A DNA stretch of 64,000 nucleotides from Macrostomum lignano (taxonomy: Eukaryota). The stretch is taken from NCBI GenBank assembly GCA_002269645.1, contig NIVC01000694.1, positions 248,001-312,000 of the forward strand, written 5' to 3'. Below are positions 1 through 64,000 of the stretch, in pieces; positions within the stretch are counted from its first letter, which is position 1, and the number at the start of each line of letters is the position of its first letter. Both the position numbers and the translations under genes were made by a program. The notes under the pieces are model-generated. The model made no database searches and was not told the origin of the DNA. It worked only from the letters and a program-made list of their open reading frames with translations.

Positions 1-864
1 AGCGGCAGTCGCAGGCGGCGGATGCGCAGTCCGCGACCAGACAGTCCTTGAGAGTCGCGCCGAACGGCAGGGCGCGGGGCTCGGCAGCGGGCGCGGGACT
101 GCGCAGAGCCAGCCGGTCCACTGCGGCTGGCACCGCGGTCCCACTGCCGTCGCTTGCGGAGCAGCGGTCAATCTGGCCGACCCTGGACGGCAGCTTGATG
201 CACCGGAGGTCTTGAAGGTGCCCAGCGGGCCAAAATGTGCTGCCAGCTCAGGCTGTGACGAAGCTGGCACCGACTGAGCCGCTGGTGCAATCCAAGACTG
301 TGAGACCTGAGCGCCGCAATCGCTTTCTGTTTTTTTATTTTTTCAGTGGAGAAATAAACTTAAACTGAAGGCTTGAGTCTTTCATCTGGCCATAAAATGT
401 CAATAAAGTCTACAGCTGGCTGCAGTTCCTCGCTGGATTAGAGAACAACTGCTTCAACAGTAGTCAGTTAAAGCCGGACTGTAAAATTTGAGAAAAAATG
501 AGACCAGAAATCCATTTTAGAAATGTAAGAAGCGCTTGAGATTTTATTTGCTCATACTATGGTACCAGCGAAGCAGGAATATCATTCTGAGCGATTGGTT
601 GATCTCAGGAGCCTTTGAAAATATTAAACAATAGCTACACTTGACATTTCTGTCTGTGGCTGCAGGGCCGGCCCGCAGCGGCCTGGACAGAGGAATTCGA
701 AACAGGAAATCTGGCATGCCAAGGACCTTTGGATGGCAACCGAGCTTTGCGGGGGCACAGGCAACCAGATAAATACAAATTCGCACCAACCATGCAACAA
801 TAATTTGTGAGACGCAAAATTTGTCACACCCTCCACGAGAACCGACGATGGACGATTTTGGAAT

Positions 865-2159
865 TCAGGAGGCTTTGGCGCCGCCCCGCTGCCCGGCCGC
901 CTGCTTGGAGGATTTGGCGGGCGCCTCGGCAGACTTGGGCGAGTAGGAGAAGGCGGAGATGATGGCGAAGACTTCGGTGACGGCCGGGAAGGCGATGCAG
1001 AAACCGAAGATGTAGAAGAAGTCGTTGACGGGCCAGGAGTCGAGCAGGAACAGCAGCAGCGCCACGGAGCCGGCGAAGTGCGAGGCGGTGGCTGCGATTC
1101 GGTTTGAGGAATCGAGGAGTTAAGGAATGGCTGACAGATTTATTGATTTCTCTGCGCTGCACAGCAGCCGCCTAGTGGGGTTGGACGGGAAAGACCGGTG
1201 GCTGCTGGGGAGGTGCAGTTGGGCTTCATCACAGCTGCTTGCGGAGGCCCCGCTCTATGAGCTGGCTGAGGTCCAGCAGGGCTGGCAGCGCGATGGTCAC
1301 AGCGAAGATCGGCCAGAAGCGGCTGTAGCTCCAGGCCCAGAGCACGAAGTAGCAGGAGCTGACGGTGCCGCCGCAGTGGATTATGATGGCTGAAGGGATG
1401 GGACAGAGTTAAGGAGATTTTCCTTGAATTCTACCTAGCCTAAGCATTTTTGGGCCTATGAGAGCATGTCAAATAAGCAATTTTTTTGAAAGGATACAGA
1501 AAAGGCTCTGTGTCGGCAGGAACATCGTCACGCCGAACAGGAAGGATAGCAACTCGAATGCGAACAGGAAGCACGAGACTGCCAGTACGATGATGAACCT
1601 GAAAGCACACAAGGTCAAAAATATTTTATTTGAAAAAATAAACCAGTTCCCAATAAAAAAGTAAAGAGGACAATCAATCTTACTTGAGGTCCTCCGCATT
1701 GTATTCGGCAGTAGTGTACGTAGTCGACAGAGATGCTTTTATGTGAAGATCCTAAAATCAGATGGCATAAAAAGTAATTTCAGTATTGATTGATTTGTCA
1801 TTAAAAGCCCTACAGACAAACCGTATAATGTGATAAAATTTACCCCAAGCAGATAACATAACATTTACTAAATACTATGTACTAAAATGGAACGTATTTA
1901 CTTCATTCCATTCAGCAGCACATGAAAAATTATTAAAAATGTATTTTCCTATTCTCTGATTCAGCTGAAAAGCAAGTCTAAAAAGAGCAAGAAATCTAAA
2001 AATCTCTTGTTGAAAGCCAGAGTAATATTCGGATTAAAAGTCACACTAAATATTAAATGTCATGCAAAAACTTACTCTTGAAATGAAGATCGTTACAGTA
2101 ATAACAATATGAGAAATCAGAACAAGAAAGCGGGCTGGGATTAGACCGTTGACCCTCAT
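865..2159 (-). CDS. TMEM107: TMEM107 ciliary transition-zone membrane protein, isoform using distal terminal exon 4b (exons 2159-2076, 1751-1684, 1598-1498, 1091-865)
   Basis: Spliced translation MRVNGLIPARFLVLISHIVITVTIFISR|DLHIKASLSTTYTTAEYNAEDLK|FIIVLAVSCFLFAFELLSFLFGVTMFLPTQSLF|STASHFAGSVALLLFLLDSWPVNDFFYIFGFCIAFPAVTEVF... aligns along its length with TMEM107 as I recall it (P.RFL.L..H, FA.EL..F..GV.MF..TQSL, YIF.FC.A.PAVTE). Introns 1 and 2 are GTAAG..AG; all phases (0, 2, 1) are consistent. Confidence 0.93.
1092..1497 (-). other. U12-type (minor spliceosome) GT-AG intron: donor GTATCCTTTC at 1497, branch points TCCTTAAC 1415-1408 (acceptor 1391-1390) and TTCCTTAAC 1127-1119 (acceptor 1093-1092)
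   Basis: Exact matches to the U12 5' splice site consensus RTATCCTTT and the branch consensus TTCCTTRAY, read directly on the minus strand. No AG lies between either branch point and its acceptor. Confidence 0.88.
1229..1389 (-). CDS. TMEM107: TMEM107 alternative proximal terminal exon 4a (paralog of exon 4b)
   Basis: Phase-1 acceptor (..cccttcag|cc) in frame with exon 3 gives SIIIHCGGTVSSCYFVLWAWSYSRFWPIFAVTIALPALLDLSQLIERGLRKQL*. It keeps the H, W, IF and ALP positions of the TMEM107 C-terminal half, has GC3-rich codons, and is preceded by the U12 branch motif TCCTTAAC. Confidence 0.82.
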
Positions 2160-2636
2160 TTTGAGAATTAATATTAACAGAAAAGCAGAGAGTGCGCGTT
2201 GTTTCTAAATTTGAGCAAATTGAGGAAAGAATTCGATGTCAAAATATATAATCTGTGTACAAAATAAAAGCTAATAAACATAGCAACGATCAAATGTTTC
2301 ATTTTTTAAACATTTAAAAAAATTATTATAAGTTTCGAGTTAATATAAAGCTGCCTTAATCAATAAAAAAAGATTTCTTTGTTAAAATCTACTCTTAAAT
2401 TTAAAATTTATTATCGAGTTAAATATTCTAACTAACTAACCTTTACAAGTTGTTACACGTTTCTAGTATTAAAATTTTTACTAAAGTTGAGAAGCCTTAC
2501 GCTTATAGTTGGATAAAGTAAAAAGTATTCTAAATCAGTCGTACCGAGGGTTTGTTTGTTTTATATCATAAGCCTATCTTTAAAGTTTCCTAGCGATTTA
2601 AAGTACCAATTTGTTAGACATTAAGTTATAAAAAAT
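2160..2636. promoter_or_regulatory. Putative bidirectional promoter / shared 5' region between TMEM107 (-) and NDUFS3 (+)
   Basis: Divergent start codons at 2159 (-) and 2637 (+) separated by 477 nt of AT-rich sequence. No specific motif was identified. Confidence 0.55.
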
Positions 2637-5600
2637 ATGATTAACTTGAAGCACATCCTAAAGCTTCGCTCATTGCCTGGAGCGACATCATGTACGAGTG
2701 CATTTTTAAAAGAGACTTTAACTGCTCCAGCTTGTAGCCGTATAAATGCATCGATGATTTCAGGTATGTGGAAAAAATTGCCTAGCCCTAAATATAGTAT
2801 AGTGATTCTTTGATTTGATATTTGTAATTTGATTTGATTATTTGATGTTGCTTTTTGAAAGCTTGTTACGAGGGGTGATCAAAAAGTTCTGCAACCTCTT
2901 GTTATTGCTTTTAGGTATAGAATCGACAAAAGCCAAGAACTTATACACATTTGGCTATATCTGTTTGCTAGGCCTATAATATGCATTTTTGGCTTCCAAA
3001 TGTGCCCAGTCAAATTTCATAGCCATATATTTTCCATGTGTTTTCAGTAGCTGATGGAACCATCAAAAGACAGTATTTGCTTCTATATCTTTATGCACAT
3101 GCAACTTGGCTGCAGTGACTGAGATTCATACTAGGCCTAATCTAGTGAATGTTTTAGCTAACTCTGCTCCATCATTTGACACAGTTGCCTGCTGAGTGTG
3201 CTATTTCTTGGAAGGCTGGGACAGCTTCAACAATGAACCAAGGTCTAGCTTACCCAAGACATCCATGACTAAAGATGTCATGGCCTATGCCAATACAAAT
3301 AAATTGTGAGGATTGAAACATTATGCTAAGATTCCTTGCTTATAAGATTAATGTCAGCTATGGAAGTGCTCATAACATCATGCATAAGCAACTAGGCCAC
3401 ACAAAGACTTGCACTTGGTGGGTACCCATCTTCTTACTCTAGAGCAGTAAGCAAAGAGGGAGTGCATCTGCTGTTTATGGCTGCAAATGTTTGAGCCCCA
3501 CAGCCCACAATGAGTATTGAATATTATAATAGGAGACAAATATTGGATCTCCTTCTTTACCATGAAGGATAAGCAGTCCAACATGGTCTGGTTAGCAGAA
3601 GATGAGCCAAGGCTTGAGGTGTTAAAAACTAGATTGTACAGTCAGAAGCAGATGTTCACCATTTTTTTCAACTCTTAGTGTTGTATTAGTAAACATCCTT
3701 TTAGCGGGTGCCACAGTGACTGCCAGGTACTTCATAGACACTGTTCTGCCAGGTGTGCTGCAGGAGCAGCAAGAATATATGCGAACCAGGCATGGACCTT
3801 GACTCCTGCTACACTATGACAATGCGGCACCGCATAGAGTGGCCTTAATCATTGGCGTATCTGGAGCAGCAAAAGGTCCAGCTATTGCCTTATCCTCCCT
3901 ACTCTCTAGACCTAGCACCCTGTGACTTTTGGCTATTCCCGAGGATCAAATCCATCATTTCTAGGAGGCCATTTTAATGCATACAAGACCTTGCCCAAGC
4001 AGTACATTTAGCTCTACAGGGTATACCAACTTCAGAGTACCATGATTGCTTTCAGACATGGTGCACACGCATGCAACGGTGCATAGATGATGGTGGAAAG
4101 AACTTTGAGGGAATGTGACACTGATTGGCCTTGGCTGCTATAATACTGAGTTGTGAGGTCACTTGCACAACTTATTGATCACTTCTCATAGGCCCTTATA
4201 TTAGTTTAAGTTTTTGCTTTAGGCCTAATTTTAATAAATACAGTGTACTACAGTCTGAATTTATTTAGGAAAGTCAATCATTATGTAGCCATGGTATAGG
4301 GCCTATTAAATTTGTTATAATATTAACACATGTAATAATAATACCAAATTGCCCTAATATTTAGGCTTTGCTTAACTATTAAATAATAAAAACCCAAATT
4401 CTAGTTGTTTTGCCCCCAAACTATTTCGCCCATAAACCAGTTTAGTTATAGGCATTTTGGCCAAAATGGTGATTATATAAAAGTCATTCCTTTCAAAAGT
4501 GCATGGCAAATAAAGCCAATTTGAATGATCAGTTATTAAAAGAGGGTGAGAAAAGGTTTTGGTTACAAGCAAGGTAAAGCTAAAAATACTTAAAGAATAA
4601 GTTTGTCACTAAAATTAAGAATTAAAGCACAGTTTAAAACCTAAAGTTTAGAAATGGTCCATGGCCAAATGGTCTATGGGCAAAATGGTCTGGGGGAGGA
4701 GGAAAATGTCTATGGCCAAAATGGTTTATGGCAAAATGATTGGTTATCTAAAAACTCTAGTTTTCACTATTATAGCTAGGGTTTTTAATATAATGATATT
4801 AAATATAGAAAAAGGATTTTGCTAACATGCTAATGTCCTAGCAATTAATTGTCCTTAAAAGTTAATAGCAAGATCATATATAGACAGGGTGGATGCTAGT
4901 CATTTTGTCTACCCATAAATTTGCTTTTTAAGCAGACAAAAAGTTTTCTCCTTCTAAAACTATTTTCAACTAAGAAATAAAAATGAAGGCAAGAATGTAA
5001 AATGAAGTGGGAGTCACCAAATAATCTTTTTGTTGATGTTGTTTCAATGTTATAAGGGTTGGTCTTTTTGAATATGACAATCTACATTAGTTTATATACA
5101 TTAGAGAAAAGGGTTTAGAGAGGGAAAGACATGCTATAACAATTCTAAATTTGAAACAATATAGTTGTCTTGCATATAAAAATTGTTGAATTTGTTGAAT
5201 AAGAAGTGTCTTCAATAATTCACCTGTGTCTGCTATGAACTAAATTAGTGTCTTCAATAATTCACCTGTGTCTGCTATGAACTAAATTAGTGTCTTCAAT
5301 AATTCACCTGTGTCTGCTATGAACTAAATTAGTGTCTTCAATAATTAACCTGTGTCTGCTATGAACTAAATTAGTGTCTTCAATAATTAACCTGTGTCTG
5401 CTATGAACTAAATTAGTGTCTTCAATAATTAACCTGTGTCTGCTATGAACTAAATTAGTGTCTTCAATAATTCACCTGTGTCTGCTATGAACTAAATTAG
5501 TGTCTTCAATAATTCACCTGTGTCTGCTATGAACTAAATTAGTGTCTTCAATAATTCACCTGTGTCTGCTATGAACTAAATTAGTGTCTTCAATAATTCA

Positions 5601-8600
5601 CCTGTGTCTGCTATGAACTAAATTAGTGTCTTCAATAATTAACCTGTGTCTGCTATGAACTAAATTAGTGTCTTCAATAATTAACCTGTGTCTGCTATGA
5701 ACTAAATTAGTGTCTTCAATAATTAACCTGTGTCTGCTATGAACTAAATTAGTGTCTTCAATAATTCACCTGTGTCTGCTATGAACTAAATTAGTGTCTT
5801 CAATAATTCACCTGTGTCTGCTATGAACTAAATTAGTGTCTTCAATAATTCACCTGTGTCTGCTATGAACTAAATTAGTGTCTTCAATAATTCACCTGTG
5901 TCTGCTATGAACTAAATTAGTGTCTTCAATAATTCACCTGTGTCTGCTATGAACTAAATTAGTGTCTTCAATAATTAACCTGTGTCTGCTATGAACTAAA
6001 TTAGTGTCTTCAATAATTAACCTGTGTCTGCTATGAACTAAATTAGTGTCTTCAATAATTCACCTGTGTCTGCTATGAACTAAATTAGTGTCTTCAATAA
6101 TTCACGTGTGTCTGCTATGAACTAAATTAGTGTCTTCAATAATTCACCTGTGTCTGCTATGAACTAAATTAGTGTCTTCAATAATTCATCTGTGTCTGCT
6201 ATGAACTAAATTAGTGTCTTCAATAATTCACCTGTGTCTGCTATGAACTAAATTAGTGTCTTCAATAATTTACCTGTGTCTGCTATGAACTAAATTAGTG
6301 TCTTGTGGTATATGCGCATATAAAGTATATTTCATTTCACACACATTGGCCATAGACACTGCCCCTGTTAACCCTGCGTTCTAAAGCTAATATAAGGAGA
6401 GCAAATATAAAGGAAATGAATGTTAACATCGGCATGGCAAGAGCCCGCTACCAAGCTTGAGATTACTAACCATAATTCACCTGGACTTCGAGTTGGTAAC
6501 GGAAGTCGGATGTAACATTGGCGACGAGGATTCTTCAGAAGAAGACAAAATGACCGCGCCAAATACTGCTTCGAAAATCAGCACATTTGATCCGGCACGA
6601 CCTGAAAGGTGGACTGTATACGAGGAGCGTCTGGAACAATACTTCATCGCTAAATCCATCACCAAAGAGGAGATTAAGCGAGCCGAGCTCATCACAGTAA
6701 TTGGTGAAGACTGCTATACGTTGCTCAGAGACTTACTGTCTCCAGACTCCCCGAAGGACAAATCCTACGATGATTTAATTGAAAAGTTACGAACGCATTT
6801 CACCCCAACGCCGAAAAGAATCGTCGAGAGATACAACTTTCATCACCGAAGCCAGCAGGAAGGCGAATCCATTACAGAGTACGTCGCGCAGCTACAGAAG
6901 TTGGCGGCGACCTGTTCGTTTGGAGGCTTTTTGTCGGAGGCGATCAGAGACAGACTGGTTTGTGGACTACGAAGCAAGCTGACACAGCAAAGGCTGCTGC
7001 AGGAGGACGATGTTTCACTGGACGACGCAGTTAAAATCTCGACAGCAATCGAAATCGCAGAGAAGGGTGCAATGCAGATCCACACTGGAAGAGACATTGT
7101 CGGCCTGGCTCAGGCCAATGCGGTATATGGAAGATCATCTGCTAAGGGATCGGGACCGACGAATCCGGCCAGTTCCGACGACCGGTGCTACAGGTGCCTC
7201 TCTTCTGGGCACTGGGCGAGAAGCTGTCCCAAAAGATCGCATGTCTGCAGTCGATGCAATAAACCAGGTCATGTTGAGAAGGCGTGCAGGACGAAGCAGA
7301 AGCAGTTCAGCGGAAACCAACCGCCGCACAGCAAGAAGAAGTTCGAAACCAAGCAGAGCTACAAAGGTAGGAAAATAAAACATCTGAGCGCAAATGGAAG
7401 CCCCGGCAGTAGTGAGGAGTCGTACGATTTCTCTGACGTCAAGAACGTCGCTGTCAATTCAAATTACGAGGCTAAGCGAATGAGCGCACAGAAGGCTCGG
7501 TTCAAGCCTTTCACAGAGACACTGCAAGTCAACGGGTCTCCGATTAAATTCGAAGTGGACACCGGCGCCGGTCAATAATTAACCTGTGTCTGCTATGAAC
7601 TAAATTAGTGTCTTCAATAATTCACCTGTGTCTGCTATGAACTAAATTAGTGTCTTCAATAATTCACCTGTGTCTGCTATGAACTAAATTAGTGTCTTCA
7701 ATAATTCACCTGTGTCTGCTATGAACTAAATTAGTGTCTTCAATAATTCACCTGTGTCTGCTATGAACTAAATTAGTGTCTTCAATAATTCACCTGTGTC
7801 TGCTATGAACTAAATTAGTGTCTTCAATAATTCACCTGTGTCTGCTATGAACTAAATTAGTGTTTTCAATAATTAACCTGTGTCTGCTATGAACTAAATT
7901 AGTGTCTTCAATAATTAACCTGTGTCTGCTATGAACTAAATTAGTGTCTTCAATAATTAACCTGTGTCTGCTATGAACTAAATTAGTGTCTTCAATAATT
8001 CACCTGTGTCTGCTATGAACTAAATTAGTGTCTTCAATAATTCACCTGTGTCTGTTATGAACTAAATTAGTGTCTTCAATAATTCACCTGTGTCTGCTAT
8101 GAACTAAATTAGTGTCTTCAATAATTCACTTGTGTCTTAGGGCCTGTCTTTTTGGCTCTTAACTAAAGCTTTTATAGATATGTTAGTGTTTAGTACATGT
8201 ATGTATTAGTTTTTAGTATGTCTTAACTGCATCTAGCAAATGCATACATAAAAGACATTGTTAATTTTTCCCATTTATATTTCAAGGTTTTCCAACACCT
8301 GTGAGGCGCGAGTTGTGCACAGAAAAGAAAATGCGTAAGTAACCTGAAATTCTTCTAATTGGATATATCTACTCAACTTCACTACTATAGGGCTCTGGCA
8401 GTCTGGCTCCTTTTCTTCAAATGCAATGCAGCATCAAAACAAATTACTTTAGGAAATGGCAACGCACTATGATTAAAAAACCTAAATGGCTCTCTACCCG
8501 GAATCTCACGCCTTGAAAAGTGACCCATCCGCCCACTCAATTCACGCTTTGAACAAGTGACCATCCGCCCACTCAATTCACGCCTTGAACAGTGACCCAT

Positions 8601-9899
8601 CCGCCCACTCAATTCACGCCTTGAACAAGTGACCCATCCGCCCACTCAATTCACGCCTTGAACAGTGACCATCCGCCCACTCAATTCACGCCTTGAACAA
8701 GTGACCCACCCACCCACTCAATTCACGCCTTGAACAAGTGACCCATCCGCCCACTCAATTCACGCCTTGAACAAGTGACCCACCCACCCACTCAATTCAC
8801 GCCTTGAACAAGTGACCCATCCGCCCACTCAATTCACGCCTTGAACAAGTGACCATCCGCCCACTCAATTCACGCCTTGAACAAGTGACCATCCGCCCAC
8901 TCAATTCACGCCTTGAACAGTGACCCATCCGCCCACTCAATTCACGCCTTGAACAAGTGACCCATCCGCCCACTCAATTCACGCCTTGAACAGTGACCAT
9001 CCGCCCACTCAATTCACGCCTTGAACAAGTGACCCATCCGCCCACTCAATTCACGCCTTGAACAAGTGACCTATCTGCCCACACAATTCACGCCTTAAAC
9101 AAGTGACCTATCTGCCCACTCAATTCACGCCTTGAACAAGTGACCCATCCGCCCACTCAATTCACGCCTTGAACAAGTGACCCATCCGCCCACACAATCC
9201 GCGCCTTGAAAAACTCAAATGCCCCTCCCCTCTGCTCTCCCCACAGCCACTGTCCGCTACTCGGACCCGGCCATTCGCGAGCCGCTGAAAGCATTCGGCA
9301 AGTACGCGGGCGAGTGCCTGCCAAAATACATCCAGTCCGCCGACGTGACCATCTTTGACGAGCTGGAGATCCTCATCCACCCCGAGGGCGTCCTGCCCGT
9401 GCTGTCCTTCCTGAAGGACCACCACGCCGGGCAGTTCGTGAACCTGAGCGACATCTGCTGCGTGGACGTGCCCAGCCGGCAGTTCCGATTCGAGGTGGTG
9501 TACAACCTGCTGTCTCTGCGCTACAACTGCCGGGCGCGGGTGAAGACGTACACGGACGAGCTCACCCCGCTGGAGTCCTGCTGCTCCGTGTTCCAGGCGG
9601 CCAACTGGTACGAGCGCGAGGTCTGGGACATGTTCGGCGTGTACTTCACCAACCACCCCGACCTGCGCCGCATCCTCACGGACTACGGCTTCCAGGGCCA
9701 CCCGTTCCGCAAGGACTTCCCGCTGGTTGGCTACAATGAGTACCGCTACGATGACGAGCAGAAGCGGGTGGTGATCGAGCCGGTGGAGCTGGCGCAGGAC
9801 TTCCGCAAGTTCGAGTACTCCACCCCCTGGGAGGTGTTCCCCAACTACAGGGACGCTGACAAGAATATGCGCAAGGAGGGCGCCGGCGACGAGAAGTGA
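2637..9899 (+). CDS. NDUFS3: NADH dehydrogenase (ubiquinone) Fe-S protein 3, complex I 30 kDa subunit (exons 2637-2763, 8287-8334, 9247-9899)
   Basis: Exon 3 has the hallmark [52 protein letters not shown] motifs. Exon 2 ([16 protein letters not shown]|TVR) resembles the PVRRES..RPTVR cleavage region. Exon 1 ([19 protein letters not shown]...) looks like a transit peptide. Phase-1 GT-AG junctions are consistent. Exon 1 is less certain than exons 2-3. Confidence 0.93.
2869..4188 (+). mobile_element. Full-length (~1.32 kb) decayed mariner (Tc1/mariner, D,D34D-type) DNA transposon in NDUFS3 intron 1
   Basis: TA-flanked imperfect TIRs (CGAGGGGTGATCAAAAAGTTCTGCAA ... TTGCACAACTTATTGATCACTTCTCA-TA). 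Disrupted transposase motifs WVP.LLT (~3418), IIGDKYWI (~3525), [10 protein letters not shown] (~3805), [16 protein letters not shown] (~3895) and a C-terminal W..R...C...G..FE. Confidence 0.9.
5206..8137. repeat. 42-bp tandem satellite (GTGTCTTCAATAATTCACCTGTGTCTGCTATGAACTAAATTA), ~26 copies at 5206-6303 and ~13 copies at 7572-8137, split by a Gypsy fragment
   Basis: Near-identical head-to-tail units read directly; the main variant is ttCacc/ttAacc. Confidence 0.97.
6304..7571 (+). mobile_element. 5' fragment of a Ty3/Gypsy LTR retrotransposon: LTR 6304-6517, PBS 6519-6531, gag ORF from 6550, truncated in the protease
   Basis: TG...CA-bounded 214-bp segment followed by TGGCGACGAGGAT (complementary to the 3' end of tRNA-Ser(GCU)). 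Uninterrupted ORF with gag motifs ([18 protein letters not shown]...[14 protein letters not shown]), two CX2CX4HX4C knuckles and the aspartic protease motif FEVDTGA at the break. Confidence 0.92.
8505..9210. repeat. ~37-bp minisatellite (TGACCCATCCGCCCACTCAATTCACGCCTTGAACAAG) in NDUFS3 intron 2
   Basis: About 19 tandem units read directly. Confidence 0.95.
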
Positions 9900-10489
9900 C
9901 CTGCCCTAGGTTTCCTAGAAATATGTAATCCCCCGTTCTGTTCCCCATCCTCCCCGGCTGTGTTTGGAGTTTCACAGCTAAGTAGTAGTTTGAGCTATGC
10001 TGGGGTCGGGAGGGCTAATGTTAGTCATTGAGCACCCCTGGCGTACCCTTTATCCTGTAAACTAGCGCAGCCACCACAATAAAATGCTCCTGCTAGAGCT
10101 GCCCAGTCTCTGGAGCAGTTACTCCTTCATGCAAATAGTTCGTTTAGAAACAGGAAATTGATCGTTTTAAAACTATGTACTAACAGGTTTGCTTATGTAC
10201 TCGTATTACTCAATGCCACTTTAGTATAAATTAATAAAATAGAGTAATCAACAGAGTAAAATGGCGGGCTTTGCAACCTGCTTGTTTTGTGTTTGAAATC
10301 CTCTTTTTCATTTGGCTATTTGGGAAGCTGATCCGCGCGCTTGTGTACCTCCTCAGGGGAGTCTGCGGAATGGGCAGTAATGCCTCTCACCGGTTGTGTG
10401 ACGATGTCGCTTAAAGTGCGCCAGGTGTACACAGCCTCCTGACTAACTAAATCTCCACCTCCTCAACCGCCCTTTGTACGAAGTAGGTG

Positions 10490-10935
10490 TCCACCTCCGC
10501 CCTCCCTGAGTGTTCACCTCTGCCCTCCCTGAATGTCCACCGCTCCGCCCTCCCTGAGTGTCCTTCACCGCTCCGCCCTCCCTGAGTGTCCTTCACCGCT
10601 CCGCCCTCCCTGAGTGTTCACCTCTGCCCTCCCTGAATGTCCACCGCTCCGTCCTCCCTGAGTGTCCACCGCTCCGCCCTCCCTGAGTGTCCTTCACCGC
10701 TCCGCCCTCCCTGAGTGTCCACCGCTCCGCCCTCCCTGAGTGTCCTTCACCTCTCTGCCCTCCCTGAGTGTTCACCGCTCCGCCCTCCCTGAGTGTCCTT
10801 CACCGCTCTGCCCTCCCTGAGTGTCCACCGCTCCGCCCTCCCTGAGTGTCCTTCACCGCTCCGCCCTCCCTGAGTGTCCTTCACCTCTCCGCCCTCCCTG
10901 AGTGTCCTTCACTGCTCCACCCACCCCCTGAGTGT
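10490..10935. repeat. 25-28-bp pyrimidine-rich minisatellite (CCCTCCCTGAGTGTCCTTCACCGCTCCG)
   Basis: Tandem units read directly. Confidence 0.92.
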
Positions 10936-11121
10936 CCAGCTGCCCAATTCTGCAGCAGCACACCCCAGTTACCCGGCCAGGGCTCCCACCAGTTCCGTAT
11001 TCACCACAAGTATTTTAAGGAAGTGCGCAATTCAGCAGAGCTGTACAAATATTCCCATGCAATTTCATGCCGCCGTCTTGCCGCAATGAAATTTGAGGAA
11101 ATCGAATGCATCCACCTGGCC

Positions 11122-11262
11122 ATGATGGTGAGCGAGAAGCTGACCTTCATCGACGACTTCCTGACCATCTCGATGGTTTTTCTGTTCGGCTCGCTGGTGT
11201 TCCTGGTGCTGTTCTCCACCGCCTCCACGTTCGTCACCCGCTACACCAATCGGAGCGGCTGA
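11122..11262 (+). CDS. Small single-pass membrane protein candidate (46 aa; possibly the last exon of a longer gene)
   Basis: MMVSEKLTFIDDFLTISMVFLFGSLVFLVLFSTASTFVTRYTNRSG*. Strong GC3 codon bias like neighbouring real exons, one hydrophobic helix, no recognised family. Confidence 0.5.
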   Translation: MMVSEKLTFIDDFLTISMVFLFGSLVFLVLFSTASTFVTRYTNRSG

Positions 11263-11404
11263 TTTGAATGCTTGATTCGTCTCAACGATGACCCTAAATG
11301 TGGCATTCATCACAGTCATTTCCTCGTTTCCATTTGCCAGTTCTGAAACTTAGAGAATGCCTGTCGAATTAAAAAAGTACCTCCTGTTCCGAAGCTAGAG
11401 AGCG

Positions 11405-11640
11405 TGCCATTTCCGAATCCAAGGCGTGCCATTTCCGAAACCAAGGCGTGCCATTTCCGAATCCAAGGCGTGCCATTTCCGAATCCAATGCGTGCCATTT
11501 CGGAATCCAAGGCGTGCCATTCCCGAAACCAAGGCGTGCCATTTCCTAAACCTAAGAGTTCCAGCTCTGAAACCTAAGGGTTCCAGCTCCGAAACCTAAG
11601 GGTTCCAGCTCCGAAACCTAAGAGTTCCAGCTCCGAAACC
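11405..11640. repeat. Two adjacent ~22-bp minisatellites (CCAAGGCGTGCCATTTCCGAAT; CCTAAGGGTTCCAGCTCCGAAA)
   Basis: Tandem units read directly. Confidence 0.88.
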
Positions 11641-12005
11641 AGAGTGCGCCAGTTCTGCGAGTTTCCGAACCAATCACACAAGTTTTCCGTTCTCCTTATT
11701 TGCATTTATTTTTCTAATTGTGCTTTTTGAATTTAATAGAAATTGTTGGGCTGAACCGACTGCATTTTGTTAATTTATACGGATTAAAACTGATTACTGA
11801 TTAAATAGCCACCAGTTTTATGCATTTGTGCTATTAAACGTATTGAAAACATGGTCTTAACTTTGATTTCCATTGTTTATATCTGTTAGCCAAAGCGGTC
11901 AAGATTTGCCACACCATCTAAAGTCTTGAAACTGAACCCCAGTCTCAGAACCGCACAATGAGAAATCTGCAATTTATAGCAGGGAAGCGAAATTCTCCTT
12001 CAGCA

Positions 12006-12593
12006 ATGCAGCAGCAGCAGAGGGTGCCCAACACTGAGGTCTACCTGCAGGGCAGCGTGCTCAAACCATTCACTGAGTTCCTGCTCACCCGCCTGCGCGG
12101 CATCTGCGACTCGCCCGGGGACGAATTCCGGGACCAGGAGTCCGTGTTCACCTGCGCCGTCCCCGGCCTCAGCGGCACCCGCCTGCGCCTTCGCTGGAGT
12201 CTCCTGCACCCGCACCTGCCCGCCTACCTTCGTTACCTGGGCATCCCCGAGTCCGCTGACCACCGCGTCATGTCGCGGGCCGCCTACGAGGTGCCGGTGT
12301 TCCCCCTGGACGCGGCCCGGCAGCTGGTGGAGGCCATGGGCTTCCAACACGAGTTCGACTTCATCGCCGAGGGCACCGTGTTCCGCCGCGGCCTACTGAA
12401 GGTCACCGTCTACAGGGTGTACCGGCCAGGTGCGCCCGCCTCCTTGGCGCCCGAGTCCAGCCTGGTGGAGGTGTCCGGCCTTGGCCCGTCCTCACTGACG
12501 GCCGGCATGGTGGAGTCGGTGCTGTCCGTGCGGGACCAGCTAAAGTCGCTCGTGCTGCTGGCTAAGCACGACCAGAAAGCGCCAAAGGCGTAG
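12006..12593 (+). CDS. MED18: Mediator of RNA polymerase II transcription subunit 18 (single coding exon)
   Basis: E.YLQGSVL, L..RLRG.CD, LRYLG.PE, MGF...F.F.A.G..FR.G..K..VY and Q.LK.LV.L.K.D motifs match MED18. ATG at 12006 follows an acceptor-like ttctccttcag. Confidence 0.92.
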   Translation: MQQQQRVPNTEVYLQGSVLKPFTEFLLTRLRGICDSPGDEFRDQESVFTCAVPGLSGTRLRLRWSLLHPHLPAYLRYLGIPESADHRVMSRAAYEVPVFPLDAARQLVEAMGFQHEFDFIAEGTVFRRGLLKVTVYRVYRPGAPASLAPESSLVEVSGLGPSSLTAGMVESVLSVRDQLKSLVLLAKHDQKAPKA

Positions 12594-12660
12594 CGGCGCC
12601 GGCCTCCTTAATTCGGTGAACTGATCCGAGTATTTGTAGACATTTGGTGAATTTTTTGCC

Positions 12661-13985
12661 TATGGTCTATGGTTTCCAATTCAGACTGTAGATCGCGTCT
12701 TTGACAGGGAAGTTTATGTCTATGGTTTCCAATTCAGACTGTAGATCGCGTCTTTGACAGGGAAGTTGATGTCTATGGTTTCCAATTCAGACTGTAGATC
12801 GCGTCTTTGACAGGGAAGTTGATGTCTATGGTTTCCAATTCAGACTGTAGATCGCGTCTTTGACAGGGAAGTTGATGTCTATGGTTTCCAATTCAGACTG
12901 TAGATCGCGGCTTTGACATAAAAGTTGATGTCTATGGTTTCCAATTCAGACTGTAGATCGCGGCTTTGACAGGGAAGTTGATGTCTATGGTTTCCAATTC
13001 AGACTGTAGATCGCGGCTTTGACAGGGAAGTTGATGTCTATGGTTTCCAATTCAGACTGTAGATCGCGGCTTTGACAGGGAAGTTGATGTCCATGGTTTC
13101 CAATTCAGACTGTAGATCGCGGCTTTGACAGAGAAGTTGATGTCTATGGTTTCCAATTCAGACTGTAGATCGCGTCTTTGACAGGGAAGTTGATGTCTAT
13201 GGTTTCCAATTCAGACTGTAGATCGCGTCTTTGACAGGGAAGTTGATGTCTATGGTTTCCAATTCAGACTGTAGATCGCGGCTTTGACATAAAAGTTGAT
13301 GTCTATGGTTTCCAATTCAGACTGTAGATCGCGTCTTTGACAGGGAAGTTGATGTCTATGGTTTCCAATTCAGACTGTAGATCGCGGCTTTGACATAAAA
13401 GTTGATGTCTATGGTTTCCAATTCAGACTGTAGATCGCGGCTTTGACAGGGAAGTTGATGTCTATGGTTTCCAATTCAGACTGTAGATCGCGGCTTTGAC
13501 AGGGAAGTTGATGTCTATGGTTTCCAATTCAGACTGTAGATCGCGGCTTTGACAGGGAAGTTGATGTCTATGGTTTCCAATTCAGGCTGTAGATCGCGGC
13601 TTTGACAGAGAAGTTGATGTCTATGGTTTCCAATTCAGACTGTAGATCGCGGCTTTGACATAAAAGTTGATGTCTATGGTTTCCAATTCAGACTGTAGAT
13701 CGCGGCTTTGACAGGGAAGTTGATGTCTATGGTTTCCAATTCAGACTGTAGATCGCGGCTTTGACAGAGAAGTTGATGTCTATGGTTTCCAATTCAGACT
13801 GTAGATCGCGGCTTTGACAGTGAAGTTGATATCTATGGTTTCCAATTCAGGCTGTAGATCGCGGCTTTGGCAGAGAAGTTGATGTCTATGGTTTCCAATT
13901 CAGACTGTAGATCGCGGCTTTGACAGGGAAGTTGATGTCTATGGTTTCCAATTCAGACTGTAGATCGCGGCTTTGACGGAAGTTG
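12661..13985. repeat. 53-bp minisatellite (GTCTATGGTTTCCAATTCAGACTGTAGATCGCGGCTTTGACAGGGAAGTTGAT), ~25 copies
   Basis: Tandem units read directly. Confidence 0.97.
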
Positions 13986-14484
13986 ACAGGGAATGCATTA
14001 TTTTATTCAAGAGTTAAAGTCTTTAGAATTTTTACCACGAGGCCGCTTTGTTAGATGCCATTAAAACTGTCTGTTAGTATCCTGTTTGTACAAAAGGTGC
14101 TTATTAAAATTAAAAAACCCTTGTTTGACCAGCCAATCCTCTAGCAATCTCTGAGCATTTACTGTTACAATCGCTTTATACCTATGAATAACAAGCAGTG
14201 CAGCACTCAGCTGTTTAGCATAGCATACAGTTACATGCCAGCAAGATTTTCAGCTGTTGTATTGTTTCCTTTATTTGTTGAATAGGTTTGGCGGCACCTG
14301 CGCTTCTAGCAGTGCCTTTGTGATTCCCTTTCCAGTCGTGCTTGGGCTTTTGGCGACTCAAGCGCTATGGAGTTTTGTTTGAGGAGTTGATTAGTAAAGT
14401 TTTTGTGAGAAATGTAAAAAATCAAGTGCATCATAGTAGTTCCAGCGCGTCCGGAGTGACAACAAACTGGCAGAGTGGGATAGC

Positions 14485-14945
14485 CCAAAAACCCCTAGAA
14501 TGGCCCAAAAACCACCCGTAGAATCGCCCAAAAAACCCTAGAATCGCCCAAAAACCACCCCTAGAATCGCCCAAAAACCCCTAGAATCGCTCATAAACCA
14601 CTCCTAGAATCGCCCACAAACCACCCCTAGAATCGCCCACAAACCACTCCTAGAATCGCCCACAAACCACCCCTAGAATCGCCCACAAACCACTCCTAGA
14701 ATCGCCCACAAACCACCCCTAGAATCGCCCACAAACCACCCCTAGAATCGCCCACAAACCACCCCTAGAATCGCCCACAAACCACCCCTAGAATCGCCCA
14801 CAAACCACTCCTAGAATCGCCCACAAACCACCCCTAGAATCGCCCACAAACCACTCCTAGAATCGCCCACAAACCACCCCTAGAATCGCCCACAAACTGC
14901 CCCTAGAATCGCCCACAAACCACCCCTAGAATCGCCCATAAACCG
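14485..14945. repeat. 23-bp minisatellite (CCACCCCTAGAATCGCCCACAAA), ~20 copies
   Basis: Tandem units read directly. Confidence 0.95.
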
Positions 14946-15108
14946 CTGCAAAATTAAATGTGCGACTTAATACTCGAAGTAAATTTTAAGCTTAAAAGCT
15001 AGGATCGAGTCTAGTTGACCTGTTTGAGTTCGAATCGAGTACCCCCGGTTCTTTCGCCTCTAAAGTTGAGCAGACTGCATAATTCTTCTAACATTCATTG
15101 CAGCCAAC

Positions 15109-18100
15109 ATGAGCGGCAGCGCCCGCAAGTTGAAGTCGAAGGACTTGCGCCGCATTGAGGACATGCGCGAGCAGCTGCAGTGCATGCTGGAGGACCTGCA
15201 GAGCAGCTACGACAGCGCCACACGACAGGTCAACCAGTGCGTGGCGCAGACTGTAGCTCGGGAGGCCAGCGTCGACTTCGCCAGCTCCAGTCGCGTTATT
15301 GAATTCGTGACTGAGCTCTCCAAGCTGCAGCTCACCCTGGAGGATCTGTACGACAGCGTCACTAGCGACAGCTCAGTCGATAACGGGACGGATGAAGCGG
15401 TGAGCGCTGCTGCGGCTGAAGCCAAAACAGATACTCAAGCTGAAGCGAGGACTGCCGCTCAGGCTAAGAAAAAGGCTGAAGTTGAAGCCAAAGAGGCTGT
15501 CGTTAAAGCTGAAGCAAGGCAAAAGGCTGAAGCTGAAGCAAAGAAAAAGGCTGAAGCTGAAGCAAAGAAAAAGGCTGAAGCTGAAGCAAGGCAAAAGGCT
15601 GAAGCTGAAGCAAAGCAAAAGGCTGAAGCTGAAGCAAAGAAAAAGGCTGAAGCTGAAGCAAGGCAAAAGGCTGAAGCTGAAGCAAAGCAAAAGGCTGAAG
15701 CTGAAGCAAAGAAAAAGGCTGAAGCTGAAGCAAAGCAAAAGGCTGAAGCTGAAGCAAAGCAAAAGGCTGAAGCTGAAGCAAAGCAAAAGGCTGAAGCTGA
15801 AGCGAGACAAAGGGCTGAAGCTGAAGCAAAGCAAAGGGCTGAAGCAAAAAAGGCTGTCGCTAAGTCGAAGGAAAGAGTCGAAGCTGCAGCGAAGAGTCCT
15901 GCCGCTCTGACGAGGGGCCGCTCTGGCGAAGGCTTCAATCTGAAGCACGAAAGCCTGTTGCTGAAGCCGAAACGAAGAAGCCTGCTGCGCAGGCAAAGGA
16001 AACTGAAGTTAAGAGAGCCGCCCGGGAGTTCTACTTGGGTCCGGACTATTGCCCCCGAGTCCGCGAGTTCGAGGCCGTGCCACACAGCCGCAGGTCGCTA
16101 GTAGTCCAGTTTCTGTTCAGTCCCATTTGCCTGTCGCTGACCAACAAGCGATCCTCTGAGCTGGAGGACCGGCTGACAGTTTTCTACCACAAAGCGCAGG
16201 GCGCGCTGTACAGATTCTCGAGCCTGCCGCAGCCCGGGACCACAGTCGCCTGCCCCTTCCCCTGCATTGCCGGCAGCGTCATGTACCGCGCCAGGGTGCT
16301 GTCAGCCAATCCCGAGAAGCAGACACTGCAGGTCTTCTTCATTGACTACGGCAATCTGGACTGGTGCAAGCTGAGCCTGGCGCGCCGGCTGGACCCCCGA
16401 TTTGCCGACCTGCCCGCCCAGTGCGCGGTCTGCCTGCTGTCCGGCCTGCTGCCGCCCAACAGCCGAATCGAAAGCTTCGAGGAGTGGGACTTCGTACCGC
16501 AGGATACCGCGGACGCCAAGAAGGCAGCGGAGGAGTGCATTGGCGATGCCATCGAGGCCGTGTTCGAGGGCCCGCTGGAGGGCAGCCGGGTGCAGCTGAT
16601 CAGCCCAGCCGATTCGCTGCGCGCCTTCCTAATCGAGAAGTGCAAGGCGCAGCCCACCACCGAGCAGCTGAGCCGCGAGTTCTTCAGCGCAATTCTGCCG
16701 AACTATTTGAGGCTGGACGGGCCCGGCGCCGAGTGAGTTACCGATTGATGATGCTGTGCTTTGCTCAGTTTTATGGTAGAGTACCGTGCCTGTAATTAGC
16801 AGACTTCTCTTCAATTCTCAAAACCTTTGCCTACCAACCCGCAGGTCGCCGCCAAGCCCGGCGCCGCAGCAGTCGCTCGAGCTTCCCAAGCCCCAGCAGC
16901 TGCGCCCGGCCGCATTCGGCGATGACTCGGACTCGGAGGAAATCGAGGACACCCAGGACGGGGAGGCCGACCCGCTGGAGCCGCCCTTCAGCATCGAGCT
17001 GGTCATGCCGGAGCCCCGGGTCCCCATTCAGCCCGGCTTGCCGGCGCTGCGCTCTCTGCCTCCCATGCTGCTGGATCTGCTGCCTGGCAGTGAGCCCGTT
17101 GAGTTCTTCATCACTGAGGCCGACGGCCCCGCCAGCTTCAGCGCCTTCAGGGCCGTGCAAGAGGTCGGCCAGCTGTACGACTGGCAGCAGGCGGAGCTGC
17201 AGAACTGGTACTCCAAGCACGATGGCGGCATGCTTCTGCGCTTCCTGTCCTGCGCGGCCGGCCCCGTTAGCGTTGGTGCGGACGACGGCGAAGGCGAGGA
17301 CGGCGACGATGCCGAACAACTCGAGAACGGCAATGGCGAGGTCCACGTCAATGGCGACGCTGCGGGAGAGAAAATATTTTGCGCCCGCCTGCCCGACGGC
17401 GGCTACGAGCGTGTGGTGCCGCTGTCCCTCGACTTCGACCAGGTCGCCAACGCCAAAGCGCCGGTTCGCGTCCTCGCCTTCGACCGCGGCGAGACTTTCC
17501 AGCTGCCGTCTGACAGCCTCCTGCCGCTCATCCGCGACTTCTACCGCCTGCCGCCGCTCACCAGCCGCTTCACCTACGCTGGCTACTGCCCGGCGCCCGA
17601 GCAGTTCATGCCGGCGCTCCGGCGTCTCTGCGGCCTCGTTGATGGCGACGAATCGCTGCTGCGCGTGCGGCTGCAGCTTTTCACTTCCGGTTCAGCTGGC
17701 GGCCAGGTGAGCATTGCGGGTTAGCAATAACTGCAGGAGGGTTGTTAGCACCCTGGCGCAATGCCTTTGGCGACACCCACGTCCTACAACCAGCGCTAAG
17801 GCAACCCTGTCCATTTCGCTGAATCCTGAGCACATACAAGTGCGCAGATACTGTACCCAGGCGCGCTCACACAGGGTGTACATCAGCAGATGCTGTACCC
17901 AGGCACGCTCACACAGGGTGTACATCAGCTTTGACTTTCTAAATCATCAGCAGACATGTACACTCCCTGCGCCTTAGGGTTTTGTGCACAAGCCGCAAAT
18001 GAATAGGGCCGCGCAAGGGGTCGAACCCGGGGTCGTGGCGTGAGTTTTTCAGACTCATTTGCCGCTGAGCTGCCTTGGAGGCGGGGGGGCTCTCATAGCC

Positions 18101-19177
18101 GTGAATGGCACTACAAGACTCAGTCTGATTTCTTTGCTCCAGGTTGACGAGCTGTATGAGCCGATCTCCGTCAGAATCTCCTCCGTTGATGGCCGCAGCC
18201 TGTCCGAGCTGCTGGGTGCCCCCGAGCCCGCCGCCAACGGTCACGCCGACTTGCCCATGGATGACGCCGCCGACGACTGCCGCGAGCGGGAGCTGGACGC
18301 CTACCTGGCCGAGACGGAGGCCCGCCTGCGCCGCCCGCTGCCTCCACCGGCCCAGGTGTGCGAGTTCTTCCGCCGCCGCGGCAGCTGTTACTATGGCGAC
18401 CAGTGCCGCAACGCGCACATCCGAGTTGACGACGCCAACCCGGAGGAGGAGCGGGCCGCGCTTGAGCTGCTGAGGTCGGACGCGAAGTCCGACGACGCCG
18501 TGCCGGTCGAATTTCCGCCGCAGCCGTCGCTGCTTTCCGATGACGAGGAGGAAATCTGCGTGATTGTCGTCGTGACCAACGCCCTGTCCGGCGGAGTCGT
18601 GAGCGCCCAGCTGCATGGAGACGATGAGGAGCTGAGCACCATTCACCGCGCCTTGGCCAGCCACTGCGACCTGGCGCCTGGCGGCCCTGACAACCGCTTT
18701 TTCCGCTGCATCGACCAGTGCGTCGGCGCCTTCTACGAGGGCAGCTGGCGGCGCGCCACGGTTCAGCCGAGCGGCATCTGCCTCAGCGGCGGCGAGCTGA
18801 TCGGCGCCGACCTCATCGACGTGTACCTGGTGGACCTGGGCTTCTCGGCCGAGGTGCCGGTCTGGCAAACCCGGCCGCTGCCCGTCCACCTGGCCCAGCC
18901 GACTCCGCGCGGCTACCAGCTCCGCATAGCCGGCGGCCTCGCCAACTGCAGTGTCGAAGCTTTTCGCCACCTGATGAACAGCAGCGCCGTCTGGTACGCC
19001 ACCATCTTCGGCTGCGCGCCCGACGACGAGAGGCTGTACGACGCCCAGCTCTGCCGCTATCCGGACGGCGCCTCTCTGGAGCGCCTGATTGCCGACGCGC
19101 AGCCGTCCGACTCTGGCCGACCGTCTGGGCGCGGCAATGCGGAGGAGAAAATGCGCATCGTGCTGGTGCCGGGCTGA
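15109..19177 (+). CDS. Multi-Tudor protein: N-terminal coiled coil + KAEAEA(K/R) repeat, extended Tudor, degenerate Tudor, CCCH zinc finger, Tudor (exons 15109-16732 with one frameshift near 15900-15940, 16845-17706, 18143-19177)
   Basis: Tudor signature YRARV...[10 protein letters not shown]...LDPRFADLP. Second Tudor-like block [12 protein letters not shown]...[13 protein letters not shown] finger [20 protein letters not shown]. Third Tudor [11 protein letters not shown]...[16 protein letters not shown] introns at 16733-16844 and 17707-18142 join the frames correctly. Confidence 0.8.
15520..15850 (+). repeat. 24-bp coding repeat encoding KAEAEA(K/R)(K/Q), ~13 copies
   Basis: Tandem AAGGCTGAAGCTGAAGCAA(A/G)GC/AA units in frame in the 15109 ORF. 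Confidence 0.93.
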
Positions 19178-19704
19178 CTCTGCTGGTGTTTGCGGCAATC
19201 GGTTGCGGCTGTCCGGTTCAGTTACTGCAGTTATTTTTAGTTCACTTTTTATCCCGTTGCCTTATGTCTAATACAGCCATTCTGCTGGCCCTGTTGTGGA
19301 GTCTGCGGCCCTGAAGGATTCCAAGCCCAGGATCAGCTGACCCGCGCTAAAGTCGTTTAAAGCACCTGATGGTCGCTCCTGGTCTTTTTCTCGTCAAAAT
19401 CTCCATATGATTTGAGTTGCGTTATTCAAAATTGGCCAAATAGTTGCGGCTGAAGTGTTCCTTGCTGCATTTTCAGAGCGCTTCGCTCTCGCCCTCCCAG
19501 CTGCATTTTCTTATAGCCCCGAGGCTTGTTCGGCTAGTTTTTATCTAAAGTATAATAAATATATCTGCATGCGCCTGACAATTTTCGGCTGTGTCTTTGC
19601 TGCTCATTTATACTACTCTTATGAGTATTATGTTCAGTAGTGGCTCTTAACCTGTATGCTAGTGGACTTAAAGGGTCTACTGTGTCCTCCTTCGATGTCT
19701 GCTA

Positions 19705-20345
19705 TGGGCTGTCAGTGTCTGGCATAGTGCAGGCTGAGCTGTCAGTGTCTGGCATAGTGCAGTCTGAGCTGTCAGTGTCTGGCATAGTGCAGTCTGAGCT
19801 GTCAGTGTCTGGCATAGTGCAGTCTGAGCTGTCAGTGTCTGGCATAGTGCAGTCTGAGCTGTCAGTGTCTGGCATAGTGCAGTCTGAGCTGTCAGTGTCT
19901 GGCATAGTGCAGTCTGAGCAGTCAGTGTCTGGCATAGTGCAGTCTGAGCTGTCAGTGTCTGGCATAGTGCAGTCTGAGCAGTCAGTGTCTGGCATAGTGC
20001 AGTCTGAGCTGTCAGTGTCTGGCATAGTGCAGGCTGAGCAGTCAGTGTCTGGCATAGTGCAGTCTGAGCTGTCAGTGTCTGGCATAGTGCAGTCTGAGCA
20101 GTCAGTGTCTGGCATAGTGCAGTCTGAGCTGTCAGTGTCTGGCATAGTGCAGTCTGAGCTGTCAGTGTCTGGCATAGTGCAGTCTGAGCTGTCAGTGTCT
20201 GGCATAGTGCAGTCTGAGCAGTCAGTGTCTGGCATAGTGCAGTCTGAGCTGTCAGTGTCTGGCATAGTGCAGGCTGAGCTGTCAGTGTCTGGCATAGTGC
20301 AGTCTGAGCTGTCGGTGTCTGGCATAGTGCAGTCTGAGCTGTCAG
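19705..20345. repeat. 30-bp minisatellite (GTCAGTGTCTGGCATAGTGCAGTCTGAGCT), ~21 copies, upstream of DDRGK1
   Basis: Tandem units read directly; they explain the spurious ORFs on both strands. Confidence 0.96.
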
Positions 20346-20409
20346 TGCATACCTGCTCATATCAGACTCGGGTTACTCAAAACCCACCCGTCAATCCCGC
20401 AGCCCCGCC

Positions 20410-22295
20410 ATGGGTCTGGAATACGTGAACACCTTCCTGACCGGCATGTTCTTCGTGTCCCTGGCCACGGCCGCCTTCCTGCTTCTGCGCAAGCGTCTCC
20501 GCCGCGGTGATGATGACGACGTCGCGACGGGCGGCGGTGTTGGCGGTCGGCGGCAGCCGCGGCCCCGGCCAGCGGCCGACGGCCAGCAGGTCAGGCGCCG
20601 TCAGGTGCCCGGGCGCCGCTCCGCTGCTGACCGCATGCGCCAGGGCGCCGCCGCCGAGCCCGCGCCTGCCGCACCAGCCGAGGCCAGGGCTGCGGCCGCC
20701 GCCGGCACCGACTCGGACTCCGACAGCGATGCGGCCAAGGCTCAGAGCGGTGAGCCAGCGCTGCTGTTGATAACCTGATTGCCTGTTCCTGACACACTTG
20801 ACACCCTGATTGCCTGTTCCTGACACACTTGACACCCTGATAAGCTGTTCCTGACACCTGACATGACTGACTTTTCCCGACATCCCTGACATCATGACTG
20901 ACTGTTCCTGACACCTGACATCATGACTGGCTGTTCCTGACACCTGACATCATGACTGACTGTTCCTGACACACTTGACACCCTGATTGCCTGTTCCTGA
21001 CACACTTGACACCCTGATTGCCTGTTCCTGACACACTTGACACCCTTATTGCCTATTCCTGACACACTTGACACCCTTATTGCCTATTCCTGACACACTT
21101 GACACCCTGATAAGCTGTTCCTGACACCTGACATGACTGACTTTTCCCGACATCCCTGACATCATGACTGACTGTTCCTGACATCTGACATCATGGCTGA
21201 CTGTTCCTGACACTTGACATCATGACTGACTGTTCCTGACACTTGACATCATGACTGGCTGTTCCTGACATCTGACATCATGACTGACTGTTCCTGACAC
21301 TTGACATCATGACTGACTGTTCCTGACACTTGACATCATGACTGGCTGTTCCTGACACCTGACATCATGACTGACTGTTCCTGACATCTGACATCATGAC
21401 TGACTGTTCCTGACACCTGACATCATGACTGGCTGTTCCTGACACCTGACATCATGACTGACTGTTTCTGACGCACTTTTGGCATCCTGATTGACTGGCA
21501 ATTTCGAGCATGGCGCAGCTCACCCTCAGTTTTACCGCTCCAACCCACCGCCCGTGCCCACAGGCAAGAAGGTGGGCGTGAAGAAGCAGCGCAAGCTGGA
21601 CGAAAAGGAGGCTCGCCGGGAGGAGCGCGAGCGCGAGCAGAAGGAGCGCCTGGAGCGGCGCCAACGCGAGGACGAGGAGCGCCAGAAACGGCAGGCAGAC
21701 GAAGCCGCCGAGGAGGCGGACGCCGAGGCTCGCGAGGCCGCCGAGCGCGAGGAGGCACGTCGCAGAGAGGAGGAGGAATACGCCAGACTGCGGTAGGCTG
21801 GGACTGACTGACTGGCTGACTGACTGACTGACTGACTGACTGACTGACTGACTGACTGACTGACTGACTGACTGACTGACTGACTGACTGACTGACTGAC
21901 TGACTGACTGACTGACTGACTGACTGACTGACAACCTGACCGCTGCCCGCAGGTCGGAGTTCACGGTGGAGGAGGAGGGCGCCGAGGCGGACGGAGACGA
22001 GACCGGGCGGTCCCTGGCGGAGTTCGTGGCGCTGATCGAGCAGCGCAAGTCGGTGCAGCTGGAGGAGCTCGCTGACGAATTCGGCCTGCGTGCCGACGAC
22101 TGCGCACAGCGGCTGCGCGACCTGCTGGAGTCCGGGCGGCTCACCGGCGTGCTGGACGACCGCGGCAAGTTTGTGCACATCACCCGCGCGGAGTACGAGG
22201 CCGTGGCCGCCTTCATCAGGCAGCGGGGCAAAGTCAGTCTGCAGGAACTGGTGGAGAACTCCAACCGCCTGGTGCAGCTGGGCGAGGCCGCCTGA
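20410..22295 (+). CDS. DDRGK1: DDRGK domain-containing protein 1 (UFBP1), ufmylation adaptor (exons 20410-20749, 21564-21792, 21953-22295)
   Basis: N-terminal signal anchor, K.G.KK.RKL.EK..R coiled coil, EEEY.RL..EF.VEEEG, and GVLDDRGKF..I...E..AVA.FIRQRG.VS..EL. Phases 1 and 2 are consistent at GTGAG/GTAGG..CAG junctions. Confidence 0.96.
20775..21475. repeat. Compound 29-31-bp minisatellite in DDRGK1 intron 1 (TTCCTGACACACTTGACACCCTGATTGCCTG / CATCATGACTGACTGTTCCTGACACCTGA)
   Basis: Tandem units read directly. Confidence 0.9.
21800..21931. repeat. (TGAC)n microsatellite filling DDRGK1 intron 2
   Basis: About 32 tetramers between the GTAGG donor (21793) and the CAG acceptor (21952). Confidence 0.96.
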
Positions 22296-22964
22296 TGATG
22301 CGGCTCGGCTGCTCACTTTTCGGGATCGGAGCACCTGCTGTCCAGAAGAAGCAGATTTGAGTTTTGGATGGAGTCCGCATTGCAATTTCTGCCTCAGACA
22401 TTGCAATTGCAATCAGACCGCGCTCATGCAGGTGCGCTGGGCTTGGGTAAAAACTTTCTTGATGCTTTCCAGAATGCAGGTTTATTGAGATCAGTTTTTA
22501 ACTGGATGACCGCTGTGATTCAATTGCGTACTGTGCTGTGTAATCCGTATGTTTAATGCTACCCGTTATGGCTCCTCAGTCGTTGCTGGCGAGCGGTTCT
22601 GCCAGCTCCCCGCTGCCGCCCTCCGCCTGTTGTGTTCCGCGTTGCTTCATCCTCAGCCACGAACTTTGCTTTGTTTGCAATGCTTTCAATGCGTTTTTGC
22701 CAGGACTGCGCGAGCCCGGGTTCAATTATATAAGTGTGCGTTGTGGCGTGTGGGCTGCCTACAAATCATGTTTAACTGGAGAATTTATTGCTAATTGACA
22801 AATTATTGTGAGTTTTGTCACCATTCATTTTTGCTGTTACTTGACAGGCAGACACTGGGACAGCCAGACACCAGGACACCAAGAGAGGCAGACAGACAGA
22901 CACTACTCGTAGGACACTAAGACAAGCACACAGACACTAGGGCACTAAGCTGGAGAGACACTAT

Positions 22965-23137
22965 GACATTAAGACAGACAGACAGACAGACAGACAGATA
23001 GACAGACAGACAGACAGACAGACAGGCAGGCAGGCAGACAGACAGACAGGCAGACAGACAGACAGACAGGCAGACAGACAGACAGACAGACAGACAGGCA
23101 GGCAACAGACAGACAGGCAGACAGACAGACAGACAGT
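22965..23137. repeat. (GACA)n/(GGCA)n microsatellite
   Basis: Read directly. Confidence 0.95.
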
Positions 23138-23974
23138 CATACAGCAGTTGGCAGCAGGCCAGTAATAATTCCGTCTGAAATTGAGCTCAGTCCCTGGAGC
23201 AGGGCAAATCAAAAGCAGCCCATCTGCTTTGTAGTCAAAGAGGCTATCAGGCAAGGCGAGTTGGCAGGGGCAACAATTTCTGCAGCAGACAGAAGACCCG
23301 GCAAAACCAGCCCCCTCCCCGCATTCCGAAATCGCAGCCCGGAATGCGAGTAACTTAAAAGTGCAAAGCCATTCACGCTTCCACTTCTGCCTTTCGCTGC
23401 CCTCTTTCTCCTCTCCTCTCCGTTTCTCCTCTTTGTGTTCCCATCGAATTCTGCCCTTCACGCAGCTCTGTGGGGATTCGCCTGTGGAACCCGGCAAATC
23501 AGCTGCCGCCTGCTGCCCTCCCCGCTCCCGCTGTCCAACTCGGGGAAAACAGGCCGCTCCCCAGGGGGGCAGGACGGCGGCACCGCGGCAGAGCAAGGCG
23601 ACACGGGGACCCGGCCAGGCCATGCCCGAGCAGCTCAGCGCTGGTGAGTCTGATTCGATTTCTCTCGCGCCTCTCCTCTGCTCGGCAAACACTTGCGGCC
23701 CGTCTGTCAGAGCGGCCGCCCCCTGTTTGACACGTCCTGGCGGGGGGGGGGGATTTCTGCTCCAGCAGCTGCCCCGGACACTTGCAGATCCCGAGCTCGC
23801 ACTCGAGGGCTGCCGCACTTGGGCACCCAGTGCTTTATTAATATTGTCAGCTCGACCAACGGGCAGCTCAAGCGGAAGGACCGCTGCACTCCCGAAATGC
23901 ACTTGCGAGAAGACAAGTTTATCGTCTTTAGCGCTAAACAAAAAATGCATGTAATATCTGCCTTGCCTTCTTTA

Positions 23975-24560
23975 CCTGAGGCCAAACTCATGAGAAACAG
24001 TGACTCACCTGTGGCCAAACTCATGAGAAACACGTGACTCACCTGTAGCCAAACTCATGAGAAACACGTGTCTCACCTGTGGCCAAACTCATGAGAAACA
24101 CGTGACTCACCTGTGGCCAAACTCATGAGAAACACGTGACCTGTGGCCAAACTCATGAGAAACACGTGACTCACTTGAGGCCAAACTCATGAGAAACACG
24201 TGTCTCACCTTGGCCAAACTCATGAGAAACACGTGACTCACCTGAGGCCAAACTTATGAGAAACACGTGACTCACCTGAGGCCAAACTCATGAGAAACAC
24301 GTGACTCACCTGAGGCCAAACTCATGAGAAACACGTGACTCACCTGTGGCCAAACTCATGAGAAACACGTGACTCACCTGAGGCCAAACTCATGAGAAAC
24401 ACGTGACTCACCTGAGGCCAAACTCATGAGAAACACGTGACTCACCTGTGGCCAAACTCATGAGAAACACGTGACTCACCTGTGGCCAAACTCATGAGAA
24501 ACACGTGACTCACCTGAGGCCAAACTCATGAGAAACACGTGACTCACCTGAGGCCAAACT
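23975..24560. repeat. 32-bp minisatellite (GGCCAAACTCATGAGAAACACGTGACTCACCT-GA/GT), ~18 copies
   Basis: Tandem units read directly. Confidence 0.95.
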
Positions 24561-25429
24561 CATTTTGCAGTGAAAACCAGCCTCAAGCAAAAACTGCGAG
24601 TGAATTCTCCTCTTATGACTTGTCGAAGAGGGCACAAATGCAATTTTCTGCAGCAAGGTCTGCTTTTAAATTTCTGCAGAACTGCACTCTTACTTGTCCA
24701 GAGAGCAGGCAGGCAGAGCTGCGCAGGTGTGCGGGGGAAGCCGGCAGGGCTCGCGGGAATTTTTCCCCGGCATCGCCGAGCGAGTTTCTCATTTCAACCT
24801 TCGCGGCCAGCGGAAGCCCCTTGCAGTCGCCGGAACTTCGAGGCGCCGGCTTGTTTCCTGAGCAGCCTTGCTTGGGGGGGGGGGGGGCTGCCGAGGCTCC
24901 GAGCCGCCCCGACCTCGCTAATTCCCGATCCCAGCCAGCTGCTAAATCTCCGACTCCAGCCGCAGCTGCAGGCAAGGCCGGCCCCAAAATCAATTGAAGA
25001 TTCTCAGCTGAGACTCGCATGCGTCTGGCAGTGAAATCTTCTGCTGCCGCTATTTTTGGCATCGGGAGCTGTTTTTGTTTTTGACGCCGATGTCCCGCCG
25101 CGCTCCATCAGTGCTTGCGTGGCCCGGGCGGGCATTTTCTGGCGCTATTCGATAAGCCGTCCCGAGCGTGACTTCGCATCTCATCGATTCCAGCCCGCAC
25201 GCCCGCCTATCCGGCAGCGCGGCCTCTGCTTGCTAATCCCTTCCTGCTTCATCAGAAGCTCAGTTTGCGGGCATGCTGGGCCTGTGCTGATGCTAAACCG
25301 GCAGCTGGTTTGGGTTCGTGAAGAAATGACGGTCCACTTTGTGACTTGGAGGCTGTCGTCTGCAAGATGAAGCTGAGACCCCCTCTATGCGTGAGGCCAT
25401 GGCGCTTCACATGACCAATGGGACGGTAC

Positions 25430-25715
25430 GAGTATCATTGTGCCTCACCGAATACCTAATGGGGTATCATGGTGCCTCGCAGAATACCTAATGGGGTATC
25501 ATGGTGCCTCACAGAATACCTAATGGGGTATCATGGTGCCTCACAGAATTACTATCATGGGGTATCATCATAGGAGGGCTATCAGGTACCATCACAGAAG
25601 GGCTATCAGGTATCATCACAGAAGAGCTATCAGGTATCATCACAGAAGGGCTATCAGGTACCATCACAGAAGAGCTATCAGGTACCATCACAGAAGGGCT
25701 ATCAGGTATCATCGC
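25430..25715. repeat. Adjacent 32-bp and 24-bp minisatellites (GGGGTATCATGGTGCCTCACAGAATACCTAAT; GGCTATCAGGTATCATCACAGAAG)
   Basis: Tandem units read directly. Confidence 0.88.
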
Positions 25716-26447
25716 ATGGCTTTCGGGGCATGACTGTCTCACACAGTGTCAGCTACATGTATTTTCAACTAAAAAAATTGAAGACGCCATTTTTTGAAAA
25801 TCAGAACCGCTCGTAGTGCAAATCTTCAAATCTTCAAATCGAATTATTGAAATCTGTAGCAGTCGGTTATGAAATCTTCCTGTATATTTGTCAAGATAAA
25901 TAAGATTGAGTATCGCATCTATAGGGAAAATGTTTATTATGAATCAATTTGTCAGTGACTGCCTAGGCTATATTTAATATACTTATATTGACTGGCTCTG
26001 AATTCATGTGGCCGGCTTAGGCTGAGCTCAGCAGTTTCATTGGATTTTTTCTTGGTTAAAGGAGCAGCCAAAAGCAGCAATAAACAGTGTAGAGGATGAA
26101 ATTTAGATATAAGGGGCGCCATAAGTTGCTCAGAGGCGCCATGAAGAGCATTGGGGGCGCAGTCTCAGGGGGCGCCATGGGGAGCATAGGGTGCGCAATG
26201 AGCAGCATAGGGTGCGCAATGGGGAACATAGTGTGCGCAATGGGGAGCATAGGGTGCGCAATGAGGAACATAGGGGGCGCCATGAGGAGCAAAGGGGGCG
26301 CCATGGGAGCTGTAGGAAGCGTAAGCGAAGCTTAGGTATGTACTTTATCTCCACCCCTAGTGATCGGCAGGCCAGTTACTGCCGAGTCAATAACAAACAT
26401 TTGCCAGTCCACAGAACACTGGAGAGTCCCGGCCGCTGCTCAGCCGC

Positions 26448-28129
26448 TCAGTCCGAGTCCCAGGCACCGGGCGAGTCGCTGTCTTCGGACTCATCGGAGT
26501 CCGCCTTGACCATGTGCGGCCGGATGCTGGTGATGGCGTCGAAGATGGCCTGGACGTCGCAAGCGCCGGAAGAAATTTTCTTCTTTGCGGCCGTCTTGCC
26601 AGTCTGGACGGCCGCCTTCTTCAGCTGGATGCCCTGGCGGATCTGCTCCAGCAGGCCGCTGGTGGACCCGGCATCTGGCTGCCTCTGCTGCTGCTCCTTG
26701 CTGACCGGCTTGAGCCGCGCCGAGGTCAGCGAGGCAGCTGTCGGCGCTCCGCCGCTCCCTGAAGGCGGCCCCGCAGCGCCAGCCGCGCCAGATGGAGGTG
26801 GCGGTGGCGGAGGCGGCGGAGGCGGCGGTGGCGATGGTGGGGGCGCTCCGGTCGTTGCCGGAGCTCTCGGCGCCGCTTGCTGCGCTGGAGGCGACGGCGG
26901 TGATTGCGGCGAGGTCACGGCAGCCGCTCTCGGTCCTGGTGTTCGCGGTACCGGAGGCGGCGGCGGCGGCGGCGGCGGCGGAGGGCATGGAGCCTGGCCA
27001 CCGACCGGCGGAGGCGGCGGAGGCGGAGGTGGCGGCGGTGGAGGCGGCGGCATTCCATTGCCACCACCAGCTGCTGAAATTAGCGGCTGCGGCGCCGGTG
27101 GCGGTGGCGGCGGCGGAGGCGACGGAGGCGGCAGACACTCCCCGCCAAGTCCTCCTGACTGCAACGGCGCCGGCGGCGCTGGCGGCGGCGGCGGCGGTGG
27201 CGGTGGTGGCGACGGACTGCCGCGCAGTCCCCCGTCCGAAACCTCCGCCATTAGCGGCGGCGGCGGCGGAGGCGGCAGAGTGGCGGCCCCCTGGCCCAGC
27301 AGGTCTAGGTACTCGCCTTCCTCCTTCTCCACCGCCTCAGCCTCCTCCCAGTGCCGAGGCTGAGTCACGGGCACGGAGACGGTCGGAGCAGCCGCGGCGC
27401 TGCTGGGGGCATCCTTGGTGACGAGGTCCAGGTACTCGTCCTCGCTGGTCGGCTCCGGCGCCTCGATGGCCGGCTGCGAGCTCTGGACGGGCGCGAACTC
27501 CACGCCGTGCTTCATGGCCTCGTAGTTCGGCTTCGCCACTTGGCGCGGCTTCTTGCGCTTCTTCCGGCTCTGCCGTTTGCCGCCCCGGCCAGCGGCGCCC
27601 GCCCCCTCCGGCCGCTGCTTGGCCAACTTGGCCGCCTGGTCCAGCATCTGCTGCGCCCACAGCCGGAAGAAGAACTCGGGGTCTGAGTACAGACTCATGC
27701 CTTTGCGGTCATCGTCGCGCAGTTGGTCCAGGCCGTCTAGCGCGGGCGCGGGCTCGGCGGCGGCCCGCAGGCTGCGCACGGAGTCTGGCTGGGCGCTGGG
27801 CGTCAGCAGGCCCTGCTCCGTGGCCTGGCGGGAGGCGAAGGTCTCCGGCCGGTCGATGGGGGCGGGTCCTGGTCCCGCACCAGCCGCTCCACCCGGGAGC
27901 CGAGGCGCTCCGCTTTGCTCGCGAGCTTTCGGGTTCGCCCCACCAGCTGCTGCATTTCGCTGGCCAGGCCGCTGAAGATGCCGCTGGCCTGGGCGCTGAT
28001 GCAGCTCATCTGGCTGAGCAGGTTGCTCAGTGTCACATTGTTGGTTAATGTGAGGTCCTGCGACTTGGGCAGCGGGTCGCTGGTTTGGGTCACGGCCACC
28101 GGCTGCACCACTCGCTGCGGAAACGGCAT
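26448..28129 (-). CDS. WASF: WAVE/SCAR-family Arp2/3 nucleation-promoting factor (WHD, basic region, polyproline, WCA); one apparent frameshift at a G5 run (27858-27862)
   Basis: N-terminal WHD (MPFPQRVVQP..NVTLSNLLSQMS..S..A..IF..L..E; LDQLRDDDRKGMSLYSDPEFFFRLWAQQML), basic RKKRKK, long poly-Pro, WH2 GLLEQIRQGIQLKK, C segment DVQAIF.AI..IR, acidic SDESEDSD..WD. One extra C in CCGCCCCCATC would join the two frames. Confidence 0.88.
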
Positions 28130-28593
28130 TTTGCTTGGCGCTTTCTCAGAGCGATAGGCGGCTGCAGCTGCGAGCGGGCTTTGTAGGCAGGCGGGGCGGG
28201 GGAGTGGGGTGGCTGCCCGGGGGGGCTGTGAGGCAGTACCTTGTTGATGCTGTTTTGTCCGAGTGCGCACGTTGGCTGCACTCCTGCCCTGCACACTGGC
28301 GCAGCAGTGAAAATGCCTTGCAGAGTGGCTGCGGCTGCGTGCGCCCCCTCTCCACTGGCATATCCTGTGTTTTGCGCAGAGTTTATCTGCAGCCCGCCAT
28401 CTGCCTGCCTGCAGGACCTGTGCAGCCTTCCTGAGGCTGTAAGTGGAACAAGAGGCTATACATGCCTCTGGCTGACATTAACTGGGCCTGCTGTGAAACT
28501 TTAGCATCTTGTTATAGAGGCTTCTAAGAGCACCAGTCCACTTGACCGTGGGAGCGTGACCGCCTACCTCTCTTCTTCTGGTCAGCTGAAAGT

Positions 28594-28872
28594 AGCTGAC
28601 AGATGTCGCTACAGAGAGGATTGAATTAGAAGTCCTTGAGCCTGACAGATGTCGCTACAGAGAGGATTGAATTAGAAGTCCTTGAGCCTGACAGATGTCG
28701 CTACAGAGAGGATTGAATTAGAAGTCCTTGAGCCTGACAGATGTCGCTACAGAGAGGATTGAATTAGAAGTCCTTGAGCCTGACAGATGTCGCTACAGAG
28801 AGGATTGAATTAGAAGTCCTTGAGCCTGACAGATGTCGCTACAGAGAGGATTGAATTAGAAGTCCTTGAGCC
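28594..28872. repeat. 46-bp minisatellite (GCCTGACAGATGTCGCTACAGAGAGGATTGAATTAGAAGTCCTTGA), ~6 copies
   Basis: Tandem units read directly. Confidence 0.94.
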
Positions 28873-29774
28873 TGCAGCAAGCCTTAGATTAACAAGTACA
28901 TCAAGTTATTAATTTATTTCGTTTTCACTTGCCGAGCTCGTGTGTGAAATGCCCACTTCAGGGTCTGCAGAGTCCTGTTGAGAAAATTTCCCGGCTTCTG
29001 CATTCCAGCAGTGCTCGGTTTTAAGCTCTAATATTAATACCATAGGCTTAAAACGCGTGCCTCGCTACTTACTTCGTGTCAAGTCAGTAGTATAAAGCTG
29101 GCATTCTAGTACTTCTTTACTGCTAAATAAATTCGAGCTGGGTAAAAAGAGGAATGCAAGGGCACGAGGCTGACTCTGCCAGAGCAGCGAAGCCTGGGGA
29201 GCCTGCAGAGGCTCTTTGTCTTTTCATACGCTTTTCAGGGCGTGCGTTTGTTGAAAGCGGGTTTCAGGCAACTCCGAGTTCGCATGCCTCATCGCTACGG
29301 CTGCCCAGCCTCCTCGATCCACATTTTGCATGAGAATTAATTAAGAAAACTTTGCCTCACCTACCAAGAATACGAGAAAGGGGATCCCGGCTCTTCTGCT
29401 TCGTTCCTATTCTGAGCCAGAAATGGCAGTTTCTGGGGACCGGGCGGTCCCGAACTCGCTTGCCTGTGAATTATGAAGCCCGAGCCAGCGAGTTGGATCT
29501 GCGGTCTCGGGAGCCGCCGAACGCAGTCGCCGAGCCGGAGGTCGGGACGTGACTTCCCGCTGTCCCCCGCTGAGCAGGAAGTGTTCCCGGGGAGAGGGGA
29601 GCAGGATGGAGACGCAGTGGCTATGGGAGGCTGACTGCCTTTTAGAGAGTTGATTGGAGAGCGAAGGCTGCGCGAATTTCAATGCTCGCTTTTGAGAGCC
29701 AAGACGCTTTGGTGGCGAAGGCGATCCGGGCTTTGAAAATTCATTTGAGCAATCTGGACACGGCCACTGAAGCT

Positions 29775-31080
29775 GAGGGAGAGAGGGGGGAGAATTGGGA
29801 GATGGGGAAAGCTAGAGAGGAAGGAGTGACAGGGAGAGAAAGGAAGGAGAAAAATGGGAGGAGAGGAAGACAGGAGAGAAAGGGTGGGAGGAAAAGAGGG
29901 GAGAGAAGAGAGGGGTGAAAAAGGGAAAGAGAGAAGTAGAGGGAGAGAAAGAGAGTTGAGAGAAAGGAGAGGAGAGAGAAAGGGACAGGGAGGAGTAGAG
30001 TGGGGGAGGCAGATTGGGGGGAGAGGGGAAGACTGAGTGGGGAGAGTGGAGAGGGGGAGGCAGAGTGGGAGGGAGAAGGGAAGAAGTAGAGGCTGAGTAT
30101 GAGGGAGAAGTGGAGAGGGGGAGGCTGAGTGGGAGGGAGAAGTGGAGAAGTAGAGGCTGATTGGGAGGGATAGGGAGAGGGGGGCTGAGTGGGAGGGAGA
30201 AGTGGAGAGGGGGAGGCTGAGTGGGAGGGAGAAGTGGAGAGGAGGCAGAGTGGGAGGGAGAAGTGGAGAGGGGAGGCTGAGTGGGAGGGAGAAGTGGAGA
30301 GTGGAGGCTGAGTGGGAGGGAGAAGTGGAGAGTGGAGGCTGAGTGGGAGGGAGAAGTGGAGAGGGGGAGGCAAATTGGGGGAGAAGTGGAGAGGGGGAGG
30401 CTGAGTGGGAGGGAGAAGGGGAGAGTGGAGGCTGAGTGGGAGGGAGAAGTGGAGAGGGGGAGGCAAATTGGGGGGAGAAGTGGAGAGGGGGAGGCAAATT
30501 GGAGGGAGAAGGGGAGAGGGGGAGGCAAATTGGAGGGAGAAGGGGAGAGGGGGAGGCAAATTGGAGGGAGAAGGGGAGAGGGGGAGGCAAATTGGAGGGA
30601 GAAGTGGAGAGGGGGAGGCAAATTGGAGGGAGAAGTGGAGAGGGGGAGGCAAATTGGAGGGAGAAGGGGAGAGGGGGAGGCAAATTGGAGGGAGAAGTGG
30701 AGAGGGGGAGGCAAATTGGAGGGAGAAGGGGAGAGGGGGAGGCAAATTGGAGGGAGAAGTGGAGAGGGGGAGGCAAATTGGAGGGAGAAGTGGAGAGGGG
30801 GAGGCAAATTGGAGGGAGAAGGGGAGAGGGGGAGGCAAATTGGAGGGAGAAGTGGAGAGGGGGAGGCAAATTGGAGGGAGAAGTGGAGAGGGGGAGGCAA
30901 ATTGGAGGGAGAAGGGGAGAGGGGGAGGCAAATTGGAGGGAGAAGTGGAGAGGGGGAGGCTGAGTGGGAGGGAGAAGTGGAGAGAAGGAGGCTGAGTGGG
31001 AGGGAGAAGTAAATAGTGGAGGCTGAGTGGGAGGGAGAAGGGGAGAGGGGGAGGCTTATGGGAGGGAGAGGGGAGGTAGG
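29775..31080 (+). repeat. Purine-rich (G/A) tract with a 31-bp core unit (GGAGGGAGAAGTGGAGAGGGGGAGGCAAATT)
   Basis: About 1.3 kb that is almost all purine on the + strand; tandem units read directly. Confidence 0.93.
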
Positions 31081-31650
31081 TGAATGCTATCAAAGAGAAT
31101 TGGGATAAATTCAGAGGGAGTAAGCAAAGGAGGCGCAGATGAGGTGGGCAGATGAGGGCTGGGCAGGCAGGCAGCGGCTGTGGCAGTAAATTAAAACGCT
31201 CTGGCCTGACAGCACGGGGGCTGATCCGGAGACATTCGAAGCAGATTAAAAAGCCAATAAAAGCCGAGTCTGAAATCCGATTCGGTTCTAAAAAACGATC
31301 GAAATTGTCTTCCGGGCGAGCGGCACGCACGGAAATCGCGTGGCGACGGCGCAGCGGGTGTTGAAGGTTGAATCCGGGCGGGTCGGCCGGGGCGGGGCTG
31401 GGGATTCGGCGAGGCGCCCTCGGCCTATGGGACCGGCTGGCTGTCCGCATGGGATATGCATGCATGGCATACTCAGCCGCTGCCCTCCCCGAGGTCTCAG
31501 TCTAATCCCATTCGAGCAGTTGCTTTTGGCAAAGCACTGTCTGAGAACAGCTTCATCTCAGCCAAGGCGTCTCACTGCTGACTCTGGGCGGAGGCATGAG
31601 GCATCCATACCGGCTGAGCAGCTCCCGCAGCACCTGCTGATGCCACAGTC

Positions 31651-34600
31651 ATGAGCACTCGGCTCCGCTGCTCGCAGTCCGCCTTCTTCAATCGGGCCTT
31701 TGAGCTCAGCCACATTGAGGAGGGTGAGCTGGGACAGTCCCTGCGGCAGAGCGGGGTGAACTGCAATAAGGAGCGGGGGGTCACTCGAGTAGGGAACGGG
31801 AAGTCACTCGAGCAGGGAGCGGGAAGTCAACCGAGCAGGAAGCGGCAAGTCACTCGAGCAGGGAGCGGGAAGTCACTCGAGTAGGGAGCGGGAGGTCACA
31901 CCCAAGCAGGGAGCGGGAAGTCACACCCAAGCAGGGAGCGGGAAGTCACACCCAAGCAGGGAGCGGGAAGTCAATCGAGTAGGGAGCGGGAAGTCACACC
32001 CAAGCAGGGAGCGGGAAGTCACACCCAAGCAGGGAGCGGGAAGTCAGTCGAGTAGGGAGCGGGAAGTCACACCCAAGCAGGGAGCGGGAAGTCACACCCA
32101 AGCAGGGAGCGGGAAGTCAGTCGAGTAGGGAGCGGGAAGTCACACCCAAGCAGGGAGCGGGAAGTCACACCCAAGCAGGGAGCGGGAAGTCAGTCGAGTA
32201 GGGAGCGGGAAGTCACACCCAAGCAGGGAGCGGGAAGTCAGTCGAGTAGGGAGCGGGAAGTCACACCCAAGCAGGGAGCGGGAAGTCAGTCGAGTAGGGA
32301 GCGGGAAGTCACACCCAAGCAGGGAGCGGGAAGTCAGTCGAGTAGGGAGCGGGAAGTCACACCCAAGCAGGGAGCGGGAAGTCAGTCGAGTAGGGAGCGG
32401 GAAGTCACACCCAAGCAGGGAGCGGGAAGTCAGTCGAGTAGGGAGCGGGAAGTCACACCCAAGCAGGGAGCGGGAAGTCAGTCGAGTAGGGAGCGGGAAG
32501 TCACACCCAAGCAGGGAGCGGGAAGTCAGTCGAGTAGGGAGCGGGAAGTCACACCCAAGCAGGGAGCGGGAAGTCACACCCGAGCAGGGAGCGGGAAGTC
32601 ACACCCAAGCAGGGAGCGGGAAGTCACACCCAAGCAGGGAGCGGGAAGTCACACCCGAGCAGGGAGCGGGGCGTCACCCGAGCAGCCCGAGCCGGTCAAG
32701 GAAGAGCAGAGCAGCGGCGGTCAGGCTGAATGCGTCAACAGGAAAAAAAGATTGAATCAGCCAGCCGCATCTGACAGAGGCAGCCACTCAGACAGGCATG
32801 CAGAGACCTGCAGGCGCAGAATTCCATGCAAATTCAATTCTCGGCACCCTTGGCTTCCCTGCTCCGGCAGCAGAGCCGGGGTGAGGGCAGAGCCGCGGGT
32901 GAGGTGGAACTGCAGGATTTCAAAGTACAGAAGCAATGCACTTTTACAAAGTGCGGCGGCTCTGAGCTCCGCTCGGTGAGCGCAAAACTCGACTTCCCGC
33001 TGAGTCGAGTTTTGAGTCGATTGGAATCTGCAGCCAAGGAGCCAGTCGGGTGGTCTTCAGCACATCCAGTTGCTTTATTTTATCTGCTAATTAGCATTGA
33101 GCCAGAGAGGGTTTGTGGTTTAAGAGGCATTAGCATGTCTGCTGTTACATGTATGGTATAGAATCTATAGGGATGCAACGCACGAGCTGTAACCACTATT
33201 CAGCTCCAGCCTTCAATTCTCATCCCCAACCTTCAATTCTCATCTCCAGCCTTCAATTCTCATCTCTAGCCTTCAATTCTCATCTCCAGCCTTCAATTTT
33301 CATCTCCAGCCTTCACTTCTCATCTCCAGCCTTCACTTCTCATCTCCAGCCTTCACTTCTCATCTCCAGCCTTCACTTCTCATCTCCAGCCTTCAGTTCT
33401 CATCTCCAGCCTTCAATTTTCATCTCCAGCCTTCAATTCTCATCTCCAGCCTTCAATTCTCATCTCTAGCCTTCAATTCTCATCTCCAGCCTTCAATTTT
33501 CATCTCCAGCCTTCAACTCTCATCTCCAGCCTTCACTTCTCATCTCTAGTCTTCAATTCTCATTTCCAGCCTTCAATTCTCATCTCCAGCCTTCAATTTT
33601 CATCTCCAGCCTTCACTTCTCACCTCCAGCCTTCAGTTCTCATCTCCAGCATTCCCTTCTCTCAACCCGCAGAAACCCACTGCCTAGTCGGCACCGACTG
33701 CGATGCCAGCCTTCAGCCAACCGCCGCTGCAGCCGCCGCTGCTGCCGCAGCCCTCGGAACGAGCTCAGAGCCCGCGGCGGACTCCGTCTTGTCGCGAAGC
33801 CCCAGCGACCTGCTGCAGGTGGAACTCCGCAGCGCTGACCGGCGCCGCCGCTCCCAGCAGTCGATGGGCGGCGGCAGCGGCGGCGGCGGCGGTGTGCAGC
33901 TGTCGGTGCCTCCGCCTGCCGGTCCGCTGCAGCAGCGCGGCAGCTTCTCGCAGTACTCTGGCCGCTCCGCCCGCTCCTCCATCGCCTCGGACCCCGGAAT
34001 CCTCATGATGGACGTCCACCAGCCCGCGCACGCGCTGGACCCGAAGTACCTGTACCACGCCTTCGTCTGCTACCACGCCTCGGACAGGCAGTGGGCGCTG
34101 GGCCTCGTGAAGCGGCTGGAGGCGGAGCCCTACTGCTACCGCCTCTGCTACGACATGCGCGACTTCAACCGGACCTTCTCGCGCATCCAGAACGTCGTCT
34201 GCTCGGTGATGCTGAGCCAGCGCGTCATCCTGGTGCTCAGCGGCCAGTTCGTGGCCCACAGCTGGCCGGAGCTCGAGGATGCCCTGCAGCACGCCTGCCC
34301 GCCCGCCGGCCAGCGGAAGCGCAAAATCATCCCCGTCACCCTGGGCGACGCCCTCGAGCTGCCCGATCTCATCAAGCCGCTGACTGTGCTCAGCGCCAAC
34401 CACCGCAACTTCTTCGATCGCCTGCTGCTAACGCTCAAGCACGGTGAGTCTGCGCACTGTGCTCCAAACTTCTGTGTTTTATGGTGTTTACAAACAAGAA
34501 ATTCATTGAGAAGCTTGTCGCCTCCGCCTCTCAGAGAACATCGTGCTGTCGGATTCCTCCACGACGCTCTGGTCGGTGATGTCGCACTCCGCAGGCTCCG

Positions 34601-35748
34601 AGAACGGCCACCTGCTGGTGTTGGCCAGGGGCCGCCTCACCGGCCAGTGGGGCGCCAGGCCCGAGTTCCGCCACTCCCTGGAGCACGCCAGGCACCAGCC
34701 GTCGGTGGACCTGGTCGACTCCTTCGTGAGCCGCTCGGGACTCGGGATCCCGGACCCAGCACCTTCTCCTGCGGATCCCGGACCCAGCACCTTCTCCTGC
34801 GGATCCCGGACCCAGCACCTTCCCCTGCAGATGCCGGACCCAGCACCTTCTCCTGCAGATGCCGGACCCAGCACCTTCTCCTGCAGATGCCGGACCCAGC
34901 ACCTTCCATTGCAGATGCCGGACCCAGCACCTTCCCTTGCAGATGAAGGACCCAGCACCTTCCCCTGCAGATGAAGGACCCAGCACCTTCCCTTGCAGAT
35001 GAAGGACCCAGCACCTTCCCCTGCGGATCCCGTCTCCTTCTGTGGCTCACTGTCCCATCCTACTCCATCTCACTCTCGCCCTCCTTCATTCTCACCCGCT
35101 CTCCGTCAACTAATTCCTGTCTGTCCCATCCCACTCTCCCCGCTCAGATCCAAATCCCCAAAACTGAGGCAGAGGCGGGGAGCTGTTGCGCCACTGGCCT
35201 CTTCAGCACCGCTCGCTAAAAGCGCTCAGCTTTCTCGGAGATGGATAGATGTGGAACTGGGAGGGCAGGCGGAGAGGAGAGAGGCTGGCAAGCAGCCAGG
35301 CATCTGCGATGGCTGCTCAGTGCTGCAATGCAGCACCCGGGGCTGCCGGGGGAGACGGACAGGCGGATCCCGCATGCCCGATGCAGATCCAGCATCTCTT
35401 GCAGACAAGCCCTCTCATCTGGATGCTGGGCAGGCCGAGGCGGCAGATACTGGCTGGGGAAGGGAGTCTGGGCTGGGCCGAGTAATGGGGACAAGGAGAA
35501 AATGAAGCGAGTGAAATAGGGATGGGGATGCGGTTTATGCAATCCCCAGCCGTCCGGCAGACATTCGCCGTGCACCAGCTGAGGCCATTGGCTTCGTCAG
35601 TCCGCCATGAGGGCTGTAAATTTAATCCGCAACTAATGAGATTAAGGAGCTGCGCCGGCTGCTAAAATATTAGCACTGGATGATCAATATCTGATGCCTT
35701 GGTGACCAGCCTTGCCATCTTGTACTGTACAAGGGTTCCTGCTCAATA

Positions 35749-35798
<50 letters not shown>

Positions 35799-38700
35799 CC
35801 TGCCTGTCTGTCTGTCTGTCTGTCAGTCTGTCTGTCTGTCTGTCTGTCTCAACCAGCTCCCCGGTCCGCCACTCCACTCCAGTTCAGCACCGCGGACCTG
35901 CACGCCATGATGTCGTACATCTTCAGCGACGGTCAGCGCCTCGACTGGCGCCTCTCCCGCCTGCCCTCGCTGGCCTTCCTGGCGCTGCTGCTGCTGTGGA
36001 TTTTGGCCATCCTGGGCGCGCTGCTGCTACTGCGGAAGCCGGCCAAGTGTGAGCGCCGAGCTGAACTCAAATCATTGCGGCTCGCATTGCCATTGCTCAC
36101 ATCGCCGAGCACCCACCACCCCCTCCCGCAGACATCCAGTTCGTGCGCCTGGGGGTCTTTGTGATGCCCGCCGTCATGCTGCTGGTTGGGTACTTCATCC
36201 GCTGGCGCGCCTACAACTTTCACAAGGAGGAGGTGAGCAGCCGCAGTGAACTGCCCTGTAGGCAGCAAATCTGCCAGGAACCCGCTGGCAACAGACAAAT
36301 GCCATCAGACCGGCCTCATCAAGCCGATCGCTGCTTGGCTCTCAAATTCACTTTAGCATTCGGAAGCCCCCGCTGACCTTCCCTGAAATTAAGGGGCAGC
36401 CCAGCAGGCCGGGAGGCTGGGCGGGAAGCGGCTCCCACAGTAATTGATCCGTCATCAACTTTCCTTCGTTGGCACGGAAGCAGTTGGCTTTGCCTCAAAG
36501 ATTGGGAAGAATGAAAGGGGAGGCGGAGAGTGACTGGCGAGAAGCCTGAGCAGGCAGCTCAAACCAAAGCCAGTCTCTGCCCGCTTCATGCCTTAATCCT
36601 CTATGCTTCATCACTTGTGCCACTCCTCAGTTAAGAGCAGGCAGGGGGTGGGGAAGGCAAGTGGCAGCGCGGATGTGCTCGCGGCTCGCAGTGACCGGCA
36701 CAGAAGCTTCTCAGCTGAGCTGGGCTTTTAGCTGCATATGGAGCTTTGTGCGGGATAAACTCACCAGCCTTGCACTGCAATAAACTCACCAGCCTTGCAC
36801 TGCAATAAACTCACCAGCCTTGCACTGCAATAAACTCACCAGCCTTGCACTGCAGTGCGGGATAAACTCACCAGCCTTGCACTGCAATAAACTCACCAGC
36901 CTTGCACTGCAGTGCGGGAAAAACTCACCAACCTTACACTGCAATAAACTCACCAGCCTTGCACTGCAGTTCGGGATAAACTCACCAGCCTTGCACTGCA
37001 GTGCGGGATAAACTCACCAGCCTTGCACTGCAGTGCGGGAAAAACTCACCAACCTTACACTGCAATAAACTCACCAGCCTTGCACTGCAATAAACTCACC
37101 AGCCTTACACTGCAATAAACTCACCAGCCTTGCACTGCAGTTCGGGATAAACTCACCAGCCTTGCACTGCAGTGCGGGATCAACTCACCAGCCTTGCACT
37201 GCAATAAACTCACCAGCCTTGCACTGCAATAAACTCACCAGCCTTGCTCTGCAGTGCGGGATAAACTCACCAGCCTTGCACTGCAGTGCGGGAAAAACTC
37301 ACCAACCTTACATACACTGCAATAAACTCACCAGCCTTGCACTGCAATAAACTCACCAGCCTTACACTGCAATAAACTCACCAGCCTTGCACTGCAGTTC
37401 GGGATAAACTCACCAGCCTTGCACTGCAGTGCGGGATCAACTCACCAGCCTTGCACTGCAATAAACTCACCAGCCTTGCACTGCAATAAACTCACCAGCC
37501 TTGCTCTGCAATAAACTCACCAGCCTTGCTCTACAATAAACTCACCAGCCTTGCACTGCAATAAACTCACCAGCCTTGCACTGCAATAAACTCACCAGCC
37601 TTGCACTGCAATAAACTCACCAGCCTTACACTGCAATAAACTCACCAGCCTTACACTGCAATAAACTCACCAGCCTTGCACTGCAGTTCGGGATAAACTC
37701 ACCAGCCTTGCACTGCAGTGCGGGATCAACTCACCAGCCTTGCACTGCAATAAACTCACCAGCCTTGCACTGCAATAAACTCACCAGCCTTGCTCTGCAA
37801 TAAACTCACCAGCCTTGCTCTGCAATAAACTCACCAGCCTTGCACTGCAGTGCGGGAAAAACTCACCAACCTTACACTGCAATAAACTCACCAGCCTTGC
37901 ACTGCAGTTCGGGATAAACTCACCAGCCTTGCACTGCAGTGCGGGATAAACTCACCAGCCTTGCACTGCAGTGCGGGGATAAACTCACCAGCCTTGCTCT
38001 GCAATAAACTCACCAGCCTTGCACTGCAATAAACTCACCAGCCTTGCACTGCAATAAACTCACCAGCCTTGCACTGCAATAAACTCACCAGCCTTGCTCT
38101 GCAATAAACTCACCAGCCTTGCACTGCAGTGCGGGGATAAACTCACCAGCCTTGCTCTGCAATAAACTCACCAGCCTTGCTCTGCAGTTCGGGATAAACT
38201 CACCAGTCTTGCACTGCAGTGCAGGATAAACTGACCAGCCTTGCTCTGCAGTTCGGGATAAACTCACCAGTCTTGCACTGCAGTGCAGGATAAACTGACC
38301 AGCCTTGCTCTGCAGTTCGGGATAAGCTCACCAGCCTCACTCCGCCATCCCGCAGCTGTCAAGGCGGATTTTCATGAACACGGTGCTGTCGAACGCGCTG
38401 CTGTATGCCAGCAGGCGGCCCTTCATCGTGTCAACCTTCCACTTCAAGAAGGACGACAGCTACCAGGTGCGGGTTCGAATGCTCTTAGCCAAGCTGCGGC
38501 ACTTACCTCTGTGCAAAACTGCAAACCTATTTTTAATGCGATCCAACTGCTTTCAGGTGTTTCTGATGTACTACAATCCTGAGGAGTGCATTGTGAGTAA
38601 TGATTTTTATGATTCACTGACAAACACCAAGTTTAGCAGGGAAGCATCCAGCTGAGTAGGGAACGGCCAGCTGAGTAGGGAACGGTTAGCTGAGTAGGGA

Positions 38701-41700
38701 ACAGCCAGCTGAGTAGGGAACGGTCAGCTGAGTAGGGAACAGCCAGCTGAGTAGGGAACGGTCAGCTGAGTAGGGAACGGCCAGTTGAGTAGGGAACGGT
38801 CAGCTGAGTAGGGAACAGCCAGCTGAGTAGGGAACGGTCAGCTGAGTAGGGAACGGTCAGCTGAGTAGGGAACAGCCAGCTGAGTAGGGAACGGTCAGCT
38901 GAGTAGGGAACAGTCAGCTGAGTAGGGAACAGCCAGCTGAGTAGGGAACAGTCAGCTGAGTAGGGAACGGTCAGCTGAGTAGGGAACAGTCAGCTGAGAA
39001 GGGAACAGCCAGTTGAGTAGGGAACGGTCAGCTGAGTAGGGAACAGCCAGCTGAGTAGGGAACAGCCAGTTGAGTAGGGAACGGTCAGCTGAGTAGGGAA
39101 CAGTCAGTTAAGAAGGGAACGGCCAGTTGAGTAGGGAACAGCCAGCTGAGTAGGGAACGGTCAGCTGAGTAGGGAACGGTCAGCTGAGAAGGGAACAGCC
39201 AGTTGAGTAGGGAACGGTCAGCTGAGTAGGGAACGGTCAGCTGAGAAGGGAACAGCCAGTTGAGTAGGGAACGGTCAGCTGAGTAGGGAACAGTCAGCTG
39301 AAAAGGGAACAGCCAGTTGAGTAGGGAACGGCCAGCTGAGTAGGGAACAGCCAGCTGAGTAGGGAACGGTCTGCTGAGTAGGGAACAGTCAGCTGAGAAG
39401 GGAACGGCCAGTTGAGTAGGGGATCAGCCAGCTGAGTAGGGAACAGTCAGCTGAGTAGGTTGCGGCCAGCTGAGTAGGTTGCGGCCAGCTGAGTAGGTTG
39501 CGGCCAGCTGAGTAGGTTGCGGCCAGCTGAGTAGGTTGCGGCCAGCTCAATCATTCACCGCGCCGCCCGCAGGAACAAATTCGCCAAATTCTGCTGCGAG
39601 TGCGGCCAGCGGAGCACAGGAAGCTGGAGAGCCTGCTGGCAGTGTACACTCTGGACTCCGACTATCTTAGAGGCGTGAGTCTGCTCAGCTCGCGCACTTT
39701 TGACGATTAAAATTCTCGAGCTCACTGAGAGCACAGTCTGGTGGGAGTTCAGTCCGCGCTCAGCTCCCCGAGGGAAATCGGGGAGGGCGGCGGTATTTCC
39801 CCAGAAAATATCCTTTCGGCTCAAAGGCGGGGGGCTCCGCAGACACGGGAGACTTTGGTGGACTTTCATTTGGATTTTAAGCATGGAACGCGTGCCGATA
39901 AAGATTGCCGTTTCAATTGAATCTTGTTGGCACTTTCAAGACTTGAAGCCCAGCAGCACTGCATACTGCAGCTGGAGTCCATGAATTCAAGCACTGCATG
40001 GGTGCAGGCAGCAGCTGGAGTCCATGAATTCAAGCACTGCATGGGTGCAGGCAGCAGCTGGAGTCCATGAATTCAAGCACTGCATGGGTGCAGCAGCTGG
40101 AGTCCATGAATTCAAGCACTGCATGGGTGCAGGCAGCAGCTGGAGTCCATGAATTCAAGCACTGCATGGGTGCAGGCAGCAGCTGGAGTCCATGAATTCA
40201 AGCACTGCATGGGTGCAGGCAGCAGCTGGAGTCCATGAATTCAAGCACTGCATGGGTGCAGGCAGCAGCTGGAGTCCATGAATTCAAGCACTGCATGGGT
40301 GCAGGCAGCAGCTGGAGTCCATGAATTCAAGCACTGCATGGGTGCAGGCAGCAGCTGGAGTCCATGAATTCAAGCACTGCATGGGTGCAGGCAGCAGCTG
40401 GAGTCCATGAATTCAAGCACTGCATGGGTGCAGGCAGCAGCTGGAGTCCATGAATTCAAGCACTGCATGGGTGCAGGCAGCAGCTGGAGTCCATGAATTC
40501 AAGCACTGCATGGGTGCAGGCAGCAGCTGGAGTCCATGAATTCAAGCACTGCATGGGTGCAGGCAGCAGCTGGAGTCCATGAATTCAAGCACTGCATGGG
40601 TGCAGCAGCTGGAGTCCATGAATTCAAGCACTGCATGGGTGCAGCAGCTGGAGTCCATGAATTCAAGCACTGCATGGGTGCAGCAGCTGGAGTCCATGAA
40701 TTCAAGCACTGCATGGGTGCAGGCAGCAGCTGGAGTCCATGAATTCAAGCACCGCATGGGTGCAGGCAGCAGCTGGAGTCCATGAATTCAAGCACTGCAT
40801 GGGTGCAGCAGCTGGAGTCCATGAATTCAAGCACTGCATGGGTGCAGCAGCTGGAGTCCATGAATTCAAGCACTGCATGGGTGCAGCAGCTGGAGTCCAT
40901 GAATTCAAGCACTGCATGGGTGCAGGCAGCATCTGGAGTCCATGAATTCAAGCACTGCATGGGTGCAGCAGCTGGAGTCCATGAATTCAAGCACTGCATG
41001 GGTGCAGGCAGCAGCTGGAGTCCATGAATTCAAGCACTGCATGGGTGCAGGCAGCAGCTGGAGTCCATGAATTCAAGCACTGCATGGGTGCAGCAGCTGG
41101 AGTCCATGAATTCAAGCACTGCATGGGTGCAGGCAGCAGCTGGAGTCCATGAATTCAAGCACTGCATGGGTGCAGGCAGCAGCTGGAGTCCATGAATTCA
41201 AGCACTGCATGGGTGCAGGCAGCAGCTGGAGTCCATGAATTCAAGCACTGCATGGGTGCAGCAGCTGGAGTCCATGAATTCAAGCACTGCATGGGTGCAG
41301 GCAGCAGCTGGAGTCCATGAATTCAAGCACTGCATGGGTGCAGGCAGCAGCTGGAGTCCATGAATTCAAGCACTGCATGGGTGCAGGCAGCAGCTGGAGT
41401 CCATGAATTCAAGCACTGCATGGGTGCAGGCAGCAGCTGGAGTCCATGAATTCAAGCACTGCATGGGTGCAGCAGCTGGAGTCCATGAATTCAAGCACTG
41501 CATGGGCGCAGCAGCTGGAGTCCATGAAAATATGCAGAAATTAAGACCGCCATCCTCTGTTCTGCATCCTCTCTGTAGCTTGACATTGCTGATGATGCCG
41601 TGTCTTCTAGGTCCTTGATTTGTCTTTTTTTCATCTGCCCCAGCGTCTGTACCCAGTGTTAGATTCGTATTGAGTTTCTGGGATACCTGGTAAATTAGAT

Positions 41701-42385
41701 ACCTGGATACCAGATTAGATATCAGGATACCAGATTAGATACCTGGATACCAGATTAGATATCAGGATACCAGATTAGATACCTGGATACCAGATTAGAT
41801 ATCAGGATACCAGATTAGATATCAGGATACCAGATTAGATACCTGGATACCAGATTAGATACCAGGTTACATACCTGGTTGCTTAAACACGAAGGTCCAG
41901 AAGGTGAATTTTGGGAATTTAGCTCGTAGTGCTAGAGGAGCTGGAAGCTCCTGTCTCGCAGCGAGAACCGGCACGGCCCAACTTCTCTCCGGCAGCACCG
42001 GCTGGAGGAGCGAATCGCCGTGATGATGTGCGGCGCCTACGGCCTGGAGCTGGCCACCAAGAAGCTTCCGGCGCCGATCGAGCAGCGGCACACCCGCAAG
42101 CGGCAGTGCCTGTGCCAGTTCGTGGAGGAGTTCCTGGCGGCCTACCTGCCCATGCTGCAGCATTCGGAGTCCTTCACCGTGCAGCACATCCGGACTGTGT
42201 TCCTGCGCTACCTGAACTGCACCATCTCTCCCGACCAGGTGGTGGTTGAGACCCTCGGCCTGGGCTGCCCCAGCGATCCGGAGGCCGAAGAGCGCCAGCG
42301 ACGGCCGGGCGCGTTGCTGGAGGACAAGGTCGGCGACCCGGCCGCGGCCGAGCCGATGCCGCTGGAGCAGGAGGAGGCTGTGTGA
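31651..42385 (+). CDS. TIR-domain + TMEM268-like two-TM protein (exons 31651-31723 [tentative], 33673-34443, 34535-34725, 35883-36048, 36132-36232, 38356-38466, 38557-38592, 39573-39674, 41996-42385)
   Basis: TIR boxes YHAFVCY, RLCYDMRDF, S.RVILVLS..F....W...E, IIPV.L and FFDRL..L. Then NGHLLVLAR, two hydrophobic helices, VLSNALL, VFLMYYNPEEC and RHTRKRQCLCQFVEEFL, which track TMEM268 as I recall it (NGQVLTVLR, ANGALL, LWFVYFDLENC, RHT..PCPCQLIE). Every junction is GT..AG and phase-consistent. Confidence 0.8.
31790..32670. repeat. 23/25-bp alternating minisatellite (AG[C/T]AGGGAGCGGGAAGTCA + CACCCA/GTCG) in the TIR gene intron
   Basis: Tandem units read directly. Confidence 0.94.
33200..33652. 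repeat. 20-bp minisatellite (CATCTCCAGCCTTCAATTCT) ending at the acceptor of the TIR exon
   Basis: Tandem units read directly. Confidence 0.94.
34745..35030. repeat. ~28-bp minisatellite (GATGCCGGACCCAGCACCTTCTCCTGCA)
   Basis: Tandem units read directly. Confidence 0.9.
35748..35849. repeat. (TGTC)n microsatellite
   Basis: Read directly. Confidence 0.94.
36755..38340. repeat. 25/33-bp minisatellite (AAACTCACCAGCCTTGCACTGCA + AT / GTGCGGGAT)
   Basis: About 55 units read directly, intronic. Confidence 0.95.
38648..39545. repeat. 19-bp minisatellite (CAGCTGAGTAGGGAAC[G/A]G[T/C]) grading into an 18-bp variant
   Basis: Tandem units read directly, intronic. Confidence 0.95.
39955..41527. repeat. 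39/43-bp minisatellite (GCAGCAGCTGGAGTCCATGAATTCAAGCACTGCATGGGTGCAG), ~37 copies
   Basis: Tandem units read directly, intronic. Confidence 0.96.
41695..41868. repeat. 20-bp minisatellite (GATACCTGGATACCAGATTA)
   Basis: Tandem units read directly. Confidence 0.92.
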
Positions 42386-43057
42386 GCTGACGGCTTTGCA
42401 GAAATTTGCGAGCTCAAGCAGATGCTGCTTGCTGTGATCCTGCATGCAAACCGCAGCTACTTCGTAAAACGCTCGAATCGCATCAATCTTAGCTGGTTTA
42501 AAAGTTCAACAAAGATTTTTCTCATGCCGCGTTTTCAACTGGCGCACACTTTGAGTGCAGTTGGACTCGAAGTGGCTGCGCTACGAAAGGGAAATAAAAA
42601 AAATAAATTATGTGCATGCTATTGCTTTGACAAACTCACTAACTTGAGGCGATGCTTATTTTAACTTGTTTACTTAAAATATTATGTTATTCCATATTCC
42701 CAATGCCTTTAAACACTTTGGACCACATGTACCACTTTTATAGCAGGACTGGAAGATTAGTAGGAGGCAAGACTCTGCAATCTGCTGACCAATTAAAGCC
42801 AGAATACACCTGTGCCAAGCATAGGGTTCTTCATTGTTAATTTTATTGACATGAAACTATCAATTATAGATGCTTTACCAGAAAATGCACTGTGCCATAG
42901 ACAAATAACCTGCGGGACAAACTTCTGTGGGGTCCTGAAGCAAAAGTTCACCTCAGGAAGGTGTACATACAATATTTTCAACACTGAAAAATTTCTATGC
43001 TTCAAAATTACGTTTTGCATGAACGAACCACCAAAGTATGCAAATTTTAAGGTACGC

Positions 43058-43262
43058 CGAAGTTCTGGCACAGGTGATGTGCTTTCTGCAAGCTGGCACG
43101 CTATCAATTAGTGCAGTTCTGGCACAGGTGATGTGCTTTCTGCAAGCTGGCACGCTATCAATTAGTGCAGTTCTGGCACAGGTGATGTGCTTTCTGCAAG
43201 CTGGCACGCTATCAATTAGTGCAGTTCTGGCACAGGTGATGTGCTTTCTGCAAGCCGGCACG
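43058..43262. repeat. 54-bp tandem repeat (GCAGTTCTGGCACAGGTGATGTGCTTTCTGCAAGCTGGCACGCTATCAATTAGT), ~3.7 copies
   Basis: Tandem units read directly. Confidence 0.92.
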
Positions 43263-44476
43263 CGAATTCTCAGAAGAGCCTGCAGCATTTGCCAGGCACC
43301 CAAAAGGTTTGCCAAGAACGGGCCAACAGAGCTGTTGAACTCGAACACGGGAGATGCCTGCGGCAGCAGCAGCGTACGTGGCCTCAAAGCAAAGATCAAA
43401 GCCAGCAGATTGACTGCACGTGAATTAAATTTGTCATCGAAAGCTTGCCAAGCAAAAAGGATCTGTGTAGCTGACGGTTCTTACATGTTCATTACTCGTT
43501 CATTACATGTATGAACGTGTTGAACTGGAATTCGAATTCAGTTTCGCTTCAACAAACCCAATAGGAAGCAACTGGAGTCATATTCATAAAGCCATCAAAA
43601 AACTATATTATCAGTCTTTGTACTGTAGTTGAGCTGGCCCACACGTACGTCGGACCCCGTTGGAGACATGCACAACAGCATACTGATCCATGGTGGGGGC
43701 CGGTTTATCTCACCTGGACTAAAAAAAACTCAGAACGCTCAGCAACGAGTGCATGATTGTCGGTCCGAGTACGAAACAAGGGACGTTTTTCTCCCTATCC
43801 GTAATCAATCAGCATTCATTCGATTTCAGCAGAGGCATGATAAAGCTCAAGCCCTAACGAATGAATGGGAATATACAGCTACATGGACGTGTTTCCGCGT
43901 ATGAAGTGGGCAGGAAAGCGGGGAAAAAATGATGGAACAAACTTTAGCTACATAGTGAGCATTGCCTCTGCTGCCCTGTTACGTGTTACCCTATTTGGAA
44001 TAATTACTCACAATTTACGCCTATGGCCTATCCATTACTTAAAATTATTCTTTTATGCGTGACTGTATGCTTTACAGTTAATCGAAGCAAAATCTATCTA
44101 AAGTATATCAAAGTGTTTTCGAGCAGTCTTTTATTTTTAGGCTTTTAAGTTGTTCCACGTTTTGAAAATTATTTAATTAGATTAGTTTATCATTGTAATT
44201 TTGTGCAATTTTAAATTTTAAAAGAAAATTCAGCGTGCGCGCCGGGCTCTCGAAGTCACTGCGTGCCCGTGGTGGTGGCCGTACAGTACAACAACGTGCA
44301 ATGCAATGCTTATGGATAGTGGCAGACACCCGCGGCCGCCACTGGAACACCACATATGGCACGCGCGGAGTACGGGGCACATCCTCTGGCGTTAAAGACG
44401 GGCGGGGTGCTGACTGTGCCGACGCGATGGAAGGAAGCTAGTTAGACATCTGGCCAACTTAATTTAATTACAAATA

Positions 44477-44544
44477 GGCAGTGCTTATCCCCACGGTACC
44501 GTAGGAATAATTTCTCCAACGGTACCGTGGGGATAAGCACTGCC
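44477..44544. mobile_element. 68-bp hairpin mini-element with 26-bp perfect TIRs and a 9-bp TSD (TTACAAATA), Mutator-like
   Basis: GGCAGTGCTTATCCCCACGGTACCGT-16 nt-ACGGTACCGTGGGGATAAGCACTGCC; identical TTACAAATA at 44468-44476 and 44545-44553. Confidence 0.75.
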
Positions 44545-44660
44545 TTACAAATAACAAAGCAGCGGCAGAGCTAGTTCGCCAAGGAGAGTACAGAAAAAAA
44601 TGAAAAAGTTGAATTATTTTATTTATTCTACAGTCCAAAATAAATTGTCAATGTGTAGAC

Positions 44661-44692
44661 CAAGGACTTCTAGACTAGTCTAGAAGTCCTTG
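44661..44692. mobile_element. 32-bp perfect palindrome with an 8-bp TSD (GTGTAGAC), hAT-like mini-insertion
   Basis: CAAGGACTTCTAGACTAGTCTAGAAGTCCTTG flanked by GTGTAGAC at 44653-44660 and 44693-44700; the central TA of the TSD is typical of hAT Buster/Charlie targets. Confidence 0.68.
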
Positions 44693-46149
44693 GTGTAGAC
44701 TCCACTCTCCAGATGGTGTAAGACCAAGATGGCCACACTTTACCATTAATTAGCTTTAGCAATATAATAGCTATTCTTATATTAATTATTATTCTTATAT
44801 TACAGCAACCATCTTGATGTGTGGCCATCTTGGTCATATGCCCTCCAGATGATTATTTTAGCAAAAATGATTGCTGTTAGGCCCCTAAATTGTTGGCTAA
44901 TTTTAGGTAGGCCTACTTATAGTTTTGAACAAAAACTACTACTAGGCCTAATTTTGGAATTTCAGTGCCTCTATATCTGCCTTAACCATTGGCATGGCAT
45001 TGGATTTTTAGACAGTTCTAGTCAAGAAAATGACACAGTGTGCACTATTTAAGGCCTGTTATAACACACAATTCTCTATCTAGCTATAAAATCAAATGTG
45101 CACATTACCATGTCTCTATGCCTAGATGTGCTAATTACTAAGCCCAAGGAATATTTTGTACTCATTATGCTTCAATTCAAACAAAGGTATATACATATTA
45201 CATATGATATATATTCCTTTTTAGAATAAAAAACTATATAAAAATGCCATCTAATTTATATATAGTATATGCAATGGTTTTAGGCTTGTTATATTTAATG
45301 TATGAAATATCTATATATATATAGACTTTAATAACATATAGCGCTAGGCTTAGCAATAGCAAAATATAGGCCTAGGCAGGTAATAGGCAAAATATAGGCC
45401 TAATAATAATATATAAGCCTAGCAAAATAATATTAAATGCTAATGCTAAGCATGCTAAGCAATGCTAAGCAATGCTAAGTATATAGTTCGCCTTTTGTTA
45501 TTATATTAATATAGTTTTATATTTATGCTGTAGATTTAGTTTTATTTATTAGCCACAGCAGACTTGTCTATGTCTATGACTTAATATGAGCCATACTATA
45601 TGTTAAATAATATTTATATGTAAAAAGGCAAAGCTGGCAAGAAAGCCAAAAAAATATAAAGTAACTGTGGGAGCAAAGACTCTGGAAAGAACCACAACAT
45701 AACAATTTATTATTAGAAATATTTTAGCTATTATAGAATATTAATTACATATTAGAATAGATAATACTTAATATTAAATAATATAAAAAGGCCTATCATT
45801 ATATACTAGTTAATGAAGTTTTATATTTTAATAATATGCCTAGTCACTTTGTCTTTAGTTAATAACAAATAATGATAATGTCATTTTTGTAGTAATATAT
45901 ATTAGTATATTTTGAAAAAGAAATATAAAAAATAACTAGGAAAGACAAAAAGGGAATTGTTAAAATGTATAATACTATTTTTTACTTTATAGGCCCTAAG
46001 TTTAGTGGCCACAGTGGTTGCAATTTTAGTAGGTTACCTTATACTATCTCCTTGCACTGTGAACTGCACAGGAGTCTAAAGCCTCTAAGCCTAGCTTTGC
46101 CACCAGGTCTTGGACTATTGCCTGCAACAAGCTAACTGTAGCCTTTAGA

Positions 46150-46900
46150 TCTGCAATCTTGGTGCTGCCACAACTAGTTCTAGCTGCCGCTATAAGAGTC
46201 TGTTGGCTTCCATCCATGGTAGCAGAAGGCAGCTCCAGCAGCAGTTGTGCCTATGCAAGGGCATCACTCACCATCTTGACTATTGTGTTGGCTCTGATTT
46301 GTCTGCTGAAATCTGCCAGCAGTCCATGGATGAAGTGATAGATCAGCATGGTCTATGGCATTTTTGTTGCTAATTCTAGTGTATTTGAGTAATTGCTTCA
46401 GGTGGTAAAAAAATAGCCAAGGAGGTTCACTAGGCAGCAGCTTCCAGCTCTTGAATGCCTCTAGTGCTAAGAAGTGCTGGCTATCTAGGTGGAAAGCCTC
46501 CATTAATGCTTTGATCACCTGACTATAGTTGCTTTTATCCTTCTTGTCAAGCTCAAAGAAAACTATCAGAGCCTTGCTATCCAAAAACATTGGCAGATGC
46601 AAGTGTTTATCATATGACCACTTGTTGGCTGCTATACAGCTCAAACTGCTACAAAGTTGACAGAGCTAAAAGTTCTTAGAATTGCATAATGGCTGCCATC
46701 TGCCATTCTGAGCTCTGCTACCACTTGTGACCTGTGGTATTTGGCAGTGTAAAAAATCCACAAAGGCCCCTTAAGGCAGTGCTTGCTATATTTATGCAAC
46801 TTGAATTAGCAATGTACATAGAGAGCCAATGTTCATTAAAGTAATACTATTACTTAGCAAAATATTTGTCATAGTTCAATAATTGCTAGTAAGGCAAGGA
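46150..46900 (-). mobile_element. Heavily decayed LTR retrotransposon 5' fragment (gag remnant + tRNA-iMet PBS); boundaries approximate
   Basis: Minus strand ...TCACA-AG-TGGTAGCAGAG (PBS 46723-46713, complementary to initiator tRNA-Met), followed by the gag-like remnant C..NKW...K...LP.FL...AL..F.EL...K..Y..V..AL...F. Confidence 0.65.
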
Positions 46901-47119
46901 ATAAAACTATTACATATGTGTGTATACAGTATATCTGTATATATCAATATAAATTTATATTGATCTGTTAATTATTATAAGAGATACTAAATATACTAAA
47001 TACTAAAAGTATATTATATTCAATAAACTTGTAACAATAGACTAATATATTTGCTTAATCTCCTAGTAAGCAACTTGAAACAGTAGCTTTAACTTTATTA
47101 TATTATTGTTCATGCTTGG

Positions 47120-47275
47120 GCGCAACCTAGGGATTCACCCGGCCGTTTCTATTGGCAACACACACATGTAAGTCGCTATTGGACGGAATAGTAGTCACGT
47201 GACTGCTCTCAGCCAATAGCGACTTACATGTGTGTGTTGCCAATCGAAACGGCCGAGTGATTCCCAAGGTTGCGC
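47120..47275. mobile_element. ~156-bp foldback MITE, copy 1 (CpG-intact)
   Basis: About 63-bp near-perfect inverted arms (GCGCAACC...GTCGCTATTGG / CCAATAGCGAC...GGTTGCGC) around a GTCACGTGAC core. Confidence 0.8.
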
Positions 47276-47442
47276 ATGTATGTTATTGTTCATTTTCTGG
47301 TTTTAGCTCATTAATTAGGCCTTATTACCAAAGTGAATTATAGTATTAAAAACTAATTTTTAACTTTTGTTTAACTTAAGTAAAATAAAAGTTCTTAAAA
47401 TGTCTAAAACAACAACAACAACAAAGTACTTCATATGCTTGG

Positions 47443-47593
47443 GCGCAACCTTGGGATTCACTTTGCCATTTCTATTGGCAACACACATGTAAGTTGCTAT
47501 TAGGCAGAATAGTTAATCATGTGACTGCTCTTAGCCAATAGCAACTTACATGTATTGCCAATAGAAATGGCTGGGTGATTCCCAAGTTTGCGC
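47443..47593. mobile_element. Second, CpG-eroded copy of the same foldback MITE
   Basis: Colinear with 47120-47275, with CpG>TpG/CpA changes. Confidence 0.78.
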
Positions 47594-48733
47594 ATATATA
47601 TTACTTCACTTGCCAGCCACACAGTGACTAGAAAAGGGGAGAATTTAGAGAGTGCATCTCTAGGCCATAGCCCTTAAAAAGTCATATCCCCCAGCTTGGT
47701 CTAGGGTGCCAGAATTAGTCAAAAGCCTATTAGGATATCTTGCCATTTGCCTTTGGCCCTTGGCCTTGCAGCTTGAGTTGTAGCAAGCCTCCAATTGGAT
47801 GACGTGGCCAGCCAGTCCAAGTCGCTATCTATGTAGCAGGTCAGGAGGCCATACCAGGTGTGCCCTTGTGTAGAGTATGGCATTGGTCTCACTGTCTAGA
47901 CTTTTGTGCACTCTGAATACCACATAGCATGGCACATATGCAGCATCCAGCTCAATAGATTGCTCTCTAGTAGAATAATTTTTCAATACAATGATAACCA
48001 AAAATGCATAGATATTTCAACCACAGTGCATTTTGCTATCTTTTATTAAGGAATATTGGCTTTTCTTCAATACTTAATAGCATTTGTATGCTTAGCTATT
48101 CTAGGACCTAATATATCTAGTTTTTTTTCACAAGCTACAATGTTATACATTATGCTGCACTATTCCTTTCTTTCTTTTGCCACCAAAGGGGTTCATCTAA
48201 ACAGTATGGCAATTAGCCAATTGTAAAAAAGTAATACTTTCAATAGTGATATCATTTAAGTTGATCTTATAGTTTAGATAATACTTTAATTATGTGAGCA
48301 TGCCTAATTATATATTTTCCACACAAAAGCCACCTTTTTAACTATAGTCTAATTGTATAATAATTTTACATTAATTCTAGACAAGTCTTGTAGCAATCAA
48401 TTTCTATCCTTCATATTTGTAACACCCTAATTATTTGAATAAGTCATTTTAGTCAATAAAAATATGTCTATTAAGCATAGTATTATCAAGATAAAATTTG
48501 TTTAATAATTATTTTTTTAATGTTTAAAAATGATGAAACAAAAATGTATTGCAAATTTGTATGTGTATAAATTTTTATATATATTTCTTTGATGCTCAAA
48601 ACATTTATAGTGCCGTCTGTAGTAGTGCAGGCTAGTAGTGCTTTGGGTAACTATCGACTACAGAAGCTGAAAATCTCCTTTCAGATTTCTACTTGATCAA
48701 TATTCTGCCTTAAAGTTGCCTAATGTAGAAGCA

Positions 48734-51700
48734 ATGGCCTCTATAGCGGCATTTCTGGGACAGGTAGCGTCCCTAGATGGCCTGCGATTCGAGGAAAGAA
48801 TTCACTTCTATGAGCAGATCTCTACTCGACTACGAAGCAAGAATCTGCTGGAGGAATTGGCCGCAAGTTCGCTCGAAAAACGCGCCCAGTTTTGGGCCCA
48901 ATCATTGCAGCGCGTTGTGCATGTAGCCCACGAAGACTTTAATCATCTAAAGAAGGTCAGCGACCAAAAGGGACCCCAGCATTCTATTGTTGTTAGAAAG
49001 AAAAAAGCAATTCTCGATGCCATTAAAAGACTATTTGCAGCTTGTAGAACTACTGGTTGTGCTAAGAACACAGAGATTGTGTCGTTCTTTGTCACCATTC
49101 TGTCAGATTCCAGTCTGCGAGCAATGGTTGGAGAGGATTATGCTTCGTTTATTGAAGTTAGCATCTTTAGCTGCAAAGAATTTGTTTTCAGCTTATCCGA
49201 TGCGTTGCTGGAGAGCATTCACAATAGTCTAACTGACAAATTGAAAACCAAGTTTTGTTCCCAGTATCTGTCACTGTTCTCGCAGCTTGTCCTGGTGACT
49301 TCCGAACGGAGCTGTCTTTTCGCAGATGTATCAGTTCTTGCCAACTGGCTTGCTGCCACTTTTCAGCGCAAGGACGAGAGACTTTTTCAAAGAATAGTAA
49401 ATTCTGTTGATTGTCTTGTTAAGCACGAGTACTTAACGGTCTTCTTTTCTAAGACTTGTGCCTTTGCAGAAAGCCTGTTTCAGTGCTATGAACAGTTCTT
49501 CTCTTCATTTAAGACAGCAACTCATGAGGTTGTATTGTCTTTTTTTTGCCAATTCTTCAGCACTCTAGTGGCCAGAAAAGACCTGCAGGACAGCTGCAAA
49601 GAACTTGTGCAAGAGTTGCTCTTACTGCGACAGCCCTTGATACTGCTTCTAATTCGCCTACGTGAAGAAAAATTCATCCCAAGCGTCCGATTCCATCGAG
49701 CTGATAAGACTACCGACTGTCCAGTATTTTATCGACTCCTTGCTGTGTTATCAAGCTCTGATCTGGCGGCTATCTCGCAAAATCCTGCTCTTGACTCAGC
49801 GCTCCATTGCCGAAACAAACGGCAGAGATGTGCTTCTGCAATTGAAGAAGCATGCGACAGCATTGAGTCTGTTAGCGCTGATGACGTCGCAGTGATTCTT
49901 GACATTAAGTTAATTCGTGCTCTTTTTGAGTCGAAAAATGTGCCAAACACAAGCCTCAAACGTCTGCAGTCTACTCTCATTCATGTCCAGAAATATCACA
50001 AAGACGATGTGATTCTATCGTTTCTGATTAGGCTTGTGACCGACTGCTTCGAAAAATGGAATGTTCAATTTGATGAAGATTTCATGGAATCCTTCTGGAA
50101 GTTTTCCTTTAATATGATGACTCGGAAAAATTTCCGTCAGCTGTCATTTCATTTGTGTCAAGCTTTATCAGCTTCTTACTCCGGTGACTCAAACATTTCT
50201 GTCCTGAACTGGCTTTTGTGTGCTTTCGAGCTGAGCCTATCGGTAAAGCCAGTTTCCATTCAACTGAAAGAATTCTGTCACATTGCTGATGTGAGCATTG
50301 CTATTGTCAGTCGGGAGGCACCGTGTTGCAGCGACCGATATAGAAAGTGCTATTGTTTATCAGACCCGACATTAATCGAGATCTCGAAAATAGTCGAGTC
50401 TACTATTAAAGACTTCAAACCATCAAGCTTTAATGAATTTGTTGATATTACTATATCTTCTGCATTCCTTCAGTGCTGCAACTTAATTGAAAATCCGGCT
50501 ATTGTTGCCCAACACTTTCGTCCTTGCTTCGGACTTGCGAGACTCTGAGAGATAAATGCGATCTTTTTTATTTCGCAGATCAAGTAGGAGACTTTGTTAA
50601 GGTTTTCCGACCTTTAATCATAAGCGTGTTAGCGAAGCCTATTAAAGCATTTCTTCTTAACGTGAAGAAGTTGTTTTTCGATCTTTTGACTACAAATAAT
50701 TCCAGCGAACGTGACTTGTCTGTTCTAAACCTCGAAGACGAAACGGAGTTTTCGCCAACATGTGATGACACGCTATCAGCCAATGACTACACTTCAAACT
50801 GCCGCGAAGTTACAATCAACAGGCAAGAGAGACTCCGTCAATCCCTTCTAAAAGCGTATCTTCGCTTAACTTCTGAATTAGACTACGACAACTGCGATGA
50901 AGTTACAGACTCATTAAAGCTACTCGCGCAAGGCAGCTCCTCAAGTTTTTCAGCTCGCAACTCCGATCTGCACGCTTTTGCTATATTCCTAGTGAAGGAA
51001 TTCATTCAGTTTTCTTCCACTGTTGATTCGACGCAGCATTACATAAAGCTAGCATTTGATGTTTTCCGTCGTGGTTTCCGAGAGTTTCGGAAGAATCAAC
51101 CAGTTATTGTGCAGTTTTGTGATATTTTTGCTGAATTCATTGAAAAGCTGGGAAACTTTTGTCACGACAGTGTAGAGAATTATTTTAACTATTGTCAGGA
51201 GCTTCTTGTCGTTATCATGCTTTGTCAAGAAGGAATCGCGTGCAGCACCTGTCTACTGAAATCATGGTTAGAATGCACGATTCGTGTGTGTAAACTTAGA
51301 CCTAGTTTACTTTCAAGACAAAAGCAAGGTACGACGATTTTTCGCTATATTCTTGAACAACTCGGACATTTTTGTGATGCGGTTGCAGCAAAAGCTGCAA
51401 ATAACGTTCGTTTTATTGACTGGAAAGACGCAGATCATGTTTCCGCTGTTTTGAACGCCATTAAAAATCTGTTTTCTATTGAAGTCACTATTGAAGATAC
51501 CCAGTTTCTAAACGATTTGAAGCGATCAAGGGTTTCAATAGTTAAGCGCGCAATGACAATCATACTTCAAAGTTCAAATGCGTCACAGCGGGGCCACAAT
51601 TTACTCTCTCTAATTCAAATGCACCAGGAAGGGTTGCTTGATTTAGAGTCCGCAAGAGACGTCATGAAGTCATCCGCTGCTAGTATTCGCGACTATGCCC

Positions 51701-54700
51701 CTAAATTTTACTTGTCCTTGTGTCTGGCTGAGTGGCTGACAAGAAACAAGCTTTCGCAGTTTCCCACTGCTCTTTTTGACTACACATCAGCTCTGCAATT
51801 CGTTTCTGAATGCACGGAGGAATGCGTCAGTGCTTCTGTTCAGTCATTATCGAGCGTACAGCAAGTAGCGGATATTTTGTCACTGCCGGCTAAAAAACTG
51901 CTGTCAATTTGTCAACTATCAGTTTTTGCTCCTAAATTGGCCGAGTGCTTTCTAAACAAGAGTGCGGATTCACTCGATCGGCTAAAGACACTAATTGACT
52001 TCAAAAACTATGGAGTGGAACTTGTTTGCCGGGATCTTGGAAGGTTTTTGATAACTGGTTGTTGCTTTCTGCCAAGCGAACTGGCCCTATCACTTAGTTC
52101 TGTTGAAGATTTCATTATGTTCTGTTGCTCATTTTTATCCAACACTCGAGCAAAAAATCCACTTGAACCATTTGCTAGCGCCGAATTGGTGAGCGGGCTA
52201 GTCCTTAACGTTTGTTGTGCAGCAGTTGAGTTCTGGAGCACACATGATGCACAGTACAAACTAATTAGCCTTCTAAGTGGCTGCAATCTTGTCAACTACC
52301 TAGTAAAGCTGTCAGCTAGCTTTCCGAATCATTTTTCATTATTTGACAATTTGCAAGTTCTTAATACTCTTCTGATAGCAGCTGTGAAAATTAAAGAAGT
52401 TTCGAGCTCATCAACTCACGCCGCCGCGTCTTGCTGTTTCGAGTTGGTTCTCTCAACAGTCGTTGTTGTCCTGGAGAGCTCATTATTTTTAAAGCGCCTG
52501 AACTGCAGTTTGATCATTGCTAACTTCTTCGCAAACCTGCGTAAAAACGTCAGTAACGCGTCTCACTTGAAGTGCATTACTAAAATTCTGGATATTTTGC
52601 TGCATGCCTCCGAGGACAACTGCTGTCAAGCAATAATTTCAGAGCTTGACGTGCCTAAGTTCACTGCAGAGGATTCACTCTGTCACTCTGTTTTTTCCGC
52701 GCTTGTTACTGGAGCAAGTGTTGTTAATGTCACAAATGCTGTGTTTAACTCATATTCGTCCTTCTGCATTAATTCTTCGTTAAAATCATCTTGCTGGAGT
52801 GACTTTATTGTCTCTTTAGAGGAAAGCCTAGACAAGACTGAGACAATAGAAGACCAGGAAAAAATTGTGCGAGTCGCTAAGGCGTTCAATGAGATTGCAA
52901 CAGAGGGTGTCATCAAGAGTTACAGAGAATTTGATCTCTCTGCGCCAAATTCGTACACAACTTTATCAGGCAAACTAGTTGGTCGAGGTTGCTTAGAACA
53001 CAAGAATTGCTTATACTCAGAGCGCTTGTTTATCATTAAGGTCCTCATCAGCAGTACATTTAGTAATTCTATCGAAGAAAAAGAGGCAGCAGCTTTTTGT
53101 CTGAAGAAATTACTGCAGCTGGATTCAGTCAAATCCACAGTTAAACACGCAGCGGACAGCGAATTTCGAGAAATCTGTCATTCAATCGCATCTTTGGGCC
53201 CAATTTGCCAAGAAAACCGAGTTCGTCGCTCTAGTGAATGGATTTCTCAGATCGGTACCTTTCAAGATGTAATCGCCGCGCTAAAAAATCAGCAATCACG
53301 TTATTCCACATGGATTAAGGACTTTATTAAAGCAATTTACAGAACACATACTTTGTCGGATCGCTTCACTTTGGAGCTGCAATATTTGGTTGGATGTTCG
53401 ACCAGTTTTTGTGCGTCTGTGTTTTACTGCGTTTTAACGGAATTCCTATCTCAAGCATCGTCGAATGATGTCGAGCTCTTTACACAAGTTCTGTCAGACC
53501 TTTTATCGAGTTGTCAGTGTGAAAAGAGGCTGAGACAAATAACTTCATTTCTATTGCAGCTCCATTCTGCTAGAATGCTCATTCAGACTAACAGAGTTTC
53601 ATCTGCATTGCCAACAATAGAGATTCCATTTCTGGAAGCCAGTGCCGCCGCCTTAAAGCTCTGTGATGCGTATTTAGCTCATCTTTTCCTAGAATGCCAC
53701 TTCTCCACAGTGTTGACAATTCTACCTGAGGCGGAGCCGGTTTTGCTTACGCTGGTCAGCCACTTAGCCAATGAGGACGCAGTGATGGGCTGTCAGCGCT
53801 TACTAAGCGACTACAAGAAGCCCCTGATGTTAAAACAAGAACTTCTTGGGCATAATTTCTTCGAGTCATCAGAGGAGCGCAAGGATTTTCTTTTTTGTTG
53901 CCTGCAAGATTTTTCGGTATGGCAGGACCCGGAATCGCAGACTCGTGTTTCTAACCAAAACCTGCCTTGTGCTCTCTCTACTGAAGGAGACTTTTGGAGT
54001 CATTTGAGTCTTGCGAATCAGCATATTCTCGCCGGACAGACAGATTCTGCTGCAAAAATTTTGGAATTTCTGGACAAAAATTTAAGTGACTTCTCCCAAG
54101 TGCATGTTGACAGCAATCGACTTTTGTTTGAATTTGTTGAAAAGCGCTCTGGTCTGTGCTGCCTTCGACGCTTATTGACTGTTGCCGATAGCAATAGCGA
54201 GCTTCAGTCTTTATTGTCTGCATTTTTATCTTATGCTGAAGAACGGTCAGACAACTTTCAGTTCTGCAAGCACTACAAGACTCTAGCTGTTCATTGGAAC
54301 TTGAATAAAACAATCATTCAGCTGTCGCAGCCGGATTTTAACGGAATGCAACGATTCTTACGTCACTGTTTTGCCTTTAAAGACATTTTTGTGTCACTAA
54401 AGTGCACAGGCAGAGCCCAGGCCCTTATATCGTCACTCTCTGAAGGCCTAGCTCAGGCTCAGTATAATTTGCCAGAATTTTTATTTCATCTTGTTAAATT
54501 CGAAGAGTCAAGTCTCTACTGGGAGACTCAAGAGAAAGATGTTGCACTGTTGTTGGGCAAGCGTTGCTTGAAGTCGCTTGAGTCTCTAGCTGCTAATGAT
54601 CGAATCGGCATCGATGCGTACCTGAACGTTGTTCGACGTTATTCACAGTGGCTAAATGAAAGCAAATGTGAAAACGCCGATTCAATACTGGAAGATTATC

Positions 54701-56751
54701 TGCTCGTTGCCGAAAATAAGGCTTGCAGTACAAATGTATCCAACTCTAGGCTTCATTACGCAATCGCCGAGTTTTCTGATGCCCAATACACAAGTTTGCA
54801 AAACTACACTAAATCACCGGAATTTCAAGCCTGGTGCTCTGTTACGAAGCAATCGAAAGAGAATGCTTGCGAGTTGCTCAGGGCTGGAGAGAAATCAAGA
54901 TTTACGAATAGCCTGAACAAACAATCAAGAATTGACAACGATCGCATCACAGACATTCAGCAGCGCAAAGCTAGCTATCTTGTCTATACTGTCACAAACT
55001 TATCGAAATGTCTTATCAGTGGTGATGCATTCGACAAGTCCGTCTACCGATTTGTAGAACTATGGTTAAATAACACTGATGACCAAAAAGTATCCGAAGT
55101 CGTCTCCAACGCTCTAAAAAAAGTCAGATTAGACAAATTCATTCCACTCTTTCCACAGCTGTCTGCACGTCTTTTGGAGGGCCAAGAGGCAATTAAATCT
55201 TTTCAAACTACATTAGGTAACTTTTTGGGCCGAGTTAGCAGTTTGCATCCGCATCACACCCTCTATAATCTGTTTGCGCTCGCTAACGCCAATTTGGATA
55301 GTAAATTTGTACAGAGAATGCAGACAACAAGGACCTCGCTAGCATCCGGTAACCCTGTTTTCGATCGAGGAAAGGCAGCTGAGAAGGTTATTAATCAAGT
55401 CCTCCGTTCAAGTGAGTCTTCGAATAGGCTTGTGAAGTTCATAAGTCGATTTTGTATTGCTTATGTCGAGTTGGCCAACTTTCAACTACCAAAGGACGAA
55501 AGGTCTAAAAGTGGAACATTAACCTCATTGAGTACCAAGAGCAACCTCACTGCTTTTCAAAACGTCTCTGCTGTACACATTCCAACTGTAAAATTGAATG
55601 TTGATGCTCAAGGGAAGTACAATAACATTGTTTATGCTGTTAAATTTCTTGACAAGTATGCCACCGCTGGAGGAATTAATCTTCCCAAGATCATCAGCAT
55701 CCAGTGTTCAGATGGAATCATCCGACGCCAGCTCATTAAAGGCAACGACGACATGCGGCAAGATGCGGTTATGCAGCAGGTCTTTAATGCCGTTAACTGT
55801 CTCCTCTGTGACAGCCCGGCTGCCTCGCAACGCCAACTGTCTTTATCTACATACCACGTAATTCCGATGAGCCAACGCAGCGGCATTGTTGAATGGTGCG
55901 AAGGTACGATGCCTATTAGCGAATACCTTGCTCAAGGCTCAAAATCAGCCCACGTTCGATACCGGCCAACTGATATAGCTCCGAGTGCGGCTCGCACAAT
56001 GATGGAATCTAGTTTTAAACTTAGTGTTAAAGAGCGCATAGCGACGTACAAAGATATCTGCAGTAAACTCCAACCGGTTTTCCGCCATTTCTTTTTCGAA
56101 CGATTCGTCGAGCCTCGCGAATTTTACCTAAGACGGCTGACCTACACTCGCAGTGTGGCGGCTTGGAGCATGATTGGATACGTTCTTGGTCTCGGAGATC
56201 GGCATTTAAGCAACATTTTAGTTCACAACGAGACTGCCAGTCTATTCCATATCGATCTTGGTGTTGCTTTCGACCAAGGGAGACTTTTGCCGACACCGGA
56301 GACGATTCCGTTTCGCTTGACCCGCGACATCGTCGATGGTCTGGGCATCTTGGGCGTCGAAGGTGACTTCCGCCGTGCTTGTGAAATTACTCTGGAGCTG
56401 CTGCGCTCATCTACCAATGTGATTCTTACGATCTGCTCCATTCTTCTGCATGACCCGCTCTATCATTGGACCCTGAGTCCAGAGCGGGCCAACGCTTTGC
56501 AGCTGAACATATCTAAGCCTCGAGCGCGCTTTGAGCCCCTGGCCCCAGCGGGAGACGACAGCAAAGAGGCCAGCGTTCCACAGCGCTCGCTGATGGCCGA
56601 GCGCGTGATGCTACGGCTGCGCGAGAAGCTCACGGGCCGTGAGGACAACTTTTCTCTGAATGTTGATGGCCAGGTGAGCTACCTGATTAAGCAGGCCACG
56701 GATCCTAGAAATCTGGCACTGGTGTTTCACGGCTGGCAGCCCTATTTGTAA
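48734..56751 (+). CDS. ATM: Serine/threonine-protein kinase ATM (PIKK: HEAT repeats, FAT, kinase, FATC); essentially single exon with one frame break at ~50520-50550
   Basis: Kinase GGINLPKII.....SDG..RRQL.KG.DD.RQDAVMQQVF, YHV.P.SQRSG..EWC, GY.LGLGDRH.SNIL, HIDLGVAFDQG..LPTPET.PFRLTRDIVDG, LLHDPLY.W and FATC L.V.GQV..LI.QA.DP.NL...F.GW are ATM-specific. The upstream 610-aa ORF overlaps the 2075-aa ORF in another frame and has the same composition. Confidence 0.93.
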
Positions 56752-57271
56752 TCTTACCGCTGGATTCAGCCGCGTGACTGTCTCGTTTCTAACTGCGTTT
56801 CAATTTCCTTTTTAATGCATTTGCGAGTTGTCCCGGTTCTCTTTAACCCGTACTGCCTTGGAGGACACGTGAAGCAGAAATATTTTTATGAAAAATCTAG
56901 TTTAGCGAAGCCAGCTGTAATTTGTATTAATACGAATTAACGAATGTGAAGTTTAGATTGAGAACTGCTGTGCTCACTTTGCTTCACCGTGCTTCTTCAG
57001 TGGCAGTATGGAAATATTTCCTCCAGTATATTCTTTTCATTCTTTTCTTTTCAATGTATGCGTTTCTGCTATTTTCAGTTAGATATTTTTGTATGCAATG
57101 TACTTTTATCCATATTCGTATGCTTGTTTCATTTTTCCTGGTGCTCTTGCTCCGCATTTGCTTTATTTGCAATCCTGCATACTTTACTCTTTAAGAAAAG
57201 TAAGAAAATTACATTTGACAGTCAAGGAGCAGATTAACATTAGTCCTGAAGGCATCATTTTTCAAGGTTGA

Positions 57272-57478
57272 ATCCAGCACACAGGTGGTTCACTCCAGCA
57301 CACAGGTTCACTCCAGCACACAGGTGGTTCACTCCAGCACACAGGTTCACTCCAGCACACAGGTTCACTCCAGCACACAGGTTCACTCCAGCACACAGGT
57401 TCACTCCAGCACACAGGTGGTTCACTCCAGCACACAGGTGGTTCACTCCAGCACACAGGTTCACTCCAGCACACAGAT
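57272..57478. repeat. 18/21-bp minisatellite (CACTCCAGCACACAGGTT[GGT])
   Basis: Tandem units read directly. Confidence 0.93.
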
Positions 57479-58339
57479 TTACTTAAACCTAACTATGTAT
57501 AATTAGTTGGTTTTATTTTATTCAGAAAACGATGCGAATAACGAATTTAATAACCAATTAATTTTTTACTAAGCATTCAACACCAAGCAGTTACAAAATT
57601 GCTGGTTTTTTCGGTATAGTCTGCAAAAAACGGAAGTTAGTTACTCTTTTTTAATGGACTAAACTGCGTCTAAAAATAAAATTTTAAATCCCGCACCACT
57701 TTTCTACCGTTGTTTTCTGTTTACAAAGAACGGTAAATTCAAATGTACATTGGGTCATAGAGGCTTGGATTTTTTGTTTATTATCTGAATATTAATGAAG
57801 GCAGAACTTATTTGTTCTTATTTAAGTAGACATTTAGATAGCAACTCGTAAACATTGGGCTAAGAGAATTGGCTGCTTCTGTACATTAGCTCATACTGTT
57901 AGCCTCCAAGAAAGATTGGACTCTTGTCTCCGTGTGGCTGGTCATGCATACACTGTACAACTGCAGAGTGCAAATTACGAGTATTGCGTGCTTGCTGTAT
58001 GCACTCAGAAACCACTGGTCAACAAGTAGAAGCTTTAATCCAACTCTTGCCATAAGTCTCCGCTCTCTTCTCACCTGCCTAAGCTAGCCAGCCAGCCTTA
58101 CCTGCAGTTAAGAATAGGACCGCAGGCGTTGGTGTACATTGCGTCACTTGGGGCTGAGACCCGAGAACCATTGGTTTCGGGGTGGAAACCTTAACATGTT
58201 GCTGAGTGTATCAATACAGTGACATACAATAAGTTTGATTATATAGGAGTCACGGCCCGAAGGGGCGCCGATGTTTAGTGTCGTGGTGGGCGCCACTGTC
58301 TCTTGGTTGGCGCCCCTATCACTTGATTGGCACACCTAT

Positions 58340-58792
58340 CTCCATGTGAGCGCCCCCCTAACCCTGTCTCCTAGGTGGGCGCCCCCTAACCCTGTCTCCT
58401 AGATTGATGGCCATATTTCGTAGGTTGGCGCCACCGTCTCCTAGCGGGGCGCTCCTAACCCTGTCTCTTGGGTGGGCGCCCCAAACCCTGTCTCTTGGGT
58501 GGGCGCCCCAAACCCTGTCTCCTGGGTGGGCACCCCAAACCCTGTCTCCTGGGTGGGCGCCCCAAACCGTGTCTCCTGGGTGGGCGCCCCAAACCCTGTC
58601 TCTTGGGTGGGCGCCCCAAACCGTGTCTCCTGGGTGGGCGCCCCAAACCCTGTCTCTTGGGTGGGCGCCCCAAACTGTGTCTCCTGGGTGGGCGCCCCAA
58701 ACCCTGTCTCTTGGGTGGGCGCCCCAAACCCTGTCTCTTGGGTGGGCGCCCCAAACCCTGTCTCTTGGGTGGGCGCCCCAAACCCTGTCTCC
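58340..58792. repeat. 27-bp minisatellite (GGGTGGGCGCCCCAAACCCTGTCTC[T/C]T)
   Basis: About 13 clean units plus degenerate 5' copies. Confidence 0.93.
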
Positions 58793-59266
58793 TAGGCCGG
58801 TCTACGCCACGTCCAAGCGGAGGTGAAAGCTGAGCTCCTTTCACTCGTCGAGTTTGGTTATATCTTGGATTTATTTTTGGAGGAGCTCGGTTTTGAAGCT
58901 TAATTTTGTGGGATCGATTGGGGGGGGTTACGGCCGGCCTTGGCGGCTTTCCCTCGGCATGCGGCACAGTGTATTCAATTATAGAGAAGATATAGTAGAG
59001 TATATATTTCATACTGCAGCTTTACAAACATAAGTCCAGCAATAGTCTAAAGTCCGGCCATGCTTGGGGTATATATTAACAAAATTATAAGCTGCTAGAG
59101 AAGTCACCTGCGTTAGTAAGGGTTTCGGCTTGGGGGAAAGTCTAGCGCTAATAGACAGACTGATATGTACATTTACAAGTCCATGTTCGTGTCTACTTTG
59201 GAAATCGTGAGCCACTTGCATGTAAAGAGTCACCGCGAATTCTCCACGAAAGTCTCGCGTCCTGGA

Positions 59267-59479
59267 CAGGGGCGTAACCAGGATTTTTTGGGGGATGGGC
59301 GTCAGCATCAAAGGACGCCATCGTGGGGCGCCAGCAATATTGTTGGGGAACTGCTAAACAGGCCCGGGCGCCTAACCTGTGAAGACGGCGCCAACTCAGT
59401 GGGCAAGGGAGGCACCATAATTTTTGCCAGCCTATTGAGGGCACGGCTCCCTTTGCCCCCTCCCCTGGCTACGGCCCTG
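59267..59479. mobile_element. 213-bp hAT-type MITE with an 8-bp TSD (GTCCTGGA)
   Basis: TIRs CAGGGGCGTAACCAGG ... CCTGGCTACGGCCCTG; GTCCTGGA at 59259-59266 and 59480-59487. Confidence 0.85.
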
Positions 59480-59894
59480 GTCCTGGATCGGAATTATAAA
59501 TGTAAGTTAATTTACGACCTCGTACATTTAATCTAGCTAGCGAACAGCGATGATGATCTTGCCAAAGTTGTCAAATCCCCAGGCCTCTATTGGGCTATGC
59601 AGTGCGAAGAGGGATTATCGAATGACATGATGTAGGCACTTCCTTTGGCCTCCCCAAAAATTTTCCCTCTTCCCTGTGTCTCCGTGATAACTCATTGGGA
59701 TGACTCTATGACCCCTTATCTCCCCAAGCTTTTTCCCGCCTGTTATGTAATCCCCCATCATAAATCATTTTCTCCGCTACGCCTTACCCCAATTTTTCGT
59801 AAAATCACAGCGCGGATGGTGGGTGACGTCATCAGGGGTTGCTGGGTAACGGAGGTCAAGAACAGGTCACGGCCTTCAATATCACGCAGTACTG

Positions 59895-61476
59895 AGTACC
59901 CTCAGACAATCTGAGGCTGCCGCCGGAGATGCCGTTGCCGGCAGAGGAGAGCTTCAGCCTAGCACCAGTCAGCATAGCCGATGTTGTGAGGCTCGCCCAA
60001 CAATCACCGGGCGGGAAAGCGCTGGGTCCGGACGAGGTACCCATCGAGGCGCTGCGCATCCACTGTGTGGCCAGTGAGGTCGCCAGAGTGATGAATCGCG
60101 TGCTCTCTGGTGAGGAGGCATCCAACGAATGGACCACGGCGCACATCGTCGCAGTTCCTAAGAAGCCGGGCACCACGAGGCTTGAGGAGCATCGAGGCAT
60201 CTGCCTTCAGCCCTGCGCGAAGCTGTTCAATCGGATGCTGTTATCGCGGTTGCAGCCCGTGCTGGATCCGTACCTGCGTCCTGAGCAGAACGGCTTCCGG
60301 CCCCATCGCGGCACAGTGACGCAGATCCTGGCTCTTCGGCGAGTCATCGAGGAAGCACGGATACGCCAGTCGATCCTGATTGTTATCTTCATAGATTTCA
60401 TAAAGGCATTCGACTCGGTCGTCAGGTCTGTACTCCCAAAGGTGCTCCGTGCATACAACGTGCCAGAGCAGCTGATTTCCGCCATCATGGCGATGTACCC
60501 TGATACGAAAGCTGCTGTTTCAAATCCCGACGGCCTATCGGACTTCTTTGAGACATCCTCCGGGGTGCTTCAGGGAGATACGCTTGCGCCGTTCTTGTTT
60601 GTTCTCGTGCTTGACTGGGTGTTGCGGACCGCTCTTCCTACCAGCGACGACGGCTTTCTGTTGCGGCGACACGTGGGTCGATGTCAACCGGAGAGGCGGC
60701 TCAGCGTGCTTTGCTACGTCGACGACCTCGCCCTGCTGTTCCTCAACTGTCGAGGGCGCCCAGCGACAACTGGACAAGCCAGTTGCTGTTGCGGCGAGTG
60801 TCGGCCTGGTGGTCAACACGCTCTGCGTGCCGGACGACATCGAGGCAGCGATTTTGTGCCGAGGCGCTGATGGACAGGCGACAGAGCTTCCGCGTTGTCA
60901 GCAGTTCGTCTACCTCGACGGTCTGGTTCCCATCTTCCGCGATGATTTGCGGCGTCGCCACGGGCTTGCCTGGGCTGCCTTTTGTTCTGTGAGCCGTGAG
61001 GGCAGTCCTGCAGTCCGAGGCCAGAGGGCGGCGTTGTTCCAGGCGGTGATCGAGACCGTCCTGCTGTACAACGCCGAGACATCGACGCTGACGGAGTCGC
61101 TCCAGCAGCAAGTTGACGCGGCGCACGCTGGCCTGCTGCGCGCCGCCTTCAAGATCGGCTACGAGCGAGTGACCAACGCGGCTTTGTATCGCCGCGCCGG
61201 CCTAATCCGTCCAGCGACCTGTTACGCCGTCGGCGACTCCAGCTGGCAGGCCACATCATCCGCGCCGAGTCGTACTGCCCAGAGCCTGTGCAGGGGGTGC
61301 TTTTGCTAACGCTGCAGGCACCCTACCGGCGGGGGCAGGCGCGCACTCGGCGTTTCGTCGACTGCCTGCTGGCTGACGCCGGCGCCCCGGATTCGGCTGA
61401 CGGCGTGGCGTTCATTCGCGACCTGGCCTTGAAGCGCGCCCTGTGACGCTAACTGCGTATTCTGTTGTTGTTGTTG
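59895..61476 (+). mobile_element. 5'-truncated, frameshifted RTE-clade non-LTR retrotransposon (RT and 3' region, (TTG)n tail)
   Basis: RT motifs ALGPD.VP, W..A.IV.VPKK, QNGFRP.R, FIDF.KAFDSV, GVLQGDTLAPFLF and YVDDL; in a second frame LLYNAET.TLT; stop at 61444-61446 followed by a TTG microsatellite tail. Confidence 0.9.
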
Positions 61477-61814
61477 AGTACCCAAATCGATGATCCCCCC
61501 TAGGACCAAGCTAAATTCCCCTAACCATTTCGATTAATCCTAGATACTCAGAATCTTCCCAATAGACATCTGCTAACTGTCCTCCCCTTCCCCATCTTTT
61601 GCGACCTCCCTCTAACGCCCACCCCAATTCGAGATTTCTGGTCATCACGTTGAGTCGCCCGGATCATTGTGACTGCAGCCGCCACCGTCTAATAAGGTAG
61701 TTTCCTCCTTTGCACTGTCTTTGGGTATTGCCACCCCCACCCCCTATTTTTCAACATCTTCTAATATTCATTCTCAATCTATCCCACCTTAATAATTAAC
61801 TGAATTATTAGTGT

Positions 61815-62445
61815 CAGAATTCGGGCCAGAAATCCAGGGCATAGCCTGGGAGCGAACGAAGTCCGCTCCGTTGGCAGTGTCGGGCGCCCCAGCGTCGCAC
61901 AGCAGGCAGTCCACGTATCGACTGGTTCGGGCCTGACCCCGCCTGAACGGACCCTGCAAGGTGAGCAACAGGATGTCCTAAACAGGTTGGGGGCAGTAGC
62001 CCTCGGCCCGGATCACGTGGCCCGCCAGTTGAGGTCACCACCGGCGCAGAATGATGGACGGGCGCTGCAGCTTGACTCGAGCGTACAGGGCCTCGGTCCC
62101 GACGCTCTCTTCAGATCGAAAGGCCGCACGGAGCAGCCCTGAGTGCACCGAGTCCAGCTGCCACTCTAGCGTAGCCGTCAGCGTCCACGTCTCGGCGTTG
62201 TAGAGCAGGGCGGTTTCGACCACCGTCGGCCACAGCTGAGCCCTCTGGCGGTCGGGCAAGGCTTCGGACTGGACGACGGCCCGGATCGAACGGAAGGCCT
62301 CCAGGCAAGTCCTCTGCGCCGCAGGAGGTCCTCCTCCACGTGAGGCACCAGATCGCCGAGGTAGTTGAACCGCTGGCAGCGTGCAAGCCTGGTCGTCTGC
62401 CCGTCTGGGATGTCAGCCGGCAAAATCAGCACCTCGGTCTTCAGT
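61815..62445 (-). mobile_element. 3' fragment of a second, diverged RTE-like LINE, convergent with the first
   Basis: Minus-strand remnants RCQRFNYLG, DLLRRRGLAW and ETALLYNAETWTLT are homologous to the + strand element's C-terminal region. Confidence 0.82.
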
Positions 62446-63382
62446 GAGAAGGGAATTCTAGCGCAGAGTCGCCCACCAGCTAAAAGATCGATCCCCTAAT
62501 GCAAAAGCCCTCGTTTCCAGCACTAAATAGACTTCCTTGTATGACTCGCATAGAGTCCCTTAATCGCGGCCATTTCTAGTACAGTTGGGGTCAAGAAGCT
62601 TAGTCTGTTACAGACCGGGAGTTCCGTCTCGTTAGTGAGAGTTTTTACCGGGTGTACTCCTGCACAGGTAATCCTCATGGTGGCGGCCACGCCTTGGCGT
62701 GTACCTTCAAACAACTCGAGCCCGCTGTCTAGATAATGGGATCTTGGCCGCAATGTCAGCTACTGCACCATCCAGAAGTGGACAAAGTCTAGGGGAGAGG
62801 CCTGGCGGCTGTACTTTTCTGCGCCAGAGCCCAGGGGTCTGCACAGGTTTTTCATGCAGCATAGGTTACGTCAAACACGTAGCACAGGACTACACGTATA
62901 CCCCATGCTTACTATCCTGAATCAATGCATGGCTACTTAAACTGAGGCCTTAATTAGTAACGAGTAACAGCAAATTCCTGCTTGTTTGGGCGCCAAAGCA
63001 TTCTAATTTCGAGATGCATTGAAAAAGCAACAATTGTTTGCCGCCATTTGGAAGCTATGCATGTTGACGAACAGCTAAAGATTGATTGATCATCAGGGCT
63101 TCCATTCCGTTCACGAGCTTCGAGAGAGATCATAAACCGTTTAGGCTCTGTGTTTGGAGATCTCAACCCACTTACTATCGACAATCGTATTGTATCTTAC
63201 AGTCGAATGTAAATTTTGATAGCGCGACCTCGGTGCATTCAAAACCAAAATGCGTGTACAACGTACATTATAAACTTCACCCAGAGCCCGTTTAAAACCT
63301 CCAAAAGTCTGATGGTAAGCTATCTAGAACTATCTTGGGCCAAGGCGAGCCCTGTGTAGTCTATGGTCCGCCACTTTCCGTT

Positions 63383-63913
63383 CCGGGGGGTCTTTCTCGA
63401 AAGCAACTTACGATCGACCATCGACGTAAGTTGGGTAAGCTACACTTACGGGTTGCTCGAAGGGCTCGCAAGTTAGCTATGCGTAAGATTGATCGCAACT
63501 TTACGAGTTCGTAACTATGCGCAAAAGACTGTTTCTCGAAACGTTCGTATGTCTATGGTCTTTCGTAAGGTTGATCTTAACCCTAGACTGCTCGGTATCA
63601 GTCGTAAGACGCACTTAAGCACTAATCGCATAGTACGTGAAGCTTTAGTCAAGCCAACTCAAGTTAAACTTTATCAAAGGTGGGTCTTTCTCGAAAGCAA
63701 CTTACGATAGACCAAGTAAAGATACTTGCAGATTTATGACCATAGACATGCAACTTTTCGTTTCAGATACGACTTACGAACAGCGTAAGCCACGCAAAGT
63801 CTAAGTTAGTTTTGAGAAAGCGTCTTACGAGCAAACTTACGCTACACGTAAATTTCTTTCTTACGATCTAACTTACCATAGAACTTACGTGAGTTTCGAG
63901 AAACACCCCCCGG
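63383..63913. mobile_element. ~530-bp PIF/Harbinger-like MITE
   Basis: Terminal inverted repeats CCGGGGGGTCTTTCTCGAAAG ... GTTTCGAGAAACACCCCCCGG; many internal CTTACGA/TCGTAAG subterminal motifs in both orientations; no ORF. Confidence 0.7.
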
Positions 63914-64000
63914 TCGGCTTGGTAAGCGGAGCTTCAAAACAGCACTTGTGAAAATCAGTTTTACTTGGCGCTCAGGCCAGGGATACTATAGTATAGTTTG

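What the first reader, a model, noticed from the sequence alone, without database searches (positions are those of the whole stretch)
31651..42385. TIR domain fused to a complete TMEM268-like membrane module
Seen in sequence: nine phase-consistent exons build a protein with an N-terminal TIR domain (boxes 1-3, with a Glu at W+4 in HSWPELE), then two TM helices and a C-terminal RHT..QCLCQFVEEF motif. Established: vertebrate TMEM268 has this TM plus RHT..C.CQ module but no TIR. Invertebrates have lineage-specific TIR fusions such as TIR-STING, and some TIRs are NADases that use the conserved Glu. Inference: this may be an undescribed innate-immune receptor or effector architecture with no LRR/Ig ectodomain, where both termini are on the same side of the membrane and TMEM268 serves as the sensing or oligomerising unit. 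The TMEM268 assignment rests on remembered motifs.
Basis: partly seen in the sequence, partly recalled or inferred. Interest (0 to 1): 0.75.

Follow-up and report, generated by a model that had tools for sequence, protein, structure and literature searches.

The report
Flatworm TIR–TMEM268 membrane adaptor gene
The window holds a real nine-exon flatworm gene that joins a Toll/interleukin-receptor (TIR) signalling domain to a two-helix TMEM268-type membrane module; worms, molluscs and ribbon worms share this conserved fusion, databases already list it, and nobody has studied its function.

Summary
Nine GT-AG exons on the + strand (31651-42385) splice in frame into a 620-aa protein. It has a TIR domain (Pfam TIR_2, E 5e-10), only two hydrophobic helices, and a C-terminal QRHTRKRQCLCQFVEEF motif.

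Exons 2-9 align end to end with RefSeq proteins of two nemerteans (39-40% identity). Seven of the eight introns match those of the Tubulanus gene: six at the same column and phase, one three columns away. The TIR|module junction also matches Capitella. The first exon and the start codon are not verified.

The window protein scores below Pfam's DUF4481 (TMEM268) cut-off: 16 bits against 25. A profile-profile comparison links the whole module to Capitella proteins that pass the cut-off (98.3% probability, E 1.8e-14).

The TIR+DUF4481 fusion is a small family in flatworm, nemerteans, annelid and molluscs. All members are called "uncharacterized", but domain annotation already lists the architecture, so it is not undescribed.

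The TIR resembles the scaffold TIRs of TLR1/2/10 and MyD88, not the enzymatic ones. The Glu at W+4 becomes Q, R or D in most relatives, so the NADase idea is weak.

My best reading is a hairpin-anchored cytosolic TIR adaptor. Its function is inferred, not shown.

The parts
31651..31723 (+). Putative coding exon 1 (ATG, 73 nt, ends in phase 1). Unverified.
   Evidence: It splices in frame to exon 2. UniProt model P0004 starts with MSTRLRC...HIEEA. Tubulanus has a 61-nt first coding exon that also ends in phase 1. There is no sequence similarity to relatives.
33751..34443 (+). Exon 2: low-complexity N-terminal region plus the whole TIR domain. Phase 1 in and phase 1 out.
   Evidence: Pfam TIR_2 and TIR hits. 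tblastn with P0005/P0006 gives E 1e-40 to 1e-43. The phase-1 intron at the TIR|module junction falls in the same alignment column in Tubulanus and Capitella.
34062..34400 (+). TIR domain core (residues 129-241). Box 1 is YHAFVCYHASD, box 2 is RDFNRTFS, box 3 is NFFDRLLL.
   Evidence: Pfam TIR_2 E 5.2e-10. Closest solved sequences are oyster TIR-STING 6wt6, TLR2 and MyD88.
34275..34277 (+). Codon GAG for Glu200, the W+4 position in HSWPELE (the candidate catalytic Glu of NADase TIRs).
   Evidence: Read from the sequence. It is E in 6 of 15 family members and Q, R or D in the rest.
34535..34725 (+). Exon 3: start of the DUF4481-like module, cytosolic (STTLWSV...NGHLLV...).
   Evidence: Colinear with the nemertean proteins. 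It equals Tubulanus exons 3+4 and Capitella exons 3+4.
35883..36048 (+). Exon 4, containing transmembrane helix 1 (about 35961-36032, residues ~346-369).
   Evidence: Hydropathy peak of 3.04 at residue 360. The orthologue model has a helix at the aligned position.
36132..36232 (+). Exon 5 (101 nt), containing transmembrane helix 2 (about 36143-36202, residues ~379-398) and the basic stretch RWRAYNFHKEE.
   Evidence: Hydropathy peak at residue 388. Same length (101 nt) and phase as Tubulanus exon 6.
38356..38466 (+). Exon 6: C-terminal cytosolic domain.
   Evidence: In frame. Its flanking introns sit at the same columns and phase in Tubulanus and Capitella.
38557..38592 (+). Exon 7: a 36-nt micro-exon (VFLMYYNPEECI) carrying the family-invariant Cys.
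   Evidence: A 36-nt exon at the same place in Tubulanus and Capitella. The Cys is invariant.
39573..39674 (+). Exon 8 (102 nt).
   Evidence: Same length and phase as Tubulanus exon 9. tblastn hit.
41996..42385 (+). Exon 9: end of the module, an acidic tail, and the stop codon TGA at 42383-42385.
   Evidence: tblastn with P0005/P0006 gives E 1e-31 at 58-61% identity. The Pfam DUF4481 partial hit lies at residues 500-535.
42083..42133 (+). Motif QRHTRKRQCLCQFVEEF (residues 521-537), the most conserved stretch of the family. It holds an invariant His and the CxC pair.
   Evidence: Identical in the nemerteans apart from K/R. H267, C273, C275 and E279 are invariant across 8 module sequences. It matches the last ~40 positions of the DUF4481 profile.

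Best explanation
The locus is the Macrostomum lignano member of a conserved spiralian gene family. Its product is a hairpin-anchored membrane protein that lies wholly on the cytosolic side apart from a loop of about 10 residues.

Domain order:
- an N-terminal TLR/MyD88-type TIR domain;
- the first, cytosolic part of a TMEM268/DUF4481 module;
- two transmembrane helices;
- a cytosolic alpha/beta domain of about 220 residues, ending in an invariant H...CxC motif.

Shown here: the gene model, the domain content, the homology of the module to DUF4481, and the age of the fusion (shared introns in flatworm, nemertean and annelid).

Inferred: the topology is N-in/C-in, because there is no signal peptide, TIR domains are cytosolic, and there are two helices.

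Inferred by analogy: the protein works as a membrane-tethered TIR adaptor. The DUF4481 module would place it in a membrane and hold the cytoplasmic tail of a partner receptor, as mouse and human TMEM268 do with integrin beta4 and CD11b. The TIR would then nucleate TIR-TIR assembly with a downstream adaptor such as MyD88. In a flatworm without TLRs, this could supply a membrane-proximal TIR.
For: - Gene model: closes in frame with GT-AG borders.
- Domains: Pfam TIR_2 and TIR pass their cut-offs.
- Colinear relatives: 39-40% identity to Lineus and Tubulanus RefSeq proteins across both the TIR and the module.
- Family size: an exhaustive HMMER search of 1.84 billion representative proteins found only 54 relatives. 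Of the 13 long members scanned, 12 have a Pfam TIR hit and the 13th is a fragmentary model. Named members come from Mollusca, Annelida and Nemertea.
- Full architecture elsewhere: Capitella P0063 carries TIR_2 plus DUF4481 over profile positions 2-293 at 79.6 bits.
- Module homology: hhalign of the flatworm/nemertean modules against the Capitella modules gives 98.3%, E 1.8e-14.
- One transcript: a single ORF spans both parts on an intronless 1892-nt assembly contig from a public sequencing run.
- Shared introns: the TIR|module junction (phase 1) and three further introns share column and phase in window, Tubulanus and Capitella. The last intron is one column off in Capitella.
- Membrane helices: only two hydrophobic peaks.
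- TIR class: the nearest solved relatives are TLR1/10/6/2, Hydra TRR-2 and MyD88 by fold (E 3e-7 to 1e-5). Enzymatic TIRs are far weaker. By sequence the nearest are oyster TIR-STING, TLR2 and MyD88.
- TMEM268 biology: human TMEM268 has two TM helices at 104-126 and 130-152. Its region 104-342 binds the integrin beta4 cytoplasmic part (PMC6748091). Tmem268 knockout mice lose CD11b and clear bacteria poorly (PMC11169502).
- TLR-less host: M. lignano has no TLRs (PMC8609888), while planarians keep MyD88 and other TIR proteins (PMC7958881).
Against: - No expression, localisation or interaction data exist for any family member.
- The window protein alone scores below Pfam's DUF4481 cut-off (16.3 against 25 bits).
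- Single-sequence HMMER from the nemertean module listed no vertebrate protein among its named hits. The link to vertebrate TMEM268 therefore runs only through the Pfam profile and the Capitella proteins.
- The BB-loop RDF motif is lost in the mollusc members, so TIR-TIR signalling may not be general.
- The module's predicted fold has no solved relative (best Foldseek E 0.7), so partner binding rests purely on analogy.
- The inter-helix loop of the window protein carries four basic residues. This fits the positive-inside rule poorly, although orthologues have neutral or acidic loops.
Confidence: 0.55

Rival explanations
1. Membrane-tethered NADase effector. On clustering through the TMEM268 module, the TIR would cleave NAD+ using Glu200, as in SARM1 or bacterial TIR-STING, causing metabolic arrest or producing a nucleotide signal.
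For: Glu is present at W+4 in the window protein, both nemerteans, the SRR21676472 contig, Babylonia and Candidula. The best solved sequence match is the oyster TIR-STING fusion.
Against: The position is Q in five mollusc genera, R in Mytilus and D in both Capitella proteins, so it is not under family-wide constraint. TLR2, a TIR not known as an NADase (my own knowledge), carries the same Glu (SEWCKYE in the alignment), so the residue does not discriminate. By fold, TLR1/10/MyD88 score E 1e-7 to 1e-5, while AbTir, BtpA and SARM1 score E of about 3e-3 or weaker.
Confidence: 0.12
2. Receptor-trafficking or adhesion regulator with no immune role. The conserved function would be that of the TMEM268 module (stabilising integrins or other membrane proteins against endolysosomal degradation). 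The TIR would be merely a generic dimerisation or interaction domain, perhaps used in development.
For: The C-terminal module motif is more conserved than the TIR: EQRHTR[KR]RQCLCQFVEEFL is identical between flatworm and nemerteans. TIR box 2 decays in molluscs. The known TMEM268 functions are integrin stabilisation (PMC6748091, PMC11169502). Toll-family TIR proteins also act in development (PMC8609888).
Against: The TIR is retained in nearly every full-length family member across four phyla, which argues that it is functional. In mice, loss of Tmem268 itself impairs defence against bacteria (PMC11169502).
Confidence: 0.25
3. Gene-model artefact. Under this reading a TIR-only gene and a separate TMEM268-like gene lie next to each other and were joined by eye.
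For: There are no transcript data for this window. The M. lignano database models P0002 and P0004 stop after exon 5 by reading into the intron.
Against: The same fusion appears in RefSeq models of nemerteans, molluscs and an annelid. One intronless contig carries both parts in one ORF. The junction is a split codon (phase 1) at the identical column in three phyla. No stop or start separates the parts. P0001-P0003 also join the TIR to the TM exons.
Confidence: 0.03

Closest known systems
TMEM268 (C9orf91; Pfam DUF4481, PF14800) of vertebrates
   Same: Both have a two-helix hairpin with a short loop, a cytosolic region before it and a larger cytosolic domain after it. Both end in the R-H...C-L-C-Q motif that matches the end of the DUF4481 profile. 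Family relatives cover profile positions 2-293.
   Different: Human TMEM268 is 342-343 aa, with DUF4481 at 38-328 and no TIR (PMC6748091). The window protein carries about 255 extra N-terminal residues, including a TIR. It scores below the Pfam cut-off, and its named single-sequence HMMER hits are all spiralian.
Spiralian 'uncharacterized' TIR+DUF4481 proteins. Examples: Capitella teleta CAPTEDRAFT_224550 and CAPTEDRAFT_228275 (R7URB0), Lineus longissimus LOC135487228, Tubulanus polymorphus LOC141899026, Babylonia LOC143294818, Saccostrea LOC134252490.
   Same: Same domain order, colinear alignment and shared intron positions and phases. The window gene is the flatworm member of this family.
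   Different: It has a longer low-complexity N-terminus and an acidic C-terminal tail, a basic inter-helix loop, one intron fewer than Tubulanus, and a minisatellite in most introns.
Membrane TIR proteins without an LRR ectodomain (Hydra HyTRR-1/2; 'TIR-only TLR-like' proteins)
   Same: Both have a TIR of the TLR class at a membrane with no sensing ectodomain. Hydra TRR-2 TIR is among the best structural matches (TM 0.85 on the target). Such proteins are thought to pair with separate sensor proteins (PMC8609888, PMC6321704).
   Different: HyTRR is a single-pass protein with its TIR C-terminal to the helix. Here the TIR is N-terminal to a two-helix hairpin and is followed by a large conserved cytosolic domain.
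Metazoan TIR-STING (Crassostrea gigas, PDB 6wt6/6wt7)
   Same: It is a lineage-restricted invertebrate fusion of an N-terminal TIR to a second signalling module, and it is the best solved sequence match to the window TIR (E 1.4e-06).
   Different: There is no STING domain here (no Pfam hit), and the partner module is DUF4481.

Membership tests
TIR domain (Pfam PF13676 TIR_2 / PF01582 TIR) | Profile score above the curated gathering cut-off | tested here: met
   TIR_2 scores 40.3 bits (cut-off 28) and TIR scores 26.5 bits (cut-off 21.3), at residues 129-241.
TIR domain (Pfam PF13676 TIR_2 / PF01582 TIR) | Boxes 1-3 and a flavodoxin-like fold matching solved TIRs | tested here: met
   The boxes are readable. 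The fold was tested on the 39%-identical orthologue P0005, not on the window protein itself: Foldseek hits TLR1/10/6/2 and MyD88 at E 3e-7 to 1e-5.
Enzymatic (NADase) TIRs such as SARM1, AbTir and plant TIRs | Catalytic Glu at the W+4 position of the alphaC region | tested here: inconclusive
   The window protein has Glu200. The position is E in 6 of 15 family members and Q, R or D in the other 9. TLR2, not known as an NADase (my own knowledge), also has the Glu (alignment).
Enzymatic (NADase) TIRs such as SARM1, AbTir and plant TIRs | NAD+ cleavage activity | not testable with these tools
   This needs a biochemical assay.
TMEM268 / DUF4481 (PF14800) | Profile score above the curated gathering cut-off (25 bits) | tested here: not met
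   The window protein scores 16.3 bits (E 0.0064), and only over profile positions 256-293. The nemertean orthologues score 16.7-23.5 bits.
TMEM268 / DUF4481 (PF14800) | Homology of the whole module to proteins that do pass the profile | tested here: met
   Capitella P0063 scores 79.6 bits over profile 2-293 and P0037 scores 79.2 bits. hhalign of window+nemertean modules against the Capitella modules gives 98.3%, E 1.8e-14, 255 columns.
TMEM268 / DUF4481 (PF14800) | Two adjacent transmembrane helices in the first third of the module, and a C-terminal RH..CLCQ motif | tested here: met
   Two hydropathy peaks at residues 360 and 388. The motif is at residues 521-537. Human helices are at 104-126 and 130-152 (PMC6748091).
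TMEM268 / DUF4481 (PF14800) | Binding and stabilisation of integrin subunits | not testable with these tools
   Known only for human and mouse TMEM268 (PMC6748091, PMC11169502).
Toll-like receptors | LRR ectodomain, a single TM helix, and a C-terminal TIR | tested here: not met
   There is no LRR hit and no signal peptide, and the TIR is N-terminal to a two-helix hairpin.
TIR-STING | A STING cyclic-dinucleotide-binding domain after the TIR | tested here: not met
   Pfam returned no STING-family hit at E<=0.1.

The most novel reading that the evidence does not exclude
TIR-TMEM268 is the ancestral form of TMEM268. On this reading it is an integrin- or receptor-tail-bound membrane adaptor that feeds directly into TIR/MyD88 signalling. 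In TLR-less flatworms it would be a principal membrane-proximal TIR nucleator. The anti-bacterial role of vertebrate TMEM268, and the stronger TLR signalling its authors propose (without direct support) in knockout mice, would be remnants of that link after loss of the TIR. The invariant Cys...His...CxC set could form a metal or redox site that gates the adaptor.
Probability: 0.15. Interest if true: 0.75.

Novelty: new member of a known kind. Interest (0 to 1): 0.5.

Why it matters
Flatworms have no Toll-like receptors, yet they keep MyD88 and other TIR proteins, and how they start TIR signalling at membranes is an open question. This gene is a well-conserved candidate: a membrane-anchored TIR protein.

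It also ties TMEM268, a poorly understood vertebrate protein recently linked to integrin stability and bacterial clearance, to the TIR world through an old fusion shared by at least four spiralian phyla. That gives a concrete hypothesis for what the DUF4481 module does, and M. lignano is a tractable animal in which to test it.

On the practical side, the public M. lignano protein models for this locus are frameshifted, truncated and misnamed. The model given here corrects them.

Tried and rejected
1. My first exon-4 acceptor (35857) broke the frame; 35883 fixed it.
I used the module of the nemertean orthologue P0005 for that search, and P0005-led alignments for the structure predictions.
3. 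Both word-indexed searches that were capped at 8000 candidates returned only four proteins each: the full protein and the 8-sequence module profile. The profile search still added Capitella P0063. I therefore obtained no canonical vertebrate TMEM268 sequence and ran no direct profile-profile test against vertebrates.
4. Foldseek of the confident module-only model (pLDDT 81.7) against the PDB gave nothing (best E 0.7, TM <=0.17). The fold gives no clue to mechanism.
5. Literature searches for TMEM268+TIR, DUF4481 and C9orf91+TIR found no description of the fusion. The key survey (Gerdol et al. 2017, Dev Comp Immunol 70:145) is not held, so I could not check whether it classifies this family as one of its 'ecTIR-DC' groups.
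6. The exact-product look-up for the Lineus protein failed.
7. I rejected a TLR, IL-1R or TIR-STING identity because there is no LRR, Ig or STING domain.
8. I rejected a second copy or pseudogene in the window.

Full report
**What the window is.** The sequence is eukaryotic, GC-rich in its middle part and full of minisatellites. The closest proteins to the spliced product are four UniProt models of the flatworm Macrostomum lignano. They are only 43-70% identical overall because they are frameshifted or read into introns. Their unshifted segments are 95-100% identical to the window. The window is therefore M. lignano or something extremely close, and the public models of this locus are poor. 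Their names are "SEFIR domain-containing", "CKK domain-containing", "Non-specific serine/threonine protein kinase" and "Uncharacterized".

**Checking the observation.** I rebuilt the gene from the sequence. Nine exons with canonical GT-AG borders close into a 1863-nt ORF of 620 aa that ends at TGA 42383-42385. The exons are 31651-31723, 33751-34443, 34535-34725, 35883-36048, 36132-36232, 38356-38466, 38557-38592, 39573-39674 and 41996-42385. A first choice of acceptor for exon 4 (35857) broke the frame.

Pfam finds TIR_2 (E 5.2e-10, 40.3 bits) and TIR (E 6.6e-06) at residues 129-241, both above their cut-offs. Boxes 1-3 and HSWPELE, with Glu200 at W+4, are present. Hydropathy shows just two peaks, centred on residues 360 and 388. 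The motif QRHTRKRQCLCQFVEEF sits at residues 521-537.

**One gene or two?** A search with the membrane module alone found two RefSeq proteins of nemerteans: Lineus longissimus LOC135487228 (540 aa) and Tubulanus polymorphus LOC141899026 (550 aa). Both carry Pfam TIR hits and are 39% identical to the module over 97% of its length. The three-way alignment is colinear from residue ~108 to ~581 of my model, across both the TIR and the module. tblastn with these independent proteins finds exons 2-9 in order on the + strand, and nowhere else in the window.

A related protein (P0007, 579 aa) is encoded as a single ORF on an intronless 1892-nt assembly contig of run SRR21676472. That is what a transcript looks like.

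I also mapped the exons of the Tubulanus gene (61/603/60/119/172/101/108/36/102/291 nt) and of the Capitella gene CAPTEDRAFT_224550 (342/427/66/113/267/111/36/183/156 nt). The window gene is 73/693/191/166/101/111/36/102/390 nt. In a family alignment:
- the intron between the TIR exon and the module is a phase-1 split codon in the same column in all three species;
- three further introns share column and phase in all three, and the last intron is one column off in Capitella;
- the 36-nt micro-exon is conserved;
- seven of the window's eight introns have a Tubulanus counterpart: six at the same column and phase, one three columns away.

The fusion is thus one gene, and it predates the split of flatworms, nemerteans and annelids.

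Only exon 1 and the start codon stay open. Relatives have unrelated N-termini. The support for exon 1 is limited to a database model that begins with the same peptide and the short phase-1 first exon in Tubulanus. In-frame ATGs at 33864 and 34005 are alternatives.

**Is the module TMEM268?** On its own, the window protein fails Pfam's DUF4481 test: 16.3 bits against a cut-off of 25, matching only profile positions 256-293. The nemertean proteins also fall short (16.7-23.5 bits).

An exhaustive HMMER search of the nemertean module against 1.84 billion representative proteins found only 54 relatives. Of the 13 long members scanned, 12 have a Pfam TIR hit, and the 13th is a fragmentary model. The named members are from Argonauta, Octopus, Babylonia, Haliotis, Candidula, Saccostrea, Mytilus, Argopecten and Capitella. 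No named hit is a vertebrate.

Two Capitella members pass DUF4481 clearly. P0037 scores 79.2 bits and P0063 scores 79.6 bits over profile positions 2-293, next to TIR_2 at residues 128-241. Saccostrea and Mytilus members just pass (26.5 and 25.0 bits).

A profile-profile comparison of the window+nemertean modules against the Capitella modules gives 98.3% probability, E 1.8e-14, over 255 columns. It spans the N-terminal cytosolic part, both helices and the C-terminal domain.

I conclude that the whole module is a divergent DUF4481 domain. The formal Pfam criterion is not met by this protein, and I could not compare it directly with a vertebrate TMEM268 sequence.

**Is the architecture new?** No, not at database level. 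Precomputed Pfam hits already place TIR and DUF4481 on the Capitella protein. RefSeq also holds mollusc and nemertean models with a Pfam TIR hit and the same colinear module. All are called "uncharacterized" or "TIR domain-containing".

I found no paper that mentions the fusion. The one large survey of invertebrate TIR proteins (Gerdol et al. 2017) is not in the library, so I cannot say whether it lists this family among its conserved "ecTIR-DC" groups, which others cite (PMC6321704).

**What kind of TIR?**
- By sequence, the nearest solved TIRs are the oyster TIR-STING fusion, TLR2, TLR1 and MyD88 (E 1e-06 to 3e-05).
- An AlphaFold model of the nemertean orthologue (mean pLDDT 70.5, with 10-residue block means of about 59-91 across the TIR) matches TLR1, TLR10, TLR6, TLR2, Hydra TRR-2 and MyD88 at E 3e-7 to 1e-5.
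- Enzymatic TIRs (BtTir, BtpA, AbTir, SARM1) come only at E of about 3e-3 or weaker.
- The W+4 Glu is kept in the window protein, the two nemerteans, the SRR contig, Babylonia and Candidula. It is Gln in Saccostrea, Haliotis, Argonauta, Octopus and Argopecten, Arg in Mytilus, and Asp in both Capitella proteins.
- TLR2, which is not known as an NADase (my own knowledge), has the same Glu (alignment).

The NADase idea is therefore possible for the flatworm/nemertean branch, but it is not favoured.

**The module's structure.** A module-only model is confident (pLDDT 81.7, pTM 0.78). It shows a short beta-hairpin region, two long helices that form the hairpin (the second running far into the cytosol), and an alpha/beta domain. 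Foldseek finds no solved relative (best E 0.7).

Across eight divergent modules the invariant residues include one Cys in the micro-exon (ECIE), the His of RH, and the CxC pair. That set would suit a metal or redox site. This is an inference; I could not measure distances in the model.

**How it most likely works.** Shown: the domain order, the homology and the age of the fusion.

Inferred from two helices, a lack of signal peptide and the cytosolic nature of TIR domains: both the TIR and the C-terminal domain face the cytosol, and only about 10 residues are exposed on the other side. The protein cannot sense external ligands by itself.

By analogy: human TMEM268 residues 104-342 bind the cytoplasmic part of integrin beta4 and protect it from degradation (PMC6748091). 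Mouse TMEM268 does the same for CD11b, and its loss impairs bacterial clearance (PMC11169502).

I therefore favour a membrane-tethered adaptor. The DUF4481 module would hold a partner receptor's tail, and the TIR would recruit a downstream TIR adaptor. M. lignano has no TLRs (PMC8609888), while planarians keep MyD88 and other TIR proteins (PMC7958881). Such an adaptor could fill the membrane-proximal TIR role.

Rivals are an NADase effector (about 0.12), a trafficking or adhesion regulator in which the TIR is only an interaction domain (about 0.25), and a gene-model artefact (about 0.03).

**Verdict.** This is the flatworm member of a conserved, database-visible but unstudied spiralian TIR-DUF4481 family. 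It is of moderate interest: a good candidate for experiments, not a new class of system.

Noticed in passing
window 31770-32685, 33200-33654, 34746-35032, 36755-38186, 38648-39547, 39968-41528, 41694-41870: Four of the gene's eight introns each hold one minisatellite array, and introns 1 and 8 hold two each. Every array has its own unit (20, 25, 28, 25, 19, 43 and 20 nt), with 9 to 52 copies at 82-96% identity. The arrays make up most of the intron length.
   Followed up: partly
window 29679-31069: A purine-rich 31-nt minisatellite (33 copies) lies just upstream of the gene. It causes the extreme GC skew (+0.56) and long spurious ORFs on both strands.
   Followed up: no
proteins P0001-P0004 (UniProt A0A1I8FIF6, A0A1I8FQZ1, A0A1I8FG16 and one more), mapping to window 31200-39700: The public M. 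lignano protein models of this locus are frameshifted, read into introns, or stop after exon 5. Three have names unrelated to the gene (SEFIR, CKK, protein kinase). There are four such models, which fits several gene copies or haplotypes in the older assembly.
   Followed up: partly
window 48716-56751 (+): Two long abutting ORFs (610 and 2075 aa) encode a PI3K-related kinase with PI3_PI4_kinase (E 3e-52) and FATC domains; it looks like an ATM/ATR-type kinase. The region is AT-rich (38-43% GC) and almost intron-free, unlike the GC-rich, intron-laden TIR gene next to it.
   Followed up: partly
window 9219-9899 (+), 11958-12593 (+), 16035-19177 (+): Upstream neighbours are an NADH dehydrogenase 30-kDa subunit (Complex1_30kDa, E 4e-45), a Med18-like ORF, and ORFs with two Tudor domains. 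The Tudor ORFs probably belong to one multi-Tudor gene.
   Followed up: partly
window 26448-28294 (-): Proline-rich ORFs with poly-Pro runs end in a peptide resembling a WH2 motif (LLEQIRQGIQLKK). This may be a WASP/WAVE-family gene. Pfam gave no hit.
   Followed up: partly
window 6457-7578 (+) and 59929-61309 (+): Retroelement remains: a gag ORF with a zinc knuckle (Retrotrans_gag, zf-CCHC) and a reverse-transcriptase ORF (RVT_1, E 1.6e-21).
   Followed up: partly
window 38586-38588 (Cys codon of ECIE) and 42089-42115 (from the His codon to the CxC codons); alignment A3: Across eight divergent family members the invariant residues include three Cys and one His (C...H...CxC). This could be a zinc or redox site in the cytosolic C-terminal domain of DUF4481. 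I know of no report of it.
   Followed up: no
locus L002 (Tubulanus) and L003 (Capitella): A 36-nt micro-exon encoding the strand before the invariant Cys is conserved in length, position and phase in flatworm, nemertean and annelid.
   Followed up: yes
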